Source: an uncultured delta proteobacterium (GTDB taxonomy: Bacteria; Myxococcota_A; Polyangia; Haliangiales; Haliangiaceae). From it: a stretch of DNA of 64,000 nt. Location: positions 261,470 to 325,469 of the forward strand of contig CAVZFC010000035.1 in NCBI GenBank assembly GCA_963774445.1. Direction: 5' to 3'. The position numbers were made by a program, and so were the translations under genes. Of the stretch, positions 1-64,000 are shown piece by piece (positions within the stretch are counted from its first letter, which is position 1; every line of letters begins with the position of its first letter). The notes under the pieces were generated by a model. It was not told the DNA's origin and did not search any database. It saw nothing but the letters and a program-made list of their open reading frames with translations.

Positions 1-1111
1 GGCCCAGGCCACGCGCCCACATGGCGGCGCGATCGCTCTCCTCGGGCAGGTCCAGGTGCACCAGCACCACGCCGCGATCGAAGTGCAACGGCCGGCCCTC
101 GGCACGGCCCGCGGTGGCGACCAACGGACCGGTCATGCCGGCGAGCAGGATCCGGTCGATGCCCGCCTCTCGCAGGGTCGGCGCGAGCTCGTCCGCGTCC
201 TCGAGAAGCAGCACCGCATCCCACCACATCGCCTCGCGCATGATGGTGCGCCCGAGCATGCCGAGCGGCCCCTCCTCCGCGGGCAGGCGATCGCAGCGCA
301 CACGCAACACGGGATACCCGAGCTCGGCGGCCGCGCGATAGACCAGCGCCTTGCGCCCGGCGCCTTCGGGCCCGGCGACGACGATGGCGGGATGGGTCCG
401 GGTGCCGCCGGATGCCGCGATGGCGGCGACGAGCAGCCGGGCCACCTGTCGTTGGGGCGCCTCCTGGGCGACCAGCGGCTCGAGGGACGATTCGCCGGAG
501 ACGAGCTCGCAGGTGCCGGTCAGCTCGCGATCGAGCCGGTCGAAGCCGTGTGCCAACTCGAGCACGCGATCGGCGATGCGCAGGCGCCGCAGCACGAACG
601 CCACGTCGCGCCCGGCATCGAGATCCTGGACCAGAGCAAAACGGAACAGCGCCCCGTCGGCGCGAAGGTCGGCGAGCGCCCGCTCGGGAATCCCTTCGTA
701 CAAGAGCAGCTGCAACAGCCCGACGTCGGGTTGAGGGCGGCTGGGATCGCCGACGAGGAAGCGCGCCAGCTCGCGCAACTCGGCGTCCATCTCCAGCGCG
801 ACCAGCACCCCGAGCGCCCGTTGCTCGCCGGACGACAACCCGAACACCTCGCGCAGCCGATCCAGAGGCATCGGCGTTCCGGCGGCTCGCGCGGCCGCGG
901 CGCGGGCCGCGCTGGCTCGGACAAGCCCTACGATGGCGTCGTCGAGATCGGCTCCCGAGGGCATCCCGGGCGGCACGCCCTCCGGTCGCCGCTTGCCGAC
1001 GGCCCGCACCAACAACATCCGCGCGAGCGAGGTCTCGTCCGCCAGATGCTCCGCCGGGCTGGTGTATGCGGCCGCGCTCGAAGCCGGACTGTCGGTCTCA
1101 GGGGGCGCCAT
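1..1111 (-). CDS. AAA+ ATPase-like protein, partial (C-terminus lies before window start)
   Basis: Hand-translated minus frame, absent from the ORF track because it runs off the window. Reads MAPPETDSP...LLVRAVGKRRPEG...HPAIVVAGPEGAGRKALVYRAAAELGYPVLRVRCDRL...ILLAGMTGPL. This is an AAA-like P-loop region with a degenerate Walker A (GPEGAGRK). ATG at 1109-1111. Confidence 0.45.
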   Translation of the reverse strand, partial: MAPPETDSPASSAAAYTSPAEHLADETSLARMLLVRAVGKRRPEGVPPGMPSGADLDDAIVGLVRASAARAAAARAAGTPMPLDRLREVFGLSSGEQRALGVLVALEMDAELRELARFLVGDPSRPQPDVGLLQLLLYEGIPERALADLRADGALFRFALVQDLDAGRDVAFVLRRLRIADRVLELAHGFDRLDRELTGTCELVSGESSLEPLVAQEAPQRQVARLLVAAIAASGGTRTHPAIVVAGPEGAGRKALVYRAAAELGYPVLRVRCDRLPAEEGPLGMLGRTIMREAMWWDAVLLLEDADELAPTLREAGIDRILLAGMTGPLVATAGRAEGRPLHFDRGVVLVHLDLPEESDRAAMWARGLG

Positions 1112-2273
1112 CGAACTTGACCACCTCCGCCTGCCGATCGCTCAGCGCGGCAAACGCGATCGCCCCCCCATCCACGGTCGGCAGCAAGCCACGCACGCCG
1201 CAACCGTTGCTGATGCGCTTCCATTCGCCGCTCGCCTCGTTCAGCGTGCGGACCAGGGCGCCGTGCTTGGCGGTGTCATAGACCGCGTAGCCGCAATGCT
1301 CGTCGACGATGGTCCCGGTCATGTCGGAGGTGCGGCGCGGCTCGTAGTCGTAGAACCAGATCAGAGTTCCGTCGAAACCGACGGTCGGGTAATAGTCACT
1401 GGAGGAGGCCAGGAACGGCAGCCCCTGCGTCCACGCCAGATCGACCTCCGCCTTCAGCACGCCGTCCGACAGCGAGAGAACTTGAACGTGCTGTCGGACC
1501 CCGGTGTCACCGCTCTCGTCCGTGTAAGCGACGGCGATGGTACCGGCCTTGCCGGCAACCGCGACCTTGCCGACCGGCGTTCGGCCGATCGTCGCGATCG
1601 TCCCATCCTTGGGCGAGAGCCGCACGAGCTCCTGATAGTGCTCACGCTGCACCGTCTCGCCGTCGTGGGTTTCGGAATAGTGCGCGACCCGCAGGATGAC
1701 ATCGCCGTTGGCCAACCAGGCGCCCGCGGAAACGTCGTCGATGGTGGTGCCGTCCAGCGTCTTGCTCCAGGTCGGCTCCGACGAGTCGTGGTCGTAGCGA
1801 GCGATCGACGCCCCCTTGGCGGTGCGCACGAGCCCGAGCACGCCGGGGGAGAGATCGTACCAGTGCTGTTTGCCCGAAGGGACGGGGATCTGGTACTGCT
1901 CGCCGCCAAACGTGTGCAGCACTGCGACGATGGAGCCGTCCTGCGACTTCTCCTCGAACCCGATAGCTTCGCCGTACTGCGTGCCCCCGTGCCCGGGGAC
2001 GACGGCGGTGCGCGGGCTGTCGGTTCCGATTCGCCCACCTGCCAGTACCAGCGGCCGTGCGGCGCGGGTCGCCGTGACTTGCGCCACCTGCCGGAATGAA
2101 AACTCCTCGTCGCCCTGCGGCGCGTCAACCTGAACGGTCCAGGCCGGCGTCACGCTCTTTGCTTCACCCGACGGCATAGTCTTCCCTCCGCCCTTGCTGT
2201 CCTTGGAGCACGACGCACCAATCGACGCGCCGCCGAAGACGGCAAGCGCGAGCAGAGCGACGGTGCGCGGCAT
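1098..2273 (-). CDS. secreted protein / putative lipoprotein, hypothetical
   Basis: Signal peptide MPRTVALLALAVFGGASIGASC. The ATG at 2271-2273 overlaps the stop of the upstream DUF4157 gene (TGATG). The ORF track starts it at 2315, which I consider less likely. Confidence 0.55.
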   Translation of the reverse strand: MPRTVALLALAVFGGASIGASCSKDSKGGGKTMPSGEAKSVTPAWTVQVDAPQGDEEFSFRQVAQVTATRAARPLVLAGGRIGTDSPRTAVVPGHGGTQYGEAIGFEEKSQDGSIVAVLHTFGGEQYQIPVPSGKQHWYDLSPGVLGLVRTAKGASIARYDHDSSEPTWSKTLDGTTIDDVSAGAWLANGDVILRVAHYSETHDGETVQREHYQELVRLSPKDGTIATIGRTPVGKVAVAGKAGTIAVAYTDESGDTGVRQHVQVLSLSDGVLKAEVDLAWTQGLPFLASSSDYYPTVGFDGTLIWFYDYEPRRTSDMTGTIVDEHCGYAVYDTAKHGALVRTLNEASGEWKRISNGCGVRGLLPTVDGGAIAFAALSDRQAEVVKFDGAP

Positions 2274-4747
2274 CAGGACTCGTTGAGCAGCCTTTGCAGA
2301 CTTTTTAGCTGCCATCCGTCGAGACTATCCCAAAGATCGTCGTCGCGGACGGTCCAGCCCTCCTTGAAATGCCCCTGCCACGAGTGCCCCTCGAGCCGGC
2401 GGAAGAGCTCTTTGCGCTCACCGGATGGCGCGGTCTGGAACAGCTCGAGGATTGAGGTCTGTTCTCCCTCGGACACGCCGATGCCCTGCCAGCTCTCCAG
2501 GTTGTTGATGTAGTGGATGCGCTGCTCCACGGTCAGGCCGCGGAGCAGAGTGTTTCTGTCAGCGGGCTTGCCGTCGGGCCCCGGCTTCTTCTCATCGGCC
2601 ATCTTCTGGCCTTTGTCGTGCAAACGATCAAGATCGGCCCGGGTGGCATCGTCCGTTCGCGAGTTGGCCTGCCCGCGCCCCGGGTCGAAGTCGATGATCT
2701 GCTGGATCTTGGCGCGCGTGGTCGATGGGGTGGTCATCTGCGCCAGGAAGCTGTTGTTGTACGCCGCCTGCGGATGCAGGTCGCCGAGATAGACCTGATA
2801 GCTTCCGACCGTGTCGTGCCAGACCGGCTTGGTCTCCGGGAACTTGGCCGCCAGGCCGCTGAGCTTGTCGCCGAACTCGCCGCCCGGGACCATCGACTGG
2901 AGGATGCGCAGCCCGAACGTCTCGTCCTGATCGCTGCGCACGCGTGCGCCCCACAACGTCTGGAAGTTGGACTGTTTCCAGCACTGGGTGCCGTTGTCGG
3001 CCGCTCGAGACGCATCCGGGAACGGCATCATCTGCTCGGCTCCATAGTTGGCCCCCGGTTTCGCCGGCGCCGCGGTGGTCGAGCGCACGTGGGCGATTAC
3101 CTCTTGCTCGCTCATGCTGGCATCCGCTGCATGGGCCTGCTGGATGTCGGAGACGCCGAGCCGGACGGCGGTCTCCACCTTCTCCTTGGTGGCATCCTGC
3201 TCGGCCGGAGCTCCCGGCGACACCCCGCCGTGGCTGTCGCCGAACGTCTTCCAGGACATCTGGAGCTCGTTGGTGACCCACAGCCCCCTGGCGTTGTCCA
3301 TGTCGTGGGTGATGAGCGACACGATGTCGTCGAAGCCGAACTCCGGCAGGCTGGCCGTCTTCTCGTCGATCTGCGCCTGGGTGTCCTTCATGATGTCGAG
3401 GACCGAGCCCATGATGGTGGCGGCGTTGGTCTCGTGGGCGTTCATGTAGATCGCCACGTCCTGGGCGATCGTTTTCTTGAGGTTCTCGAAGAACAGAGGG
3501 TACTTGCCGTTCCAGTACTCGGCGATGCTCGCGCGCGGCGTGCGCAGGTGGCCGGCGGCGAAGCCGTCAGTGAGGAAGTGCTCGGCGGCGGCCTCTCGCG
3601 CCATCGGCTCGTCGATCCCCTTGCCGTCCTTCTTGGCCTGGTGAGCGCGCAGGATCGCGTCCTCGTGCAAGGCTCGATAGCTGCCGCCGGCCGACTGCCG
3701 GTTGCCCGACTTGGGACCGCCCGAGCCCGGTCCCTTGGGGTTGGCGAAATGCTCGGTGTTGGAGTCGGCGAGTCGCAAGTAGCGAGCTTCGACAGCGTCC
3801 TTGACCTGCTGCGAGAACGTGACCTGCGACCAGATCCCCATCAGCGGATCTTTCTCGCTGCACATCGGCTTGAAGCGCCGGTCGTCGGGCCGGGCGTGCT
3901 TGACGGCGTAGATGATCTCGTCCTGCGTGCCGGGAATACATCCGGGCAGCGGCGAGGGCGTGCTCGCGAGCTTGAAGAAGTTGTCGGGAACCGGGTTGCC
4001 CTGCAGGTCGGTCTCGCGCGCGTCGAAGTAGTCGCCGCTCAGCATGACGATGTCGCCGTGGGTCAGCTCGAACCGGAAGTCGGGGCCCGGATCGACGCCG
4101 AGCGCCGGCGCCAACACCGGCGCCAACATGTGGTCGGTGTCCTGTTTGTAGGTGCCGTTGTACCCGGCCGCCTTGGCGCCTTCGTCGCCGTAGGTCTGGT
4201 GCTCCTTCGAGCCGAACATCTGGATCGGCTGCCCCTCGGCCTTGGCCTGGCCGGCTCCGGACGCGGCGCCGCTGTGACCGATCAGCTGAGACGGCACTGG
4301 CTCGCCGCGGACCGCCGCCGCGCCGGCCGCGTCGGCCTCGGCTTCGAGCCCCTCGTCGGCGTTAATCGGTGAGCCCTTGGCCTGCGGTGCAGCGACCCGC
4401 CCGGCCCGCTGCTGCTGGACGTGAGCCAACTCGTGTCCGAGCAGCGCCGTCCCCTCGCGCGTCGACGGGGTGCCGCGGCCAGCCGCCAGATGAACCGTCT
4501 CACCCTGCGTGTAGGCCTGCGCGCCCAGCGCATCGGCGCGCCCGTCCTGCTTGACGTTGACGCCGGAGAAGTCGGTCCCGAACACCTGGCCCATCTGTGT
4601 CTTGACCGCGTCCATGCTCGAGCCGACCAGCCCTTGTGCGCGCTCTGCCGACGGCACCGGCGCAGATTCGGCCGCTTGGTCCTCGCGCTGGGGCGCGGCC
4701 GGAGTGGCGGCCGTATCGCGATCGTGAGAGTCGTCCAGTTGGCGCAT
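2273..4747 (-). CDS. DUF4157 (zincin-like HExxH) domain-containing large protein, putative toxin/effector-like
   Basis: 824-aa ORF. The N-terminal region contains LLGHELAHVQQQ, which is typical of DUF4157. I did not recognise the C-terminal 600 aa. Confidence 0.65.
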   Translation of the reverse strand: MRQLDDSHDRDTAATPAAPQREDQAAESAPVPSAERAQGLVGSSMDAVKTQMGQVFGTDFSGVNVKQDGRADALGAQAYTQGETVHLAAGRGTPSTREGTALLGHELAHVQQQRAGRVAAPQAKGSPINADEGLEAEADAAGAAAVRGEPVPSQLIGHSGAASGAGQAKAEGQPIQMFGSKEHQTYGDEGAKAAGYNGTYKQDTDHMLAPVLAPALGVDPGPDFRFELTHGDIVMLSGDYFDARETDLQGNPVPDNFFKLASTPSPLPGCIPGTQDEIIYAVKHARPDDRRFKPMCSEKDPLMGIWSQVTFSQQVKDAVEARYLRLADSNTEHFANPKGPGSGGPKSGNRQSAGGSYRALHEDAILRAHQAKKDGKGIDEPMAREAAAEHFLTDGFAAGHLRTPRASIAEYWNGKYPLFFENLKKTIAQDVAIYMNAHETNAATIMGSVLDIMKDTQAQIDEKTASLPEFGFDDIVSLITHDMDNARGLWVTNELQMSWKTFGDSHGGVSPGAPAEQDATKEKVETAVRLGVSDIQQAHAADASMSEQEVIAHVRSTTAAPAKPGANYGAEQMMPFPDASRAADNGTQCWKQSNFQTLWGARVRSDQDETFGLRILQSMVPGGEFGDKLSGLAAKFPETKPVWHDTVGSYQVYLGDLHPQAAYNNSFLAQMTTPSTTRAKIQQIIDFDPGRGQANSRTDDATRADLDRLHDKGQKMADEKKPGPDGKPADRNTLLRGLTVEQRIHYINNLESWQGIGVSEGEQTSILELFQTAPSGERKELFRRLEGHSWQGHFKEGWTVRDDDLWDSLDGWQLKSLQRLLNES

Positions 4748-4919
4748 CGTTGGGCTCCGTTCCCGGCTTTCCGCGTCTGTTCAGAATACGCGGGTTCTCG
4801 CTGCCGCATCCCCTCACCGGCCGCAACTACTTGATGTTACCAACCCGCACGCAACGCGCCCGGCCGTCTCGGGCGCGAGGGCCGCAAGCTGGCAAAGCCA
4901 GCTCTGTCGGCGCGACAGG

Positions 4920-5831
4920 TCAGGGCGCCGGGACGCCGCGCAGCAGGACCCCGCGCGAGCCGGCGATCCAGACGGCGCCACCACAGGGAGCGACCGCGGT
5001 GAGATCTTCGCTGACTCCGCTGGGCGCGATCGAGAACTGCTTGCCGTCGGCGGAGACCAGGACGGTGCCGGCGCGCCCAACGGCGTAGACGGCGCCGCCG
5101 GGGTCGGTTGCGAGGTCGAACAGCGGCGCCCTGGCCGGGGTCGGTCGGGCGCGAAACGTCTTGCCTCCGTCCGCCGAGGCCAGGAGCTTGCTGTCGTCTG
5201 GGGCGTTCGCCAGCAGCGTGCCGTCGGGCGCGACCGCCAGGGCGCCGCCGATGTCGGGGCCGTCGCGGTGGCCCATGCCCATCGGTCCCGTGTCCGGTCC
5301 GGTCCAGACGCGCTTCCAGCTGCCGCCGTCGTCGTCGGAGCGGAGCAGGAACACGAAGGCGCTCTCGAGGCTGTCGTGGACCATCAGCGCGCTGCCCAGG
5401 GCGTAGAGCTGCGAGCCGTCGGGCGCGACTGCGAGCCGCAGCAGTCTGACCCGGTATTCCTTCAGGACGTTTCCGGGCTCCGCGATCTGCGGGCCGCGGC
5501 TCCAGTGTTGCCCGCCGTCGACCGAGCGCATCAAGTGACCGTCGTCGGCCACGCGGTAGACGCGGTCGCCCAGTCGCGCGGTCACGTGCGGGTCCACGGC
5601 GTCGGTCGGCGGCGCGGGCGCCTCGGCGGCCCCGCCCGCGGGAGAGTGACGGCGGCCGTGACTGTCGCCGATCGAGATTCGACCCTCCGCCGAGCAATAG
5701 AGGTGGTCGAGATGGTCTGTGGTTCCGGCGGAGACTCGCGTCCAGACGAGGCGCGGTGGGACGCGATTGGCGTGGGCCGAACAACCGGCGACCAAGAGGG
5801 CGAGGAGACTCCAACGCATCGGACCCAGCAT
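4920..5831 (-). CDS. BNR/Asp-box repeat (Ycf48-like beta-propeller) lipoprotein
   Basis: Lipobox LLVAGCSA. Repeated D-G-G-x-x-W/F motifs (DGGQHWSR, DDGGSWKRV, DGGKTFRA). Confidence 0.6.
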   Translation of the reverse strand: MLGPMRWSLLALLVAGCSAHANRVPPRLVWTRVSAGTTDHLDHLYCSAEGRISIGDSHGRRHSPAGGAAEAPAPPTDAVDPHVTARLGDRVYRVADDGHLMRSVDGGQHWSRGPQIAEPGNVLKEYRVRLLRLAVAPDGSQLYALGSALMVHDSLESAFVFLLRSDDDGGSWKRVWTGPDTGPMGMGHRDGPDIGGALAVAPDGTLLANAPDDSKLLASADGGKTFRARPTPARAPLFDLATDPGGAVYAVGRAGTVLVSADGKQFSIAPSGVSEDLTAVAPCGGAVWIAGSRGVLLRGVPAP

Positions 5832-5886
5832 GCGACGAGCTTGGCCGGTACGCGCGCCGAGGTCAAAGGATCGGCCTCGCCGCAGA

Positions 5887-6042
5887 CTACTTCGTCCGCT
5901 TGCGCAGGTTTGGCCGCAGATTTGCGTTCCAACCGGCGACGTCGGTGGGCTGGTACAGGGCGATGTGGAGCGTCTCGTTGGTCTCGGGGTTCATGAACAG
6001 CGTGATGCCCTTGTCCGGGTAGACGTAGGCGCCGTCCTTCAT
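5887..6042 (-). CDS. small hypothetical protein
   Basis: Internal ATG of ORF 5887..6234 (MKDGAYVYPDKGITLF...). The upstream part of that ORF overlaps the tRNA, so the start is truncated here. Weak call. Confidence 0.2.
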   Translation of the reverse strand: MKDGAYVYPDKGITLFMNPETNETLHIALYQPTDVAGWNANLRPNLRKRTK

Positions 6043-6189
6043 CAGCACCGAGCCGTACCACCAGTCGTCCCTGGCGGCGGCGGTGCCGTACTGCTGTTGG
6101 TTCTGTTCGGCAAGCGAGCCCCGGGCGTGCCGTAGGGCTCGGCCGGGCCGCCGAAAATCACAACGCCCGGCAAGCGGCCGGGCGTCGTG

Positions 6190-6264
<75 letters not shown>

Positions 6265-6344
6265 AGAGGTCCTGGTTTTTAGCGGGGCCGTGTTGAGGTG
6301 TCAAGGAGTTAGGCGGCGGAAAACGCAGGGCCAGGAGGCGGCCC

Positions 6345-6764
6345 CTACTTGCGATAAACCTCGATGCCGGCGGTCTTCAGGGCGGCTTCGAGGTCCTGGG
6401 CGGCGCCGAAGTTGGCGTCGCCGGTGACGATCAGGTCGGCGGCGCGCGGCGGCTTGCACGCGGCGATGGCGTCGCCAATCTCACCCGGGTTTCCAGCGAT
6501 GGTCAGCCCCGTGGCGTCGAGGCGGAGCTGGCAGCGGGGCAGGGCGGCGTCCGCGGGAGTGTCGGCGAGCCTGGCGGGCTGGCCGGTCGGCTGGCGTTGG
6601 CGCGTCGGCTCGTTGCCGCTGCCGCCCAGGCCGAGGGAGCCGCGGCAGCGCAAGAACAAGATCGCGGCGACGACCAGGCCGAGCAGGATCAGCCAGAAGA
6701 CGAGTCGCTTGCGCCCGGCGGCCCGGGCCCTGGCGTCACGAGAGGTCGGGGGTGGTTTCGGCAT
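6345..6764 (-). CDS. TolR/ExbD-like protein (second copy)
   Basis: Single TM segment (LVFWLILLGLVVAAILFL). The C-terminus (LIVTGDANFGAAQDLEAALKTAGIEVY) is ExbD-like. Confidence 0.5.
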   Translation of the reverse strand: MPKPPPTSRDARARAAGRKRLVFWLILLGLVVAAILFLRCRGSLGLGGSGNEPTRQRQPTGQPARLADTPADAALPRCQLRLDATGLTIAGNPGEIGDAIAACKPPRAADLIVTGDANFGAAQDLEAALKTAGIEVYRK

Positions 6765-6770
6765 GGGGGA

Positions 6771-7394
6771 TCACGGGCTGAAGGTGTCGAGGTTGCCGGG
6801 GTCAACCAGCACGGCGAGGGCGCCCTGGTCGGCGGCGCAGCGCTCGAGGTCGCGGCGGATGCCTTCGACCAGGGCCACGGGCAGCTGATCGATCGACGCG
6901 TCGGGGACGATGACGACGATGTCGCGGGCGAGGTCGGCCCGGCCCAGGGCGGCGGCGACGATGGCGCAGATGCGCAGCGCGGCGTTGCGGTCGCCCAGGT
7001 AGGCGAGGGCGATGTCTGGATCGTCGACGCGCTCGAGCAGCGGGGCGCCGACGAGGATCGACTCGCCATCGGCCGGCTCGACGGCGGTCAGCACGCCGCG
7101 CGACGAGATGTGCGCCAGCTGCGTGGCGCGGGTGTCGACGCTGCGGGCGATGGCGGCCGCGGCGGCCTGGCGCACGCTGGTCGGCGCCGGCTCGACGACG
7201 GCGTCGGGTGGGGCGGCGTCGGGGACGCCGGCGTCGGGCGGCGCGGCAGCGACCGCGGCCGGCTGGGGCTGCGGCGCGCGCTGCGACGCCTCGACCTTGC
7301 TGGCCGCGTGGATCAGCGACGCGAAGACGAGGATGAACAGGACGTCGAGCAGCGACGTCAGCGAGGAGTACTGGGTGGGGCGGCGGCGCGGCAT
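6771..7394 (-). CDS. ExbD/TolR family biopolymer transport protein
   Basis: N-terminal SLTSLLDVLFILVFASL is typical of ExbD. A periplasmic domain follows. Confidence 0.7.
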   Translation of the reverse strand: MPRRRPTQYSSLTSLLDVLFILVFASLIHAASKVEASQRAPQPQPAAVAAAPPDAGVPDAAPPDAVVEPAPTSVRQAAAAAIARSVDTRATQLAHISSRGVLTAVEPADGESILVGAPLLERVDDPDIALAYLGDRNAALRICAIVAAALGRADLARDIVVIVPDASIDQLPVALVEGIRRDLERCAADQGALAVLVDPGNLDTFSP

Positions 7395-7398
7395 GGCA

Positions 7399-7965
7399 TC
7401 ACGCGTCCTCGCGCGACACGCGGCGCGCGTTCCACGCCTCGATGTTCTTCTCGGCGGTGTCGGCCCAGACCCCCATCTTCATGGTGAACTGGCCGCTCAG
7501 CCAGACGCTGTAGGCGAGGCCGGCGACGGTGGTCCAGACCGCCAGGCCCAGCGGCTCGAGCAGCTCGCTCACGCCGGCGTCGCCCAGCGACAGCGACAGC
7601 CCCAGGCCGACGACGGTGAACAGCAGGCCCAGCTGGCGCAGGAAGTCGACCCAGAAGGCGAGGGCGGGCTCGAGCCGGTGGGCGCGCATCATCCAGCCGC
7701 GCACCTGCTTGGCCGCCCACGCCGGATCGCGCGCGCTGATCACCGAGGTCGCTTCGTCGCGGATCGTCTGCAGCGCGAGGGAGGCGCCCGGCGCCGGCTT
7801 GGCCGGCTCGTCGCCTGCCCCGGCCAGCTCGGTGCCGAGGTAGTCGGTGAGCAGGCGCACGTAGGCCAGCTCCCTGCGCAGGCTGAAGAAGCCGACGGCG
7901 AAGACCACGCTGATGAGAACCAGCGCGGCCACGGTGAAGCCCCACCCGTTGAGGAACGCGGTCAT
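7399..7965 (-). CDS. MotA/TolQ/ExbB family proton-channel protein
   Basis: Uses the internal start MTAFLNGWGF (ATG at 7963-7965). Three TM segments. LGLLFTVVGLGLSL...TTVAGLAYSV is the MotA/TolQ signature. The ORF-track N-extension is antisense junk. Confidence 0.7.
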   Translation of the reverse strand: MTAFLNGWGFTVAALVLISVVFAVGFFSLRRELAYVRLLTDYLGTELAGAGDEPAKPAPGASLALQTIRDEATSVISARDPAWAAKQVRGWMMRAHRLEPALAFWVDFLRQLGLLFTVVGLGLSLSLGDAGVSELLEPLGLAVWTTVAGLAYSVWLSGQFTMKMGVWADTAEKNIEAWNARRVSREDA

Positions 7966-8040
7966 GGGCGAGGCGATGGTATCACGGGGCCAGGTCGCGC
8001 CCGGGAGCTGCAACCGGGCGCACCAAGCGGTGTCGGGGCA

Positions 8041-8814
8041 ATGATGGACAGGACCAGGCGGTTGCGCGCGGCGGTGGTCGCGCTGGGGGTGGCGGTGGCG
8101 GCTCCGGCGTGGGGGCAGCCCGCACAGAAGGCGGCCGCGCCGCCGGCGCCTGCCGAAGCCGACGTTGCTCGCGCGCTTTCCGGCGCGGTCGCGGCCTGGG
8201 ATCGATCGTGTGCCCATGCCGACGCGCTCGGGTTGTGCGTGACCAAGACGAAGACGACCAGCGCGAACTATTGCACCGGTGCCTACGTGCGGATCCGCAA
8301 CGGGCGCAAGCGGCACCCGGCGCGCAAGGCGGCCGCCTCGTTGACGCGGGCGCTGGCGCTCTACGACCGCGCCGACCCAACCGTGAAGTCCAAGCTCGGC
8401 GCGCGCGCCGCCGCGGCGGCGATGCGGCAGGGCGACGCTGCGGTCGAAGCGATGCTGGCGCAGCCGTTTCCCACCAGCATCGACTTTCCGGCGCAGAACG
8501 CGGCGCGCAAGAAGGCGTCGATGAAGATCTTCCAGGCCTGGCTGAAGCACATCCAGAGCCAGACCAAGGAGCTCCGCGACCGCTACACCGCGGCGGCAAC
8601 GCTGGGCGATCCGGCGGTCCGCGCGGTAGCCCAGGCCCGCACCCGGGCCGCGCTCGACACGTTGGGCGACGTCCTGGAGATGGGCTATGTGCCGCACAGC
8701 GTGCGCACCGGTGACTACGCCATGGACAAGCTGGCCGCCTACTGCGACGAGCTCGCGGCGCAGGCGGCGCCGCTGCGGCCTCCACCACCGCCGGCGCCTG
8801 CGCCCGCGCCGTAG
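8041..8814 (+). CDS. secreted protein homologous to the C-terminal domain of the GltD-like TPR protein (56359..59940)
   Basis: Signal peptide MMDRTRRLRAAVVALGVAVAAPAWG. Shared blocks with the large TPR protein: KKASMKIFQAWL~KEKSLKIFMDWI and SVRTGDYAMDKLAAYCDELAAQAAPL~NVRTGQFAEDKVDAYCDELTSQATPL. Confidence 0.6.
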   Translation: MMDRTRRLRAAVVALGVAVAAPAWGQPAQKAAAPPAPAEADVARALSGAVAAWDRSCAHADALGLCVTKTKTTSANYCTGAYVRIRNGRKRHPARKAAASLTRALALYDRADPTVKSKLGARAAAAAMRQGDAAVEAMLAQPFPTSIDFPAQNAARKKASMKIFQAWLKHIQSQTKELRDRYTAAATLGDPAVRAVAQARTRAALDTLGDVLEMGYVPHSVRTGDYAMDKLAAYCDELAAQAAPLRPPPPPAPAPAP

Positions 8815-8956
8815 CCCGGCCAGACGGCCTCATCGTCGACGAACGCGGCGTTTTTACTGGGGACAGGCGGTCCCCCCAGCCGGTAGACGCCGGGCCCGGG
8901 CTGGTGTTAGGTTGGGCGCTCGCCTACGTTTTCTTCGCGAAACAAGGAACCGAGCG

Positions 8957-9310
8957 ATGCGCCTGCGACTGATCCCTTCGCTTCTCTGTGCTGCCCTGCT
9001 GTCGGTCGCCGCCTGCGGCGGCGCGACCAACTATCACCTGCCGGTGGACAGCCCGATCAAGCCGTTCAAGGCGCCGAGCGACGACGAGCTCACCGGGCAA
9101 GCGTTCGATCCGCTGGCCGCGCCCAGCGACGATGACGACGACTTCGAGCCGGTGATGCCCCCGGACATGAAGGACAAGCCCAACGAGAAGAGCGGCGACG
9201 ACGCCGCCAAGCCGCCGGCCAGCAAGACGGCGCCCGCTCCGGCGGCCAAGCCGGCCGCCAAGCCGGCGCCCAAGGCCAAGGCCAAGCCCAAGGCCGGCAA
9301 GAAGGGCTAG
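8957..9310 (+). CDS. lipoprotein with acidic and Ala/Lys/Pro-rich tail
   Basis: Lipobox LLSVAAC. Low-complexity C-terminus AKPAAKPAPKAKAKPKAGKKG. Confidence 0.5.
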   Translation: MRLRLIPSLLCAALLSVAACGGATNYHLPVDSPIKPFKAPSDDELTGQAFDPLAAPSDDDDDFEPVMPPDMKDKPNEKSGDDAAKPPASKTAPAPAAKPAAKPAPKAKAKPKAGKKG

Positions 9311-9394
9311 CGTTGCCCGGGGCGCGGGAATGGCTGCCCCACCGCCGGCGTTGTCTGGCGGCCTGGATTTCTGCCCCGGACACTGGAGGACCTC

Positions 9395-11218
<1,824 letters not shown>

Positions 11219-11223
11219 ATCTA

Positions 11224-11961
11224 GTGACCATGCTGACGAGCATGAGGGACGTGACGACGCGCGCTGGCACCACGCTGGCGCTGGCGATGGTTCTGGGTTG
11301 CAGCGGTGGCAGCGGCAAGGGGCCGACCGGGCCGGGCAACAGCCACGCGGCCACGGGCGATCAGGGCAACCCGTGTGGCGGCCTCGCCGACAACCCGTGC
11401 GCGGGCGGTGACGCCGGAGCCGGCACGACCGAGGCGGCGCAGCCCGCCTCGCTGGTCACCTTCGAGCTGGTCAATACCGACCCCGACCAACCGCTCGAGC
11501 TGGCGATCGACAAGGGCTGGAGCCTGGTGATCTCCGGCTACTCGGGCACGCCGCCCAAGGCGACGCCGATCATCCTGTTCCCGCAGCACTGCACGGCGTC
11601 GTGCGATGCCGGCGACGAGGATCGCTGCCCGGTGTGCGAGGCGCCCAAGGACGCGGCCGCGGAAAAGCAGGGCGAGCAGCGGCTGGTGATCGAGCCGGGC
11701 AAGTCGTACAGCCAGCCGTGGGACGGCCAGGTCCACCTCTACGAGAAGGGCAAGGGGACGCAGAAGGGGCGCCGCACCTCGTGCCAGTGCTTCCGCATGG
11801 AGCCGGTGCCACCGGAGACCTACACGCTGCGCGCGTGCGGCCTGCGGGTGACCACCAGCGCCAAGAAGACCAGCAAGTTCCAGTGCGCGACCACCGAGGT
11901 TCAGCTGCCGCCGGCCGAGCCGACCACGATTCGCTTCGAGTTCCCCAAGCCGGGGAAGTAG
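11224..11961 (+). CDS. Cys-containing lipoprotein, hypothetical
   Basis: Lipobox LGCSGG. Several Cys pairs (CPVCEAP, CQCF). Confidence 0.5.
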
Positions 11962-11984
11962 GCGCCGTCCCAGGTGACCCGAAG

Positions 11985-12464
11985 GTGAGCAAGAAGCTGA
12001 CCCACTTCGACGACGCCGGCGCGGCGCACATGGTCGAGGTGGGGGCCAAGCCGGAGAGTGCACGCGAGGCGGTGGCCTCCGGGCGCGTCCTCTGTGCCGC
12101 CGAGACGGCCCGGCTCATCGCCGAGGGCCGGGTAGGCAAGGGGGACGTGCTGGGGGTGGCGCGGATCGCCGGAATCCAGGCAATCAAACGCACGGCCGAG
12201 CTGATCCCGCTGTGCCATCCGCTGCGCATCACGGGGGTCGAGCTGGAGCTGGAGCTGGCCGACGCTCCGCCCTCGGTGGTCATTCGCGCCACGGTGCGCG
12301 CCCACGACCGCACCGGGGTCGAGATGGAGGCCCTGACGGCGGTCTCGGTGGCGGCGCTGACCGTCTACGACATGTGCAAGGCGGCCGACCGGGGCATGCA
12401 GATCACCGATGTCCGCCTGGAGCGCAAGGCGGGGGGGAAGTCCGGCACCTGGACGCGAGACTGA
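11985..12464 (+). CDS. moaC: cyclic pyranopterin monophosphate synthase MoaC
   Basis: GTG start (VSKKLTHFD). Conserved [10 protein letters not shown]...IPLCHPL...[24 protein letters not shown]. Confidence 0.85.
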
Positions 12465-12507
12465 CGGCCCTTCGGCGGCGATTGGCGCATCCCCGGGCAG
12501 TTCGGGT

Positions 12508-13077
<570 letters not shown>

Positions 13078-13078
13078 C

Positions 13079-13639
13079 GTGACCCGCTGGCTCATCGCCC
13101 TGGCCGTGGCCGGCGCCCTGGCCGCCGCGCCCGCCGCGGCGCGCGCCGACGATCTGCCGTCGGGCCAGCTGGGCACCGTCGGCGGCGTCCGCCAGGGCAC
13201 CGGACAGCTGGGCGAGGTTTTCGGCCTGGGCGGCATGCTCGGCATGCGCGCCGGCTGGCAGCGCTCCAGCACCGAGCGCCACTGGTCGTTCGGCGTCGGC
13301 TGGGAGGTGCTGTGGGGTTTCTTTGCGGCCAACGACCCGGGTATCAGCAACGAGTCGCTGCGCCTGCTGGAGATGAACCTTGGCCTGCGCGTGCGCCGCC
13401 TGCTGGGTCAGGGGACGCCGCGGTTCTTGTTGCTGCAGAGCGGCGTGACCGTGCTGCGCTCCAACGTGCCGATCCCACCGGACTCGGAGCGCAACTACGT
13501 CGGCCCGTATGTCGGCCTGGGCATCGAGCAGTACCTGCTGGGCCGCTTCCTCTTGACCGTCGAGTGGCGCTACGGCGTCCTCGTCGGCGGCCCCGGTAGC
13601 CTGACCGGGCTGATCAGCTTCTCCGTCGGCAACCGCTGA
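13079..13639 (+). CDS. secreted small beta-barrel-like protein, hypothetical
   Basis: Signal peptide ...AAPAAARADD. Alternating hydrophobic pattern. C-terminal LISFSVGNR. Confidence 0.45.
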   Translation: MTRWLIALAVAGALAAAPAAARADDLPSGQLGTVGGVRQGTGQLGEVFGLGGMLGMRAGWQRSSTERHWSFGVGWEVLWGFFAANDPGISNESLRLLEMNLGLRVRRLLGQGTPRFLLLQSGVTVLRSNVPIPPDSERNYVGPYVGLGIEQYLLGRFLLTVEWRYGVLVGGPGSLTGLISFSVGNR

Positions 13640-13800
13640 CGCGGCGAGGGCGCACCCTTCGACTACGGGCGCTACGCGCCCTCCGCTCAGGGTGACCGGA
13701 ACGAAGGCGCGGGCGGTTGATCGAGGCCGGTCGCCCTGAGCGAGCGGCGCGCGCGAAGCGGGCGCCGCGGTGTCGAAGGGCGCGCCTGTGGCGCCCGCGC
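13640..13800. repeat. composite palindromic REP-like element (same family as 28106..28170)
   Basis: Contains gcgcacccttcgac...gctcagggtgaccgg and ccggtcgccctgagc...gtcgaagggcgcgcc. These are the two arms of the 28.1-kb palindrome, here arranged around a central spacer. It lies between convergent genes. Confidence 0.6.
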
Positions 13801-13866
13801 GCCCCGGACGCAAGAACGCCCGGGGGGCCGGTGGGCCGCCCGGGCGTCCAGACTATCGCAGCCGTC

Positions 13867-14208
13867 TCAGATCTTGCCGAGGAGCATGAACGAGATGACC
13901 AGCGCGTAGATCACGAGCGACTCGATGAGGGCCAGGCCCAGAATCATCGGCGTCATGATCTTGCCGGAGGCGCCGGGGTTGCGGGCGATGCCGTCCAGCG
14001 CGCTGGCGGCGGCGCGGCCCTGGCCCATGCCACCACCGAAGGCGGCGATGCCGATGCCCAGGCCGGCGGCGAGCGCGATCCAGCCCTTGGCGCCCTCCTT
14101 CGCGGCTGCGACGCTGGTGCCGTCATCGGCGAACGCCACGGCGGCGATCGCCAGGACCGTGAGCGCCGACAGCGCCATCAGAATGAGCTTGATCTTGCGG
14201 TTCGTCAT
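13867..14208 (-). CDS. atpE: F0F1 ATP synthase subunit c
   Basis: 113 aa. Hairpin with GRAAASALDGIARNPGA...LALIESLVIY. ATG verified at 14206-14208. Confidence 0.9.
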   Translation of the reverse strand: MTNRKIKLILMALSALTVLAIAAVAFADDGTSVAAAKEGAKGWIALAAGLGIGIAAFGGGMGQGRAAASALDGIARNPGASGKIMTPMILGLALIESLVIYALVISFMLLGKI

Positions 14209-14249
14209 GTCGTGTCTTCCTTTACTCTCGAATCGGTTGTCTCGGTGGT

Positions 14250-15035
14250 CTAGTGGTCGTGGGCGATGGCCATCGAGATGTAGACCATCGACAGAAGGCA
14301 GAAAACCAGGGTCTGCACGACAGTGACGAGCAGACCGAGGAACAGGAACGGGACTGGAACGAAGAACGGCACCAGGCCGAAGAAGGTGAAGACCACCTTG
14401 TGGTCGCCGACCATGTTGCCCATGAGGCGGATGGCCAGCGACAGCGGCCGAACGAAGTGACTGATCAACTCGATGACCAGCATCAGCGGCGCGATCACCT
14501 TGATCGGCCCCATGAAGTGGCCGACGTACTTGGCCACGCCGTGCTCTTTGATGCCGTAGATGTGCGTGGCGAAGAAGATGATCAGCGCCGGCGCCAGGTT
14601 GGTGCGCAGGAACGTGGTCGACACGCCCATGCCCGGGATCAGCGCCATCATGTTGGAGAACAGGATGAAGAAGGCGCACGAGGCGATGAGCGGGAAGAAC
14701 CGGCGCGCGGCCTTTTCGCCCATCACGCCTTCCATCAGCGACAGCGTGGTGTCGCAGATCAGCTCGAAGAAGTGGCGCAGGTTGAACTTCGGCGGCGGCA
14801 CCAGGCCGGCCTCGCCGCGTCCGACGACCGCACCGCGGAAGCGGGCCGCGCCGTAGAGCACGAACGCCATGACGACCATCGCCCAGAAGACGTGGATGAA
14901 GGTCTGCGACGGCGTCCCGAACATCTTCCAGAAGCCGCCCAGCCATTCGTGATCGAAGTGGCGCAGCTTGCCGGACAGTCCGAGGACCGCGTCGTTCTTG
15001 TCCAGGTAATCGAGCCAGGTTTGATGTTCGCCCAT
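14250..15035 (-). CDS. atpB: F0F1 ATP synthase subunit a
   Basis: Internal start MGEHQTW. Conserved LSLAIRLMGNMVGDH motif containing the essential Arg. Confidence 0.9.
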   Translation of the reverse strand: MGEHQTWLDYLDKNDAVLGLSGKLRHFDHEWLGGFWKMFGTPSQTFIHVFWAMVVMAFVLYGAARFRGAVVGRGEAGLVPPPKFNLRHFFELICDTTLSLMEGVMGEKAARRFFPLIASCAFFILFSNMMALIPGMGVSTTFLRTNLAPALIIFFATHIYGIKEHGVAKYVGHFMGPIKVIAPLMLVIELISHFVRPLSLAIRLMGNMVGDHKVVFTFFGLVPFFVPVPFLFLGLLVTVVQTLVFCLLSMVYISMAIAHDH

Positions 15036-15054
15036 GAGATTTCGCGTCTTTGGT

Positions 15055-15441
15055 CTACGCGTCCTCGTCGCCGGCCGTCTGCGCCTGCCCGGTGAGCGAG
15101 CGAGCCGTTTCGATGGCGATCGAGACGAGGAAGATGGAGAAGCCCATCGCCAGGTAGGCCGGCGCAATGGGCAGGAAGCGGAGCGCGAGGAAGACCGCGG
15201 CGATGAGCAGCATCATCTTGGGCACCATGAAGTAGCCCGATTTGCCCTCACCCTTTTCCGCCTCGCTGAGCCAGCGAGTGACGATCCGCTTGATCATGCT
15301 GAAGTTGAGACTGCCGATTGCCACGCCGACGAGCACGCCCAGTGCCTGCTCCTTGGTAAGCAACAACGCGGCCGCGGCCGCGGCGATGCCGCCGAGAATG
15401 TAGTTGAGCCGTTCGATGCGGCCGAGGGCGCGAGTGTCCAT
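15055..15441 (-). CDS. ATP synthase protein I-like membrane protein
   Basis: Small protein with 3-4 TM segments, immediately upstream of atpB. Confidence 0.55.
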   Translation of the reverse strand: MDTRALGRIERLNYILGGIAAAAAALLLTKEQALGVLVGVAIGSLNFSMIKRIVTRWLSEAEKGEGKSGYFMVPKMMLLIAAVFLALRFLPIAPAYLAMGFSIFLVSIAIETARSLTGQAQTAGDEDA

Positions 15442-15445
15442 GCTG

Positions 15446-15709
15446 CTACTCGTTGGATTCGTCGTCGTCGTCGTTCGCTTCGTCGTCGGCCATTTGCTTC
15501 GCTACCCGGATGACACCCTTGAAGCCGGCGGCAATGCCCAGGCAGAGGAACAGAAGCATCAGCCAGGGGTCGGTGCCCAGCCAGCGGTCCAGGTAATGAC
15601 CGATGGCCCAGCCCACGACTACCGCCAGTGCCAGCTCGAGTCCGACCGAAGCGGCACTCGCGGTCTTGTACAGCTGGGTGACCTTGTTTGGCTTCGGGTT
15701 CGGTTCCAT
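15446..15709 (-). CDS. AtpZ/AtpR-like small membrane protein
   Basis: 87 aa, two TM segments, acidic tail. First gene of the F0 sub-operon. Confidence 0.5.
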   Translation of the reverse strand: MEPNPKPNKVTQLYKTASAASVGLELALAVVVGWAIGHYLDRWLGTDPWLMLLFLCLGIAAGFKGVIRVAKQMADDEANDDDDESNE

Positions 15710-15851
15710 CCGGCTACCGAGGGCTGCGTCTTGCCTTCGCGTCTCTAGGGCAACTCCTACGATGTTCCAGGGTTAGCGATCGCTTCAGCGGCCGGGCAGG
15801 GCGTCGGGAAATTTCGGCCGCCTCGTAACACGCGGCTTCGCGGGAGGTCAA

Positions 15852-17135
15852 TCACAAACTCCCCAGGACGGCGGCCCCCGCGGCCAGTATCTCGTTGATT
15901 TCACTCTCGCTGTGAGCCAGCGAGACGAACATCGCCTCGAACTGGGACGGCGCCAGCCAGATCCCCCGCTCGCGCATCCCGGCGAACCAGCGGCCGAACC
16001 GCACGGTGTCGGCCTTTTTGGCCGAGGCGTAGTCGGTGACCGGCCCCTCGCAGAAGAACAGGGTCATCGCCGAGCCGACCCGGTTGAGGCAGGCGGGCAC
16101 GCCCGCGGTCCGGGCGGCCGCGAGCAGGCCGTCACCCAGGGCGGCGCCCAGCTCCTCCAGGCGCTCGTAGGTGTTGGGCCGGCGCAGCACCTCCAGCGTC
16201 GCCAACCCGGCGGCCATCGCCAGCGGATTGCCGCTCAGCGTGCCGGCCTGGTAGACGTCGCCGTCCGGGGCCAGGTGGTCCATGATGTCGGCGCGGCCGC
16301 CGAAAGCTGCCGCCGGCAGGCCGCCGCCGATGATCTTGCCCAGGCAGGTGAGGTCGGGGCCGACCTGGTAGTGCGACTGGGCCCCTCCGTAGGCGACGCG
16401 GAAGCCGGTGATGACCTCGTCGAACACCAGGAGCGCCCCGTGCTCGAGGGTGATCTCGCGCAGCGCCTCGAGGTAGCCCGGCTGCGGCGGGACCACGCCC
16501 ATGTTGCCGGCCACCGGCTCGACGATCACCGCCGCGATCTGGTCCGGGTGATTGATGAACAGCGCGCGCACCGCGTCCGGATCGTTGTACGGCACCAGCA
16601 GGGTGTCGGCGGCGTTACCGCTGGCGACGCCGGCCGAGCCGGGGATGCCCAGGGTGGCCGCGCCCGAGCCGGCCGCGACCAGCAGGAAGTCGGCGTGGCC
16701 GTGGTAGCCGCCGTCGCACTTGACGATCTTGTCGCGGCCGGTGAAGCCGCGGGCCAGGCGCAGGGCGCTCATGGTCGCCTCGGTGCCGGACGACACCGCG
16801 CGCACCTTCTCGACCGTCGGCACCGCCTCGACCAGCGCCTCGGCGAAGCGGACCTCGAGCTCGGTTGACGCGCCAAAGGTGGTGCCGTCGCTCATGGTCT
16901 CGCGGATGGCGTCCATCACCTCGGGGTGAGTGTGACCGAGGATGAGCGGCCCCCACGACGACACCATGTCGATGAAGCGGTCGCCGTCGGCCGAGATGAT
17001 GTGGCAGCCGTCGCCGGCGGCGGCGAACAGCGGGTTGACGCCGACCGAGCGGCAGGCGCGCACCGGCGAGTTGACCCCGCCGGGGATGACCTGGCGGGCG
17101 CGGGCGAACAGGCTGCGGCTGGTCTCGTCGTTCAT
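15852..17135 (-). CDS. hemL: glutamate-1-semialdehyde 2,1-aminomutase
   Basis: Class III aminotransferase with [12 protein letters not shown]...DEVITGFR. Start taken at [10 protein letters not shown]. Confidence 0.9.
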
Positions 17136-17136
17136 C

Positions 17137-19797
<2,661 letters not shown>

Positions 19798-19951
19798 CCG
19801 GGGTCTCCTGGGATTACAGGAACTTGAAGGATTCCTGCGACTTAGAGCGTCCTTCTATACCCTCCCGGGAGGCAAAGCGCAACGCCGAATCGGACCTGGA
19901 TCGAACCGTTTTTCCTTTGTTATTACAGCCTTTTGGGCTAGGTAGGGAGCG

Positions 19952-21984
<2,033 letters not shown>

Positions 21985-21988
<4 letters not shown>

Positions 21989-22998
21989 CCCGCGCGCTGG
22001 TCACCGGGGCGACGGGGTTCATCGGTCGGTATCTGGTCGAGCTGCTCAGGGAGTCCGGCCACGACGTGGTCTGTCTGGTGCGGCCGTCGTCGGATCGCAG
22101 CGCGCTCCAGGCGCTGGGCTGCGACTTCGCCGAGGGCGACATCACCGATCCGTCGTCGATGGAAGCGCCGGCGGCTGCCGCCGACGTCGTCTTCCACCTG
22201 GCGGCGATGCTCAAGCAGCCGTGGCACGCCGAGTTCATGGCGACCAACGCCGACGGCGTGCGCGCCGTGGCCGCCGCCTGCGCCGCCGCCGACACGCCGC
22301 CGGTCCTGGTCACGGTGTCGTCGATCGCGGCGGCCGGGCCGAGCAACGGCGGGCGCCCGCGCACCGAGGACGATCCGCCGGCGCCGGTGTCGCGCTACGG
22401 CCGCTCCAAGCTGGGCGGTGAAGAGGCCGCGCGCGAGCACGCCAAGCGGGTGCCGATCACCATCATCCGCCCGCCGGCAGTGATCGGCGCGCGCGACCGC
22501 GCGTCGCTGCCGCTGTTCCGCGCCGCCGCCCGCGGCGTCCACGCCGTGCCCGGCGACGGCAACGCGCGACTGGCGATGGTCCACGTGTTGGATCTGGCCG
22601 CGGCCATCGCCGCCGCCGCCGAGCGTGGCGAGCGGCTGCCGGCGCCCGGCCCGGACGCGCCGCTGGGGCAGGGCGTCTACTTCGCCGCCGCCACCGAGCA
22701 GCCGACCCTGCGCGAGCTGGGGCCGATGCTGGCCACCGCGGTCGGGCGCGAGCGGGTGCGCGTCCTGCCGACGCCGGCGACGCTGTCCAAGCTGGTCGGC
22801 GGCATCGCCGAGGGGCTGGCGCGCCTGCGCGACAAGCCGAGCATCGTCAACTACGACAAGATGATCGAGGCCAACGCCGGCTCGTGGATCTGCAGCACCG
22901 ACAAGGCGCGCGAGCAGCTCGACTGGCAGCCGGCGGCCACGCTGGGGGAGCGGCTGGAGCAGACCGGCGCGTGGTACCGGCGGGAGGGCTGGCTCTGA
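21985..22998 (+). CDS. NAD-dependent epimerase/dehydratase
   Basis: GTG start overlapping the previous stop. Rossmann [19 protein letters not shown] active-site motif. Confidence 0.8.
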
Positions 22999-23762
22999 GC
23001 CGGCCCGCCCTGCACCTCCAGCGCCGCGGCGCCGGGCCCGCAGTCCTGTTCATCCACGGCAGCGCCGCCGACCACACCACCTGGGCGATGCAGGCGGCGC
23101 TGGCCGCGTCGCTCGAGCTGGTCACCTACGATCGCCGGGGCAGCGGTGCGTCACCGCCGGCGCCGGCTGGCGTCCGGGTCGAGGACCACGCCGCCGACGC
23201 CGCGGTATTGATCGATGAGCAGCTCGGCGGCGGCCCGGTGCTGGTCTGCGGCTCGAGCTTCGGCGCCGTGGTCTCGCTGGAGCTGGCGCGGTCGCGACCG
23301 GAGCTGGTCCGCGGGCTGGTCCTGTGCGAGCCGCCGATGCCGTGCCACGACGACCTGCCGGCGATGCCGCAGGGGTTCGGCTGCGCCTTCGACGCCCGGG
23401 TCGCCACCCTCGGGGGCGAGGCCGGGGGCGCCTTCTTCCTGCAGCTGGTGCTGGGGCCGGCCTACGATTGCCTGCCGGCGCGCTACCAGGCGCGAGCGGC
23501 CGGCGAGTGGCGGGCGATCCGCGCCGACTGCCTGGCCCTGCAGCGCTATCGGCCGCGCTATCGCGAGCTGGGGGCGGTGGTGATGCCGGTGCTGTTGGTC
23601 GCCGGCGAGCGGTCGGTCGGCCATTTCGACGCCACCATCGACTCGCTCCAGCTCCATCTTCCGGATGCGCGTCTGGTCACACTCCCGCGCGCCGGGCACA
23701 TGATGCAGGCCGAGCGGTTCCGCCTGTTCAACAACTATCTCGCGGAGTTCGCCGGGGTCTGA
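22971..23762 (+). CDS. alpha/beta hydrolase
   Basis: VLFIHGSAADHTTW. Nucleophile elbow GSSFG. C-terminal GHMMQ. Confidence 0.7.
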   Translation: MVPAGGLALSRPALHLQRRGAGPAVLFIHGSAADHTTWAMQAALAASLELVTYDRRGSGASPPAPAGVRVEDHAADAAVLIDEQLGGGPVLVCGSSFGAVVSLELARSRPELVRGLVLCEPPMPCHDDLPAMPQGFGCAFDARVATLGGEAGGAFFLQLVLGPAYDCLPARYQARAAGEWRAIRADCLALQRYRPRYRELGAVVMPVLLVAGERSVGHFDATIDSLQLHLPDARLVTLPRAGHMMQAERFRLFNNYLAEFAGV

Positions 23763-23857
23763 AAAAAGTCGCGAAGGGTCCGGTGCGAGCGGGCACTACA
23801 TCAGTAAGACGCGCGCGCTTTCCTGCTCAACCCCCATTCCGGGAGAGGACCCCACCC

Positions 23858-25141
23858 ATGACAACCGCGATGAAGACCGCGATGCGATCGGGCGCGCTGC
23901 GTGCGCTCCTGGCTACCGCGGCCCTGTGCGCTGCGTGCGCCGATCCGCCATCCACCCAGACGCTGTCGGGGCGTCTATCCACCTCTAGCTTCGACTCTCG
24001 CCCCGTCGGTGTGCGCGTGGTCCAGGGCGATCAAGTGATCGCCGAGGCCCCGCTGCGTGGCGACGGCTCGTACGCCGTGGCCGTGCCCGAGGGCACCGGC
24101 TATCGCCTCGAGGTCGTCACCGCCGACGGCGCCCATCCGTTCGTCGTCAAGAACGGCCAGGGCACCCGGCGCGTCGCCTTCGACGTCTGCGGTGGCGGCA
24201 ACGATGCCTGGGATCTGGGCATGGGCGTCTACTGGGGCGGCGACGGCACCGACTCGTCGGGCGGCGGCCGCGACTCGTCGGGCGACGGCTCGTCCGGCAG
24301 CGGTGGCGGCTCCAGCGATCCCGGCTGCGGTGGTGGCGATCCGCCGCCTCCGTGCGACCCGGCCGATCCCAACTGCGTGCCGCCGCCGTGCGGGCCGGAC
24401 GGCTCCGGTTGCTGTGACCCGAGCGATCCCAACTGCGTGCCGCCGCCTCCGTGCGACCCGGCCGTGGATCCGAACTGCCCGCCGCCGCCTCCTCCTCCGT
24501 GCGACCCGGCGACGGATCCGAGCTGCGTGCCTCCGCCGTGCGGACCGGACGGCTCCGGTTGCTGCGACCCGAGCGATCCGAACTGCCCGCCGCCGCCGCC
24601 GCCGTGCGACCCGTCAACCGATCCCAACTGCGATCCGTGTGGTCCCGACGGCTCCGGCTGCTGCGATCCGACGGATCCGAACTGCCCGCCGCCGCCGTGC
24701 GATGCGACGGATCCGAACTGTCCGCCGCCGCCGCCGTGCGACCCATCAACCGATCCCAACTGCGATCCGTGTGGCCCCGACGGCTCCAACTGCTGCGATT
24801 CCAGCGATCCCAACTGCCAACCGCCGCCTCCGCCCTGCGATGCGACGGATCCCAACTGCGATCCCTGCCTGATCGACCCGACGTTCTGTGATCCGTGCCT
24901 CGCGAACCCGGATTGGTGCTGGCCTCCGCCGCCGCCTTGCGAGGACAATGGGGATCCCGCCGGTTGTGGCCCTACCGACCCCACGTGCGACCCCACCGAT
25001 CCGATCTGCTGGCCCGATCCCACGCCGCCGCCCCCCGACTGCGGCGATCCGTGGGCCGATCCCAACGCTCCGTGTGGCGTTCCGCCCGACGACGGCTGCG
25101 TGATCGACCCACCGCCAGCCTTCGGTTGCGAGGCCGGCTGA
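23858..25141 (+). CDS. lipoprotein with N-terminal CarboxypepD_reg/transthyretin-like domain and C-terminal Cys-Asp-Pro repeat region
   Basis: Lipobox LCAAC. RVVQGDQVIAEAPLRGDGSYAVAVPEGTGYRLEVV. At least 4 copies of CGPDGSGCCDP(S/T)DPNC separated by PPPP(P)CDPxTDPNC, with about 45 Cys in 240 aa. Confidence 0.7.
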   Translation: MTTAMKTAMRSGALRALLATAALCAACADPPSTQTLSGRLSTSSFDSRPVGVRVVQGDQVIAEAPLRGDGSYAVAVPEGTGYRLEVVTADGAHPFVVKNGQGTRRVAFDVCGGGNDAWDLGMGVYWGGDGTDSSGGGRDSSGDGSSGSGGGSSDPGCGGGDPPPPCDPADPNCVPPPCGPDGSGCCDPSDPNCVPPPPCDPAVDPNCPPPPPPPCDPATDPSCVPPPCGPDGSGCCDPSDPNCPPPPPPCDPSTDPNCDPCGPDGSGCCDPTDPNCPPPPCDATDPNCPPPPPCDPSTDPNCDPCGPDGSNCCDSSDPNCQPPPPPCDATDPNCDPCLIDPTFCDPCLANPDWCWPPPPPCEDNGDPAGCGPTDPTCDPTDPICWPDPTPPPPDCGDPWADPNAPCGVPPDDGCVIDPPPAFGCEAG

Positions 25142-25142
25142 G

Positions 25143-26317
25143 TTGAAAGCTCGGCTGGCAGGAGCGTGCGCGACGGTCGCGATCGCGGTCGGTTGGACCG
25201 CCGCGTCCGCTCCTGCCCAGCCGCGTTGTTCCGAGACCGGCGCCCCCACGGCGTCGGTTTCCGGCGGTCCGGAGGCGGGCGACGTGGCGCGCGCCCTGCG
25301 CGCCCGCGGTGTCCGCGCCGCCGCTGATTCGTGCGCCGCTGTTCGCGTGACGGTCGGCGCCGGTGAGCGCGGGCTCGAGGTCACGGTCCACGCCGCCGAC
25401 GGACGCGACGCCCGTCGCCGCGTCTCCACCGCCGAGATGGCCGCGGTCTGGATCGACTCTTGGGTGCGCGACGACGCGGTCGCGCCGCTGCTGGCGGTGC
25501 CGGAGCCGGTGCCACCAACGACCGCGGCCGCGGCAATTCCCGCCGAGTCCCGGACGGGCTCCCGGCGCCGCGGCGCTGTCGCCGCCCGGCGACGTCGTTC
25601 CTCGCCAGCAGACGCCGGCCGCGCGCCACTGGCTGTCGCTCGGCGCTGGCGTCGACTTTCTCTCCGGCGACGAGGGCTCCAGCTCGCGCTCGGTGCGCGG
25701 CAGCGCCTGCGTTGCGGCCGGCCCGTTGTGCGTCGGTCTCGACGGACGCTACGCCGACGCCTCGTCGCTGGCGCCCGAGGACAACATGACGCAGCTCCGC
25801 CGGCGCGGTGTTCGACCTCATGGCCACCGCCCGCTGGCCGGTGTCGGTCGGCCGCGCGGTGCTGGCGCCGAGCGCGTCGGTCGGCCTGGGTTGGATGCGC
25901 ACCGAGAAGCGCTGGCCGACCGACAACATCACCGATCCGCCCCCGTGCGGCCCGGACGGCGCAGGCTGCTGCGATCCGGCCAGCGATCCCAACTGCTGCG
26001 ATCCCACGACCCCCAACTGCGTGCCGACTCCACCGCCGCCGTACACTCCGGTCGATCACTACGCCAAGGACACCTTCGAGCTCCGCGTCGGCGGCTCGCT
26101 GTCGCTGACGCTGCCGGTGACCGACAACGTGGCGGTCGAGCTGGCGGCCGGCGTTGTCTTCTCGCCCACGGCCAGCAAGAACCCGATCGATCCCTACGCC
26201 GCCGACCGCGCCGACCCGACCAAGGACCCGCCGCCCGCGGATTCGCTCAATACGCTGCCGGCCGAGCCGGGACGCTCCACCTGGTTGGGGCTCGGCGTGA
26301 GGGTGGGGCTGCCGTGA
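25143..26317 (+). pseudogene. secreted protein carrying one CGPDGAGCCDPASDPNCCDP motif plus beta-barrel-like C-terminus, disrupted by two frameshifts
   Basis: The plausible protein reads in frame 0 (25143..~25560), then frame +1 (~25570..25800), then frame +2 (25811..26317). Frame +2 has an in-frame TGA just upstream of VFDLMATARWP. Confidence 0.45.
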
Positions 26318-26916
26318 AGTCGCGCCGGGGGCAGATCGTCCCGCTGCGCCGGGTCGTCGGCGACGCCAGCGAGATGTCGGACGAGGCGCTGCTCGCCGCC
26401 TGCGCCGTGGCTGAGCCGGCCGCGCTCGGCGCGCTGTTCGACCGGCACGCCGCCTGCGTGCACCGGTTCCTCGGCCGCCTCGCCCCGGCCGGCCGCGGCG
26501 ACCTGGACGATCTGGTGCAGATGACGTTCGTCGAGGTGTGGAAGTCGTCATCGCGCTTCCGCGGCACCGGCTCGGCGCGCAGCTGGATCCTCGGCATCGC
26601 GGCCAACGTCGCCCGCCACCACGCGCGCGGCGAGGCCCGCCGTTCCAGCGCCTTGCGCGACCTGGCCGAGGTGCCGCGGCCGCGAGCGCCGCGCCCGGAT
26701 GAGCAGGCCGCCCGCGGGCAGCTCGTCGAGCGCCTGGCCGACGCCGTGCGCGCGCTGCCCCACGACCTGCGGGTGGCGTTCGTCCTGTGCGACGTCGAAG
26801 GCATTCCGGGAGCGGCCGCCGCACGCTCCCTGGGAGTTCGCGAAGGAACCATGTGGCGCCGGCTGCACGACGCGCGCAAGCGCCTGCGCACCCGGCTCGA
26901 AGGGAGGCCATCATGA
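26314..26916 (+). CDS. ECF-family RNA polymerase sigma factor
   Basis: Region 2 (DLVQMTFVEVWK) and region 4 (AARSLGVREGTMWRRLHDARKRLR). GTG start. An alternative ATG lies at 26374. Confidence 0.8.
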   Translation: MKSRRGQIVPLRRVVGDASEMSDEALLAACAVAEPAALGALFDRHAACVHRFLGRLAPAGRGDLDDLVQMTFVEVWKSSSRFRGTGSARSWILGIAANVARHHARGEARRSSALRDLAEVPRPRAPRPDEQAARGQLVERLADAVRALPHDLRVAFVLCDVEGIPGAAAARSLGVREGTMWRRLHDARKRLRTRLEGRPS

Positions 26917-28067
26917 CCGCCGAGGAGCTGGCCACGCTCGCCCGCGAGCTGCCGCACCCGCCGCTCGAGCCGGCGCGGGCGGAGGCCATTCGCAGTAGCT
27001 TGCTCGCCGAAGTCGAAGCGACCGCGACGGTGCCCGCGCACCGCCTCCGCCGCTGGGCCGCACCCGCCGCGGTTGCGCTGGTCGCCGCTGCCGCGGTGGC
27101 CCTGTGGCTGGGGCTGCGCGGCGGTCCCCACGCGACCCCGTCCGCACCCGAGTTCGCCCACCACGGCACCGTGCAGGCCCCCGACGGCGCCCAGTTCGTG
27201 CACACCGCCAAGCCGGCCGTTGACGGCGCCACCGATGAGGTCGTCAGGCTGCGCTCCGGTCACGTCACCGTCGCCGTGGCCGACGTCGCCACCCGCGACC
27301 GCTTCCGCGTCGTCACCGGCGACGCCGAGATCGAGTCGCGCGACAGCGCCTTCGACGTGAAGGTCGAGGGCGACGCCCTGGCCGGCGTCACCGTGCATAC
27401 CGGCGTCGCCGAAGTGCGCGTCCACGGCCAGCAGACCGTCCTCCTCGGCGCCGGCGAAACGTGGCCCCGCGAGGAAACCAAGGTCGTCGTCCAGGATCTC
27501 GACCTGGCCGCCCCCGCGCCCGCACCCGCACCCGCAGTCCAGCAGGCCGCTCATCCTGAGCGGAGCCCGATCCCTCGACAAGCTCAGGACCAGGGGCCTC
27601 GGGCGGAGTCGAAGGAGCCCACCCCCGCGCCCGCGCCCACGCCCGCGCTGACCCAGGCGGAGCCGCCCGCTGCCGCCCGCGCCCCCTCGGCCAGCCCGAT
27701 GGAGCAGGCATTCCACGACGGCTGGACGTCGCTGCGCGACAAGCAGTTCCGCACCGCCGCCGACGCCTTCGCCCGCGCCGCGCGCATCGATCCCGACGCG
27801 CCGCTGGCCGAAGACGCCCACTACTGGCTCGCCGTCGCCCGCGCCCGCGCCGGCCAGACCCGCCGCGCCGCCGCCGCCATGCGCGACTTCCTGTCTCGCC
27901 ACCCGTTCTCCGATCGCGCCGGCGAGGTCTCGGTCATGCTCGGCTGGATCGAGCTCCGCGCAGGCGACCACGCCCACGCCGAAGCGCATTTCCGCGCCGC
28001 CATCGACGACGACCGCACCGACGTCCGCGCCAGCGCCCGCGCCGGCCTCGACGCCCTGACCCGCTGA
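26913..28067 (+). CDS. anti-sigma factor (FecR-like domain, TM segment, C-terminal TPR-like region)
   Basis: ATGA overlap with the sigma gene. TM segment AAPAAVALVAAAAVALWL. RFRVVTGDAEIESRDSAFDV is FecR-like. Confidence 0.7.
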   Translation: MTAEELATLARELPHPPLEPARAEAIRSSLLAEVEATATVPAHRLRRWAAPAAVALVAAAAVALWLGLRGGPHATPSAPEFAHHGTVQAPDGAQFVHTAKPAVDGATDEVVRLRSGHVTVAVADVATRDRFRVVTGDAEIESRDSAFDVKVEGDALAGVTVHTGVAEVRVHGQQTVLLGAGETWPREETKVVVQDLDLAAPAPAPAPAVQQAAHPERSPIPRQAQDQGPRAESKEPTPAPAPTPALTQAEPPAAARAPSASPMEQAFHDGWTSLRDKQFRTAADAFARAARIDPDAPLAEDAHYWLAVARARAGQTRRAAAAMRDFLSRHPFSDRAGEVSVMLGWIELRAGDHAHAEAHFRAAIDDDRTDVRASARAGLDALTR

Positions 28068-28105
28068 TCCCGCGCGCACGAACCAGGTACCCACCAGCCA
28101 CCGAG

Positions 28106-28170
28106 CCGGTCGCCCTGAGCTTGTCGAAGGGCGCATCGGACGCGCCCTTCGACAGGCTCAGGGCGACCGG
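28106..28170. repeat. near-perfect 29-bp-arm palindrome (REP-like element)
   Basis: ccggtcgccctgagcttgtcgaagggcgc-atcggac-gcgcccttcgacaggctcagggcgaccgg. One mismatch between arms. It lies between convergent genes. Confidence 0.85.
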
Positions 28171-28214
28171 AGACAAAGCCGTGCTGGATGGGAACGTCGG
28201 TCGTAGCCGGCGGG

Positions 28215-29765
<1,551 letters not shown>

Positions 29766-29772
29766 ACGGATG

Positions 29773-30468
29773 CTACTTGCCGCCGCCTGCGCGCTGGGCT
29801 TCCACCTTCATCGTGTCGTACTTCTTCTTCTCGACCTGGTACTTGGCCTTCTCCTGGTCGGCCAGCGCCTTGGTGCGCTGGGCCTCACGCGACCGGGCGT
29901 CGAACTGCTCTTTGTACGGCGGCATGGCGAAGCCCTTGGGCCGGATGTTCTTCTGCTGGGCGACCTGCGCCTTGCTCAGCTCGAACTTGGCCTCTTGCGC
30001 GTACATCTGCTCCTCGGTGTAGAGGATGTACTTCTCCAGCCACTTCTTCTCGGCCTTGACCGCGGCGACCTTCTGGTCGGCGGCGCGGCGCGCCATCTCT
30101 GCGGCCCGCAGGTCGGCCTTGGCCGTGTTCACCCGGTTCATGTCGCCCGTGCTCTCGGCGTTCTTCTGCTTGGACTTGGCCGAGTCCTCGGCCAGCAGCG
30201 CCTGCTTGAGCTCGTTCTTGGCTACCTCGGCGCGGGTGGCGTTGTCTTCCAGCTTGGTCTGGGCGGTCATGTATTCGCCCTTGGCAATCTGGTAGTCGTT
30301 CTGCGCCTTGAACACTTCTTGCCGCTCCGCGATTGGCACGCGGGCGATGTGATACTCGTCGAAGTGATGGCTGAGAGGCTGGGGCCTCTTGGGGCCGCTG
30401 CCGCCGCAAGCCGCCAGCGCGGCGGCGAGCAGCGCGACCCAATAGGAGCTGCGCATGGACTCCGGCAT
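29773..30468 (-). CDS. coiled-coil lipoprotein
   Basis: Internal start MPESMRSSYWVALLAAALAACGG. Lys/Glu/Ala-rich heptad-like sequence. Confidence 0.55.
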   Translation of the reverse strand: MPESMRSSYWVALLAAALAACGGSGPKRPQPLSHHFDEYHIARVPIAERQEVFKAQNDYQIAKGEYMTAQTKLEDNATRAEVAKNELKQALLAEDSAKSKQKNAESTGDMNRVNTAKADLRAAEMARRAADQKVAAVKAEKKWLEKYILYTEEQMYAQEAKFELSKAQVAQQKNIRPKGFAMPPYKEQFDARSREAQRTKALADQEKAKYQVEKKKYDTMKVEAQRAGGGK

Positions 30469-30618
30469 TCTAGTCTCCCTGGTTCTATGGCCGGGCACGA
30501 GCCCGGCCGGGAATAGACTACTACGGCCGCGGGCAGCCCGGCTACCGCCCTGGGGCCCGGCCGTGGGCCTTTCCAACCGGGCCACCAACCGGGCCGGAGA
30601 GTGATAGGATCGCCGCCT

Positions 30619-31389
30619 ATGGCGGGCTGCCTGCTTGCCGTCGACATCGGCAACACCAATACGGTTCTCGGCGTCTACGAGGGCGACGATCTGGTCGCGC
30701 ACTGGCGCATCCAGACGGCTCCGGAGCGTACCGCCGACGAGTACGCGGTCCTGATCTCGCAGCTCATGAGCCTGGCTGGCCGGACGGGCCCGATCACCCA
30801 CGGCATCATGTCGTCGGTCGTGCCGACGGTGATCTTCGAGCTCAAGGGCTTCTTCGACAAGCACCTCGAGGTGCCGGCCATGGTCGTGGGCCCGGGCATC
30901 AAGACCGGTATGCCGATCCTGTACGAAAACCCCCGCGAGGTCGGCGCCGACCGGATCGTAAACGCGGTCGCCGCCTACGAGCGGTTCAAGTCCGGCTGCG
31001 TGGTCGTGGATTTCGGCACCGCCACCACCTGGGACGTGGTCAGCCCCAAAGGCGAGTACCTGGGCGGGGTCATCGCGCCCGGCGTGAACATCAGCTCCGA
31101 GGCGCTGTACGCCCACGCGGCCAAGCTGCCGCGGGTCGAGGTGGCGCACCCGGTCAAGGTGGTCGGCCGCAACACCGTGGCGTCGATGCAGTCGGGACTG
31201 TTCTTCGGCTACGTGGGAATGATCGACGCGATCGTCGACCGCATCCGGGACGAGGTCGACTTCGAGGCCCGCTGCGTGGCCACCGGCGGGCTGGCCACGC
31301 TGTTCGAAGGCGCTTCGCGCGCGATCGAGCATACTGACGAGATGCTCACGTTGCGCGGCCTCAAGATTCTGTTCGAGAGGAACCGCTAG
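30619..31389 (+). CDS. coaX: type III pantothenate kinase
   Basis: LLAVDIGNTNT...VVDFGTATTWD...GGLA. Confidence 0.85.
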   Translation: MAGCLLAVDIGNTNTVLGVYEGDDLVAHWRIQTAPERTADEYAVLISQLMSLAGRTGPITHGIMSSVVPTVIFELKGFFDKHLEVPAMVVGPGIKTGMPILYENPREVGADRIVNAVAAYERFKSGCVVVDFGTATTWDVVSPKGEYLGGVIAPGVNISSEALYAHAAKLPRVEVAHPVKVVGRNTVASMQSGLFFGYVGMIDAIVDRIRDEVDFEARCVATGGLATLFEGASRAIEHTDEMLTLRGLKILFERNR

Positions 31390-32534
31390 TGGCGCTCGAG
31401 CACACGCCGCTCTTGACCGGCGACCTTTCTGCGGCCGCGCAGCAGGCGCTGGGACCCGGACCGGCGCGGATGATGGCCGCCCGCGGGCTGGCGCCGTTGC
31501 CCGATCCGGTCGATTTGGTTTCGGTCTTGTACCAGCTGTCGCTCGACGGCGAGGCGGCCCTCGCCAAGGCGGCCCGTGCGACCCTGGACGGCCTGCCCGA
31601 GCGGGTGCTCGACGGCGCCGTCGCCGATCCGCGCCTGGACCGCAAGGTCCTGGATCTGTTCGCCGAGAGCTGCCGCGGCAAGACCGGCCTGATCGACAAG
31701 ATCATCCTCAACACCTCCACCGCCGACGAGACCCTGGCCGAGCTGGCCGGCAAAGTGGGGGCTCTGCAGGTCGACCTGATCGCGCAAAACGAGCAGCGCC
31801 TGCTGCGTCACCCGGCCATCATCGGGTCGATGTACAACAACCTGCAGGCGCGCATGTCCACGGTCAACCGGGCGGTCGAGCTGGCGGTGCGCCACGGTCT
31901 CAAGGTGCCGGGCATCAGCGCCTGGGACGAGCTGGTGGCCGCGTTCACCGGCATCAAGCGGCGCGGCGACGCGACGAAAAAGCGCGACGAGCCCAAGGGC
32001 GAGGAGGCCCGGTCCGAAGGGGGCGAGATCGTCGAGGTCCCGGACGAGCAGGTTGACGCCCTGTTTGCCCAGGCCGCCAAGGGAGGGGCCGCCGTCTCCA
32101 GCGAGGCCGAGGCCGAGGCCACCCTCCCGGCTTCCAGGATGACGGTGCCGATGAAGATCCGTCTGGCGAGCCTGGGCAACAACTTTCAGCGGTCGGTGCT
32201 CATCCGCGACCCGATCCGGATGGTCTCCATGGCTGCCGTCAAGGCCCCCGGGGTCAACGACATGGAGGCCGCGCGCTACGCGAATAACCATTCCTTGCCC
32301 GAGGAAGTCATATCGTACATAGCCAGTCGCAGAGACTGGACCAAACTGTACGGAGTAAAGCTATCTCTGATCACGAACCCCAAGACGCCGATCGCGGCGG
32401 CGATACGCTTTCTGGACCACCTGCGGGAGAAGGATCTCCGGCAGGTGGCACGGTCCAAGAGCATCCCGTCGGCCGTGGCCGCGGGCGCGCGCAAGCGGCT
32501 GGCGAACAAGGCCCAGCGCAGCGGCAGACACTAG
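31389..32534 (+). CDS. hypothetical protein
   Basis: GTG start overlapping the coaX stop. 381 aa. No family recognised. Confidence 0.45.
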   Translation: MALEHTPLLTGDLSAAAQQALGPGPARMMAARGLAPLPDPVDLVSVLYQLSLDGEAALAKAARATLDGLPERVLDGAVADPRLDRKVLDLFAESCRGKTGLIDKIILNTSTADETLAELAGKVGALQVDLIAQNEQRLLRHPAIIGSMYNNLQARMSTVNRAVELAVRHGLKVPGISAWDELVAAFTGIKRRGDATKKRDEPKGEEARSEGGEIVEVPDEQVDALFAQAAKGGAAVSSEAEAEATLPASRMTVPMKIRLASLGNNFQRSVLIRDPIRMVSMAAVKAPGVNDMEAARYANNHSLPEEVISYIASRRDWTKLYGVKLSLITNPKTPIAAAIRFLDHLREKDLRQVARSKSIPSAVAAGARKRLANKAQRSGRH

Positions 32535-32563
32535 CCTGGCGACCCCGGCGGTTCCTCGAACGG

Positions 32564-33616
32564 ATGGGCGCGGCCCTGGCGGCGCCACGGCTCGCGCTTG
32601 CCGCCGCCGACCGCGAAGAGGCGGCGGGCAAGGCCGGCAGCGACGTCGCCCTGCTGATCGCGCTCTACTTCGTGGCCGGCCATCTGCGCGAGCTGGTGGT
32701 GTCGCTGTGGCTGGGCCGGGACGTCGGCCTCGGCCAGGGCGCCAGCACGCTGGTCACGGCGCTGGCGCACGCGATCGCCTACGATCTGATCGGGCTGTTC
32801 GCCGCCTCCGTGCTGCTGACCATCGCGGCCGGGCGCAAGCGCTCGATCGGGCGCGACTTCGACCTGGCTTGCGTAGCCTTCATCCCGTATCTGACGGTGA
32901 AGATCGCGGCGACGATCTTCTTCGAGCTGTGGGGCACGCCGCCGCTGATGATCGCCCGGGGCGTGCGCGTCGTCGCCTTCGGCTGGACGTTCGCGGTGCT
33001 GCTCCTGGCCTGGCAACAGGCGCGGTCGCGGCCGGGCGAGGCGGCGCCGGCGGCCCCGGCGCGGCCTCCGGTGGTCGCCTGGGGTGGTCGCGCCCTGGCG
33101 CTGGCGCTGGCCGGCCTGTTCGCCATGCAGCTGGTGTGGGTCGTCGGCCACCGCTCGGTCTTGCGCCCGATTCTTCCGGGGGACGTAGCGCCCGGCTTCC
33201 GCCTACCGCGGATGTCGCACGACGGCACGCTGACCGGCGAGGCGCTATCCCTCGACCAGCTCGAGGGCAAGGTGGTGCTGCTCGATTTCTGGGCCAACTG
33301 GTGCAAACCGTGCCGGGACACCATTCCGCACGTCGAGCAGATCTATCGCCGCTACCACGACCGCGGCCTGGAGGTGGTGTCGATCAAGCTGGACGGTCTC
33401 GATCTCGACAAGGCCGGCGTGGTCATCGCCAAGACCACCTTTCCGATCGTGGTCGACGCCACCGGCGAGATCAGCGACGCCTACAAGGTGTCAACCATCC
33501 CCCACCTCGTGCTGATCGATCGCCTCGGGGTGGTGCGCTTCGTCCACCACGGCGGCATCACCGCTGGCGCCCTGGCGCCGCAGGTGGAACGCCTGCTCGA
33601 GCGGGCGAAGCCGTAG
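32564..33616 (+). CDS. membrane protein with C-terminal TlpA/ResA-like thioredoxin domain
   Basis: 4-5 TM segments, then FWANWCKPCRDTIP (WCxPC) thioredoxin fold. Confidence 0.7.
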   Translation: MGAALAAPRLALAAADREEAAGKAGSDVALLIALYFVAGHLRELVVSLWLGRDVGLGQGASTLVTALAHAIAYDLIGLFAASVLLTIAAGRKRSIGRDFDLACVAFIPYLTVKIAATIFFELWGTPPLMIARGVRVVAFGWTFAVLLLAWQQARSRPGEAAPAAPARPPVVAWGGRALALALAGLFAMQLVWVVGHRSVLRPILPGDVAPGFRLPRMSHDGTLTGEALSLDQLEGKVVLLDFWANWCKPCRDTIPHVEQIYRRYHDRGLEVVSIKLDGLDLDKAGVVIAKTTFPIVVDATGEISDAYKVSTIPHLVLIDRLGVVRFVHHGGITAGALAPQVERLLERAKP

Positions 33617-33619
33617 CCG

Positions 33620-34459
33620 CTAGCGGTGGCGCTCGAGCTGCGCGACCAGCTTGCGGACCCGCACGGCGTCGCGGCTGTGGGGGGCCTTGCGCACGTAGGT
33701 CTTGAACGCGCGAATCGCCGCCGAGCGCTTGCCCTGCTTGCGGTAGACCACCCCGAGGGCGCGATAGGCGGGGACGTGGCCGGCCCGCGCGGAGGCTTTG
33801 AACTCGTGGCGGGCGCGCGACATGTCGCCGTGGTTGAAGGCCATGAGGCCCTTCTTGTACAGGGCCTTGCCGTTGGCGTGGCTGCGATGGGCGGCGCGCT
33901 TGGCGGCGCGGTGCGCGGGCGGCGGGGCGGCGGGCGCAGGCGCGGCGGCGGGCGCGGGTGCGGGCGCAGGCGCGACGGCGGGCGCAGGCGCGACGGCGGG
34001 CGCGACGGGCGCAGGCGCGACGGCGGGCGCAGGGGCGGGCGCGACGGCGGGCGCGGGCGCCGTCGCGGCCTGGGACGTCGAGGCGGCGAGGGCGTCGGCG
34101 CCGGCTTGTGAGCTGGAGCTCGGGATCAGCAGCGCGACCAGAGCGAGGGCGCCCAGCCCTCCGACGAACGCGAGCACCCTGGTCGGCGGTCGGCGGATCC
34201 GCGCGATCGGGTGGGTCTCGATGTTCCGTTCGGGACCCTGGGTGCCCTCCGCCAGCAGCTCCGGGCGCGGCGTCTTGCTCGCGTCACGCATCTGCCGCAG
34301 CTGGTCCATGAACGAGCGCGCCAGCGAGGCGCGGTGCTCACCGTCATCCAGATCCGAAAAGTCCTCGGCCGGCGCTACGGGCGCTTCCTCGATCTCCTCC
34401 CCGCGGCGGAAGAAATCCCGGTCAACATGGGTGAACTCGACCTCTGACATCAACCGCAC
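33620..34459 (-). CDS. membrane-anchored protein with (Ala-Pro)n linker and TPR-like C-terminus
   Basis: TM segment VLAFVGGLGALALVALLI. APAPAVAPAPAPAV... repeats. C-terminal helical repeats YRALGVVYRKQGK. Confidence 0.5.
   Translation of the reverse strand: MRLMSEVEFTHVDRDFFRRGEEIEEAPVAPAEDFSDLDDGEHRASLARSFMDQLRQMRDASKTPRPELLAEGTQGPERNIETHPIARIRRPPTRVLAFVGGLGALALVALLIPSSSSQAGADALAASTSQAATAPAPAVAPAPAPAVAPAPVAPAVAPAPAVAPAPAPAPAAAPAPAAPPPAHRAAKRAAHRSHANGKALYKKGLMAFNHGDMSRARHEFKASARAGHVPAYRALGVVYRKQGKRSAAIRAFKTYVRKAPHSRDAVRVRKLVAQLERHR
33900..34090. repeat. imperfect tandem DNA repeats (gcgggcgcaggcgcgacg)n encoding the (AP)n linker
   Basis: Visible 15-18 nt periodicity in the sequence. Confidence 0.6.
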
Positions 34460-34639
34460 ATGGCCAGCATTACGCGTGCCAGCTTACCGTTCGCGATTCG
34501 CCTCATAACTCGGCGGGTTACGCGGGGCGGCGGGTGTGCAGCGATCGTACGCTGTGCGGAGACGACCCACCGCGCACATGACACATGTGCGCCTTGCGCC
34601 CACGCTGGCCCTGCGGGAATAGCCGGGCGACGCTGCCGA

Positions 34640-36415
34640 TCAGAGGAACATGCCCAGGTTGATGCTGTAGGCGGTGTTGCCGTTGTTGAAGCTGCGCAGC
34701 GAGCCGCCGAAGAGGAAGCCGCGGCGGTTCCCGACCAGCATCCCGCCATCGAGGCGAAGCTCGCGGTCGGTATGGTCGAAGCGCCACAGCGCCGCCGCGT
34801 GGGCATAGAACGACACCATCTTGGGGGCATATGCGCGGATACCCGCCCTCGTGCCGACATAGCCGGCGGCGCCGACATCCTGGACCATGTCGCCGGTGAT
34901 GGCGTCGTCGCCACCGGTGGCCACGACGAACAGGTTCAGCCGGGGATACGACACGCCCCATCCCAACGCCAGCGAGCCATCGCCGCCAAAGCTGATGCCG
35001 GACCCGGTTCCGCTGGCGAGCTCGAAGCCGTACACCAGGCTGTGGCCTCCCTTGATGCTGTGCAGCAGCTGCAAGCGGAAGTCGAAGTACGGTCGGGTGT
35101 CGTAGAAGTTGGTGCCAAGGAACATCAAGTCGGTGCGCACGCCCCGACCGTATTTGCGTCGCGGCCGCGACCAGTGGTTGTCGACGTATGTCCCGTAACT
35201 GTCAGTCGACGACGCCGGCTCGGGCGGGCTGACCTTCGCCTGCGGACGGGCGTTGGCCGCGCGCAGCACGCCGCGGAGGAAGGCCGCGGTGGTCGCCTCT
35301 ATCCCCACGTGAACGAGGTCGTAGTCGTCGCCGTTCATCTCGTAGTCGAGGGTGTCGGCATCGATCACGTTCACTGCCGCCACGAGCCCGGGGCGCACGT
35401 TGTCGATGCAGAAGTAGCTGATGTCGTCGAGCGAAATCCACTCGGTGCCCCACCCCGCGGCAAGGAAAGGCGGATTCGGGCGGACGTATCTGGCCAATTG
35501 CCCATGGTCCAGGCTGCGCAGGTAGTTGGAGCAGGACATTCCCGCCGGCAGCCGAGTCAACCTGACGTTGACCGAATTTCTCAGGCCGGTGACGGTCTCC
35601 TCCTCGGAGGTATAGGCTTCGCCGCCGTCGGGGCTCTGTCGCCGTTGCCAGCGGCGATTGCTCTGCACCTCGACCGGGAAGGTGGTGGCCAGGATGCCGC
35701 TCTGCAACTGTTGCACGATCGTCTGCGGTGCCGGCCGCTTCGCCGGCTGCGGCGTCGGCTCGGGTTGCGGGGCGGGCACTGGCTGCGGTGTCGGCTCGGG
35801 TTGCGCGGCGGGCGCTGCCGGAGGTGGGTTCTGCAGGTACGCGGTGAGGAGCGCCGTGGCGACGCCACTGATCTCGACGCGGGCCGCCCGTTCTTTCCAG
35901 GCGACTTCGTAGGTGGCGACCAGAACGAGCGCGAGATGCCGGCGCGTGTCGTCTGCACACAGCCACGCCTGGGGCAGTCCGATATCCATGACGACCACGT
36001 CGTCGCGCCATCCCGAGGGTGCCCAGCCTGATGGAGCGGGTTTGACTCCGAGTTTCTTGTCGGTGAGCGTGGTGAACACGCCGTCGCAAGACATCTTGGC
36101 AACCACCATCTTGATCCACAGATGCGGGCTGCCGCTGCTGACGAGCTCCAACCCAGCCCAGCCAGCGTCCGCCTTGTACTGCTTCCAGGTGGAGCCGTCG
36201 TTCTCCCCGAGGGTCAGCTGGTATGGCGTGCCCTGCAACGGGACCGTTACCCGGCGAGTCGGCGGCTTCGGCTCGTAGGTGCCTCTTGCAGCGGGTTGAG
36301 CCCGCGCGATGCGAGCGGTTGCGATGAGCGCCAGGCACAGGGCGAGCCCGGCGAGAAGCACACGGGCGGCAGCGCCCGACCTTACTTTCCTCACAGAACC
36401 AGTATAGCAAGACAC
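34640..36415 (-). CDS. secreted hypothetical protein (possible outer-membrane protein, C-terminal ...GMFL)
   Basis: Signal peptide LLAGLALCLALIATARIARA. PQP-rich linker. C-terminal aromatic residue. Confidence 0.45.
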   Translation of the reverse strand: MSCYTGSVRKVRSGAAARVLLAGLALCLALIATARIARAQPAARGTYEPKPPTRRVTVPLQGTPYQLTLGENDGSTWKQYKADAGWAGLELVSSGSPHLWIKMVVAKMSCDGVFTTLTDKKLGVKPAPSGWAPSGWRDDVVVMDIGLPQAWLCADDTRRHLALVLVATYEVAWKERAARVEISGVATALLTAYLQNPPPAAPAAQPEPTPQPVPAPQPEPTPQPAKRPAPQTIVQQLQSGILATTFPVEVQSNRRWQRRQSPDGGEAYTSEEETVTGLRNSVNVRLTRLPAGMSCSNYLRSLDHGQLARYVRPNPPFLAAGWGTEWISLDDISYFCIDNVRPGLVAAVNVIDADTLDYEMNGDDYDLVHVGIEATTAAFLRGVLRAANARPQAKVSPPEPASSTDSYGTYVDNHWSRPRRKYGRGVRTDLMFLGTNFYDTRPYFDFRLQLLHSIKGGHSLVYGFELASGTGSGISFGGDGSLALGWGVSYPRLNLFVVATGGDDAITGDMVQDVGAAGYVGTRAGIRAYAPKMVSFYAHAAALWRFDHTDRELRLDGGMLVGNRRGFLFGGSLRSFNNGNTAYSINLGMFL

Positions 36416-36431
36416 AAACGCGATTTCCCCG

Positions 36432-37232
36432 TCATGGCGCCAGGTACCGTGGGAATACCGGGCTGCTGCTGGGAAATTCCCGCGTCGCGCGATCCCCCGG
36501 CGGGCGGCTACTCGCCCTTCGCCTGTTCGACGGCTGTCGCCAGCGCCTCGAGCGCGGCGACGTGGGCGCCGGCGACGCCGTGCTCGCGGCCGACCTCGAT
36601 GAGGCGCGGCGAGCGCGGATCGTCCGGCTTGTGCTGCGGGTGGAAAGTCGTGAGCGTTGGCCTCCGGCTGGCGCCAGTACCCGGAGAACAGCGCCCTTGG
36701 GCAGTCCGGTGGTGCCGCTCGTATAAAGGATCAGCAGCGGCGCCTCCGGATCGACGTTGACGATGTCGACCTCGGGCTGCGTCGCCGCGAGCCGTGCCTC
36801 GTAGGCGCGGCCGAAGACCAGGCGATGCGGCGCGGCGCCATCGGGCACGGGGCCGGCGAACCGCTCCGACGCCAGGATTACCACTGGATCGACGATCGCC
36901 AGGCAGTGCGCCAGCTCCGGCGGCGCCAGGCGCCAGCTCTGGCAGGCGACGACCGCGCCCATACGGGCGGCGGCGACCAGCAGCTCGAGCATCTCCGGCC
37001 GGTTCTCCGACAGCACCGCCACGCGGTCGCCCGCGCCGACGCCGGGCGCCGACAGCATCGTCGCCAGGCGCCGGCTGCGGTCGTCGAGCTCGGCGTAGCT
37101 CACGCGGCGGTCGGCGCTCTCGATCGCCGTCCGCGCGCCGCCGATGCGCGCCTGCTGGCGGATCAGCCGGCCCACCGAGGTTCGCGCCGCGGACTCGACC
37201 AACGCCACCCAACCGGCGTGCGCCCCGCTCAT
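36432..37232 (-). pseudogene. AMP-dependent synthetase/ligase, N-terminal remnant only
   Basis: Reads up to the AMP-binding motif LLILYTSGTTGLPKGAVL. It then degenerates, with only about 220 nt before the next gene. A full-length enzyme would need about 350 more codons. Confidence 0.5.
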
Positions 37233-37259
37233 GGCGCCGTTGTACGCCTATCCCCGGGA

Positions 37260-37874
37260 GTGATCAAAGCGCTCGATGCTATCCTCGCCCGCATGGCCGC
37301 CGACCCCGAGCTCCAGCCACGCCCCCGCACGCACTTCGGCGCGCTGCGGGCGCGCCCGCGTCAGGCGCACGCGCTGACGCTGTCCAAGAGCGCCGAGCAT
37401 TTCACGCCGCCGTGGTTGCTCGACCGGGTGCGCCAGGTGATGGGTGCCATCGATCTCGACCCCTGCTCGTGCGCCGAGGCGCAGGCCACCGTTGGCGCTT
37501 CGCGCTGGTACGGCGAGGCCGACGACGGCCTGGCGCAGACGTGGGCGGGGCGCGTCTTCATCAATCCCCCCGGCGACCGCCGCGGCGCGCTGCCCAAGCG
37601 CTTCTGGTCCAAGCTGGTGGACGAGGTCGCCGCCGGCCGCGTCGTCGAGGTCACCTGGCTGGCCTTCAACCTGGCGCAGCTGCGGACGCTGCAGATCGAC
37701 AGCCGGCTCCTGCCCGAGTGCGACGTCTGCGTGCTGCGCGAGCGGATCCGCTTCACCGGCGACTCGCCGACCAAGGACAACGCCGTGCTCTACTGGGGCC
37801 CGGCGCGCGAGCGCTTCGCCGACGTGTTCGCCGACGTCGGCACGATCTGGCGCGGCCGGCCGGCGCCTCGCTAG
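37260..37874 (+). CDS. phage-type DNA N6-adenine methyltransferase (Dam, PF05869-like) with atypical NPPG motif
   Basis: HFTPPWLLDRV...IDLDPCS...VFINPPGDRRG. GTG start (alternative ATG at 37293). Family assignment is from memory. Confidence 0.5.
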   Translation: MIKALDAILARMAADPELQPRPRTHFGALRARPRQAHALTLSKSAEHFTPPWLLDRVRQVMGAIDLDPCSCAEAQATVGASRWYGEADDGLAQTWAGRVFINPPGDRRGALPKRFWSKLVDEVAAGRVVEVTWLAFNLAQLRTLQIDSRLLPECDVCVLRERIRFTGDSPTKDNAVLYWGPARERFADVFADVGTIWRGRPAPR

Positions 37875-37878
37875 GCGC

Positions 37879-39225
<1,347 letters not shown>

Positions 39226-39850
39226 GTCGTGGCGGTCGCCGGGGCTGCTGGCCAGGTCGACCGCGGCGCCGGCGTCGCGCAACCAGTTGGCGCTGGCCTC
39301 GACGTGCGCGGGGTCGACCCAGGGGTCGCCGTCGGCGGCGCCGAGCAATACGCGCAGGCCGGTGTGGCTGCCGGGGGTCGGCGGCGCCCACTCGTCGGGC
39401 GGGCCGATCCGCGCGCCGCACAGGGCGACCACGGCGGCGACGCGACCCGGGTTGCGCGCGACGAGCTCGAGGGCCAGGCAGGCGCCCTGGGAGAAGCCGG
39501 TGAGCACGGTCGACTGCGGCGGTGCGATCGCGGCCAGCGCGGTGAGCGCCGCGTCGACCCGGGCGAGGGCGGCCTCGACCTCGGCGTCGCGGCCCGCGCC
39601 CGGCGCGCCGTAGCGGGTGGCGTACCAGCGGTCGCTGTCGCTGCGCAGGCCGATGATCGCGGTGGTCGGATCGTGGCCGGCCAGCTCGCGCACACGGCGA
39701 ACCATGCCGCCGGCTTCGGCGCCGCGGCCGTGCAGGGCCACCACGATCCGCCGCGCGCTGGCCGGGTCCGGACCGGCGAGCAGCGCCAGCGGCTCGGGGC
39801 CGAGCGCGAGGCGACCGCCGGCGCCGGTGGGGCGCAACCCGTGCTGCGCG
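39226..39850 (-). CDS. phospholipase/carboxylesterase-family alpha/beta hydrolase (same open frame as hmgA)
   Basis: RRIVVALHGRGAEAGGM...LTGFSQGACLALEL. Boundaries are approximate. No stop codon on either side. Confidence 0.45.
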
Positions 39851-40852
39851 TCGGCGACGACGTCGGCCGACAGGTCGGGGCGCGAGCGGGTCAGCTCGGC
39901 CACGGCGTCGGCGCCGACGCCGAGCGCTTCCAGCGAGGTCGGCGCTCCGGCGCGGGTCAGTAGATCGTGGAGGTGCGGCTCGAGGTCGCGGCGTCCGACG
40001 GCCGCCTCGAGCTCGGCCAGCAGCGACGGCTGCTCGCTGCGAAGGTGGGCCAGCGTTTGCGGCAGGAGAATACTGTGCAGCGCGGCGTGGGGCAGGCCGA
40101 GGGCGCCGCCGAGCAGGTGCGCAAGGGCGTGGTGAACGCCCATCTTGCCCCGGTCGAGCAGCGCGCCGGCGCGCGACGCGGCGACCAGCGCCCGGTTGCG
40201 GGTGGCCAGATCGGCGGGCCAGAGCAGCAGGTCCTCGATCGCACGCACCAGCGCCGCCGCGGCGGCCAGCGCGGCCGCGCGATCCTCGCCCTCGAGCGAC
40301 GCGGTCGACAGCGCGCCGACGGGATGGGCGAAGGCGTTGAGCAGGCTCTGCACGCTGAGCGTGATCGGCAGGGTTGCGCTCAGCGCCGGGTCGTAGGCGA
40401 CCAGGTTCCGGACGGACGCGATCGGCGCGGCCGGTGACCTTGCGACCATCGCGGGTGACGCCGTGGATCGAGGTCATCTCCGAAGCCGAGTAGGTGGTCG
40501 GCACCGCGGCGAAGCGCAGGTCGTGGTCGAGGCAGAGCGCCTTGCCCAGGCCGGTGGCCGAGCCGCCGCCGACGGTGACGATCGTGTCGGCCTGTCCCAG
40601 GGCGGCGGCGGCGCGGTCGACCACGTCGCCCGGCACGTGCACCTGGGCGCCGTCGAAGACCGCGCTTTCGTATCGAGCCAGCGCCGCGAGCACGGCGTTG
40701 ACGTGGCGGCGCCCGGGTGCGCTGATGACCAGCAGTCGGCGCGTCCCCAGCTCGCCCAGCCGTGTGGCCAGGCGCGGCAGCGCGTCGGCGCCGTCGATGA
40801 TCTCGACCGGCTCGCGATCGTGTGAGTCGACGCTGCTCATCGTCACGATCAT
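39851..40852 (-). CDS. iron-containing alcohol dehydrogenase family (maleylacetate reductase-like), frameshifted near 40410
   Basis: The N-terminal half (MIVTMSSVDSHD...TIVTVGGGSATGLGKA...GRKVTG) is in one frame. The C-terminal half (NLVAYDPAL...GVHHALAHLLGG) is in another. The 3' boundary is approximate. Confidence 0.5.
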
Positions 40853-41034
40853 TGTAAGCCTGCCGCAACGCTTGCTGGGAGCTGGCGGGTGCCCCTGGGG
40901 CAACGACGGCGCCGATGCCCGTGGCGCGTTGCCGACACTCGACCTCGACGGCGACCCGAATTCGTAGTCGTGTCGCGGCAAAGGGCGCGTTTCCGGCTTC
41001 CAGTCGCACTTCTGCCGCCGCCGTGGTAGAAAGC

Positions 41035-41319
41035 ATGGTGAGCCTCGCCCGTTCCGCCGGTGAAATCGTCGCTGAGCTGTCGCAGCGCTGGGTTGAAAAC
41101 CTGGCCACGCAGCTCACCACCGAGGGGCGTCGGCTCGAAGGTGGTTGGCCCGGCACGTTATCCGACGCGCGTCAACTCCTGACCACCCGGTTGTCCACGC
41201 CACCGACGGAGCTGCCAAGGTCGGAGTTCGAGCGGCTGGCCAAGGAAATCTACGCCACGGCCAAGAGCCAGTGGCTGCAGGTCGCCTCGCGCTGTCCGTC
41301 GCCGCCGCCCGACGAGTGA
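41035..41319 (+). CDS. small hypothetical protein
   Basis: Internal ATG of ORF 40915..41319. No signature. Confidence 0.25.
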   Translation: MVSLARSAGEIVAELSQRWVENLATQLTTEGRRLEGGWPGTLSDARQLLTTRLSTPPTELPRSEFERLAKEIYATAKSQWLQVASRCPSPPPDE

Positions 41320-41335
41320 GCCGCGGATCCGCGGG

Positions 41336-41566
41336 TCAGCCCGCCGGTCGCTCTTCGACGCACTCGGCCCGGCGGTGCCGCGCCGTGGGCACGTGCTTCT
41401 CCCAGCACGCCGTCGAGCAGAACCTGAGCTTCATCCGCCCGGAATTGCACGACGATACCGAGCAGCGAAAGTATCGGGTTCCGGGCGCGATCGGCGCACG
41501 GCAGGTCGAGCATATCAAGCTTGACGTGGCCACTTTTCGCCCGCTTTCGAAGGTTGAATCTACCAT
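41336..41566 (-). CDS. small TRASH/zinc-ribbon-like protein
   Basis: CSTC...C...FCSTAC pattern. 76 aa. Confidence 0.45.
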   Translation of the reverse strand: MVDSTFESGRKVATSSLICSTCRAPIAPGTRYFRCSVSSCNSGRMKLRFCSTACWEKHVPTARHRRAECVEERPAG

Positions 41567-41624
41567 TGCGTCTCCCGCGGTCGCGAATTTTGTACGCCTG
41601 AAAACCGGATGATATTCTGCGCAC

Positions 41625-42731
41625 ATGCGGCTCGGGACGTGCGTTGCGTTCGAGCTCGTGGTCGGGATCGGTACCGCCGCGGGGATCGCCACCGGTGCGT
41701 GGTTCGGCGGCGACTATCTGCGCGACACGCTGCAGCGGGAGGCGGAGGCGGCCAGCCTGCGCCGCGCCGAGGCGGCGTCGCTCGAAGCCGGCGTGCCCGG
41801 TCGGATCCATCCGCTCGAGCGGCCGCACGTCTTCGTCCGCCGCCCCCCCGCGCCGGGCATGTTCGAGGGCGTACGCGACGAGCTGCTGCTGGCACCGCTG
41901 CGCGAGAGCGCGATCAAGCGGGTCAAGTTCAACCACGGCGGCTCGTCGATCTCGCTGCGCATCGAGCTCGAGAACGGCGCCATGGCGGCGTTCAAGCCGG
42001 AGCAGACCAACTACCAGACGATTCCGCGCCGCGAGATCGCGGCGTTTCGAATCAACCGGCTGGTCGGGCTGTCAACGGTGGCCCCGGCGTTGGGCCGGGC
42101 TTTCCTGGAGAGCGACCTCCTCGGGGCGCTGACGCCGTCGAGTGTAGGATACGCACCCCGACTGCGGACCGAGATGATCGAGGATTCCCGCGGTTACGTC
42201 GCCGGTGAGATGTCGTGGTGGATTCCCGTCATCACCCAGGCGAAGATCGGTGGGTATCCCATCGACGGGGTCAACGGCATCGTGACCTGGAAGCGCCTCC
42301 TGACCGTGGGCCGGGAGATACCGCCCGAGGACTACGCGATGGCGCGGCAGATCAGCAACATGGTGCTCTTCGATCATCTGATCAACAATTCGGATCGGTG
42401 GAGCGGGGGCAACGCCCGCGCGTCGGCCGATGGTGAGCGTTTCTACTTCATGGATAACACGCTGTCGTTCGGACTCAGCGACGAGGGCCACGAGCGAACC
42501 GTGACCTACTTGATGCGGTCGCAAAAGTTCTCCCGCCACATGGTCCAGCGCCTGCGCGAGCTGAGCTTCGACGAGGTCAAGCAAGCGCTGTCCGAGGATC
42601 TGGGGCCGTACGACTACCTGCTCTCGGACGAAGAGATCCGATCGATGCTCGCGCGCCGCGACTTTGCGCTGGCCTACATCGACGAGCTCATCAAGCTGCA
42701 CGGCAAAGCCGCCGTGCTCGCGTTCCCGTGA
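41625..42731 (+). CDS. membrane-anchored atypical kinase-like protein (Fam20/four-jointed-like catalytic-loop motif)
   Basis: N-terminal TM segment. FDHLINNSDRWSGGN resembles the xDRHxxN catalytic loop of atypical kinases. Confidence 0.4.
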   Translation: MRLGTCVAFELVVGIGTAAGIATGAWFGGDYLRDTLQREAEAASLRRAEAASLEAGVPGRIHPLERPHVFVRRPPAPGMFEGVRDELLLAPLRESAIKRVKFNHGGSSISLRIELENGAMAAFKPEQTNYQTIPRREIAAFRINRLVGLSTVAPALGRAFLESDLLGALTPSSVGYAPRLRTEMIEDSRGYVAGEMSWWIPVITQAKIGGYPIDGVNGIVTWKRLLTVGREIPPEDYAMARQISNMVLFDHLINNSDRWSGGNARASADGERFYFMDNTLSFGLSDEGHERTVTYLMRSQKFSRHMVQRLRELSFDEVKQALSEDLGPYDYLLSDEEIRSMLARRDFALAYIDELIKLHGKAAVLAFP

Positions 42732-43996
42732 TGGAATCCATCTGCCCTACCTGCCAGTCAGTCATCGACCCGACCCGCGCGTCGGTCGCGCGGATTCGCG
42801 GTGCGCGCGTGGTCACCTTCTGCTCGGCGGAGTGCGCCGAGGGGCGGCCGGCGGTCGAGCCCGAGCCCGCGCCAAAAGCCAAAGCCAAGGCCAAGCCGGC
42901 CGCGCCGTCGGCGAAAGCGGTCGTCGCGCAGCCTGCCAAGACGGCCGCCGCGCCCGCGCGCGTTGCCCCGCCGCCCGCGGCAGACGTGGTCGACGCGACG
43001 CCGGCTCGGCGCCGGCGCAGCCGCGGCGTCATCGCCGGCGCCGGAGCGCTGCTCCTGGTCGGCGTCGGCGTGGTCGGATTCGCCGCCTGGCCGCGGGCCC
43101 CCGCGGTCGGCGCCGAGGCGGCTTCGACCGCGGGTAACTCGGCGCCGCCGCCGCCGGCTGCTTCCGCCTCCGCCGCCGCCCCGGGCGCCGCCGCCGACAA
43201 AGCGGAGCCGGAGATCGATCCCAAGCGTCTCTACGACCGAGCGCTCGGCGAGCTGCGCCAGCTGATGGCGTCGCCGTCGCCGCGCGTGCAGCGGATTGCA
43301 GCCACCGCGCTGTCGCGCGTCTCCGAGCCGCACGCGCTGGAGCTCCTGCGCAAGCTCTTGAAGACCGAGCCCAGCCCGCTGGTCCAGGTACAGATCGCCT
43401 ACGCCCTGGCCCGCGCCGGTGACGACAGCGGTCGCGCGGCCCTGGTGGACGAGCTTCACTCGCACCAGCGCGACGTCAAGCTCGACGCTGCCAAGTCGCT
43501 GGTGCAGCTGGGCGACGACGCCGGGGCCTCGCAGCTGCGCGGCATGATGGGCTACCGCCACTATCAGATCGGCGCCGCCGGCCTGCTCGCCCGGTTGGGC
43601 GACGACGACGGCTTCAAGGCCCTGCGCAAGGCCCGCTCGGGCGACCACGCCACCACCGAGATCAAGATGCGCGCCGCGGTCGAGCTGGCCCTGGCCGGCG
43701 ATCACTCGGTGCGCGATGAGCTGGTGTCGATCCTCGAGGACGGCCGCTATCAAGTCGGCGCCGCCCAGGCACTGGCTGCGCTGGGCGATCGCATCGCCGT
43801 GCCGCAGCTGGCCAGGCAGCTCGACATCGACGCCTTCCGCGTGCCCGCCGCCCTCGCGTTGCGCCGACTGGGCGCCGAGGTCGACCTGGCGCCGCTGGCG
43901 GCGGCGCTCCACACCAAGAACGACGTCGTTCGCGTCACCGCGGGCGAGGCGATCCTGGTGCTGTGCGGCCCGGCCGAGCTGGCGGAGCGCGACTGA
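42728..43996 (+). CDS. zinc-ribbon (TRASH-like) plus TM plus HEAT/PBS-lyase repeat protein
   Basis: CPTCQS...FCSAEC. TM segment. Repeated ...ALA..GD motifs. Confidence 0.55.
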   Translation: MMESICPTCQSVIDPTRASVARIRGARVVTFCSAECAEGRPAVEPEPAPKAKAKAKPAAPSAKAVVAQPAKTAAAPARVAPPPAADVVDATPARRRRSRGVIAGAGALLLVGVGVVGFAAWPRAPAVGAEAASTAGNSAPPPPAASASAAAPGAAADKAEPEIDPKRLYDRALGELRQLMASPSPRVQRIAATALSRVSEPHALELLRKLLKTEPSPLVQVQIAYALARAGDDSGRAALVDELHSHQRDVKLDAAKSLVQLGDDAGASQLRGMMGYRHYQIGAAGLLARLGDDDGFKALRKARSGDHATTEIKMRAAVELALAGDHSVRDELVSILEDGRYQVGAAQALAALGDRIAVPQLARQLDIDAFRVPAALALRRLGAEVDLAPLAAALHTKNDVVRVTAGEAILVLCGPAELAERD

Positions 43997-45246
43997 TGGC
44001 GAAAGACCTTCGCCTCTTCTATCTCTACCGCCTGCTGGCCACCTCCTATCTGTGGCAGCCGGTCTTCGTCTTCTTCATGATCGAGCGCGGCCTCGCCTTC
44101 GACGAAGTGATGCTGCTGTCGGTCGTCTACAGCGCCATCGTCGTCCTCGTCGAGGTGCCGACCGGGGCGTTCGCCGATCGCATCGGCCGCCGGCAGTCGA
44201 TGATGCTGGGCGCGCTGGCGATGACCGCGTCGTGTCTGTTCGGCTACGGCGCCCACGGCTTCGGCATGTTCCTGGTGTCGCAGTCGCTGGGCGGCATGTC
44301 GATGGCGCTCTGCTCGGGCGCAGACTCGGCCTACCTGTTCGATCTCTTGCAGGAGAACGGCCGCATCCACGAGTACCCGCGCCGCGAGAGCCACGCATCG
44401 GCGTGGCACATGGCCGGCAACGTGGCCGCTTGCCTGGCCGGCGGCCTGTTGGCCACGGTCGATCTGGGGCTGCCGTACCTGATCAATGCCGGTACCGCGG
44501 CGGTCGCGTTCGTGGTTGCCCTGCTGATGCGCGCCGAGGGCCGCCGCGAATCGCGCCCGCGCGAGCCGCTGGCCGTCGAGCTCAAGGCGCACTTCAACCT
44601 GATGCGCCAGTCGCTGTCGGACGCCACCGGCAACAAGCGGCTGGCGTGGATCATCTTCTACTCGGCGGTGGTGTTCGCGCTGGTCCGCGTCACCGTCTAC
44701 CTCTATCAGCCGTACCTGGTGGCCCACGGCTTCAACTACTGGCAGACCGGCATGGTCTACGCCGGGGTCTTCGCCATCGGCGCGATCTTCGCGCTGCGCT
44801 ACGAGGCGCTGCGCGCGTGGCTGGGCGAGGGCGTCCTGGTCTGGGGCCTGCTGGCGACCCTGGCGATCAGCTTCCTGCTCCTCAACAGCATCGCCGGGCC
44901 GTGGGCGCTGGCCATGCTGGCGGTGCAGGGGGCGACCAAGGGGCTCTACTCGCCGCTGGTCAAGCCGATCATCAACCGCGAGATCACCGACTCGTCGCGC
45001 CGGGCCACGGTGCTGTCGGTCGAGAGCATCGCCCGGCGCACGGCCACCGGCGTGGTCTCGCTGGTGGCGGCCGCCTACGGCGCCTACTCGGCCATCTACT
45101 GGTGCGGCGCCCTGGGCGTGGCCGGCTTTGCCGTGTTGGCGCTGGCCAGCCGCTGGCAGCCGACGCGCGGCCCTGCCGTCCAGATCGGCCCGCTGCGGCC
45201 GGCGCCCGAGGTGGCGCCGCCGCCGGTGGAAGCACGTCTCGATTGA
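43996..45246 (+). CDS. MFS transporter
   Basis: 12 TM segments. GAFADRIGRR is the MFS signature. Confidence 0.8.
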   Translation: MAKDLRLFYLYRLLATSYLWQPVFVFFMIERGLAFDEVMLLSVVYSAIVVLVEVPTGAFADRIGRRQSMMLGALAMTASCLFGYGAHGFGMFLVSQSLGGMSMALCSGADSAYLFDLLQENGRIHEYPRRESHASAWHMAGNVAACLAGGLLATVDLGLPYLINAGTAAVAFVVALLMRAEGRRESRPREPLAVELKAHFNLMRQSLSDATGNKRLAWIIFYSAVVFALVRVTVYLYQPYLVAHGFNYWQTGMVYAGVFAIGAIFALRYEALRAWLGEGVLVWGLLATLAISFLLLNSIAGPWALAMLAVQGATKGLYSPLVKPIINREITDSSRRATVLSVESIARRTATGVVSLVAAAYGAYSAIYWCGALGVAGFAVLALASRWQPTRGPAVQIGPLRPAPEVAPPPVEARLD

Positions 45247-45279
45247 CAGCCCGGGGGGCGGGCGCCAGACTGCACCGCC

Positions 45280-46635
<1,356 letters not shown>

Positions 46636-46673
46636 CGCGCGCCGCGGTCAGAGCCGCGCGCTAGGGTCGAAAG

Positions 46674-48395
46674 ATGGACGCGGCGGCTCGGCTGATGCTG
46701 GGGCAGTGGTTCACGCCGCCGGAGGTGGCGCGGCTGGCGCTGGCGCTGGTGGGGACGCGCGGGCGGCTGCTCGATCCGGCCTGCGGAGACGGGGCGTTTC
46801 TGGCGGCGGCGCGGCAGGCGGGGGTGGCGGCCGAGCGGCTGTTTGGGGTCGAGCTGGATCCCGCGGCGGCGGAGGCGTGCGCGGCGCGGGTGCCGGGGGC
46901 GCGGATCGAGCGCGGCGATCTGTTCGCGGTCGCGGCCGACGGGGAGGGGTTCGATGTCGTCGTCGGCAACCCGCCGTACGTGCGCACCGAGCGGATGAGC
47001 GCGGCGCAGAAGCAGCGCGTGCGCGCGCGGCTGGCCGACGACTGGCCGGACGCGCCGCCGCACCTGATCGATCGGCTGGTCGGGCGCGGCGATCTGGCGG
47101 CGGCGTGCGTCTTGCGCGCGCTGCGGCTGGCGCGGCCGGGTGCGCGGATCGCGCTGGTGCTGTCGTCGGCGCTGCTTCATGCCGATCACGCGGCGCCGCT
47201 TTGGGAGCTGGTCGGCCGCCACGGCTGCGTGCGCGCGCTGGTCGACGCACCGGCCGAGCGCTGGTTCGCCGACGCGGCGGTCAACGCGCTGATCGTGGTG
47301 ATCGAGCGGGGCGGCGAGCCGGCCCCGGTGCGGGTCGCCCGGCTGCGCGTGCCAACGGCGGTCGCCGCCGACCGGGTGCGCGGCGACGGTGATCTCGACG
47401 CCGTCGCCGATGTTCGCCTGGTGCCTGCCGATCGCCCGGCGCGCTGGGCCGCGGCGCTGCGCGCGGAAGCGGCCTGGTTCGAGCTGGAGCGCGTCGCGGG
47501 TCCGGCGCTGGTGCCGCTGGGCGAGCTGGCCACGGTTCGCCGCGGCATCACGAGTGGCGCCAACGAGGTCTTCTATCTCTCCCGCGATCGCGCCCGCGCG
47601 CTGGGGATCGAGCCGGCGCTGCTGATGCCGCTGGTGCGGGTGCCACGCGAGCGCGCCGACGCCGCCATCGCCGTCGACCCGGACACCACCAGCCACGTGG
47701 TCCTGGCGGCGCCGGCAGATCCGGAGGCGCTGGCCCGCCATCCGGGCGCCGCGCGCTGGCTCGAGGCCAATGCGGCTGCCGCCGTCCGCACCATGCTGCG
47801 CGCTCGCTCGCCCTGGTGGGCGCTGTCGATCGAGCCGGCGCGGCTGTTTCTGGCCAAGGCGTACGCCGCGCGCTTCGTCCAGCGCCTGGCGCCGCGACCG
47901 ATCGCCTGCGATCAGCGGGTCTACGCCGTGGACCCCAGGCCGGGCACGGACGTCGAGCTCCTGGCCGCGGTGCTCGACTCGACCTTCACCGCGCTGGCGA
48001 TCGAATCGCTGGGCCGCGCGTCGATGGGGCAGGGGGCCCTCGAGCAGACGGTCTCCCAGGCGGCGGCGCTGCCGGTGATCGATCCGCGCCGCCTGGACGA
48101 GGCCGGAGCCCGCGCCGCCCGCGCCGCGCTCGACGCCATGGCCACCCGCCCGATCGGCACGGTCGCGGCCGAGCGCAGCGCCGCCGATCGCGGGCGTCTC
48201 GATCGCGCCGTCGCCGCCGCCGCCCCCGGCGCCGCCGCGCTGCTCGGCGCCGTTCACGACGCCCTCGTCGCCTCCGTCGCGCGCCGTCACCAGCGGGCGC
48301 GATCGGTTACTTCTTCTTCGACGACCGCTTCTTGTGATGGTGCCGGTGGTGGTGCTTTCGCCGGCCCTTGCCCAGCTTCAGCACCTCGACGGTAG
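46674..48395 (+). CDS. N6-adenine DNA methyltransferase (gamma-class, TaqI/Eco57I-like), apparently orphan
   Basis: WFTPPEVARL, LLDPACGDGAFL and VVGNPPYV motifs. The C-terminal 300 aa is a putative target-recognition domain. Confidence 0.75.
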   Translation: MDAAARLMLGQWFTPPEVARLALALVGTRGRLLDPACGDGAFLAAARQAGVAAERLFGVELDPAAAEACAARVPGARIERGDLFAVAADGEGFDVVVGNPPYVRTERMSAAQKQRVRARLADDWPDAPPHLIDRLVGRGDLAAACVLRALRLARPGARIALVLSSALLHADHAAPLWELVGRHGCVRALVDAPAERWFADAAVNALIVVIERGGEPAPVRVARLRVPTAVAADRVRGDGDLDAVADVRLVPADRPARWAAALRAEAAWFELERVAGPALVPLGELATVRRGITSGANEVFYLSRDRARALGIEPALLMPLVRVPRERADAAIAVDPDTTSHVVLAAPADPEALARHPGAARWLEANAAAAVRTMLRARSPWWALSIEPARLFLAKAYAARFVQRLAPRPIACDQRVYAVDPRPGTDVELLAAVLDSTFTALAIESLGRASMGQGALEQTVSQAAALPVIDPRRLDEAGARAARAALDAMATRPIGTVAAERSAADRGRLDRAVAAAAPGAAALLGAVHDALVASVARRHQRARSVTSSSTTASCDGAGGGAFAGPCPASAPRR

Positions 48396-48783
48396 CCGGC
48401 ACCACGCCGGCGTCGATCATCTTCAGCCGCCTGGCCGCCGCCTCGGAGACGTCGATGATCCGGCCCTTGCCGTACGGCCCGCGGTTGTTGATCCGCAGGG
48501 TCACCGAGCGGTGGTTCTTCAGGTTGGTGACCTTGACGATGGTGCCGAACGGCAGGGTCCGGTGCGCCGCGGTCATCGAGTGCTTGTCGAAGATCTCGCC
48601 CGACGCGGTCTGGTGGCCGTGGAACTTGCCGCCGTACCAGGTCGCCTTGCCCCGCTGAACGCTGCCAACGGCGTGATGACCCTTCGCGTGGGCGGTCTGC
48701 TTGCCGGCCGCGGCGGTGCCGCCGCAACCGGTGACCACCAAGCCCAGCGCCGTCAGGCCGATCGCGAGCGGCCGCGCCCTCAC
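48307..48783 (-). CDS. RlpA-like (DPBB) lipoprotein with His/Lys-rich tail
   Basis: GTG start. Lipobox LVVTGCGG. ATWYGGKFHGHQTASGE. C-terminal HHHRHHHKKRSSKKK. Confidence 0.65.
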   Translation of the reverse strand: MRARPLAIGLTALGLVVTGCGGTAAAGKQTAHAKGHHAVGSVQRGKATWYGGKFHGHQTASGEIFDKHSMTAAHRTLPFGTIVKVTNLKNHRSVTLRINNRGPYGKGRIIDVSEAAARRLKMIDAGVVPATVEVLKLGKGRRKHHHRHHHKKRSSKKK

Positions 48784-50450
48784 TTTTTGCACCCCGGTCC
48801 CAGCTCGGCCCCGGCCTTCTTCAGCGCCGCGTCGCGCAGCTCGTGCGCGGTCGGTCCGTCGCCCAGCTCCACGCGCAGCTTCTCGCCGTGGCCCGGGCCG
48901 GTGACGTCGCGCAGGTACGCGTCGTAGTCGAAGGTGTCGGAGTGCTCGGGGGTGTGGCACTTCGCGCAGCGCTCGGCCGGCGGCTTGGTCACCAGCGACA
49001 ACGGCTTCTCCTTGCCGTCTTCGTCCACGTGGATCGACCCGGGGCCGTGGCAGACCTCGCACTGCACGTTGCGCAGGTTTTCGTTGACCGACAGCGTCGA
49101 GCCGCCCGGCTCCTTCCACCCGGTGACGTGGCAGCCGATGCAGTCGTAGCTCCACTGCTTGCCGACGTCGACCAGCGTCTTCCACGCCTGGGCGTGCCGG
49201 GTCTTCTTCCAGAACTTCACCGCCTCGCCGTGGCAGAAGCCGCACTCTTCGATCCCCGAGTAGCCGGCGTGCCCCTTGTCCGGCGCCACCGGCTGGTCAT
49301 CCTTGGCCGCCGCCAGGTTGGCCTTGCCGACCTCTTCGTCGAGCTTGGTCTTGGCCGTCTGCACCTCGGCGTCGCACGGCAGGCCCTTGGTGATCTGGAC
49401 CTGCTGCATGACGAACCAGCTGCCCTTGTCGGGAACCTGCAGCGGGTTGGCGGCCAGCGCCGTCTTTTCCGCCCTGGCGTCGGCCAGCTCCTTCTTCTTG
49501 GTGGCGACGAAGTCGGGGTCGGCGGTGGGGTCGTTCGCCCATTTGGCCAGCTGCGCCTCGAGGGCGGGGATGCGCTCCTCCAGCGCGGCGATGTGGCTCT
49601 TGGCCCGGGCCTGCCCCAGCGCGTCGGCCAGCGGCCCGTCGCCGCGCACGGTGACGTCCATCCGGGTCACCACCTGGCCGCGGTTGCCCGGCTGCACCAG
49701 CCAGGTCGACCCGACCTTGCCCGGGTCGGGGATGATCTTGTTCGGCTCGGGCGCCTCGGCACCGACGACGATGATGTCGATGCCGTCGACCTGCCGGGCC
49801 AGGTCGCGCGCCTCGCGCATCGGCATGTAGGCCAGGCCGACGACGACCTGGGCGCCGCCGTCGCGGAGCTTTTTCACCGCGGCGGCGGCCGGGCCTTTGG
49901 CCTCACCCGCGGCGGGGACGAGCGAGGGCGAGACGGCGCCGAAGATGCCCACCTTGACCCCGCCGGCCGTCACGACCGTGGGCTCGGCCAGGGGCAGCCC
50001 GGCGCTGGCCGGCACGTTGGCCGCCTGGCGCGGCGGTCGCACCCCCTCGGGGCCCAGCGCCAGATCGGTCGAGCCCAGGCCGACGGCGTCCACGTGCAGC
50101 CGCCCGGTCATGGTGCGGTACAGGAGGTCGGCCTTGGCCCGGGTCTGGGTGGCCGCCTCGGCCGGCAGCGGGGGCTTGGCGTACAGGGTCGAGCCGCCGT
50201 CCACATAAATGACCGCGTCCTTGCCCGCGCGGGCGTTAGCGATCATCGCGACGGTCCGCGACAGGTCGCCCATCGGATCGCTGGTGCAGCCGCAAGGCTC
50301 AATATTTCCCAGCAGTTCGGTCGTCGCGAACAGGGTAAAGGTGGACCCGCCGCTGCCCTCCTTGGTGGCCTTGCCCGAGGACGAGGCCGAACAGGTGGCG
50401 GTCACCCCCACGAGCGCCAGATAGGCGAAACTCCTGGCCAGGCGAGGCAT
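48780..50450 (-). CDS. multihaem c-type cytochrome lipoprotein with large N-terminal non-cytochrome domain
   Basis: Internal start MPRLARSF. Lipobox GVTATC. Four CxxCH motifs (CGFCH, CIGCH, CEVCH, CAKCH) in the C-terminal third. Confidence 0.7.
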   Translation of the reverse strand: MPRLARSFAYLALVGVTATCSASSSGKATKEGSGGSTFTLFATTELLGNIEPCGCTSDPMGDLSRTVAMIANARAGKDAVIYVDGGSTLYAKPPLPAEAATQTRAKADLLYRTMTGRLHVDAVGLGSTDLALGPEGVRPPRQAANVPASAGLPLAEPTVVTAGGVKVGIFGAVSPSLVPAAGEAKGPAAAAVKKLRDGGAQVVVGLAYMPMREARDLARQVDGIDIIVVGAEAPEPNKIIPDPGKVGSTWLVQPGNRGQVVTRMDVTVRGDGPLADALGQARAKSHIAALEERIPALEAQLAKWANDPTADPDFVATKKKELADARAEKTALAANPLQVPDKGSWFVMQQVQITKGLPCDAEVQTAKTKLDEEVGKANLAAAKDDQPVAPDKGHAGYSGIEECGFCHGEAVKFWKKTRHAQAWKTLVDVGKQWSYDCIGCHVTGWKEPGGSTLSVNENLRNVQCEVCHGPGSIHVDEDGKEKPLSLVTKPPAERCAKCHTPEHSDTFDYDAYLRDVTGPGHGEKLRVELGDGPTAHELRDAALKKAGAELGPGCKK

Positions 50451-50534
50451 GCCCCGACGTATAGCACGCTTGACACCCCCATACCTCACGGGTAGATTGC
50501 GCCGCTCGTAACCGACCACAAACCGAGAGAAACC

Positions 50535-50786
50535 ATGGCTGTTGCTATTCGACTCGCCCGTCAGGGCGCAAAGAAGCGTCCCTTCTACCGCGTTGTCGCG
50601 GCCGACAAGACCGCCCCGCGTGATGGGCGCTTCATCGATCAGCTCGGCTTCTACGACCCGCGCGCCAAGCAGTTCCAGATCGACGACGAGCGCTACGACT
50701 CGTGGATCGCGAACGGCGCGCTGCCGACCGCCACGGTCAAGCAGCTGGTCAAGAAGAACCGCCGCGCTGTCGTCGAGGCCAAGTAG
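50535..50786 (+). CDS. rpsP: 30S ribosomal protein S16
   Basis: [21 protein letters not shown]. Confidence 0.95.
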
Positions 50787-50791
50787 GCCCC

Positions 50792-51037
50792 ATGTCGTCG
50801 CCCGACATCGAGGAGCTGATCCGCTTCGTCGCCGTCAACCTCGTCGACGACCCCGAAGAGGTGCATGTCACCCTTGTCGAGGAGCGGCAGGCCAACGTCT
50901 ACGAGCTCGAGGTCGACGAGGATGACCTCGGCATCGTGATCGGCCGCGGCGGCAAGACCGCCCGCGCCATTCGCACCCTGGTCAGCGCCGTCGCGCCGCG
51001 ATCGCGGAAGCGCACGCTGGTCGAAATTCTCGAGTAG
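50792..51037 (+). CDS. KH-domain RNA-binding protein (YlqC-like)
   Basis: IVIGRGGKTARAIRTL. Confidence 0.8.
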   Translation: MSSPDIEELIRFVAVNLVDDPEEVHVTLVEERQANVYELEVDEDDLGIVIGRGGKTARAIRTLVSAVAPRSRKRTLVEILE

Positions 51038-51058
51038 TCAGTCCGCGCGCGCTCTCCC

Positions 51059-51562
51059 ATGTCGAAGCGCGTCGAGGTCGGTTACGTCGCCCGGGCGCAC
51101 GGCGTCCGCGGCGAGCTGCGCGTGGTCCTGCACAACCAGGAGTCACGCGCCTTCGAATCCGCGCGCCGGGTGGCGGTGGGCGGCGAGGTCTACGACCTGG
51201 CCCGCGCGCGGCCGGTGGATGGCGCCGTGCTGCTGTCGCTGACCGGCCTGGACGACCGCGAGGCCGCCCAGGCGCTGCGCGGCGCCGTCGTCGAGGTCGA
51301 TCGCGACGACCTTCCGACCGGCGACGACGAGCTGCTGCTGGTCGATCTGGTCGGCCTGTCGGTCGAGCTGGCCGACGGCAGCCCGTGGGGCGAGGTGGTT
51401 GCCGTCGAGCCGGGACCGCAAGATCGCCTGGTCATTCACGACGGCGAGCTCGAGCGCTTGCTGCCGCTGGTCGATGACCTGATCGTCAACCTCGACGTCA
51501 ACGGCGGTCGAATCGTTGTCGATCCACCCGAGGGCTGGCCGTCGTCGCCGCGGAAGCGCTGA
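51059..51562 (+). CDS. rimM: ribosome maturation factor RimM
   Basis: VGYVARAHGVRGEL. PRC barrel. Confidence 0.9.
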   Translation: MSKRVEVGYVARAHGVRGELRVVLHNQESRAFESARRVAVGGEVYDLARARPVDGAVLLSLTGLDDREAAQALRGAVVEVDRDDLPTGDDELLLVDLVGLSVELADGSPWGEVVAVEPGPQDRLVIHDGELERLLPLVDDLIVNLDVNGGRIVVDPPEGWPSSPRKR

Positions 51563-51565
51563 GCC

Positions 51566-52840
51566 GTGCACGTCACCGTCGTCACCCTCTTTCCCGACAT
51601 GTTCGCCTCGGTGCTCGGTGCCGGTGTGCTGGGCAAGGCGATCGAGACCGGCCTGGTCACCGTCAACTTCGTCGACCCGCGCGACTTCACGCGCGACCGC
51701 CATCGCAGCGTCAACGACTCGCCGTACGGCGGCGGGCCCGGCATGGTGATGAAGGTCAACTGCCTGGTCAACGCAATCGAGGCGGCGTCGGCGCGAACCG
51801 AGGCCGCCAGCCACCGCGTGCTGATGACCCCGGCGGGGGCGCCGCTGTCGCAGGCGCGGGTGCGCGAGCTGGCGGCGCGGCCCCACCTGGTAATCGTCTG
51901 CGGTCGCTACGAAGGGATCGACGACCGGGTGGTCGAGCTGGCTATCGACGAGGAGCTGAGCGTCGGCGACTTCGTCCTCTCGGGTGGCGAGATCGGCGCC
52001 CTGGCGGTGATCGACGCGGTCGCCCGCTACGTGCCCGGCGTGCTCGGCGCGGCGACCTCCACCGACGAGGAGTCGTTCTCGGCCGGGCTGCTCGAGTATC
52101 CGCACTACACGCGGCCGCTGGACTACCGCGGCCTGTCGGTACCGGAGGTGCTGACCAGCGGCGACCACTCGCGGATCGCCGCGTGGCGCCACCAGCGCGC
52201 GCTGGAGCGGACCGCGGCCCGGCGGCCGGAGTTGCTCGCTGGCGGCGACGCGCCCGGCCTGGTGGCGCTCGCGGCGCGTACCTACGTCGCGCTGGTCCAT
52301 CACCCGGTGCTCGATCGCGAGGGCGCCCGGGTAACGAGCTCGATCACCAACCTCGACGTCCACGACATCGCCCGCTCGTCGGCGACCTACGGCCTGGCCG
52401 GCTACTACGTCGTCACGCCGGTCGCAGCGCAGCGCGAGAAGGCCGAGCGGATCGTCACCGCCTGGCCGGATCACGTCGGCGACGCCGCCGACAATCGGGT
52501 CAACGCGCTGGCGCTGGTGCGCACGGCGCCCGCGCTAGCCGACGTTTGTCACGAGATCGGAGGCCGGCACAAGCGCCCGCCGCTGGTCGTGGCCACCTCG
52601 GCCCGGCCCGGCCAGGAGCCGCCGCGAGTCGGATTCGCCCGCCTTCTGGCCGAGGCCCTGGCCGACGACCGCCGGCCGCTGCTCCTTTGCCTGGGAACCG
52701 GGTGGGGACTGGCTCCGGAGCTGGTTTCTCAATGTGATCGAGTACTTGCGCCGATTCGAGGGGCTCCGAAGTTCAATCATCTCAGTGTTCGCAGCGCGGC
52801 GGCGTCGATCCTGGATCGGCTCTTCGGCCTCCGCGCTTGA
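51566..52840 (+). CDS. trmD: tRNA (guanine37-N1)-methyltransferase TrmD fused to a C-terminal SpoU/TrmH-like domain
   Basis: The N-terminal 230 aa (VVTLFPDMF...SPYGGGPGMVM...GRYEGIDDRV) is TrmD. The C-terminal 190 aa has SpoU-like motifs (CLGTGWGL, NHLSVRSAAASILDRL). Confidence 0.8.
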   Translation: MHVTVVTLFPDMFASVLGAGVLGKAIETGLVTVNFVDPRDFTRDRHRSVNDSPYGGGPGMVMKVNCLVNAIEAASARTEAASHRVLMTPAGAPLSQARVRELAARPHLVIVCGRYEGIDDRVVELAIDEELSVGDFVLSGGEIGALAVIDAVARYVPGVLGAATSTDEESFSAGLLEYPHYTRPLDYRGLSVPEVLTSGDHSRIAAWRHQRALERTAARRPELLAGGDAPGLVALAARTYVALVHHPVLDREGARVTSSITNLDVHDIARSSATYGLAGYYVVTPVAAQREKAERIVTAWPDHVGDAADNRVNALALVRTAPALADVCHEIGGRHKRPPLVVATSARPGQEPPRVGFARLLAEALADDRRPLLLCLGTGWGLAPELVSQCDRVLAPIRGAPKFNHLSVRSAAASILDRLFGLRA

Positions 52841-52891
52841 CGAACCCCGCGGATCTCTGGCAGAACTTGCCGCTCTTACGAGAGGCCCGTC

Positions 52892-53344
52892 ATGCCCCAG
52901 CCCAATCCGGTTATCCAGAAGATCGAAAATCAGTTCCTCCGCGAGTCCAAGCTGCCGGAGTTTCGCGCAGGCGATACGCTCAAGGTCTGGGTGCGGATCA
53001 CCGAAGGCGCCAAGAGCCGCCTGCAGGCGTTCGAAGGCGTGTGCATCCGCCGTCATCGCGGCGGCAATCGCTCGACCTTCACCGTGCGCAAGGTGTCGTA
53101 CGGCGTCGGTGTCGAGCGCGTCTTCGCTGACAATTCGCCCAACATCGATCACGTCGAGGTCAAGGCCCGCGGTCGTGTGAGGCAGGCGCGCCTGTACTAC
53201 CTGCGCGGCCTCAGCGGCAAGGCAGCCCGCATCAAGGAGCGCGCCTTCGACCGGGCCGCTCACGCCCGGGCCGTCGCCGCCGACGACAAGCCCAAGCGCA
53301 AGAAGCGCGGGCGCAAGAAGAAGACCGAAGACACCGCCGAGTAG
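52892..53344 (+). CDS. rplS: 50S ribosomal protein L19
   Basis: FRAGDTLKV...[13 protein letters not shown]. Confidence 0.95.
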
Positions 53345-53346
53345 GC

Positions 53347-53697
53347 GTGTCAACCCGCGAGCGAGGGCAGCGGGGAGAAGATCGAGCCGCGCGCGCGTTG
53401 GCGCGCCGCGGCTACCGCATCGTCGAGCGCAACTACCGCTGTCGCCTGGGCGAGATCGATATCGTCGCCCGCGACGGTGAGACGCTCGTCTTCGTCGAGG
53501 TGCGCAGTCGCGCCGACGGCCGCCACGGAAGCGGCCTCGACGCGGTGTCACCGCGCAAGCAGCGGCAGGTCGCCCGGGTCGCCGAGCAGTACCTGGTCGC
53601 TCGGCGGCCGCAGTTCGACAGCTGCCGCTTCGACGTCGTCGGCATCACCGGCGACGACGTCGTGATCGTGCGCGACGCGTTCCGGCTCGGCTACTGA
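53347..53697 (+). CDS. YraN-family (UPF0102) endonuclease-like protein
   Basis: GEIDIVARDGETLVFVEVRSR. Confidence 0.8.
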   Translation: MSTRERGQRGEDRAARALARRGYRIVERNYRCRLGEIDIVARDGETLVFVEVRSRADGRHGSGLDAVSPRKQRQVARVAEQYLVARRPQFDSCRFDVVGITGDDVVIVRDAFRLGY

Positions 53698-53713
53698 GCG
53701 CGGGGCCGCGGCG

Positions 53714-54181
53714 TTACTGGCACTGCTCGAGCGTCTCGTTGCCGGGCAGGTTGCAGCAATGGTTCTCGGGCACGCCGGCGATGCAGGCCTGCGGCGTGGG
53801 CACGCCGCCGTCCGGGATCTGCAGGTAGTCGCGGCAGACGCACATCTTGCGGCAGCAGAACGGCCCGACGACCACCGGGATGGTGCAGGTGAAGCCGGTC
53901 TGGCAGGGTGACTCGGGAACACGGTCGCAGTCGCTGTCGCTCTGGCAGGTGGCGGTGCAGAGGTCGGCGTACTCGCTGCCCATCGGCAGCTCGCGTCGGA
54001 GCGGCTGGTGCAGGCAGGTGCGCGACGGGCACTCGAGGGCTGGTGACGCGATCACGGCTTCGGTCGCCGTGCCGGCGTCGAGGCCGATGAAGCACTTGCG
54101 CCCGACTGGGTTGTCCGAGCAAGCGGTCGCGAGAAGGCCCGCGCACGCGGCGAGCACGACGAGAATCGCATTGGCGCGCAT
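53714..54181 (-). CDS. Cys-rich secreted lipoprotein
   Basis: Internal start MRANAILVVLAACAGLLATAC. 16 Cys in the mature region. Confidence 0.5.
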   Translation of the reverse strand: MRANAILVVLAACAGLLATACSDNPVGRKCFIGLDAGTATEAVIASPALECPSRTCLHQPLRRELPMGSEYADLCTATCQSDSDCDRVPESPCQTGFTCTIPVVVGPFCCRKMCVCRDYLQIPDGGVPTPQACIAGVPENHCCNLPGNETLEQCQ

Positions 54182-54534
54182 GGCGCGGGATCGCTGCATC
54201 GAAAGAGCTCCTGACATCCCGTTGATCCCTCGAAAAAGGCGCACCACGCGTGCGCCCACGCGTCGCCATCATAATCCGGCACCTATCGATGTCAAGCACG
54301 CGACTCCGCAAAATTCCTCCGCTTTTTTCCTAAACGGATCGGCTTTTCACTGGCCACTGATCACAACGCTGGGGCGATTGTCCATCCGACCTGCAACCAG
54401 CACCTGCCCAGGGTGTCGTAGCGAGGACCAGCCAGAGCCCGGCAGCTTGACAAGTGTGTGAGCCCACCGCGATGATGCGCACCGCGTATCGCCGAGCGCG
54501 TGCCCGAGGCTCGACGACTGGGAGGTCATCTAGA

Positions 54535-56142
<1,608 letters not shown>

Positions 56143-56358
56143 CCAGCCCTGAGCTCTTCACTGTCTACCGGCGCGTCGCCTCGCCCCAACCTGATGACGC
56201 CCAAGACAGGCACCAAAACCGCCGGCCACCGGCCGGCAAACCAGCACAACTCGTGTGAGAGCGACGTTTCCGCGGCCGCGTTCAGCCGGCTCACGGGCCG
56301 TCGCTCATTTCGTTTTCGGAGTCCCGCCAGGACAGAAGCGAGACAAGGGGAGAGAGCC

Positions 56359-59300
56359 ATGAAACATGTCCGTCTACTAGGAGCGGCGCTCGCTGGCGCG
56401 CTCGTGCTCACCTGGCTGGCGCCCGGTGACGCGCTGGCGCAGCACGCGCGCTACAACCGCGAGTCCAAGGTCAACATCAAGGTCAAGCAGAGCAGCAAGA
56501 CCAAGAAGCTGAAGGCGAAGAAGAAAAAGTCGTCGGAGCTCAAGCCCGAGCTGACCGCCGACGAGTTCATCGAGATCGCCGGTCAGGTGAGCCACATCCG
56601 CGCGGCGCAGATCGAGGCGCTCAACCAGCTCATCAGTGAGACCGAGGCCGACGACCCGGAGCTCCCCGACCTGCACTTCCGGCTGGCGGAGATGTACGCC
56701 CAGCAGAACCGGTACTGGAACCACCGGGGCATGGAAGAGTTCGTCCAGATGGACAAGCTGAAGAGGGCGCACAAGAGCACTGCCGCGCTCAAGCGCAAGC
56801 AGAAGTCCTACTTCGACGAGTCCAAGAAGTACCTGGTGCGGGCGATCAAGCAGTACAAGAACCTGTTCTGTAGCCCCAAGGACCTGGGCGCCGGGCTCAA
56901 CTGCCGGCCCAACCCCAATTTCCGCAACTACCCGCGCATGGACACGGCGCTGTTCTACTTCGCGTTCACTCTGCAGAGCGCCAAGCAGATGACGGACGCC
57001 CGCAAGGTCTACGCACGTCTGGTCAAGGACTACCCCAAGTCCAAGTACATCCCCAGCGCGTTCCTGTCGTTCGCCGAGTACTACTTCGAGGCCGGCGAGC
57101 TGGCCAACGCTGAGCGCTTCTACGACAAGGTTCTGCAGTTCCCCAAGGCGCCGGTCTACACCTACGCGCTGTACAAGAAAGGCTGGGTCTTCCTCAACCT
57201 CGACCGCAACCAGGAGGCCTATGAGGTCTTCACCAAGGTTGCGCGGCTGACCGACGGCAAGAAGTCGAAGAAGACCATCAACCTGGCGTCCAAGAAGGAC
57301 TGCGTTCGCGCCTACGCCGAGATGGGCCGGGCCGAGACCGCGCTCAAGGCGTTCGAGCGCGTCAACCGCAAGTTCGCGCCGACGATGTTGCAGATCCTGG
57401 GCGACATGTACATGGACGACGGCAAGGCCGAGAAGGCGATCTACGTCTTCCGCGAGCTGATCGGCCTGGAGGCCAAGAAGTCGAAGAAGAGCCCGCAGAT
57501 CTGCGAGTGGCAGTACAACGTCGTCCACGCGATGATGTCGATCGGCAGCTACGGCGACAAGGCCGACGAGATCGAGAACCTGGTCAAGCTGTACAAGTAC
57601 CTCAAGGACCACAAAGCCATCCCGGAGTCGAACCTCCAGGAGTGCTACGAGAACGCCATCGCCGTGAACAGCGAGATGGCCAAGATCTGGCACAACGAGG
57701 CGATGAAGACCTTGAACACCGAGACGCTCGCCTACGTCGAGCGGATGTATCACCTGTTCCTCACCAGCTTCCCGGAGTCCGAGGAGTACGGCGAGATGCA
57801 GAAGTACTACGCCGAGCTCCTGTGGCAGCGGGCGCTGAACGAGAAGAACCCGCGCAAGGCGACCGAGATGTGGGAGAAGGCGGCCAACGCCTTCACTGAC
57901 GTGGTCAAGGCCGGCAAGGTCAACAAGAAGCTGCTCAAGGATTCGGCCTACGCCGCCGTGCTGGCGTGGAAGAACGCCCTCGACGTCGATCCGCGGCCGC
58001 AGGGCGTGAGCGCGCCGGACGATCTCGACCAGAAGGAAGAGGAGATCCCCAAGCCCAAGGAGATCCCGGAGCGCGAACAGAAGATGATCGACGCCTTCGA
58101 CATCTACATCACCTACGTCAAGGACCCGACCGACGACGAGCTGGTGCAGATGAAGTTCCTCAAGGCCCGCCTGTACTGGCGCTACAACCAGTTCGACAAG
58201 GCCATCCCGATGTTCGAGGACATCATCAAGCACAACATCAAGCACGAGACGGGCGAGTACTCGATCAACCTCTTGCTCGACACCTTCAGACGCACCCACA
58301 ACTACGACAAGTTGGTCTGGTGGGTGAACTACCTCCTCGAGCACGAGGAGAAGAACCTGAAGGACAAGCAAGAGCTGTGGGGCACGCTGACCAAGCTCAA
58401 GCGCCAGTCGATGCGTAAGCAGGCCGAGCAGCTCGAGAAGGACAAGAAGTACATCGAGTGCGGCAAGGCGTACCTGGCGATCTTCAACGAGGATCCCAAC
58501 AGCGACGACGGTCACGAGCTGCTGTACAACTCGGGCGTCTGCTTCCAGGACGGCATGTCGATGGGCGCTGCCCGTCAGGTGTTCAACATCCTGGCGCAGC
58601 GCTATCCCAAGGAGAAGGTCACGCAGCGCGCGATCGCGCGCCTCGGCTACATCTACGGCCGCGTCGCCTGGTACGGACGCGCCGCCGCGAAGCTCGAGGA
58701 GTACGCCCGCAGGTTCGGCGGCGAGAAGGACGCCTACAAGGCGCTCAACGACGCCGTCTTCTACTACAAGGGCATTGGCGAGGACGACAAGGCGATCAAG
58801 AGCACCGAGTTCTTCGTCAAGCAGTACAAGAAGAAGAAGCCGGTCGAGGCCGCCAACGCGTTCTACAGCCTGGTGACCATCTACGAGAAGCAGGGCGACA
58901 AGGACAAGATCGTCCGCCACCTGCGCGAGTACCTCAAGGAGCACCGCCGCAAGGGCGGGATCGACCGCGAGATCATCGCCCACGTCAAGATCGGGCGGAT
59001 CCTGTGGGACAAGTCGTGCCCGCTGTCCAAGACGGTCAATGGCTCGTGCATCAAGGTCACCCGCCAGCGCGCCATCGCGTCGCGGCGCAAGAAGCGCCGG
59101 CATCACGGTGGCTCGAGTCTGCCGACTCAGTGCGGCCCCGACTCGAAGCTGAAAACGGTGGTCAAGGAGCGCGACAAGCGCCTCGTGCGCGACGCGTACA
59201 AGGAGCTCAACACGGCGGTCAAGCTGTTCCACGGCGGCAAGGCGATCGACAAGGTCCCCGGAGACGCGGCCGAGAAGCAGGCCCGCCAGGAGCAGATGAT

Positions 59301-59940
59301 CGCGGCCTATGCCCAGGCCAAGTTCCTCCTGGCCGAACAGAACTACGAGGAGTTTCTGGGCATGAACTTCCCCAAGAACCTCAACTTCGATCCCAACAAG
59401 AAGAAGGTGAAGGAGAAGTCGCTCAAGATCTTCATGGACTGGATCGCCGACAAGGGGCACAGAATGCTCCAGCTCACCGCCAAGGGCGATGAGACCGATC
59501 CCAAGACCAAGAAGCCTGCCAAGTTGGGCGCCTACCGCGAGGTCATCAACATCAAGGGTGGCGGTGCCGACTACGCCATCGCCGCGGCCGCGCGTATCGG
59601 CCAGGCCGCGCAGAACTTCTCCGACACCCTGTTCACGGCGTCGATCCCTCAGAACGTCCGTACGGGACAGTTCGCCGAGGACAAGGTCGATGCCTACTGC
59701 GACGAGCTGACCTCGCAAGCCACGCCGCTCGAGGACATCTCGATCGGCGCCTTCGGGTTCTGCTTGAAGGTCTCCACCGATCAGAACTGGTTCAACTCGT
59801 GGTCGAAGCTGTGTGAGCGCGAGCTCGGTCAGATTCGCCCCGAGGAGTTCCCCACCGCCGCCGAGCTGCACGAGGATGCCGCCGGTATGGCCCCGGTTAC
59901 CGACATCGAGCCTCCGCAGCTCGAGCTGGTCGGTGAGTGA
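56359..59940 (+). CDS. large secreted TPR-repeat protein (GltD/AgmU/NfsD-like)
   Basis: 1193 aa. Signal peptide MKHVRLLGAALAGALVLTWLA. TPR throughout. The C-terminal 250-aa domain is shared with 8041..8814. Confidence 0.6.
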   Translation: MKHVRLLGAALAGALVLTWLAPGDALAQHARYNRESKVNIKVKQSSKTKKLKAKKKKSSELKPELTADEFIEIAGQVSHIRAAQIEALNQLISETEADDPELPDLHFRLAEMYAQQNRYWNHRGMEEFVQMDKLKRAHKSTAALKRKQKSYFDESKKYLVRAIKQYKNLFCSPKDLGAGLNCRPNPNFRNYPRMDTALFYFAFTLQSAKQMTDARKVYARLVKDYPKSKYIPSAFLSFAEYYFEAGELANAERFYDKVLQFPKAPVYTYALYKKGWVFLNLDRNQEAYEVFTKVARLTDGKKSKKTINLASKKDCVRAYAEMGRAETALKAFERVNRKFAPTMLQILGDMYMDDGKAEKAIYVFRELIGLEAKKSKKSPQICEWQYNVVHAMMSIGSYGDKADEIENLVKLYKYLKDHKAIPESNLQECYENAIAVNSEMAKIWHNEAMKTLNTETLAYVERMYHLFLTSFPESEEYGEMQKYYAELLWQRALNEKNPRKATEMWEKAANAFTDVVKAGKVNKKLLKDSAYAAVLAWKNALDVDPRPQGVSAPDDLDQKEEEIPKPKEIPEREQKMIDAFDIYITYVKDPTDDELVQMKFLKARLYWRYNQFDKAIPMFEDIIKHNIKHETGEYSINLLLDTFRRTHNYDKLVWWVNYLLEHEEKNLKDKQELWGTLTKLKRQSMRKQAEQLEKDKKYIECGKAYLAIFNEDPNSDDGHELLYNSGVCFQDGMSMGAARQVFNILAQRYPKEKVTQRAIARLGYIYGRVAWYGRAAAKLEEYARRFGGEKDAYKALNDAVFYYKGIGEDDKAIKSTEFFVKQYKKKKPVEAANAFYSLVTIYEKQGDKDKIVRHLREYLKEHRRKGGIDREIIAHVKIGRILWDKSCPLSKTVNGSCIKVTRQRAIASRRKKRRHHGGSSLPTQCGPDSKLKTVVKERDKRLVRDAYKELNTAVKLFHGGKAIDKVPGDAAEKQARQEQMIAAYAQAKFLLAEQNYEEFLGMNFPKNLNFDPNKKKVKEKSLKIFMDWIADKGHRMLQLTAKGDETDPKTKKPAKLGAYREVINIKGGGADYAIAAAARIGQAAQNFSDTLFTASIPQNVRTGQFAEDKVDAYCDELTSQATPLEDISIGAFGFCLKVSTDQNWFNSWSKLCERELGQIRPEEFPTAAELHEDAAGMAPVTDIEPPQLELVGE

Positions 59941-59957
59941 AAGGACGGAGGTGAGCT

Positions 59958-61274
59958 ATGCGTAACCTCAGCATCATCGTCATGACCCTCGGACTCGCAG
60001 CGGTCGTCGCTGCGTGCGGCGGCCCCGCCAAGGGGGCCAACGCCCCGCACGGTAAGGGGGGCACCGTCGGCAAGGTCAACACCTCGGGCAAGCACGCCAA
60101 GCAGGCCCCCGATCGCAGGGTCTCGAAGGACGCCAAGAAGGACTTCGCCGAGGCCGTTGCCATCCACAACAAGGCGGCCGCCGACGGCTGGACCAACGAC
60201 GAGTGCAACGACGTCGCCTCGAAGTGGGACGACGTGGCCAGCGAGCACCCCAAGCTGGTCGAGGCCCGGTACAACGCCGGCCTCGCCTATCACTCGTGTG
60301 GGATGCTCGACAAGGCCGAGGCCGAGTACAAGCAGGCGCTCAGCATCGTCGGCAGCCACGCGCCCAGCATCTCCAACATCGGCGAGATTCGCTTCAGCCG
60401 GGGCGATGTCAACGGCGCCAAGGCTCAGTGGGAGCTGGCGCTGAAGGCCGACTCCAAGCTGGTCGCGGCGCGCAACAACCTGGCCTGGCTGCTCCTCGAT
60501 CAGCTGCGCACCACTACCGACCACTCGGCGTGGACGCGGATCGAAAAGGAGGCACGCGATCAGCTGTCCAGCGTGCTGGCGGTCGATCAGTCCAACTACA
60601 AGGCGTACGTCCTGTACGGGCTGGTCTACCTCGAGGGCTCCGATCGCAACAAGAACCGGCTCGATCTGTCGAAGCTGCTGCTCGACGAGGCCAAGAAGCA
60701 CAACGAGAACTACCCGCCGCTGCAGAACGCCTACGGGCTGCTCTACCTGCGACGCAACTCGCCGGGCCGCGCGCTGGAGAAGTTCTCCAAAGCGGTCGAG
60801 CTCGATCCGGACTTCCTCGAAGCGCGGATGAACGTCGGCAACATCACCCTGAACTTCCGCAAGTACGACGTCGCCGAGCAGCAGTTCTCGTACGTGCTGA
60901 AGAAGCAGCCGAAGAACTACGACGCCCTCATCGGCCAGGGGATCGCCGAGCGCGGCCTGGGCAAGATCGACGACGCGGAGAAGAGCTACCTGGCGGCGCA
61001 AAAGGCCGACAGCCGCCGGCCGGAGGCCTACTACAACCTGGGCGTCCTCTATAAGGACTTCCGGGCCAACAAGGCCAGCGACCTGCAGGGCTCGATTGCC
61101 ATGTACGAGAAGGCCAAGGGCTACTTCGGTCAGTTCCTGACCAAGCCGGGGATCAACGGCGACGACAAGGAAGAGGCCAAGGACAACATCCAGGACTGCG
61201 ACAAGACCGTGAAGCAGATTCGGGATGCCATCGCGGCCATGAAGGCGGCCGACGAGCCCGCTCCCAAGAAGTAG
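59958..61274 (+). CDS. TPR-repeat lipoprotein (GltE/AglT/NfsE-like)
   Basis: Lipobox LAAVVAACGG. TPR repeats. 438 aa. Confidence 0.55.
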   Translation: MRNLSIIVMTLGLAAVVAACGGPAKGANAPHGKGGTVGKVNTSGKHAKQAPDRRVSKDAKKDFAEAVAIHNKAAADGWTNDECNDVASKWDDVASEHPKLVEARYNAGLAYHSCGMLDKAEAEYKQALSIVGSHAPSISNIGEIRFSRGDVNGAKAQWELALKADSKLVAARNNLAWLLLDQLRTTTDHSAWTRIEKEARDQLSSVLAVDQSNYKAYVLYGLVYLEGSDRNKNRLDLSKLLLDEAKKHNENYPPLQNAYGLLYLRRNSPGRALEKFSKAVELDPDFLEARMNVGNITLNFRKYDVAEQQFSYVLKKQPKNYDALIGQGIAERGLGKIDDAEKSYLAAQKADSRRPEAYYNLGVLYKDFRANKASDLQGSIAMYEKAKGYFGQFLTKPGINGDDKEEAKDNIQDCDKTVKQIRDAIAAMKAADEPAPKK

Positions 61275-61289
61275 CGTTCGACCGAGGGG

Positions 61290-61327
61290 CCATGGGGGCC
61301 TGCCGCCCCCATGGTCTTTCTTTTTAA
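61290..61327 (+). terminator. rho-independent terminator
   Basis: ccatgggggc-ctgcc-gcccccatgg. 10-bp GC stem followed by tctttcttttt. Confidence 0.6.
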
Positions 61328-61493
61328 GTTGCTGGAATCATTGGTTTACAACCTCCGCCGTTGGCGGGGTGTCCGGGTTCACGGTACGGTACGCTCCTCG
61401 CCGCAACTTTTTTCGGAACCCCGCGCTGTAGTCGGTGTCAGACCCCTCGAGATGCGATTTCGAGGCAAGCCGGCTGCGGAAAGGAATTCAGCC

Positions 61494-61754
61494 ATGAAGC
61501 GTGCCTTGTTTGCCTCGATCATCGCTGCTCTCGCCCTCGCTTTCGCCGCTCCCGGCGTGGCACAGGCGCAGAAGAAGAAGGACAGCAAAGCCAAGGTCAA
61601 GACCTACGACTTCAGCGGTGACACCATCGACGGCGCCCTCGTCAAGCCTGACGGGGTCGAGGTCAACGCGCGGACGTTCGCCAGCCACACCAGCCTGATC
61701 AAGATCCGGACGAACTTCATCAAGGAAATCTTGAAGTCCGCCGAGGACCTCTAG
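61494..61754 (+). CDS. small secreted protein (GltF/NfsF-like by size and position)
   Basis: 86 aa. Signal peptide ...APGVAQA. Confidence 0.45.
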   Translation: MKRALFASIIAALALAFAAPGVAQAQKKKDSKAKVKTYDFSGDTIDGALVKPDGVEVNARTFASHTSLIKIRTNFIKEILKSAEDL

Positions 61755-61856
61755 TCCTCCCCGGGGACCTAGTCCTCGACCGAGATCGATTCGGGCCCAC
61801 CGGCTGCTGTTCGCGCACTGTCTTCCCAGACGAGAGATCGAGACGGAGCAACGAAC

Positions 61857-64000
61857 ATGGCCGGTGGAAAGATCCCCCTCACGTTCCAAATTTTCAAGGG
61901 CGACCAGCTCGTCCGCGAGGAGACGCTGACCCAACCGGTCATCAAGGTTGGCAAGCTCTCCTCGTCTCACCTGCGCCTCGATGACGACAGCGTCAGCCGC
62001 ATGCATGCGGTGATCGAGGTCTCGGGTGCTGACGACATCAGCATCATCGACCTGGGCTCGACGAAGGGCACCTTCGTCAACGGGCAGAAGGTCAACAAGG
62101 CCAAGCTCCAGTCCGGCGACGAAATCACCCTGGGTGACACGCGCATCGTCGTGAACGTCGGCGGCGCTGCCGACGACGCCGGCGATGACGAGCCGACCCG
62201 GGTGCAGGTGCAGGCCGCACCACCGGCGCAGGCCGACGTCATCGCATCGTCTCCGCCGCCGCCGATGGGCGCGCCGCCGATGGCCGCCTCTGCGCCGCCA
62301 CCGGTTGCCGCGCCGCCGCCCGTTGCCGCGCCGCCGCCTGTCGCCCCGCCGATGGCCGCGGCCGCGCCGCCGGTCGCGCCGCGGGGCATGGCGCCGCCGC
62401 CGGGCATGCCGGGTATGGTGCCGCCGCCGGGCATGGTGCCGCCGCCGGGCATGCCGGGCATGGCGCCGCCGCCGGGCATGGCGCCGGCACAATTCGGCTT
62501 CGATCCCATCGACGACATGACCGGCGCTCGCGCCATCGAGGTCGCGGCCATGCTGGGCGACTCGGTCGTCGGCGTGAAGCACGTGATGAACCCGCGCAGC
62601 GGCAAGGTGCAGCCGGTCACCTACCTGTTGTTCGGTCTGTGCAGCGCGCTGCTGCTCCTGGCGTTCATCGCCTTCGGCAAGGGGGTCTCGCTGGCCAAGG
62701 CCAACAAGGCCGCGCTGCACCACCACGTCGAAGTCCTCAAGCTGCCGTACCACGAGTTCCGTCCGATGCGGCAGAGCCCGATCTGGGACTTCCTCGCCTT
62801 CGGCGGCCTGATCGGCGGCATCACCTGCGGCACCTGGGGCCTGGTCCGGATGCGCAACGAGAAGGTGTCGCCGTTCTTCAAGATCGGCAGCGCCCCGGAC
62901 GTCAACTTCGCGACCGACGGCGCCGTGCCGACCGCGTCGTTCGCGCTGGTCGCGCCGTCGGGTGACGACTTCGTCTTCAACTTCGCGCAGGGCATGGAAG
63001 GCGAGATGATGCTCGGCTCCGAGTCCACGCCGCTCTCCGAGCTGGCGGGGCAGGGCCGCGCACGCCAGTCCACGTCTGCACTCGGTGCCCTCGAGGTGCC
63101 GATTCCCGACAAGGCGCGCATCCGCGTCAAGGCCGGCCACAACACCTTCATGGTGTCATCGGTCGCGCGGCCGCGCTCCAATCCGGCGCCGCTGTTTGCC
63201 GGGCTGTCGATGGCCGTCTTTGCCTTCTTTCTGGGCTCGGCCATCGTCCACTTCGGCTTCGTCGCGCTGCTCAACGCCATCCCGCCCGATCCCAAGTCGC
63301 TCGCCCTCGATCTGGGCAGCGGTGAGGGGCGCCGCACCCACGTCGAGTCCAAGGCCGAGGAAGAGAAGGTCGAGGACGAGGAAGACACGGTGGACAAGGA
63401 CTCCGACGAGGACGAGGGCGGCACCGGAACCGCCGAGGCCTTCGAAGAGGGCAAGATGGGCAAGGAGGACTCCGACCGCGAGAAGGGTCGCTACGCCATC
63501 GAGAACAAGGGCGTCCCGCCGCAGCTCGCGCGCAAGCAGGCCGTCAATCAGGCCCGTACCGAGGGCATCCTGGGCAGCGGCCTGCAGGAGCAGCTGACCA
63601 CCCTGACCGGCTCGGCCGACTTCAGCTCTGGTCTCGACGACCGCACCGTCTACGGCGGTCGCCTGGGCGACGAGGTCGGTGAGATGGCTGGCGGCTTCGG
63701 CACCGGCGCCTCGGGCTTCGGTCCCGGCGGTGGCGGCACCGGATTCGGCACCATCGGCTCCGGCCGGTACGGCACCATCGGCCACGGCTCGGGTACTGGC
63801 TCGGGCTACGGCTCGGGCTCCGGCCGCGGTGGCATGAAGGGCCGCCGGTCGGTGACCCCACAGGTGCGCATCGGCAACGCGACCGCGACCGGCGATCTCG
63901 ACAAGAACATCATCCGCCGGTACATCCGCCGCAAGCTGCCACGCATCAAATACTGCTACGAGAAGCAGCTCCTGGTGAACCAGGGCCTGCAGGGGACCGT
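61857..64000 (+). CDS. FHA-domain / Pro-rich / TM / TonB-C-like protein (GltG/PglI-like), partial, continues beyond window
   Basis: FHA domain (VIKVGKLSSSHLRLDDDSVSRMHAVIE...GSTKGTFVNGQKV). (PPG/PPVA)n linker. TM helices. C-terminal ...DLDKNIIRRYIRRKLPRIKYCYEKQ. Confidence 0.65.
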   Translation, partial: MAGGKIPLTFQIFKGDQLVREETLTQPVIKVGKLSSSHLRLDDDSVSRMHAVIEVSGADDISIIDLGSTKGTFVNGQKVNKAKLQSGDEITLGDTRIVVNVGGAADDAGDDEPTRVQVQAAPPAQADVIASSPPPPMGAPPMAASAPPPVAAPPPVAAPPPVAPPMAAAAPPVAPRGMAPPPGMPGMVPPPGMVPPPGMPGMAPPPGMAPAQFGFDPIDDMTGARAIEVAAMLGDSVVGVKHVMNPRSGKVQPVTYLLFGLCSALLLLAFIAFGKGVSLAKANKAALHHHVEVLKLPYHEFRPMRQSPIWDFLAFGGLIGGITCGTWGLVRMRNEKVSPFFKIGSAPDVNFATDGAVPTASFALVAPSGDDFVFNFAQGMEGEMMLGSESTPLSELAGQGRARQSTSALGALEVPIPDKARIRVKAGHNTFMVSSVARPRSNPAPLFAGLSMAVFAFFLGSAIVHFGFVALLNAIPPDPKSLALDLGSGEGRRTHVESKAEEEKVEDEEDTVDKDSDEDEGGTGTAEAFEEGKMGKEDSDREKGRYAIENKGVPPQLARKQAVNQARTEGILGSGLQEQLTTLTGSADFSSGLDDRTVYGGRLGDEVGEMAGGFGTGASGFGPGGGGTGFGTIGSGRYGTIGHGSGTGSGYGSGSGRGGMKGRRSVTPQVRIGNATATGDLDKNIIRRYIRRKLPRIKYCYEKQLLVNQGLQGT

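What the first reader, a model, noticed from the sequence alone, without database searches (positions are those of the whole stretch)
8041..8814. Secreted protein that is a stand-alone copy of the C-terminal domain of the 1193-aa GltD-like TPR protein
The protein at 8041..8814 aligns block by block with the last ~250 aa of the 56359..59940 TPR protein. The shared blocks are KKASMKIFQAWL vs KEKSLKIFMDWI and SVRTGDYAMDKLAAYCDELAAQAAPL vs NVRTGQFAEDKVDAYCDELTSQATPL. It is encoded divergently right next to the TolQ/TolR-like motor genes. This links the motor locus to the Glt-like envelope cluster 48 kb away by a shared, otherwise unannotated domain.
Basis: seen in the sequence. Interest (0 to 1): 0.6.

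Follow-up and report, generated by a model that had tools for sequence, protein, structure and literature searches.

The report
Stand-alone copy of GltD tail domain
A small exported protein really is a free-standing relative of the tail domain of the large gliding-machinery-like TPR protein 48 kb away, but its position next to a TolQ-like motor is found only in one narrow lineage and does not link the two loci.

Summary
The 257-aa protein (8041-8814) and the 1193-aa TPR protein (56359-59940) are homologous over small aa 53-245 and big aa 883-1124. BLASTP gives E 2e-10. Smith-Waterman scores 147 against 38±4.8 for shuffles. All four Cys align. The match is not Ala-rich low complexity, because the big protein's domain is Lys-rich.

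The shared unit has no Pfam, NCBIfam or PDB sequence match. It defines about 207 clusters (50% identity) in the representative library. Most of the top 150 are stand-alone, some are fused to TPR arrays, and three are fused to the AgmX/PglI TonB-C-like tail. The AlphaFold model (pLDDT 92) is a TPR/SusD-like helical repeat with a β-hairpin. The gene is under purifying selection (dN/dS 0.20-0.34).

The motor adjacency occurs only in a tight clade (TolQ-like protein ≥92% identical). Four distant genomes with the same motor trio lack the domain nearby. Four distant stand-alone homologues lack motor neighbours.

Most likely it is a periplasmic docking module. The claimed motor-to-Glt link is not supported. 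Interest is modest.

The parts
8041..8814 (+). Gene for the 257-aa exported stand-alone domain protein. Signal peptide about aa 1-25. Folded domain about aa 39-245 (nt 8155-8775). Pro-rich tail aa 246-257.
   Evidence: ORF. GC3 is 0.895 and dN/dS is 0.20-0.34 against three orthologues. AF2 pLDDT 92.2, pTM 0.81. No Pfam or NCBIfam hit.
58963..59835 (+). Homologous domain inside the 1193-aa GltD-like TPR protein (gene 56359-59940), aa 869-1159. It includes the extra C-terminal Cys-pair helices (C1135, C1152) that the small protein lacks.
   Evidence: Family HMM A2: E 1.5e-52, 175.7 bits. BLASTP E 2e-10. Smith-Waterman z = 22.7. Cys positions.
56359..59940 (+). 1193-aa signal-peptide TPR protein in the GltD position of a gltC-D-E-G-like cluster.
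   Evidence: Pfam TPR_16/TPR_6/TPR_12 and others. Flanked by GltC-like, GltE-like and GltG-like genes.
54535..56142 (+). GltC-like TPR protein (start codon uncertain).
   Evidence: NCBIfam NF033756 GltC: E 3.5e-93, 313 bits, below the 450-bit cutoff.
59958..61274 (+). GltE-like TPR lipoprotein.
   Evidence: NCBIfam NF033758 GltE: E 1.1e-27, 97 bits, below the 225-bit cutoff.
61773..63998 (+). GltG-like FHA protein. It reaches the start of an AgmX/PglI tail and runs off the window.
   Evidence: NCBIfam NF033760 GltG: E 1.2e-86, 292 bits, below the 650-bit cutoff. NF033768 at aa 709-742.
7399..7965 (-). 188-aa TolQ/ExbB-like membrane protein. It is transcribed divergently from the small gene, with a 75-bp intergenic gap.
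6771..7394 (-). 207-aa single-pass membrane protein, second gene of the motor trio. It has an invariant LTSLxDVLFI transmembrane motif with an Asp.
   Evidence: Alignment A4. No Pfam or NCBIfam hit. hhalign against an ExbD is not significant.
6345..6764 (-). 139-aa single-pass membrane protein, third gene of the trio.
   Evidence: Alignment A5. No family hit. hhalign against an ExbD gives only a motif-level hint, E 0.016, probability 2.8%.
8960..9310 (+). 116-aa putative lipoprotein (lipobox ...SVAAC). It is Asp-rich and then Lys/Ala/Pro-rich, and is syntenic with the small gene in the close relatives.
   Evidence: ORF. Conserved downstream in L001, L013, L015 and L021. No family hit.
8834..8850 (+). 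Terminator-like hairpin with a TTTTT tail, 20 nt after the stop codon of the small gene.
   Evidence: 3 sites found against 1.1 expected in shuffles, so this is weak evidence.

Best explanation
Gene 8041-8814 encodes a real, Sec-exported, roughly 230-aa periplasmic protein consisting of a single domain. The domain is a helical repeat (TPR/SusD-like) with an inserted β-hairpin and four conserved Cys, which probably form two disulfides. It belongs to an uncurated Myxococcota family. The same domain forms the C-terminal, non-canonical helical domain of GltD-like TPR proteins, including the one at 56359-59940.

Shown: the homology, the fold class, export-type N-termini across the family, purifying selection, and the range of architectures.

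Inferred: it acts as a protein-protein docking module in the periplasm. In the published AlphaFold model of the Myxococcus xanthus machinery, the GltD C-terminal domain binds the TPR lipoprotein GltE and contacts the extended periplasmic segment of GltG. Three family members fuse the domain directly to the AgmX/PglI (TonB-C-like) tail. By analogy, the most likely partner is a TPR lipoprotein or an extended, TonB/GltG-type periplasmic segment.

This subfamily lacks the last Cys-pair helix and ends in a Pro-rich tail, so it is a trimmed version of the module.

The position next to the TolQ-like three-gene operon is a lineage-specific gene-order feature. It is not evidence of coupling.
For: - Homology.
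- Real gene: GC3 0.895 and dN/dS 0.20-0.34. Homologues at 35-40% identity have the same length.
- Family-invariant positions: W53, C57, C66, C78, P144, P218. C235 is nearly invariant.
- Size and architectures: 207 representative clusters at E ≤ 1e-3. Among the top 150, 85 are stand-alone, 37 have an N-terminal extension, 9 a C-terminal extension and 19 both. The extensions tested are TPR.
- Fusions to NF033768 AgmX/PglI tails score above the 40-bit cutoff in P0033, P0038 and P0088.
- GltD C-terminal domain binds GltE and touches GltG in the AlphaFold model of PMC11761067.
- Adjacency is not conserved.
Against: - No interaction was tested. The partner is inferred from a predicted model of a different organism's GltD.
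- I could not show that M. xanthus GltD's C-terminal domain belongs to this HMM family.
- The missing last helix pair could change or remove the binding surface.
- Divergent transcription from a 75-bp intergenic region shared with the TolQ-like operon is conserved in all five related loci. That could still reflect co-regulation in this lineage.
- Only a few distant contexts could be sampled, and one of them (L018) had just 1.5 kb of upstream sequence.
Confidence: 0.55

Rival explanations
1. One reading: the small protein is the periplasmic partner or output element of the adjacent TolQ-like three-gene motor. Through the shared domain, it ties that motor functionally to the Glt-like envelope cluster.
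For: - The genes are divergent with a 75-bp gap, and the arrangement is conserved in L001, L013, L014, L015 and L022.
- The neighbour is TolQ/ExbB-like by fold.
- Domain fusions to TonB-C-like tails show the family can work with motor-driven transducers.
- In the ancestral 'core complex', gltC/D/E/G are linked to aglRQS (PMC3169522).
Against: - All loci with the adjacency come from one tight clade (TolQ-like 92-94% identical, GlmS about 94% identical).
- The trio is conserved in L016, L018, L019 and L020 without any family member nearby, at HMM E ≤ 10.
- The distant stand-alone homologues P0005, P0006, P0155 and P0024 have no motor neighbours.
- The trio matches no NCBIfam TolQ/ExbB model and shows no ExbD domain. 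Orthology to aglRQS is therefore undemonstrated.
Confidence: 0.17
2. It is a modulator or competitor of the Glt-like complex. As a free GltD-tail mimic, it binds the GltE-like lipoprotein or the GltG-like segment in place of the GltD-like C-terminal domain, tuning assembly.
For: - The same genome carries both forms.
- GltD's C-terminal domain is the predicted GltE-binding site.
Against: - The two copies are only about 30% identical, and the small one lacks the last helix pair.
- By HMM score it is closer to several other family members (838-aa TPR fusion, 281-aa stand-alone form) than to GltD-length proteins.
- No regulatory or positional link to the glt-like cluster exists; it lies 48 kb away.
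Confidence: 0.13
3. It has an envelope or peptidoglycan-related role unconnected to motors. For example, it could be a scaffold for a periplasmic enzyme.
For: - A Peptidase_M14 gene lies directly next to two unrelated family members, P0005 and P0104.
- Contexts across the family are otherwise heterogeneous.
Against: - This is only two cases.
- No M14 gene lies next to the window's small gene.
- The idea was not followed up.
Confidence: 0.1
4. It is a chance, low-complexity similarity or a decaying gene fragment.
For: The small protein is 25% Ala. Word-based searches were swamped by low-complexity candidates.
Against: - Smith-Waterman z = 22.7 against shuffles. The partner domain is Lys-rich, not Ala-rich.
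- HMM E 1.5e-52.
- dN/dS 0.20-0.34, its own signal peptide, and conserved length across 35-84% identical homologues.
Confidence: 0.02

Closest known systems
C-terminal non-TPR helical domain of GltD (AgmU) of the Myxococcus xanthus Agl-Glt gliding machinery, and its paralogues NfsD/MXAN_1922/MXAN_1327
   Same: The window's GltD-position protein carries the same domain at its C-terminus (HMM E 1.5e-52). It is about 1200 aa, has a signal peptide and a central TPR region, and lies between GltC-, GltE- and GltG-like genes. GltD is described as a central TPR domain flanked by non-TPR helical domains, with GltE binding the C-terminal one (PMC11761067).
   Different: The small protein has no TPR array and no N-terminal domain. 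It lacks the final Cys-pair helix and is not in a glt cluster.
TPR / SusD-like helical-repeat proteins (e.g. 7kv4 SusD-family SGBP-A, 4i17 BF2334, BamD, YbgF/CpoB)
   Different: No Pfam TPR model hits the domain. Foldseek finds no PDB match at E ≤ 0.001. The domain has an inserted β-hairpin and conserved Cys that canonical TPRs lack.
AgmX/PglI C-terminal (TonB-C-like) domain proteins (GltG, GltJ)
   Same: Three family members fuse the domain to this tail (NF033768 at 45-74 bits, cutoff 40). This is a Rosetta-stone hint that the two modules work together.
   Different: The window's small protein has no such tail. It ends in 12 Pro/Ala residues.
TolQ-TolR / ExbB-ExbD / AglR-AglQ-AglS proton-driven motors (for the neighbouring trio)
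   Different: The window protein is below the Pfam cutoff and hits no NCBIfam TolQ/ExbB model. The two small proteins have no ExbD/TolR domain match. Orthology to aglRQS was not shown.

Membership tests
GltD-tail domain family (uncurated; defined here by HMM of alignment A2) | Significant match to the family profile over the whole domain | tested here: met
   The window's small protein scores 246.6 bits and the big protein 175.7 bits (E 1.5e-52). A profile of the small protein's orthologues finds 207 clusters.
GltD-tail domain family (uncurated; defined here by HMM of alignment A2) | Invariant W-x2-S-C ... C ... C near the start, P-x2-L-x-F loop, I-P-x-D-V-R-x-G and A-Y-C-D motifs | tested here: met
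   W53, C57, C66, C78, P144 and P218 are invariant, and S56, F149 and C235 are ≥90% conserved across 33 sequences. The Cys positions align with those of the big protein.
GltD-tail domain family (uncurated; defined here by HMM of alignment A2) | Terminal helix pair with two further Cys (big protein C1135 and C1152) | tested here: not met
   This element is absent from the window protein, its close orthologues, P0005 and P0006. They end in a short Pro-rich or other tail after '...QAxPLR'.
GltD / AgmU protein (whole protein) | About 1200-aa protein with a central TPR array | tested here: not met
   The small protein is 257 aa with no Pfam TPR hit. The 56359-59940 protein does meet this feature.
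GltD / AgmU protein (whole protein) | Encoded with gltC, gltE and gltG (core complex; PMC3169522) | tested here: not met
   The small gene lies between a TolQ-like operon and glmS. The big gene is flanked by GltC-, GltE- and GltG-like genes, all below the NCBIfam equivalog cutoffs.
GltD / AgmU protein (whole protein) | Orthology of the window's big protein, and of the shared domain, to M. xanthus GltD | not testable with these tools
   No M. xanthus GltD sequence was retrieved. No NCBIfam model named GltD matched. The assignment rests on synteny and architecture.
Canonical TPR repeat proteins (Pfam clan) | Match to a TPR sequence model | tested here: not met
MotA/TolQ/ExbB proton-channel family (gene 7399-7965) | PF01618 match at or above the gathering score | tested here: inconclusive
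   The window protein scores 16.6 bits against a 22.9-bit cutoff. Many homologues at 55-63% identity carry a precomputed PF01618 hit.
MotA/TolQ/ExbB proton-channel family (gene 7399-7965) | TolQ/ExbB fold | tested here: met
TolR/ExbD family (genes 6771-7394 and 6345-6764) | PF02472 ExbD domain | tested here: not met
   No hit even at E ≤ 10, for the window proteins or their orthologues. hhalign against an ExbD gives E 0.2 and 0.016, probability below 3%.
TolR/ExbD family (genes 6771-7394 and 6345-6764) | Single N-terminal transmembrane helix with a conserved Asp | tested here: met
   The 207-aa protein has an invariant LTSLxDVLFI motif across 41-86% identical orthologues. The 139-aa protein has a transmembrane helix but no Asp. 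The comparison with TolR/ExbD motifs comes from my own knowledge.
AglRQS gliding motor | Orthology to aglR/aglQ/aglS and linkage or co-occurrence with glt genes | not tested
   Only the gene count and order resemble aglRQS. In four distant genomes the trio stands alone, with no glt-like or family genes in the flanks.

The most novel reading that the evidence does not exclude
The stand-alone GltD-tail protein is the periplasmic working end of the divergently transcribed, uncharacterised TolQ-like three-gene motor (188/207/139 aa). That motor is widespread in Myxococcota and has no curated family for its two small subunits. Together they would form a minimal 'motor plus shaft-domain' module, independent of the Glt cluster. 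This would show how GltD-type shafts were first coupled to TolQ-type motors.
Probability: 0.1. Interest if true: 0.6.

Novelty: new variant of a known kind. Interest (0 to 1): 0.3.

Why it matters
GltD is the predicted central 'shaft' of the myxobacterial gliding machinery, and what its C-terminal domain does is unclear. This work shows three things about that domain:
- It is an autonomous, exported, Cys-stabilised module.
- It has hundreds of stand-alone and TPR-fused relatives.
- It is occasionally fused to the TonB-C-like tail of GltG/GltJ-type transducers.

That gives a defined, testable unit (an HMM and a confident model) for asking what the domain binds. It also flags a domain family missing from Pfam and NCBIfam.

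The work removes a tempting but unsupported inference, that gene adjacency here links a TolQ-like motor to the Glt-like cluster.

Tried and rejected
- Word-indexed homologue searches with the small protein and with the 33-sequence alignment returned only 4-5 proteins. Ala-rich words filled the candidate list. The exhaustive profile search was needed.
- The genome-contig scan failed with A2 because no conserved stretch was found. With A3 it found only the MAG already known.
- The metagenome scan added two half-genes from the same tight clade.
- The afdb50 fold library was unavailable.
- PDB sequence searches found nothing for the domain or for the TolQ-like protein. Foldseek against PDB had no hit at E ≤ 0.001.
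- Cluster look-ups gave almost no names: 'Myxococcota bacterium', 'hypothetical protein'.
- hhalign of the 207-aa and 139-aa families against an ExbD was not significant.
- I considered and rejected horizontal transfer as the cause of the low-GC glt-like region. GC3 stays at 0.91-0.93, so the dip comes from Lys-rich proteins.
- I considered and rejected a pseudogene or fragment reading (dN/dS).

Full report
**Observation.** The ORF at 8041-8814 (+) encodes 257 aa. It starts MMDRTRRLRAAVVALGVAVAAPAWGQP and ends in a Pro/Ala tail. The ORF at 56359-59940 (+) encodes a 1193-aa protein with a signal-peptide-like start and TPR repeats.
- BLASTP with composition-based statistics gives 48.1 bits, E 2e-10, for small 116-245 against big 977-1124.
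- A Smith-Waterman alignment extends this to small 53-245 against big 883-1124, with 62 identities in 191 aligned pairs and a score of 147.
- Five hundred shuffles of the mature small protein score 38.1±4.8 (maximum 66), so z = 22.7.
- The four Cys of the small protein (57, 66, 78, 235) align with Cys 887, 897, 925 and 1114 of the big one.
- The small protein is 25% Ala, but the matching region of the big protein is Lys-rich (11.3% Lys, 10.7% Ala). The similarity is therefore not shared low complexity.

The big protein continues for about 70 aa beyond the match. Those residues include a helix pair with two more Cys (1135, 1152).

**It is a real gene.** Codon-position GC is 0.71/0.59/0.90, as in other genes of this roughly 70% GC window. 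Against three orthologues (71-84% identical), dN/dS is 0.20-0.34. Homologues at 35-40% identity keep the same length and motifs.

**What the domain is.** Neither Pfam nor NCBIfam matches the small protein, and no PDB sequence is related. A profile of the four close orthologues was searched exhaustively against 1.84 billion representatives. It finds 207 clusters at E ≤ 1e-3 and 55 at ≤ 1e-10.

Among the best 150 hits:
- 85 are stand-alone proteins of about 200-300 aa;
- 37 have an N-terminal extension, 9 a C-terminal extension and 19 both;
- 12 are 1100-1190 aa with the domain at the C-terminus, the GltD-like layout.

The extensions I tested are TPR arrays of the BamD/YbgF type. Three members (P0033, P0038, P0088) fuse the domain to the AgmX/PglI C-terminal (TonB-C-like) domain. 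They score 45-74 bits on NF033768 against a cutoff of 40.

An alignment of 33 stand-alone members shows invariant W53, C57, C66, C78, P144 and P218, and near-invariant S56, F149, F164 and C235. All have hydrophobic N-termini. Most members, like the big protein, carry a further C-terminal helix pair with two Cys. The window protein, its orthologues, P0005 and P0006 lack it.

An HMM of this alignment hits the window's big protein at E 1.5e-52 over aa 869-1159. It finds no third copy in the window.

**Context of the big protein.** Its neighbours hit the NCBIfam equivalogs for GltC (313 bits), GltE (97 bits) and GltG (292 bits). All are below the curated cutoffs. The order gltC-D-E-G matches the 'core complex' genes of Luciano et al. 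(PMC3169522). Cambillau and Mignot (PMC11761067) describe M. xanthus GltD as a central TPR domain flanked by non-TPR helical domains. In their AlphaFold model, GltE binds the C-terminal domain and GltG wraps along GltD. I could not test directly whether M. xanthus GltD's tail belongs to the family defined here.

**Context of the small gene.** The small gene is transcribed divergently, across 75 bp, from a tight three-gene operon on the minus strand: 7965-7399 (188 aa), 7394-6771 (207 aa) and 6764-6345 (139 aa). A tRNA-Gly follows the operon.
- **The 207-aa protein.** It has an invariant transmembrane motif, LTSLxDVLFI, with an Asp, reminiscent of TolR/ExbD (the motif comparison is from my own knowledge).
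- **Both small proteins.** Neither gives any ExbD match. 'TolR-like' remains unproven.

**Is the adjacency meaningful?** The arrangement trio(-) | small(+) | small lipoprotein(+) | glmS recurs in L001/L002, L013, L014, L015 and L021/L022. In all of these the TolQ-like protein is 92-94% identical, and GlmS, where present, about 94% identical. They form a single tight clade, in which conserved gene order is expected anyway.

In four more distant genomes (L016, L018, L019, L020) the TolQ-like protein is 56-66% identical and the trio is conserved. Their flanks hold different genes and no family member, even at HMM E ≤ 10.

Conversely, distant stand-alone family members lie in other contexts, with no motor genes:
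- P0005 lies next to a Peptidase_M14 gene.
- P0006 lies among FHA, TPR and STAS genes.
- P0155 and P0024 lie after a Ser/Thr kinase and a conserved 298-aa gene.

A long-form member (P0104, 1164 aa) is also not in an obvious glt cluster. The claimed link between the motor locus and the Glt-like cluster is therefore not supported by conservation. It cannot be excluded for this one lineage.

**Mechanism.**
- *Shown:* an exported, selected, confidently folded helical-repeat domain with conserved Cys, homologous to the GltD-like tail.
- *Inferred:* it is a periplasmic docking module. The best guide to its partners is the predicted GltD-tail/GltE/GltG contact (PMC11761067) and the natural fusions to TonB-C-like tails. 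I therefore favour binding to a TPR lipoprotein or to an extended TonB/GltG-type segment (confidence about 0.55 for the overall picture).
- *Rivals:* partner of the adjacent TolQ-like motor (about 0.17); competitor or modulator of the Glt-like complex (about 0.13); an unrelated envelope role hinted at by two Peptidase_M14 adjacencies (about 0.10); artefact or fragment (about 0.02, effectively refuted).

**Novelty and verdict.** The GltD C-terminal domain is known from models of GltD. What is new is that it forms a sizeable, uncurated family dominated by stand-alone exported proteins. That family includes a tail-less subfamily, to which this gene belongs, and fusions to the AgmX/PglI tail. This is a new variant of a known kind and of modest interest (0.3). 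The functional link it proposed is not supported.

Noticed in passing
L003 6864-7949 (+) next to 8001-8753; L007 8365-9945 (-) next to 10001-13495: A Peptidase_M14 (zinc carboxypeptidase) gene lies immediately beside two unrelated members of the domain family. One is stand-alone (P0005) and one is a 1164-aa TPR form (P0104). This may hint at a cell-wall or peptide-processing link.
   Followed up: no
window 6345-7965 (-); L018 1493-3071; L019 6001-7581; L020 6001-7711: The TolQ-like 188-aa gene and two single-pass membrane proteins (about 200 and 140 aa) form a conserved operon across distant Myxococcota, with changing neighbours. The two small proteins have no Pfam or NCBIfam family. The first carries an invariant transmembrane Asp motif, LTSLxDVLFI. 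This looks like an uncharacterised TolQR/ExbBD-type motor variant.
   Followed up: partly
L009 3110-4006 and 4218-5021; L011 4691-5587 and 5646-6494: Another stand-alone subfamily (P0155, P0024) keeps a conserved context: a divergent Ser/Thr kinase, then a 298-aa protein with no Pfam hit, then the domain protein.
   Followed up: no
window 54000-62000: The glt-like cluster has GC 0.62-0.63 against about 0.70 elsewhere, but GC3 stays at 0.91-0.93. The dip reflects Lys/Glu/Asn-rich proteins rather than foreign codon usage.
   Followed up: partly
window 6190-6264 (-): A tRNA-Gly(GCC) lies directly downstream of the trio. The overlapping 115-aa ORF at 5887-6234 is therefore spurious.
   Followed up: yes
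L016 6606-6992 and 7012-7293: In this 3-Mb contig the homologue of the 207-aa trio protein is split into two ORFs of 128 and 93 aa, by a frameshift or assembly error. An ExbD-domain protein and a CBS protein lie upstream of the TolQ-like gene there.
   Followed up: no
window 8834-8850 (+) and 8960-9310 (+): A terminator-like hairpin follows the stop of the small gene. After it comes a conserved 116-aa acidic, then Lys/Ala/Pro-rich, putative lipoprotein with no family hit.
   Followed up: partly
window 48780-50519 (-): A UshA-like protein (NF041198, 259 bits, just below the 275-bit cutoff) carries multihaem cytochrome c-like matches in its C-terminal part.
   Followed up: no

Follow-up and report, generated by a model that had tools for sequence, protein, structure and literature searches.

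A probable lipoprotein with a Cys-Asp-Pro repeat array opens a four-gene ECF sigma factor operon in the Kofleriaceae/Haliangiales lineage of myxobacteria

The window, by which we mean the whole 64,000-nt stretch of DNA analyzed, contained four consecutive forward-strand genes in the order lipoprotein, gene 2 (a predicted barrel protein), ECF sigma factor and anti-sigma factor. The lipoprotein gene (23858..25141, + strand; 427 aa) was delimited by its open reading frame, its GC3 frame and its homologues. It ran from an ATG at 23858 to a TGA at 25139-25141, and 8-9 nt 5′ of the start lay a GGAGAGG-like ribosome-binding site. The product began with a signal peptide and lipobox, read from the sequence (23858..23938, +; ..ATAALCAA, then C27), in which a positively charged n-region and a hydrophobic h-region were followed by L-C-A-A-C27. 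The Cys at lipobox position -3 was one position off the [LVI][ASTVI][GAS]C consensus. C27 was at least 90% conserved (119 sequences), and relatives showed LAAC, IAGC and VGC at this site. The initial annotation had called the product a lipoprotein, and this is probable given the conserved Cys and the canonical lipobox of most relatives, the window protein itself being slightly off-consensus.

The signal peptide was followed by a transthyretin-like, seven-stranded beta-sandwich with an invariant Cys111 (aa 31-130; 23948..24247, +), a disordered Gly/Ser/Asp-rich linker (aa 131-162; 24248..24343, +; pLDDT <50 for residues 132-162), the Cys-Asp-Pro repeat array (aa 166-334; 24353..24859, +) and a conserved C-terminal Cys-rich region ending in a near-invariant F-G-C motif (aa 335-427; 24860..25138, +). 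The N-domain was predicted with pLDDT >90 as a seven-stranded, prealbumin-like beta-sandwich, and it matched transthyretin-like and CarboxypepD_reg-like structures. The window protein had no Pfam match to CarboxypepD_reg (PF13620) at E ≤ 1, and weak PF13620/transthyretin-like matches were found in just 3 of 119 relatives (best E 8.7e-5). The transthyretin/CarboxypepD_reg-like N-terminal domain proposed earlier was therefore supported by predicted fold, but not by a Pfam sequence match. This domain, which adjoins the lipid anchor, was the best-conserved part of the protein. Near-invariant residues of the C-terminal region were C344, C347, C354, C384-W-P, C395, C406 and F422-G423-C424, and residues 411-420 were predicted as a short strand (pLDDT 92). 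The F-G-C motif was retained in distant relatives and in the repeat-less L012 paralogue.

The array combined CD and CGPDGS units with poly-Pro spacers. Ten units fitted CD(P/A)x(1-2)DP(N/S)C, with CDSSDPNC (aa 313-320) as a variant of them, and four fitted CGPDGS(G/N)C. Ten P(3-7)C runs alternated with the units, as the initial annotation had described for the 16-aa units and the poly-Pro-Cys-Asp-Pro units. The 16-aa unit CGPDGSGCCDP(S/T)DPNC was present in exactly three copies (aa 178, 228 and 261), and a fourth copy (aa 305) carried two substitutions, CGPDGSNCCDSSDPNC; the earlier count of at least four holds if this variant is included, but not for exact copies. Residues 157-427 (271 aa; P 94, D 45, C 43, G 22, N 14) were 80% C/D/P/N/G, in line with the earlier description of a tract made almost entirely of these residues, and contained 47 D+E and zero K, R or H. 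The repeat region was 16% Cys and 17% Asp. Consecutive Cys residues were separated by 6 or 7 residues in 24 of 42 intervals, compared with 4.4 ± 2.0 in shuffled sequences (0/20,000 reached 24), and CC was present only at four unit-unit junctions. In the predicted structure, the repeat had a pLDDT of 50-85 and was without secondary structure. Tandem Repeats Finder reported arrays with periods of 48, 99 and 132 nt across 24425-24858 (top score 413, 87% matches), which agrees with the repetitive DNA placed previously at 24330-24860; a 21-nt tandem repeat was located at 24239-24289.

GC3 favored the lipoprotein frame over most of 23880-25080, with a second frame nearly equal in the repeat, where the frame was assigned because homologues hold the N-terminal and C-terminal parts in a single frame. 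A GC-rich low-complexity repeat translated from a false frame, or a gene in decay, would also show weak GC3 separation within the repeat, and none of the three forward frames is closed in this DNA of 70% GC. The adjoining gene 2 has two frameshifts in the window, and the lipoprotein orthologue of L024 is frameshifted within the repeat. However, a stop-free frame joins the conserved N-domain to the conserved C-terminal motif, Cys positions and architecture are kept in >130 homologues, Cys spacing is far from random, and the frameshifts sit in homopolymers, consistent with long-read assembly error (the long-read origin of L024 being taken from its sample name only). We rejected the wrong-frame or artefact explanation, which is highly improbable, on the basis of frame continuity, the homologues and the nonrandom Cys spacing.

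Searches at E ≤ 1e-3 identified 137 homologues with a shared architecture, and HMMER, run exhaustively over 1.84 billion representatives, identified only 148 relatives. Relatives with a source name, together with the genome loci, belonged nearly all to Kofleriaceae/Haliangiales/Myxococcales MAGs; every identified relative came from a metagenome or MAG and zero from a named isolate. With P-x-G-x-x-Y-R-[LIM]-E-[VI]-x-T-x-x-G written as a degenerate DNA pattern, 23 loci were retrieved, 22 of them real; the pattern match in L017 (Gemmatimonadota) had no protein match and was attributed to chance. The lipoprotein had no match in Pfam or NCBIfam release 20 at E ≤ 1. Myxococcal Cys-rich repeats (TIGR04201, TraA-type; TIGR02232/PF13948) were found neither in the window protein (NCBIfam and Pfam-A, E ≤ 1; the TIGRFAM myxococcal Cys-repeat models were assumed to be part of the NCBIfam copy searched) nor in 119 relatives (Pfam, E ≤ 0.01). 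Searches of the PDB by sequence and profile returned nothing significant for the lipoprotein or the gene 2 product, no ligand-binding domain (PA14, VWA, lectin) was recognizable in the lipoprotein, and literature searches yielded no description of the family or of the four-gene operon. The initial annotation knew of no characterized family with this repeat, and this was upheld in Pfam and NCBIfam, where profile searches were empty at E ≤ 1 and no family of known function was matched. Judged by sequence, the lipoprotein is a member of an undescribed, lineage-specific (Kofleriaceae/Haliangiales) envelope family.

Gene 2 (25143..26317, +; defined by GC3, AF2 and Foldseek) encodes a predicted secreted protein in which a disordered linker joins an N-terminal alpha/beta domain to an eight-stranded OmpA-like beta-barrel. 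It followed the lipoprotein gene in 17 + 12 loci and, when compared with the intact L024 orthologue, its window copy carried two +1 frameshifts (about 25548 and 25811). The AF2 model of orthologue P0122 had eight strands of 11-20 residues, with short 2-3, 4-5 and 6-7 connections and long 5-6 and 7-8 loops. Foldseek matched the gene-2 model to OmpA, NspA, Ail, OmpX and OmpW, with probability 1.00 to OmpA, NspA and Ail and a target-normalized TM-score of about 0.5. The predicted structure was that of an OmpA-like eight-stranded barrel, at modest confidence (mean pLDDT 59, nine-sequence alignment). Word-indexed searches for gene-2 homologues returned 3 and 7 proteins; the number is low because low-complexity words swamp the candidate filter, and the structure therefore rests on a nine-row alignment. 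Gene 2 had no Pfam or NCBIfam match, and no fold was identified for its N-domain with the nine-sequence model and PDB searches. Between strands 5 and 6, the barrel had a long loop with a Cys-Asp-Pro unit (CGPDGAGCCDPASDPNCCDPTTPNC; 25946..26020, +), which in the model would be extracellular loop 3, given a periplasmic N-terminus. One C-DP-x-DP-x-C unit occurred at the loop position in 13 of 19 gene-2 sequences (window included). Within the window, the Cys-Asp-Pro unit was confined to the lipoprotein gene and gene 2.

The third gene (26314..26916, +), whose GTG start overlaps the gene-2 stop, encodes an ECF sigma factor by its matches to Sigma70_r2 (47.4 bits, cut-off 24), Sigma70_r4_2 (42.7 bits, cut-off 25.7) and TIGR02937 (71.1 bits, cut-off 42.9). 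ECF267 is a possible label for it; Casas-Pastor et al. 2021 (PMC7826278) present ECF267 as a small proteobacterial ECF group. The fourth gene (26913..28067, +), whose start overlaps the sigma stop in an ATGA, encodes a single-pass anti-sigma factor with a short cytoplasmic N-terminus, a transmembrane helix, a FecR-like region, a Pro/Ala-rich linker and a C-terminal TPR domain of YbgF/BamD type. TPR_2 (35.2 bits) and YfiO (28.8 bits) were both above cut-off, and tol_pal_ybgF (E 1.7e-11) was below cut-off. FecR (PF04773) scored 22.2-23.2 bits in the window protein and 13.8-18.3 bits in the N-terminal halves of 3 of 5 relatives, under the cut-off of 24 in both cases, and these sub-threshold matches fell in roughly one stretch of the anti-sigma proteins; the full-length anti-sigma factor of L002 had no FecR match. 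The length of the lipoprotein stalk was not correlated with that of the anti-sigma factor (rho -0.21, P = 0.57, n = 10), and we discarded a "molecular ruler" reading in which the one would track the other.

The same gene order was found in L001 and L002, in 17 of the loci by tblastn and in 12/12 metagenome loci with sufficient flank. Start and stop codons overlap in the window operon, and from this arrangement the four genes are a translationally coupled operon. No conserved flanking genes were found around it (L001 and L002 listed), and the next downstream gene was convergent. A kinase gene was located 7.5 kb upstream of the operon in L001 only, and a thioredoxin-like DUF255 gene, located 5′ of the operon in the window, was missing from the L001 and L002 flanks. 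Approximately 60 nt 5′ of the lipoprotein start codon we observed a promoter-like bipartite motif, CGAAGGGTC-N9-CGGGCACTA (23772..23798, +). Its consensus, CGAAGGnTy-N9-CGGGCAC, with an invariant 9-nt spacer, was present 5′ of the lipoprotein gene in 23 family loci, in which the DNA around the motif was not conserved. The geometry GAAG-N16-GCAC is compatible with an ECF-type promoter. This was the sole zero-mismatch copy in the window, and, of 54 exact matches that a scan of metagenomes yielded, 26 were directly 5′ of a family N-domain. The search for a regulon, which covered the window and the metagenomes, found no member beyond the operon and an orphan paralogue; exact matches outside the operon context resembled chance, save for one unconfirmed lead, a secreted TlpA-like thioredoxin gene with an exact motif copy 5′ of it (L051). 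The initial annotation, whose lipoprotein with an uncharacterized repeat was borne out, had missed this operon context.

The array varied more than the parts around it. The number of units ranged from 0 to 15 across relatives, and L024, a close relative (83-92% nt identity), had 5 and 13 units, compared with 4 and 11 in the window. The L012 paralogue, with the same promoter motif as the family and the C-terminal motif kept, had no repeat units and 10 Cys only. On this comparison of sequences, the array is an insert that varies in length and can be dispensed with, whereas the two ends that flank it are conserved. In distant relatives, acidic Cys-bracketed loops (ECEDGIDAxTGAxCVDDD) stood in place of the unit, and many relatives were Met-rich at its variable positions (up to 24 Met per protein); the window repeat contained one Met and zero His. 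Of 80 complete relatives, 42 had an odd and 38 an even number of Cys; because parity is thus unconstrained, the family shows no conserved requirement for a disulfide lattice with every Cys paired, and a simple rod of that kind does not fit. The dense disulfide or metal coordination, in an extracellular or matrix role, that the initial annotation suggested is plausible. The C-DP-x-DP-x-C/poly-Pro unit also formed a linker or stalk between domains in unrelated giant surface proteins: it was found between DUF11 domains (P0146), as eight tandem units ahead of an Ig domain (P0200) and ahead of a C-terminal membrane anchor (P0243). Because the same unit links domains in these proteins, we read the array as a disulfide-stapled polyanionic spacer.

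The lipoprotein probably belongs to a cell-envelope signaling or protection module. The explanation that we favor, with a probability of roughly 45% for the whole, is that it is the outer-membrane arm of an autoregulated ECF circuit, with the array as a spacer. The transthyretin-like beta-sandwich would adjoin the lipid anchor, and the conserved C-terminal Cys motif may fold back on it. The array would form a variable-length spacer or projecting loop of C-x6-7-C loops, probably disulfide-closed, and polyproline segments, and it should bind divalent cations because its net charge is near -47. A single autoregulated ECF-type promoter would drive the lipoprotein, translationally coupled to its three partners. 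The barrel would show its Cys-Asp-Pro unit in a long, probably surface-exposed loop and keep its N-terminal domain in the periplasm, where the anti-sigma factor would present its FecR-like and TPR part. Lipoprotein and barrel may assemble in the outer membrane into a complex that would serve at once as the main product of the circuit and as its extracytoplasmic sensing or feedback arm. Disturbance of this complex, possibly by loss of disulfides or bridging cations or by mechanical or contact stress, would pass through the periplasmic domain of the barrel to the anti-sigma factor, which would then free the sigma factor and re-induce the operon. A pure output role, as a protective coat or sink, is as compatible with the data as a sensor, because no further regulon members were found. 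In a bolder version, which we consider quite unlikely, lipoprotein and barrel would be a new, TonB-independent kind of surface signaling device, each showing the Cys-Asp-Pro unit on the outside of the cell, whose units associate through bridging Ca2+ or disulfide exchange on the same or touching cells, the barrel N-domain relaying changes of contact to the FecR/TPR anti-sigma factor.

Other functions were weighed against this autoregulated envelope circuit. The lipoprotein could be an effector, induced by its ECF sigma factor when metals or the envelope cause stress, rather than a sensor, that is, a metal sink or buffer, either metallothionein-like and extracytoplasmic or a Ca2+-binding polyanion, taking up Cu, Cd or Zn through Cys (and Met in relatives) and Ca2+ or Mg2+ through Asp. 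The Cys and Asp content of the repeat and its lack of basic residues fit such a role, as do the Met-rich positions and acidic loops of the relatives, and free thiols are possible because Cys parity is unconstrained. The lipoprotein genes are also the sole visible targets of the promoter motif, and CorE2 (PMC4937300) provides a precedent, as ECF sigma factors responsive to Cu or to Cd/Zn are known from myxobacteria. The window repeat itself, however, is poor in Met and lacks His, no metal-efflux, oxidase or chaperone gene is conserved beside the operon, and the paralogue under the same promoter lacks the repeat. Exported proteins in the oxidizing envelope usually carry disulfides, and the regular, Pro-flanked C-x6-7-C spacing suggests closed loops rather than C-x-C or CC thiolate clusters. 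The unit is, in addition, a plain linker in unrelated multidomain proteins, and we regard a metal function as unlikely, if still a serious rival.

That linker use speaks instead for a rigid surface stalk that presents a binding end, with the barrel anchoring or exposing it, in which repeat change would be diversification for cell-cell or cell-matrix recognition or for evasion of phages or predators, and the ECF pair would only set the level. Copy number differing between close relatives, the stalks that the unit forms in large surface proteins, a copy of the unit in a predicted barrel loop that is probably external, and the proposal of a rigid stalk for the Cys-rich tandem repeat of TraA (PMC3325183) all favor an adhesin or recognition protein of this kind. 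What is conserved, however, is the two ends, with none of the PA14, VWA or lectin domains recognizable; the anchor-proximal N-domain is the best-conserved part, the opposite of a distal variable head; and the TraAB locus, as described in PMC3325183, is without tight sigma/anti-sigma coupling. We find this doubtful. In a further alternative, the 44-Cys lipoprotein would report failed disulfide formation or isomerization, its misfolded form being sensed by the TPR/FecR part of the anti-sigma factor. NlpE, which signals to Cpx in E. coli, is an analogue of such an oxidative-folding sentinel, and the extreme Cys density of an exported protein co-expressed with an anti-sigma factor agrees with it. 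The thioredoxin link in L051 points the same way, but it was seen once, on a contig of 1.8 kb, and could be fortuitous. A conserved Dsb gene is missing nearby, the DUF255 gene is not shared by the L001 and L002 flanks, and the repeat-less paralogue retains just 10 Cys; a sentinel is improbable.

The locus defines an undescribed protein family, and it offers a compact, self-contained four-gene ECF module with a clear candidate promoter in a poorly studied myxobacterial order. Its practical value will stay modest as long as no carrier is in culture. The C-DP-x-DP-x-C loop with poly-Pro is an undescribed short repeat module without a Pfam or NCBIfam model, and unrelated surface proteins from other organisms reuse it to form a stalk or linker. 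If lipoprotein and barrel provide the input of the circuit, signaling at the cell surface would here do without a TonB-dependent transducer; if the device reading is true, these myxobacteria would have a sensor dedicated to redox state, cations or contact and made from a repeat type undescribed before; and if the lipoprotein acts as a sink for metals or oxidants, it would represent an unusual Cys-rich buffer outside the cytoplasm.

Compared with known repeats, the array resembles TSP3 in its Asp-rich loops bracketed by disulfide-forming Cys, which in TSP3 bind Ca2+, but no TSP_3 match (PF02412) was found at E ≤ 1, and the unit is DP-x-DP, the DxDxDG calcium motif being absent. It resembles extensins in polyproline segments that serve as extended extracellular spacers, and one relative had a weak Extensin_1 match, but the SPPPP/hydroxyproline context is missing. 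Metallothioneins are small, usually cytoplasmic and built on C-x-C, C-C and C-x-x-C clusters that form metal-thiolate cores, whereas the window protein is exported, 427 aa long and has Cys mostly 6-7 residues apart.

Among regulatory loci, FecA-FecR-FecI and the SusC/SusD-anti-sigma-ECF loci of Bacteroidota differ in the barrel, which here is eight-stranded and lacks a plug, TonB box or STN; gene 2 does not have the 22 strands, plug and STN of a TonB-dependent transducer. The FecR match here is under cut-off, the anti-sigma factor ends in a TPR domain, and no transport substrate is implied. In the RcsF-OmpA/BamA-IgaA envelope stress system of Enterobacteria, RcsF, an outer-membrane lipoprotein with a Pro-rich linker and a disulfide-bonded part, joins with barrel proteins in reporting envelope damage to an inner-membrane regulator. 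RcsF has approximately 130 aa, four Cys and no tandem repeat, and it signals to a phosphorelay. The lipoprotein-barrel-regulator layout is similar, without homology to the window lipoprotein and with an anti-sigma factor as the regulator here.

The outer-membrane exchange receptor TraA of Myxococcus xanthus has Cys-rich tandem repeats for which a rigid stalk held by disulfide bonds has been proposed, and its gene is co-transcribed and overlaps with that of TraB, an envelope protein with an OmpA-like, peptidoglycan-binding domain (PMC3325183). The window protein has no sequence relation to TraA (TIGR04201) and no NCBIfam or Pfam match; its unit is an 8-9 residue C-DP-x-DP-x-C loop plus poly-Pro, and it has an N-terminal lipobox, without a MYXO-CTERM or a PA14 head. 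Its partner, unlike TraB, is a small eight-stranded barrel without the peptidoglycan-binding OmpA C-domain, and the operon, unlike TraAB, includes an ECF sigma/anti-sigma pair. The two systems share a general plan: in each, an envelope protein of myxobacteria carries Cys-rich tandem repeats, and an operon of overlapping genes encodes it along with a second envelope protein.

The lipoprotein open reading frame (23858-25141, forward strand; ATG start, TGA stop at 25139-25141) is a real gene. A ribosome-binding site resembling GGAGAGG lay ahead of the ATG, and third-position GC favored this frame over most of 23880-25080. Inside the repeat, the third-position GC of this frame was approximately equal to that of a second frame, and there the frame was assigned because homologs hold both ends in one frame. 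The product has 427 aa, and its signal peptide ends in L-C-A-A-C27. Residues 157-427 were 80% C/D/P/N/G (94 Pro, 45 Asp, 43 Cys), with 47 acidic and no basic residues. The 16-residue unit that the initial annotation counted at least four times was found in three exact copies, the fourth being a variant with two substitutions. It alternated with CD(P/A)x(1-2)DP(N/S)C units and with P(3-7)C runs, ten of each. Cysteines followed one another at intervals of 6 or 7 residues in 24 of 42 cases (4.4 ± 2.0 expected from shuffled sequences; 0 of 20,000 shuffles reached 24), and the DNA was repetitive at 24425-24858 (periods of 48, 99, and 132 nt). The initially reported array was confirmed.

The lipoprotein had no match among Pfam and NCBIfam profiles at E ≤ 1 and none among PDB sequences. 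The repeat had no Pfam match in any of the 119 aligned family members, and the earlier statement that no characterized family carries it therefore held. When 5.8 billion proteins were searched by word index, 137 relatives emerged, all unnamed or "hypothetical"; those with a named source came almost entirely from MAGs of Kofleriaceae or Polyangiales. Scanned exhaustively with HMMER, 1.84 billion cluster representatives gave 148 matches at E ≤ 1e-3, of which 39 reached E ≤ 1e-10, and the family is therefore small. The lipoprotein is conserved and lineage-restricted. Relatives shared a lipobox, an N-terminal domain of approximately 95 residues in which one cysteine (C111) is invariant, a Cys/Asp/Pro region that differs widely in length, and a C-terminal motif (C-x-DP-C ... 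C-W-P ... F-G-C) whose cysteines are near-invariant. Pfam matches to the N-domain were weak (Big_6 in 17 of the 119 members, HZS_alpha in 13, CarboxypepD_reg in 3).

The AlphaFold2 model of the lipoprotein, built with the 119-sequence alignment, showed a beta-sandwich at residues 31-130 (pLDDT 87-97), a disordered Gly/Ser/Asp linker at 132-162, and a repeat with no secondary structure (pLDDT 50-85). Foldseek related the sandwich to DUF3823, Ole e 1, TTR-52, HIU hydrolase, teneurin, and EMC7 (E of 4e-4 to 1e-2). The predicted sandwich matches the transthyretin-like/CarboxypepD_reg-like fold, which supports the fold class initially proposed for this domain but not membership in the family. Residues 411-420 (VIDPPPAFGC) stood out with a pLDDT of 92 and a short strand; these features and the invariance of C111 and C424 suggest that the C-terminus is docked on the sandwich.

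Between its conserved ends, the repeat is variable. Relatives carried 0 to 15 C-DP-x-DP-x-C units, and distant ones kept both ends and had acidic Cys-bracketed loops of other sequence instead of the unit. An orphan paralog of 190 aa on a 6.26-Mb Kofleriaceae contig (L012, 3219-3835) lacked the repeat and consisted of the N-domain with a Gly/Ser linker and the C-terminal cysteine motif. It had the same promoter motif as the operon and lay among small OMP-like genes, with no gene 2, sigma factor, or anti-sigma factor adjoining. A MAG contig (L024, from MFD05684), 83-92% identical in nucleotides to the window over 22071-30009, had 5 CGPDGSxC units vs. 4 in the window and 13 Cys-Asp-Pro units vs. 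11. In this closest relative, a poly-Pro tract of the repeat contained a frameshift (approximately 5500-5560, minus strand). The mature window lipoprotein had one Met; in many homologs (including P0082, P0098, and those at L008 and L018), variable unit positions were Met-rich (CMDPTDPNC, CDPMTDPMC), and a single protein could contain as many as 24 Met. The exhaustive search of cluster representatives also found the Cys-Asp-Pro unit in unrelated proteins: in P0146, a 2205-aa surface protein, where it separates DUF11 domains; in P0200, where eight exact tandem copies precede an Ig-like domain (He_PIG); and in P0243, a 1656-aa beta-helix/Ig protein with Big domains, where a PPPPCDPATDPxC stalk precedes the C-terminal membrane anchor. 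No Pfam model covered the C-DP-x-x-DP-x-C/poly-Pro unit of these three proteins.

The lipoprotein, a unit-sharing eight-stranded barrel, an ECF sigma factor, and an anti-sigma factor form a conserved, coupled operon. In the window, the TTG of gene 2 (25143) follows the lipoprotein stop (25141), and the next two stops overlap the starts after them (gene 2 with the sigma GTG at 26314, sigma with the anti-sigma ATG at 26913). Two long contigs (L001 and L002) had the same order (lipoprotein, unannotated protein of approximately 370 aa, ECF sigma, anti-sigma with TPR), also with start/stop codon overlaps. A degenerate N-domain DNA pattern (one genome per GTDB species) gave 23 loci, of which 22 were assigned to Kofleriaceae, Haliangiales, or Myxococcales or lay in MAGs labeled less specifically; the Gemmatimonadota locus was rejected for want of a protein match. 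By tblastn, the same four genes occurred in the same order in 17 related loci and the window; in four further loci the available sequence stopped within or just past the lipoprotein gene. The exceptions were the L012 orphan and L009, in which the N-domain and repeats were joined in frame to the anti-sigma factor (P0056, 6317-7990; junction CDPNN followed by VVLSAGQTWRASVIT, the last approximately 400 residues being anti-sigma). The C-terminal motif, gene 2, sigma factor, and anti-sigma N-terminus were missing there, through either a deletion or an assembly chimera. L001 and L002 had no conserved neighbors flanking the four genes, and in the window the gene that follows them is convergent (28215-29765, minus strand; response-regulator/GAF/HD-GYP-type, HD_5 123 bits); the unit is therefore the four genes. 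A Thioredox_DsbH/DUF255 thioredoxin-like gene (19952-21988, forward strand; 246 bits), located 1.9 kb upstream, precedes genes for an NAD-dependent epimerase and an alpha/beta hydrolase. These upstream neighbors were common to the window and L024, at least from the epimerase onward, and absent from the L001 and L002 flanks.

Gene 2 had no family match in Pfam or NCBIfam. Compared with the intact ortholog (L024/P0122), the window copy had one extra base in each of two homopolymers (GGG and TT, at approximately 25548 and 25811) and was spread over three frames, which reflects either assembly error or a recent pseudogene. The AlphaFold2 model of P0122 (nine sequences, mean pLDDT 59) comprised an N-domain of beta-alpha-beta-beta-beta-alpha topology in which two cysteines are conserved, approximately 50 residues of disordered linker, and eight long strands. 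Foldseek related the strands to the transmembrane domain of OmpA and to NspA, Ail, OmpX, and OmpW (probability approximately 1, target-normalized TM-score approximately 0.5). Turns were short after strands 2, 4, and 6, and the 5-6 and 7-8 loops were long. The 5-6 loop held one Cys-Asp-Pro unit in 13 of 19 gene 2 sequences (CGPDGAGCCDPASDPNCCDPTTPNC in the window, 25946-26020); within the 64-kb window, the unit occurred only in the lipoprotein gene and gene 2. The sigma factor matched Sigma70_r2 and Sigma70_r4_2 above cut-off, and TIGR02937. The anti-sigma factor had, in order, a short cytoplasmic N-terminus, one membrane helix, a FecR-like region, a Pro/Ala/Thr-rich linker, and a YbgF/BamD-type TPR end; its FecR match (22-23 bits) fell just below the cut-off of 24, and the N-terminal halves of three of five relatives likewise gave sub-threshold matches. 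The linker is of low complexity (27500-27700), as in the L002, L005, and L013 genes. Across 10 complete loci, anti-sigma length ranged from 384 to 669 aa and was not correlated with lipoprotein repeat length.

A conserved motif, CGAAGG(G/A/T)T(C/T)-N9-CGGGCAC(T/G)N, was found upstream of the lipoprotein start (23772-23798, the only exact copy in the window) and in 23 family loci, at most approximately 65 nt from the start where this could be placed. The 9-nt spacer was invariant and the surrounding DNA unconserved; the geometry of this putative promoter, GAAG-N16-GCAC, fits an ECF promoter. A metagenome contig scan yielded 54 loci with the exact motif: the family N-domain lay directly downstream in 26, and gene 2 was present in all 12 of these with at least 2.1 kb of flank. 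Approximately 20 others, of varied GC or positioned inside long ORFs, look like chance matches. On a 1.8-kb contig (L051), the exact motif preceded a secreted thioredoxin-fold gene (1155-1770, minus strand; WCQPC, AhpC-TSA 68 bits, Redoxin 59 bits), which may be a regulon member or may follow a chance match.

We give a probability of roughly 0.45 to a reading in which the C-x6-7-C loops of the array would be closed by disulfides, the array would act as a rigid polyanionic spacer, and lipoprotein and barrel would form an outer-membrane complex that is both the product of the operon and the sensing or feedback arm of its circuit. The spacer or stalk role rests mainly on the recurrence of the unit in unrelated surface proteins. 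Cysteine counts were odd in 42 and even in 38 of 80 complete relatives, and the family is therefore under no conserved constraint to pair all cysteines within the molecule. The array might instead be a metal or cation sink, a reading that its Cys and Asp and the frequent Met of relatives favor but that the use of the unit as a linker in other proteins and the lack of metal genes speak against; we hold it to be unlikely. The lipoprotein could also resemble TraA (PMC3325183) in serving as a stalk or in recognition at the surface, a reading that we hold to be similarly unlikely. A role as a sentinel for oxidative folding appears less probable still, and an artifactual array is highly implausible.

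The lipoprotein family and its repeat module are so far undescribed, inside a recognizable type of ECF envelope circuit, and at least one tested defining feature sets the system apart from each of its closest analogs. In TraA/TraB, a proposed stalk rich in Cys is paired with another envelope protein, but the TIGR04201, PA14, and MYXO-CTERM features of TraA were absent from the lipoprotein. [quoted passage not shown] RcsF with its barrel proteins is also among the closest analogs of the lipoprotein and barrel. The sigma factor may belong to ECF267, a small group described by Casas-Pastor et al. in which the anti-sigma factor is FecR-like and TPR-bearing (PMC7826278).

Follow-up and report, generated by a model that had tools for sequence, protein, structure and literature searches.

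The palindrome at positions 28106–28170 of the 64-kb window (by which we mean the whole stretch of DNA analysed, 64,000 nt in length) lies between two converging genes. To its left, on the + strand, a FecR-domain protein with TPRs is encoded directly downstream of an ECF sigma factor gene (about 26329–26916), and the label 'anti-sigma' for this protein is therefore reasonable. To its right, on the − strand, is the gene for a response-regulator–GAF–HD-GYP protein. The features of this region, referred to here as site 1, are as follows.

26787–28067, + strand: FecR-domain and TPR protein, anti-sigma-like; the site 1 palindrome follows 39 nt after its stop codon
28106–28134, + strand: unit 1, short form, left arm of the palindrome, CCGGTCG-CCC-T-GAGC-TT-GTCGA-A-GGG-CGC; covariance model R1, 39.3 bits, E = 9e-11, over 28105–28139
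28135–28141, no strand: central spacer ATCGGAC, 7 nt, the loop of the long hairpin (from the sequence and the folds)
28142–28170, − strand: unit 2, short form, right arm of the palindrome, CCGGTCGCCCTGAGCCTGTCGAAGGGCGC on the − strand; R1, 40.3 bits, E = 4e-11, over 28137–28171
28215–29765, − strand: response-regulator–GAF–HD-GYP protein; a gap of 45 nt separates its stop codon from the opposite end of the palindrome

Site 1 reads CCGGTCGCCCTGAGCTTGTCGAAGGGCGC-ATCGGAC-GCGCCCTTCGACAGGCTCAGGGCGACCGG, exactly as given in the original prediction, where it was described as a near-perfect palindrome with 29-nt arms and a single mismatch. The arms, of 29 nt each, have the form CCGGTCGCCCTGAGC[T/C]TGTCGAAGGGCGC around the 7-nt spacer, and an inverted-repeat search stretches them to 32 nt (28106–28137 and 28139–28170, 94% complementary). 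The sole mismatch within the 29-nt arms, T28121 opposite G28155, gives a T.G wobble when the + strand folds and a C.A mismatch when the − strand does. Folded as RNA, the + strand reaches −74.7 kcal/mol, compared with −37.8 ± 3.5 kcal/mol for shuffled sequences (z = −10.5), and the − strand reaches −75.1 kcal/mol (z = −9.0); in neither case do any of 200 shuffles match the observed value. The corresponding DNA fold has an energy of −41.3 kcal/mol (z = −10.9). Folding of both strands had been proposed as a check on the original prediction, and the hairpin is strong on both.

The idea that this palindrome arose by chance, or that the ORFs 27934–28176 and 28121–28513 that overlap it are genuine genes, is already refuted and retains next to no probability. 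Nothing speaks for it beyond the existence of these ORFs in sequence of 70% G+C, whereas the fold z-scores of −9 to −11 are equalled by none of the 200 shuffles, neither ORF has a Pfam match and the motif recurs across sequence collections. Because both ORFs run across the palindrome and into the 3′ ends of real genes on the opposite strand, and are without Pfam matches, they are artefacts, as was originally suspected. A separate hairpin, GTAGCC-GGCG-GGCTAC at 28203–28218, is present in a single copy and does not represent a GTAG REP family.

A gapped-motif search together with R1 identifies three sites with six units in the 64 kb, and R1 finds no further copies in the window beyond these three sites. 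The units of the two other sites are as follows.

13650–13699, − strand: site 2 unit A, long form, CCGGTCACCCT-GAGC-GGA-[GGGCGC GTA GCGCCC]-GTA-GTCGA-AGGGTGCGC on the − strand; weak R1 match, 14.2 bits
13700–13726, no strand: site 2 spacer, 27 nt, between the tail-to-tail units (from the sequence)
13727–13786, + strand: site 2 unit B, long form, CCGGTCGCCCT-GAGC-GA-[GCGGCGC..GCGCCGC hairpin]-GGT-GTCGA-AGGGCGCGCC; R1, 18.6 bits, E = 1e-3
27554–27616, + strand: intragenic long-form unit in the FecR/TPR gene, TCCT-GAGC-GGA-[GCCCGA ... TCGGGC]-GGA-GTCGA-AGGA
27571–27589, − strand: nested short unit, opposite in orientation to the intragenic unit and located in its P2 loop, TCCCTCGACAAGCTCAGGA on the + strand; R1, 28.9 bits, E = 3e-7, over 27563–27597

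Site 2 (13650–13786) consists of two complete long-form units placed tail-to-tail. Each has its own GC hairpin between GAGC and GTCGA, and the low score of unit A reflects the fact that R1 was built from short forms only. The composite folds into a four-branched structure; its energies are −113 kcal/mol (+ strand, z = −5.5) and −106 kcal/mol (− strand, z = −5.7). It had been noticed that the half-motifs of the palindrome recur at 13640–13800, and they do so within 13650–13786; what was taken for a 'rearranged composite palindrome' is more exactly this pair of tail-to-tail long units. Like site 1, site 2 lies between converging genes, so that the placement of both originally noted copies between convergent gene ends holds good. 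The genes at site 2 are a 186-aa ORF (13079–13639, + strand) and the gene for ATP synthase subunit c (stop at 13867, − strand). The 186-aa ORF has no Pfam match, and the earlier name 'OMP-like' therefore lacks backing. A separate GC hairpin at 13816–13847 lies nearer to the atpE stop codon.

The third site, which the original prediction had overlooked, is within the FecR/TPR gene. The copy at 27554–27616 is in frame and falls in a Pro/Ala-rich linker of the anti-sigma protein, where it encodes the middle of ..HPERSPIPRQAQDQGPRAESKE... Among FecR/TPR homologues, the linker at this position cannot be aligned and is variable in length. Direct inspection of the sequence shows five of the unit's six reading frames to be open, which fits the toleration of in-frame copies.

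The anatomy of the repeat was worked out by comparing the window copies with several hundred copies from public collections. Judged from these sequences, the palindrome is not the basic element, which is instead a unit of about 29–35 nt. This unit begins with 5′-CCGNTCR, followed by a variable triplet, T-GAGC-[X]-GTCGA-A, the complementary triplet and Y, at times then continuing with GANCGG. Position X is filled by 2–3 nt, by a GNA triloop or by an entire GC hairpin (P2). The unit has a sharp 5′ boundary, with C at positions −10 and −9 in 75–76% of copies and no conservation upstream, and on the 3′ side conservation fades past +4. In these terms site 1 is two short units joined head-to-head. 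The two share the inner triplet CCC/GGG, and this is the reason that a near-perfect 65-bp palindrome results.

The flanks of the unit pair as a helix, P1, and the core can pair as U-A, tandem G.A/A.G and then G-C. With an X of 2 nt the unit closes as a 5-nt loop, and with an X of 3 nt as C-G, a bulged T and a GNA triloop. In the long form, a GNA/GNA internal loop leads to the GC-rich hairpin P2 with its 3-nt loop. The P2 hairpins vary in sequence while the frame of GNA, stem, 3-nt loop, stem and GNA is kept. Nesting of a unit in opposite orientation exactly at position X is observed in the window (27554–27616) and also at loci L014, L146, L154, L165 and L193. The core was also compared by eye with known RNA and DNA motifs. 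CUGA and GAA of the hammerhead are present, but G8/A9, the U-turn and the cleavage site are missing; loop A of the hairpin ribozyme, the kink-turn, sarcin-ricin/loop E and the R-boxes of integron attC do not fit.

Support for the P1 helix comes from covariation among 99 distinct units carrying the 13-nt core, chosen by neither scan pattern and aligned without gaps. Each of the four inner P1 pairs is a standard pair in 75–97% of the units and shows 19–32 double (compensatory) changes; the pair beside the closing T-A, for example, is C-G in 64 cases and G-C in 27. Covariation scores 0.416, whereas shuffles have a mean of 0.191 and none of 500 attains the observed score; registers slid by 1–3 columns score at most 0.22. 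The closing T-A covaries with C-G too (..tcccGAGCGAAGTCGAggga..). The outer pairs form in only about 40–60% of copies, and many dimers instead pair the outer CCGNTC/GANCGG halves of one unit with those of its partner. G.T exceeds A.C among the inner pairs (36 versus 12), which hints that folding takes place on the GAGC..GTCGA strand; the hint is weak because the copies share descent and are not independent. As a counterpoint to a reading of the family as a selfish repeat, an invariant core with covarying flanking helices resembles a selected structured RNA or DNA motif more than it does a decaying selfish repeat.

The unit is widely and unevenly distributed. The 19-nt core CCCTGAGCYTGTCGAAGGG occurs in >120 IMG/VR contigs, and the window arm, CCGGTCRCCCTGAGC-N(2-32)-GTCGAAGGG, occurs in >102 stretches of GTDB species genomes, from both isolates and MAGs. 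About 15 phyla carry the exact arm among the matches listed. The orders listed are Burkholderiales, Sphingomonadales and Methylococcales, with Variovorax and Porphyrobacter isolates among the carriers. Myxococcota are represented by the complete genome of Anaeromyxobacter oryzae and by Kofleriaceae and Archangiaceae, and Bacteroidota by three Mucilaginibacter dorajii contigs and a complete Mucilaginibacter chromosome. Further matches are in Nitrospirota, Nitrospinota, Acidobacteriota, Binatia, Chloroflexota, Spirochaetota, Fibrobacterota, Marinimicrobia and two CPR lineages. BLAST also identifies unannotated copies on plasmids of Sphingobium, Novosphingobium, Comamonas and Moraxella osloensis. 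No match is found in 5,426 E. coli genomes or in 50,697 cultured-phage records.

Carrier loci contain about 36 further sites per Mb when the seed copy is excluded, compared with 0 in a shuffled control, and the window itself has three sites in 64 kb, one of them intragenic. The distribution is patchy, and R1 gives 0 matches on 13 HD-GYP-related loci (88 kb). These data substantiate the idea of a REP-like family, for which confinement of the motif to the two sites first noted would have been damaging; a third site is found within the window itself, in addition to the contigs and genomes listed above.

How the units are arranged and where they occur bear on their origin. Inverted dimers number 86 (46 head-to-head and 40 tail-to-tail) and direct dimers 16, and about half of the units are singletons. 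The partners in a dimer often differ in the inner triplet (for example, at loci L032, L047 and L215), so that such dimers form two hairpins and not one long palindrome. In head-to-head dimers the CCGNTC...GANCGG ends constitute terminal inverted repeats, which at site 1 are the 29-nt arms, and the flanking bases tend towards inverted complementarity, being rich in C to the left and in G to the right.

Such dimers of 50–200 bp, with CCGNTC...GANCGG ends facing outward, a sharp 5′ CC boundary to the unit, small size and no coding capacity, are what a MITE derived from a DDE transposon might look like, and the element had been called 'MITE-like'. In the strict sense this name is not supported. 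Target-site duplications are absent in 39 of 42 head-to-head dimers, which argues against a DDE-type mechanism. Moreover, the tail-to-tail and head-to-head arrangements are about equally common, singletons are frequent, the inner stem covaries within the unit (an inverted repeat bound by a transposase has no need of this) and none of the loci examined shows a full-length element in which two units enclose a transposase. We regard a MITE as very improbable.

The genomic surroundings of the units are varied. Genome sites were classified as 45 co-directional, 14 convergent, 12 divergent and 18 intragenic, proportions close to baseline, although the tally rests on a crude GC3-based gene finder that mis-called some genes and is indicative only. 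In related GTA-like operons of alpha-proteobacteria, various co-directional spacers hold units, differing from genome to genome, with units in both orientations relative to transcription and no clear bias. A Moraxella plasmid has a dimer within an operon, 45 nt past the stop codon of a TonB-dependent receptor gene. The originally proposed link to convergent junctions is thus not supported as a property of the family, the tally being near baseline and the operon copies lying between genes that run in the same direction.

Conservation of the unit along with its flanking gene is not supported either. The unit is absent immediately downstream of the HD-GYP gene in orthologues (0 of 80 metagenomic loci, at 44–78% identity). 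The 3′ flanks of these 80 loci are unrelated among themselves and none has the FecR neighbour, and the FecR homologues have another downstream gene than in the window. No exact pair of empty and filled sites occurs among the FecR homologue and 80 HD-GYP loci. When the ORFs of 222 loci, which sample the copies at random, are clustered all against all, no recurrently adjacent protein family emerges apart from the alpha-proteobacterial GTA-like operons, and the five cases of ORFs flanked by inverted units have no homology in common. Together, the varied spacers, the absence from orthologues and the behaviour of dimers indicate gain at many independent places. This pattern indicates a dispersed repeat that is mobile or was formerly mobile, and not a conserved regulatory site of particular genes.

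The same observations bear on the suggestion that the palindrome evolved in place as a bidirectional intrinsic terminator dedicated to both converging gene pairs. Both intergenic sites do lie between convergent 3′ ends and their hairpins are extremely stable on both strands. However, no T-tract follows the hairpin on either strand (the tails are AGACAAAG and CTCGGTGG) and a terminator scan returns 0 sites at both intergenic sites; these are therefore not canonical intrinsic terminators, and the 'bidirectional terminator' of the original prediction does not survive in that sense. An origin in place is also largely refuted by the distribution, as the same sequence is present in hundreds of unrelated contexts and phyla, the HD-GYP orthologues differ widely in downstream sequence and, at site 2, the separate hairpin at 13816–13847 is closer to the atpE stop. 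We consider this explanation improbable.

A further alternative sees in the unit a functional motif of structured RNA, or else a hairpin bound by a protein, with the copies being cis-elements selected for transcript processing, stability or termination. The UGAGC/GUCGAA internal loop between P1 and P2, with tandem sheared G.A pairs and a bulged U, would then be a putative binding site for a nuclease or RNA-binding protein that is widely conserved. The invariance of the core across phyla while the stems covary is consistent with this, as are the modular P2, the 36:12 ratio of G.T to A.C that favors the GAGC..GTCGAA strand and the positions of copies just past stop codons and in operon spacers. 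Against it stand the occurrence of both orientations relative to operon transcription without clear bias and the prevalence of inverted dimers, which means that every transcript carries an antisense unit as well. Units inside coding regions and nested in one another, the absence from 80 orthologous loci, the patchy distribution and the lack of any matching Rfam family are also difficult to reconcile with selected cis-elements. Such a role is, in our judgment, unlikely.

The explanation that we favor, and consider probable, treats the palindrome as two head-to-head copies of a dispersed hairpin repeat that is short, non-coding and of the REP/BIME/REPIN kind. The repeat appears selfish and of REP type, with its place between converging genes a matter of happenstance; it does not have the look of a purpose-built terminator. 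Units would move about inside genomes and from one genome to another, probably in folded single-stranded form, through a putative trans-acting factor that recognises them. The folded core and the modular P2 suggest recognition as single-stranded DNA or RNA, in the manner of REP/RAYT or IS200-type ends. Units may then build up where they do little harm, namely in short spacers between genes, in the gaps where genes converge and in the disordered linkers of proteins; the nested pair inside the anti-sigma gene would be an example of in-frame toleration. Mobility, the nature of the mobilising factor and the effect on transcripts are inferred.

At site 1, the local effect is probably that of an RNA 3′ hairpin. 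Both converging transcripts would carry a very stable hairpin at the 3′ end, and a structure of about −75 kcal/mol placed 39 and 45 nt past the two stop codons is likely to block 3′ exonucleases and possibly slows read-through. The expectation draws on the established behaviour of E. coli REP elements. Impeding exonucleases and perhaps attenuating read-through would here be a by-product, and not a function evolved for these genes. It is also possible that this hairpin, located between the ECF sigma/anti-sigma operon and the HD-GYP gene, insulates the converging transcripts from one another.

There are practical consequences for annotation. The repeat accounts for two spurious ORFs and for a 22-residue repeat-derived segment in a real anti-sigma gene. 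More generally, LSLSKG, PFDKLRA, RPELVEG and RQAQ.E in predicted proteins should be read as warnings of translated repeat.

The family does not correspond to a catalogued RNA. The only match in the window at the Rfam gathering level is a tRNA elsewhere, and in a permissive scan the palindrome draws only chance sub-threshold matches; a gathering scan of 20 other unit-carrying loci gives 0 matches. No paper was found that prints the repeat sequence or its peptide translations, and a description in literature that cannot be searched is possible.

Among known short repeats, the Correia/NEMIS MITEs of Neisseria have TA target duplications and IHF sites, and the inverted DUS pairs of the same genus are selected via DNA uptake and act as terminators; hairpins of both can end or process transcripts. 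The window family resembles them in being made of short inverted repeats, frequently placed where genes converge and forming transcript hairpins, but TA duplications, IHF sites and selection by DNA uptake are not seen for it. The Rickettsia palindromic elements (RPE) are 100–150 bp in length, AT-rich, restricted to Rickettsia and inserted in frame in genes. Toleration of in-frame insertion in a protein-coding gene, as at 27554–27616, is common to both, whereas the window family appears mostly intergenic and is GC-rich and cross-phylum.

The closest general likeness is to the REP/BIME/REPIN repeats of gamma-proteobacteria, which include the PU/REP elements of E. coli and the Pseudomonas REPINs mobilised by RAYT tyrosine transposases. 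Both groups consist of imperfect palindromes of 20–40 nt, with inverted pairs that fold into larger hairpins, no coding capacity and no target-site duplication. The REP repeats occur in many dispersed copies, mostly in short spacers downstream of genes, and the window family appears to do likewise. Two generic REP features can be given in numbers for the window family: (i) the unit is a short stem-loop-forming imperfect palindrome (29–35 nt, with P1 covariation and R1 scores of 39–40 bits) and (ii) inverted pairs are frequent (86, against 16 direct). The differences are that the unit begins with CCGNTCR and is without a GTAG/GTRG head, that no flanked RAYT gene was found (222 loci, a random sample; window ORFs partly scanned), that the invariant part is the loop and not the stem, and that the family is missing from 5,426 E. 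coli genomes. Classical REPs are also lineage-specific, whereas the window family is near-identical in about 15 phyla. A loop invariant over such a range with stems that covary, and no mobilising gene evident, makes the family unusual among REP-like repeats.

A second point of reference is the super-family of CGTC-tagged REPs (Di Nocera et al. 2013, PMC3733652). These have an unpaired CGTC/TGTC tag, a perfect 8–9-bp stem starting A-T, T-A, a 4–5-nt loop and a CCA tail; they are cross-phylum, mainly in alpha-proteobacteria and also in Bacteroidetes, Spirochaetes and others, with head-to-head dimers predominating, intragenic copies and no dedicated transposase known (PMC3733652). The text and supplements of that paper (PMC3733652) and of two surveys contain no sequence matching ours. 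Cross-phylum spread, mostly inverted dimers, intragenic copies and the want of a dedicated transposase are shared by the window family, and hybrid units exist with a CGTC-type stem, TGTCATTCC/GGAAT, around the GAGC..GTCGA core (loci L137 and L216). In contrast, pairing in the window units includes the CCGGTCG end, their stem starts G-C and is interrupted by tandem G.A pairs, their loop is of 11 nt or modular (hairpin-bearing), and they have no CCA tail.

A tentative extension of this comparison, which we put forward as a possibility of less than even likelihood, is that the window element represents a third, uncatalogued cross-phylum REP-like super-family beside GTAG and CGTC, distinguished by an invariant T-GAGC/GTCGA-A core with tandem G.A pairs, freely covarying helices on either side and a modular X into which hairpins or other units nest. 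If so, strict conservation of the folded core from CPR to Myxococcota would point to an enzyme or binding protein that is structure-specific and widespread and that recognises the core as single-stranded DNA or RNA. Should a dedicated recognition factor exist, the motif would be a handle with which to find it, and the factor might also explain the spread of transposase-less repeats of the CGTC type.

The REP-like repeat family, whose units share the core T-GAGC-[X]-GTCGA-A around a modular insertion point (X), has a third copy in the window, within the coding sequence of the FecR/TPR anti-sigma-like gene (26787-28067, + strand). It lies in frame in a Pro/Ala-rich linker and encodes approximately 22 residues of the protein (..PERSPIPRQAQDQGPRAESKE..); among FecR/TPR homologues, the linker at this position differs in sequence and varies in length. 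This copy and the other features considered here are as follows.

6193-6264 (-), tRNA gene, Rfam gathering-level match
13816-13847, GC-rich hairpin distinct from the repeat units (14-nt arms, 93% complementary, 4-nt loop)
26329-26916, ECF sigma factor gene (Sigma70_r2 and r4_2 domains), directly upstream of the FecR/TPR gene
27554-27616, third, intragenic repeat copy
27571-27589, unit nested within the intragenic copy
28203-28218, small perfect hairpin GTAGCC-GGCG-GGCTAC, overlapping the HD-GYP stop codon

The order ECF sigma factor–FecR/TPR is common to the window and the homologous loci L223–L225. The listed FecR ORF, with a GTG at 26787, overlaps the sigma gene, and the true start is probably about 50 codons downstream. 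On the other side of the head-to-head dimer at 28106-28170, the HD-GYP gene (28215-29765, - strand) has its closest long-contig orthologue on metagenome contig Ga0315336_1000002 (L228). Downstream of that orthologue lies a tandem repeat (4546-4700, unit approximately TATTGCGGCGTGCCTGCGCACGCCTTGGGCCGCGGGCGCTGAC) that is unrelated to the window units; a different repeat family occupies the equivalent position.

The hairpin at 13816-13847 is placed between atpE and the repeat units, approximately 20 nt past the atpE stop codon, and may be the 3′ hairpin of atpE itself. The hairpin at 28203-28218 resembles a GTAG REP, yet occurs only once in the window. The tRNA is the only gathering-level Rfam match in the window.

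Elsewhere, units also form head-to-tail tandem arrays in viral-collection and Bacteroidales loci (L055, L064, L196 and L037). The spacers in these arrays are constant and the periods are 21, 23, 44 and 70 nt, so that the arrays resemble small satellite expansions of the repeat. In Mucilaginibacter dorajii (Bacteroidota, 42% G+C; L148, L157 and L190), a GC-rich dimer lies within a larger 90–170-nt repeat with conserved AT-rich flanks, which suggests lineage-specific composite elements assembled around the common core.

On a Dehalococcoidia chromosome (OZ242019.1, L198), the immediate neighbour of a unit is a classical CGTC-type REP (GTCATTCCCGCTTTCGCGGGAATCCAG), approximately 60 nt upstream. 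Hybrid units, in which a TGTCATTCC/GGAAT stem encloses the GAGC..GTCGA core, are present in two further loci (L137 and L216). The CGTC-type REPs and the repeat family of the window may be related or may share a common mechanism.
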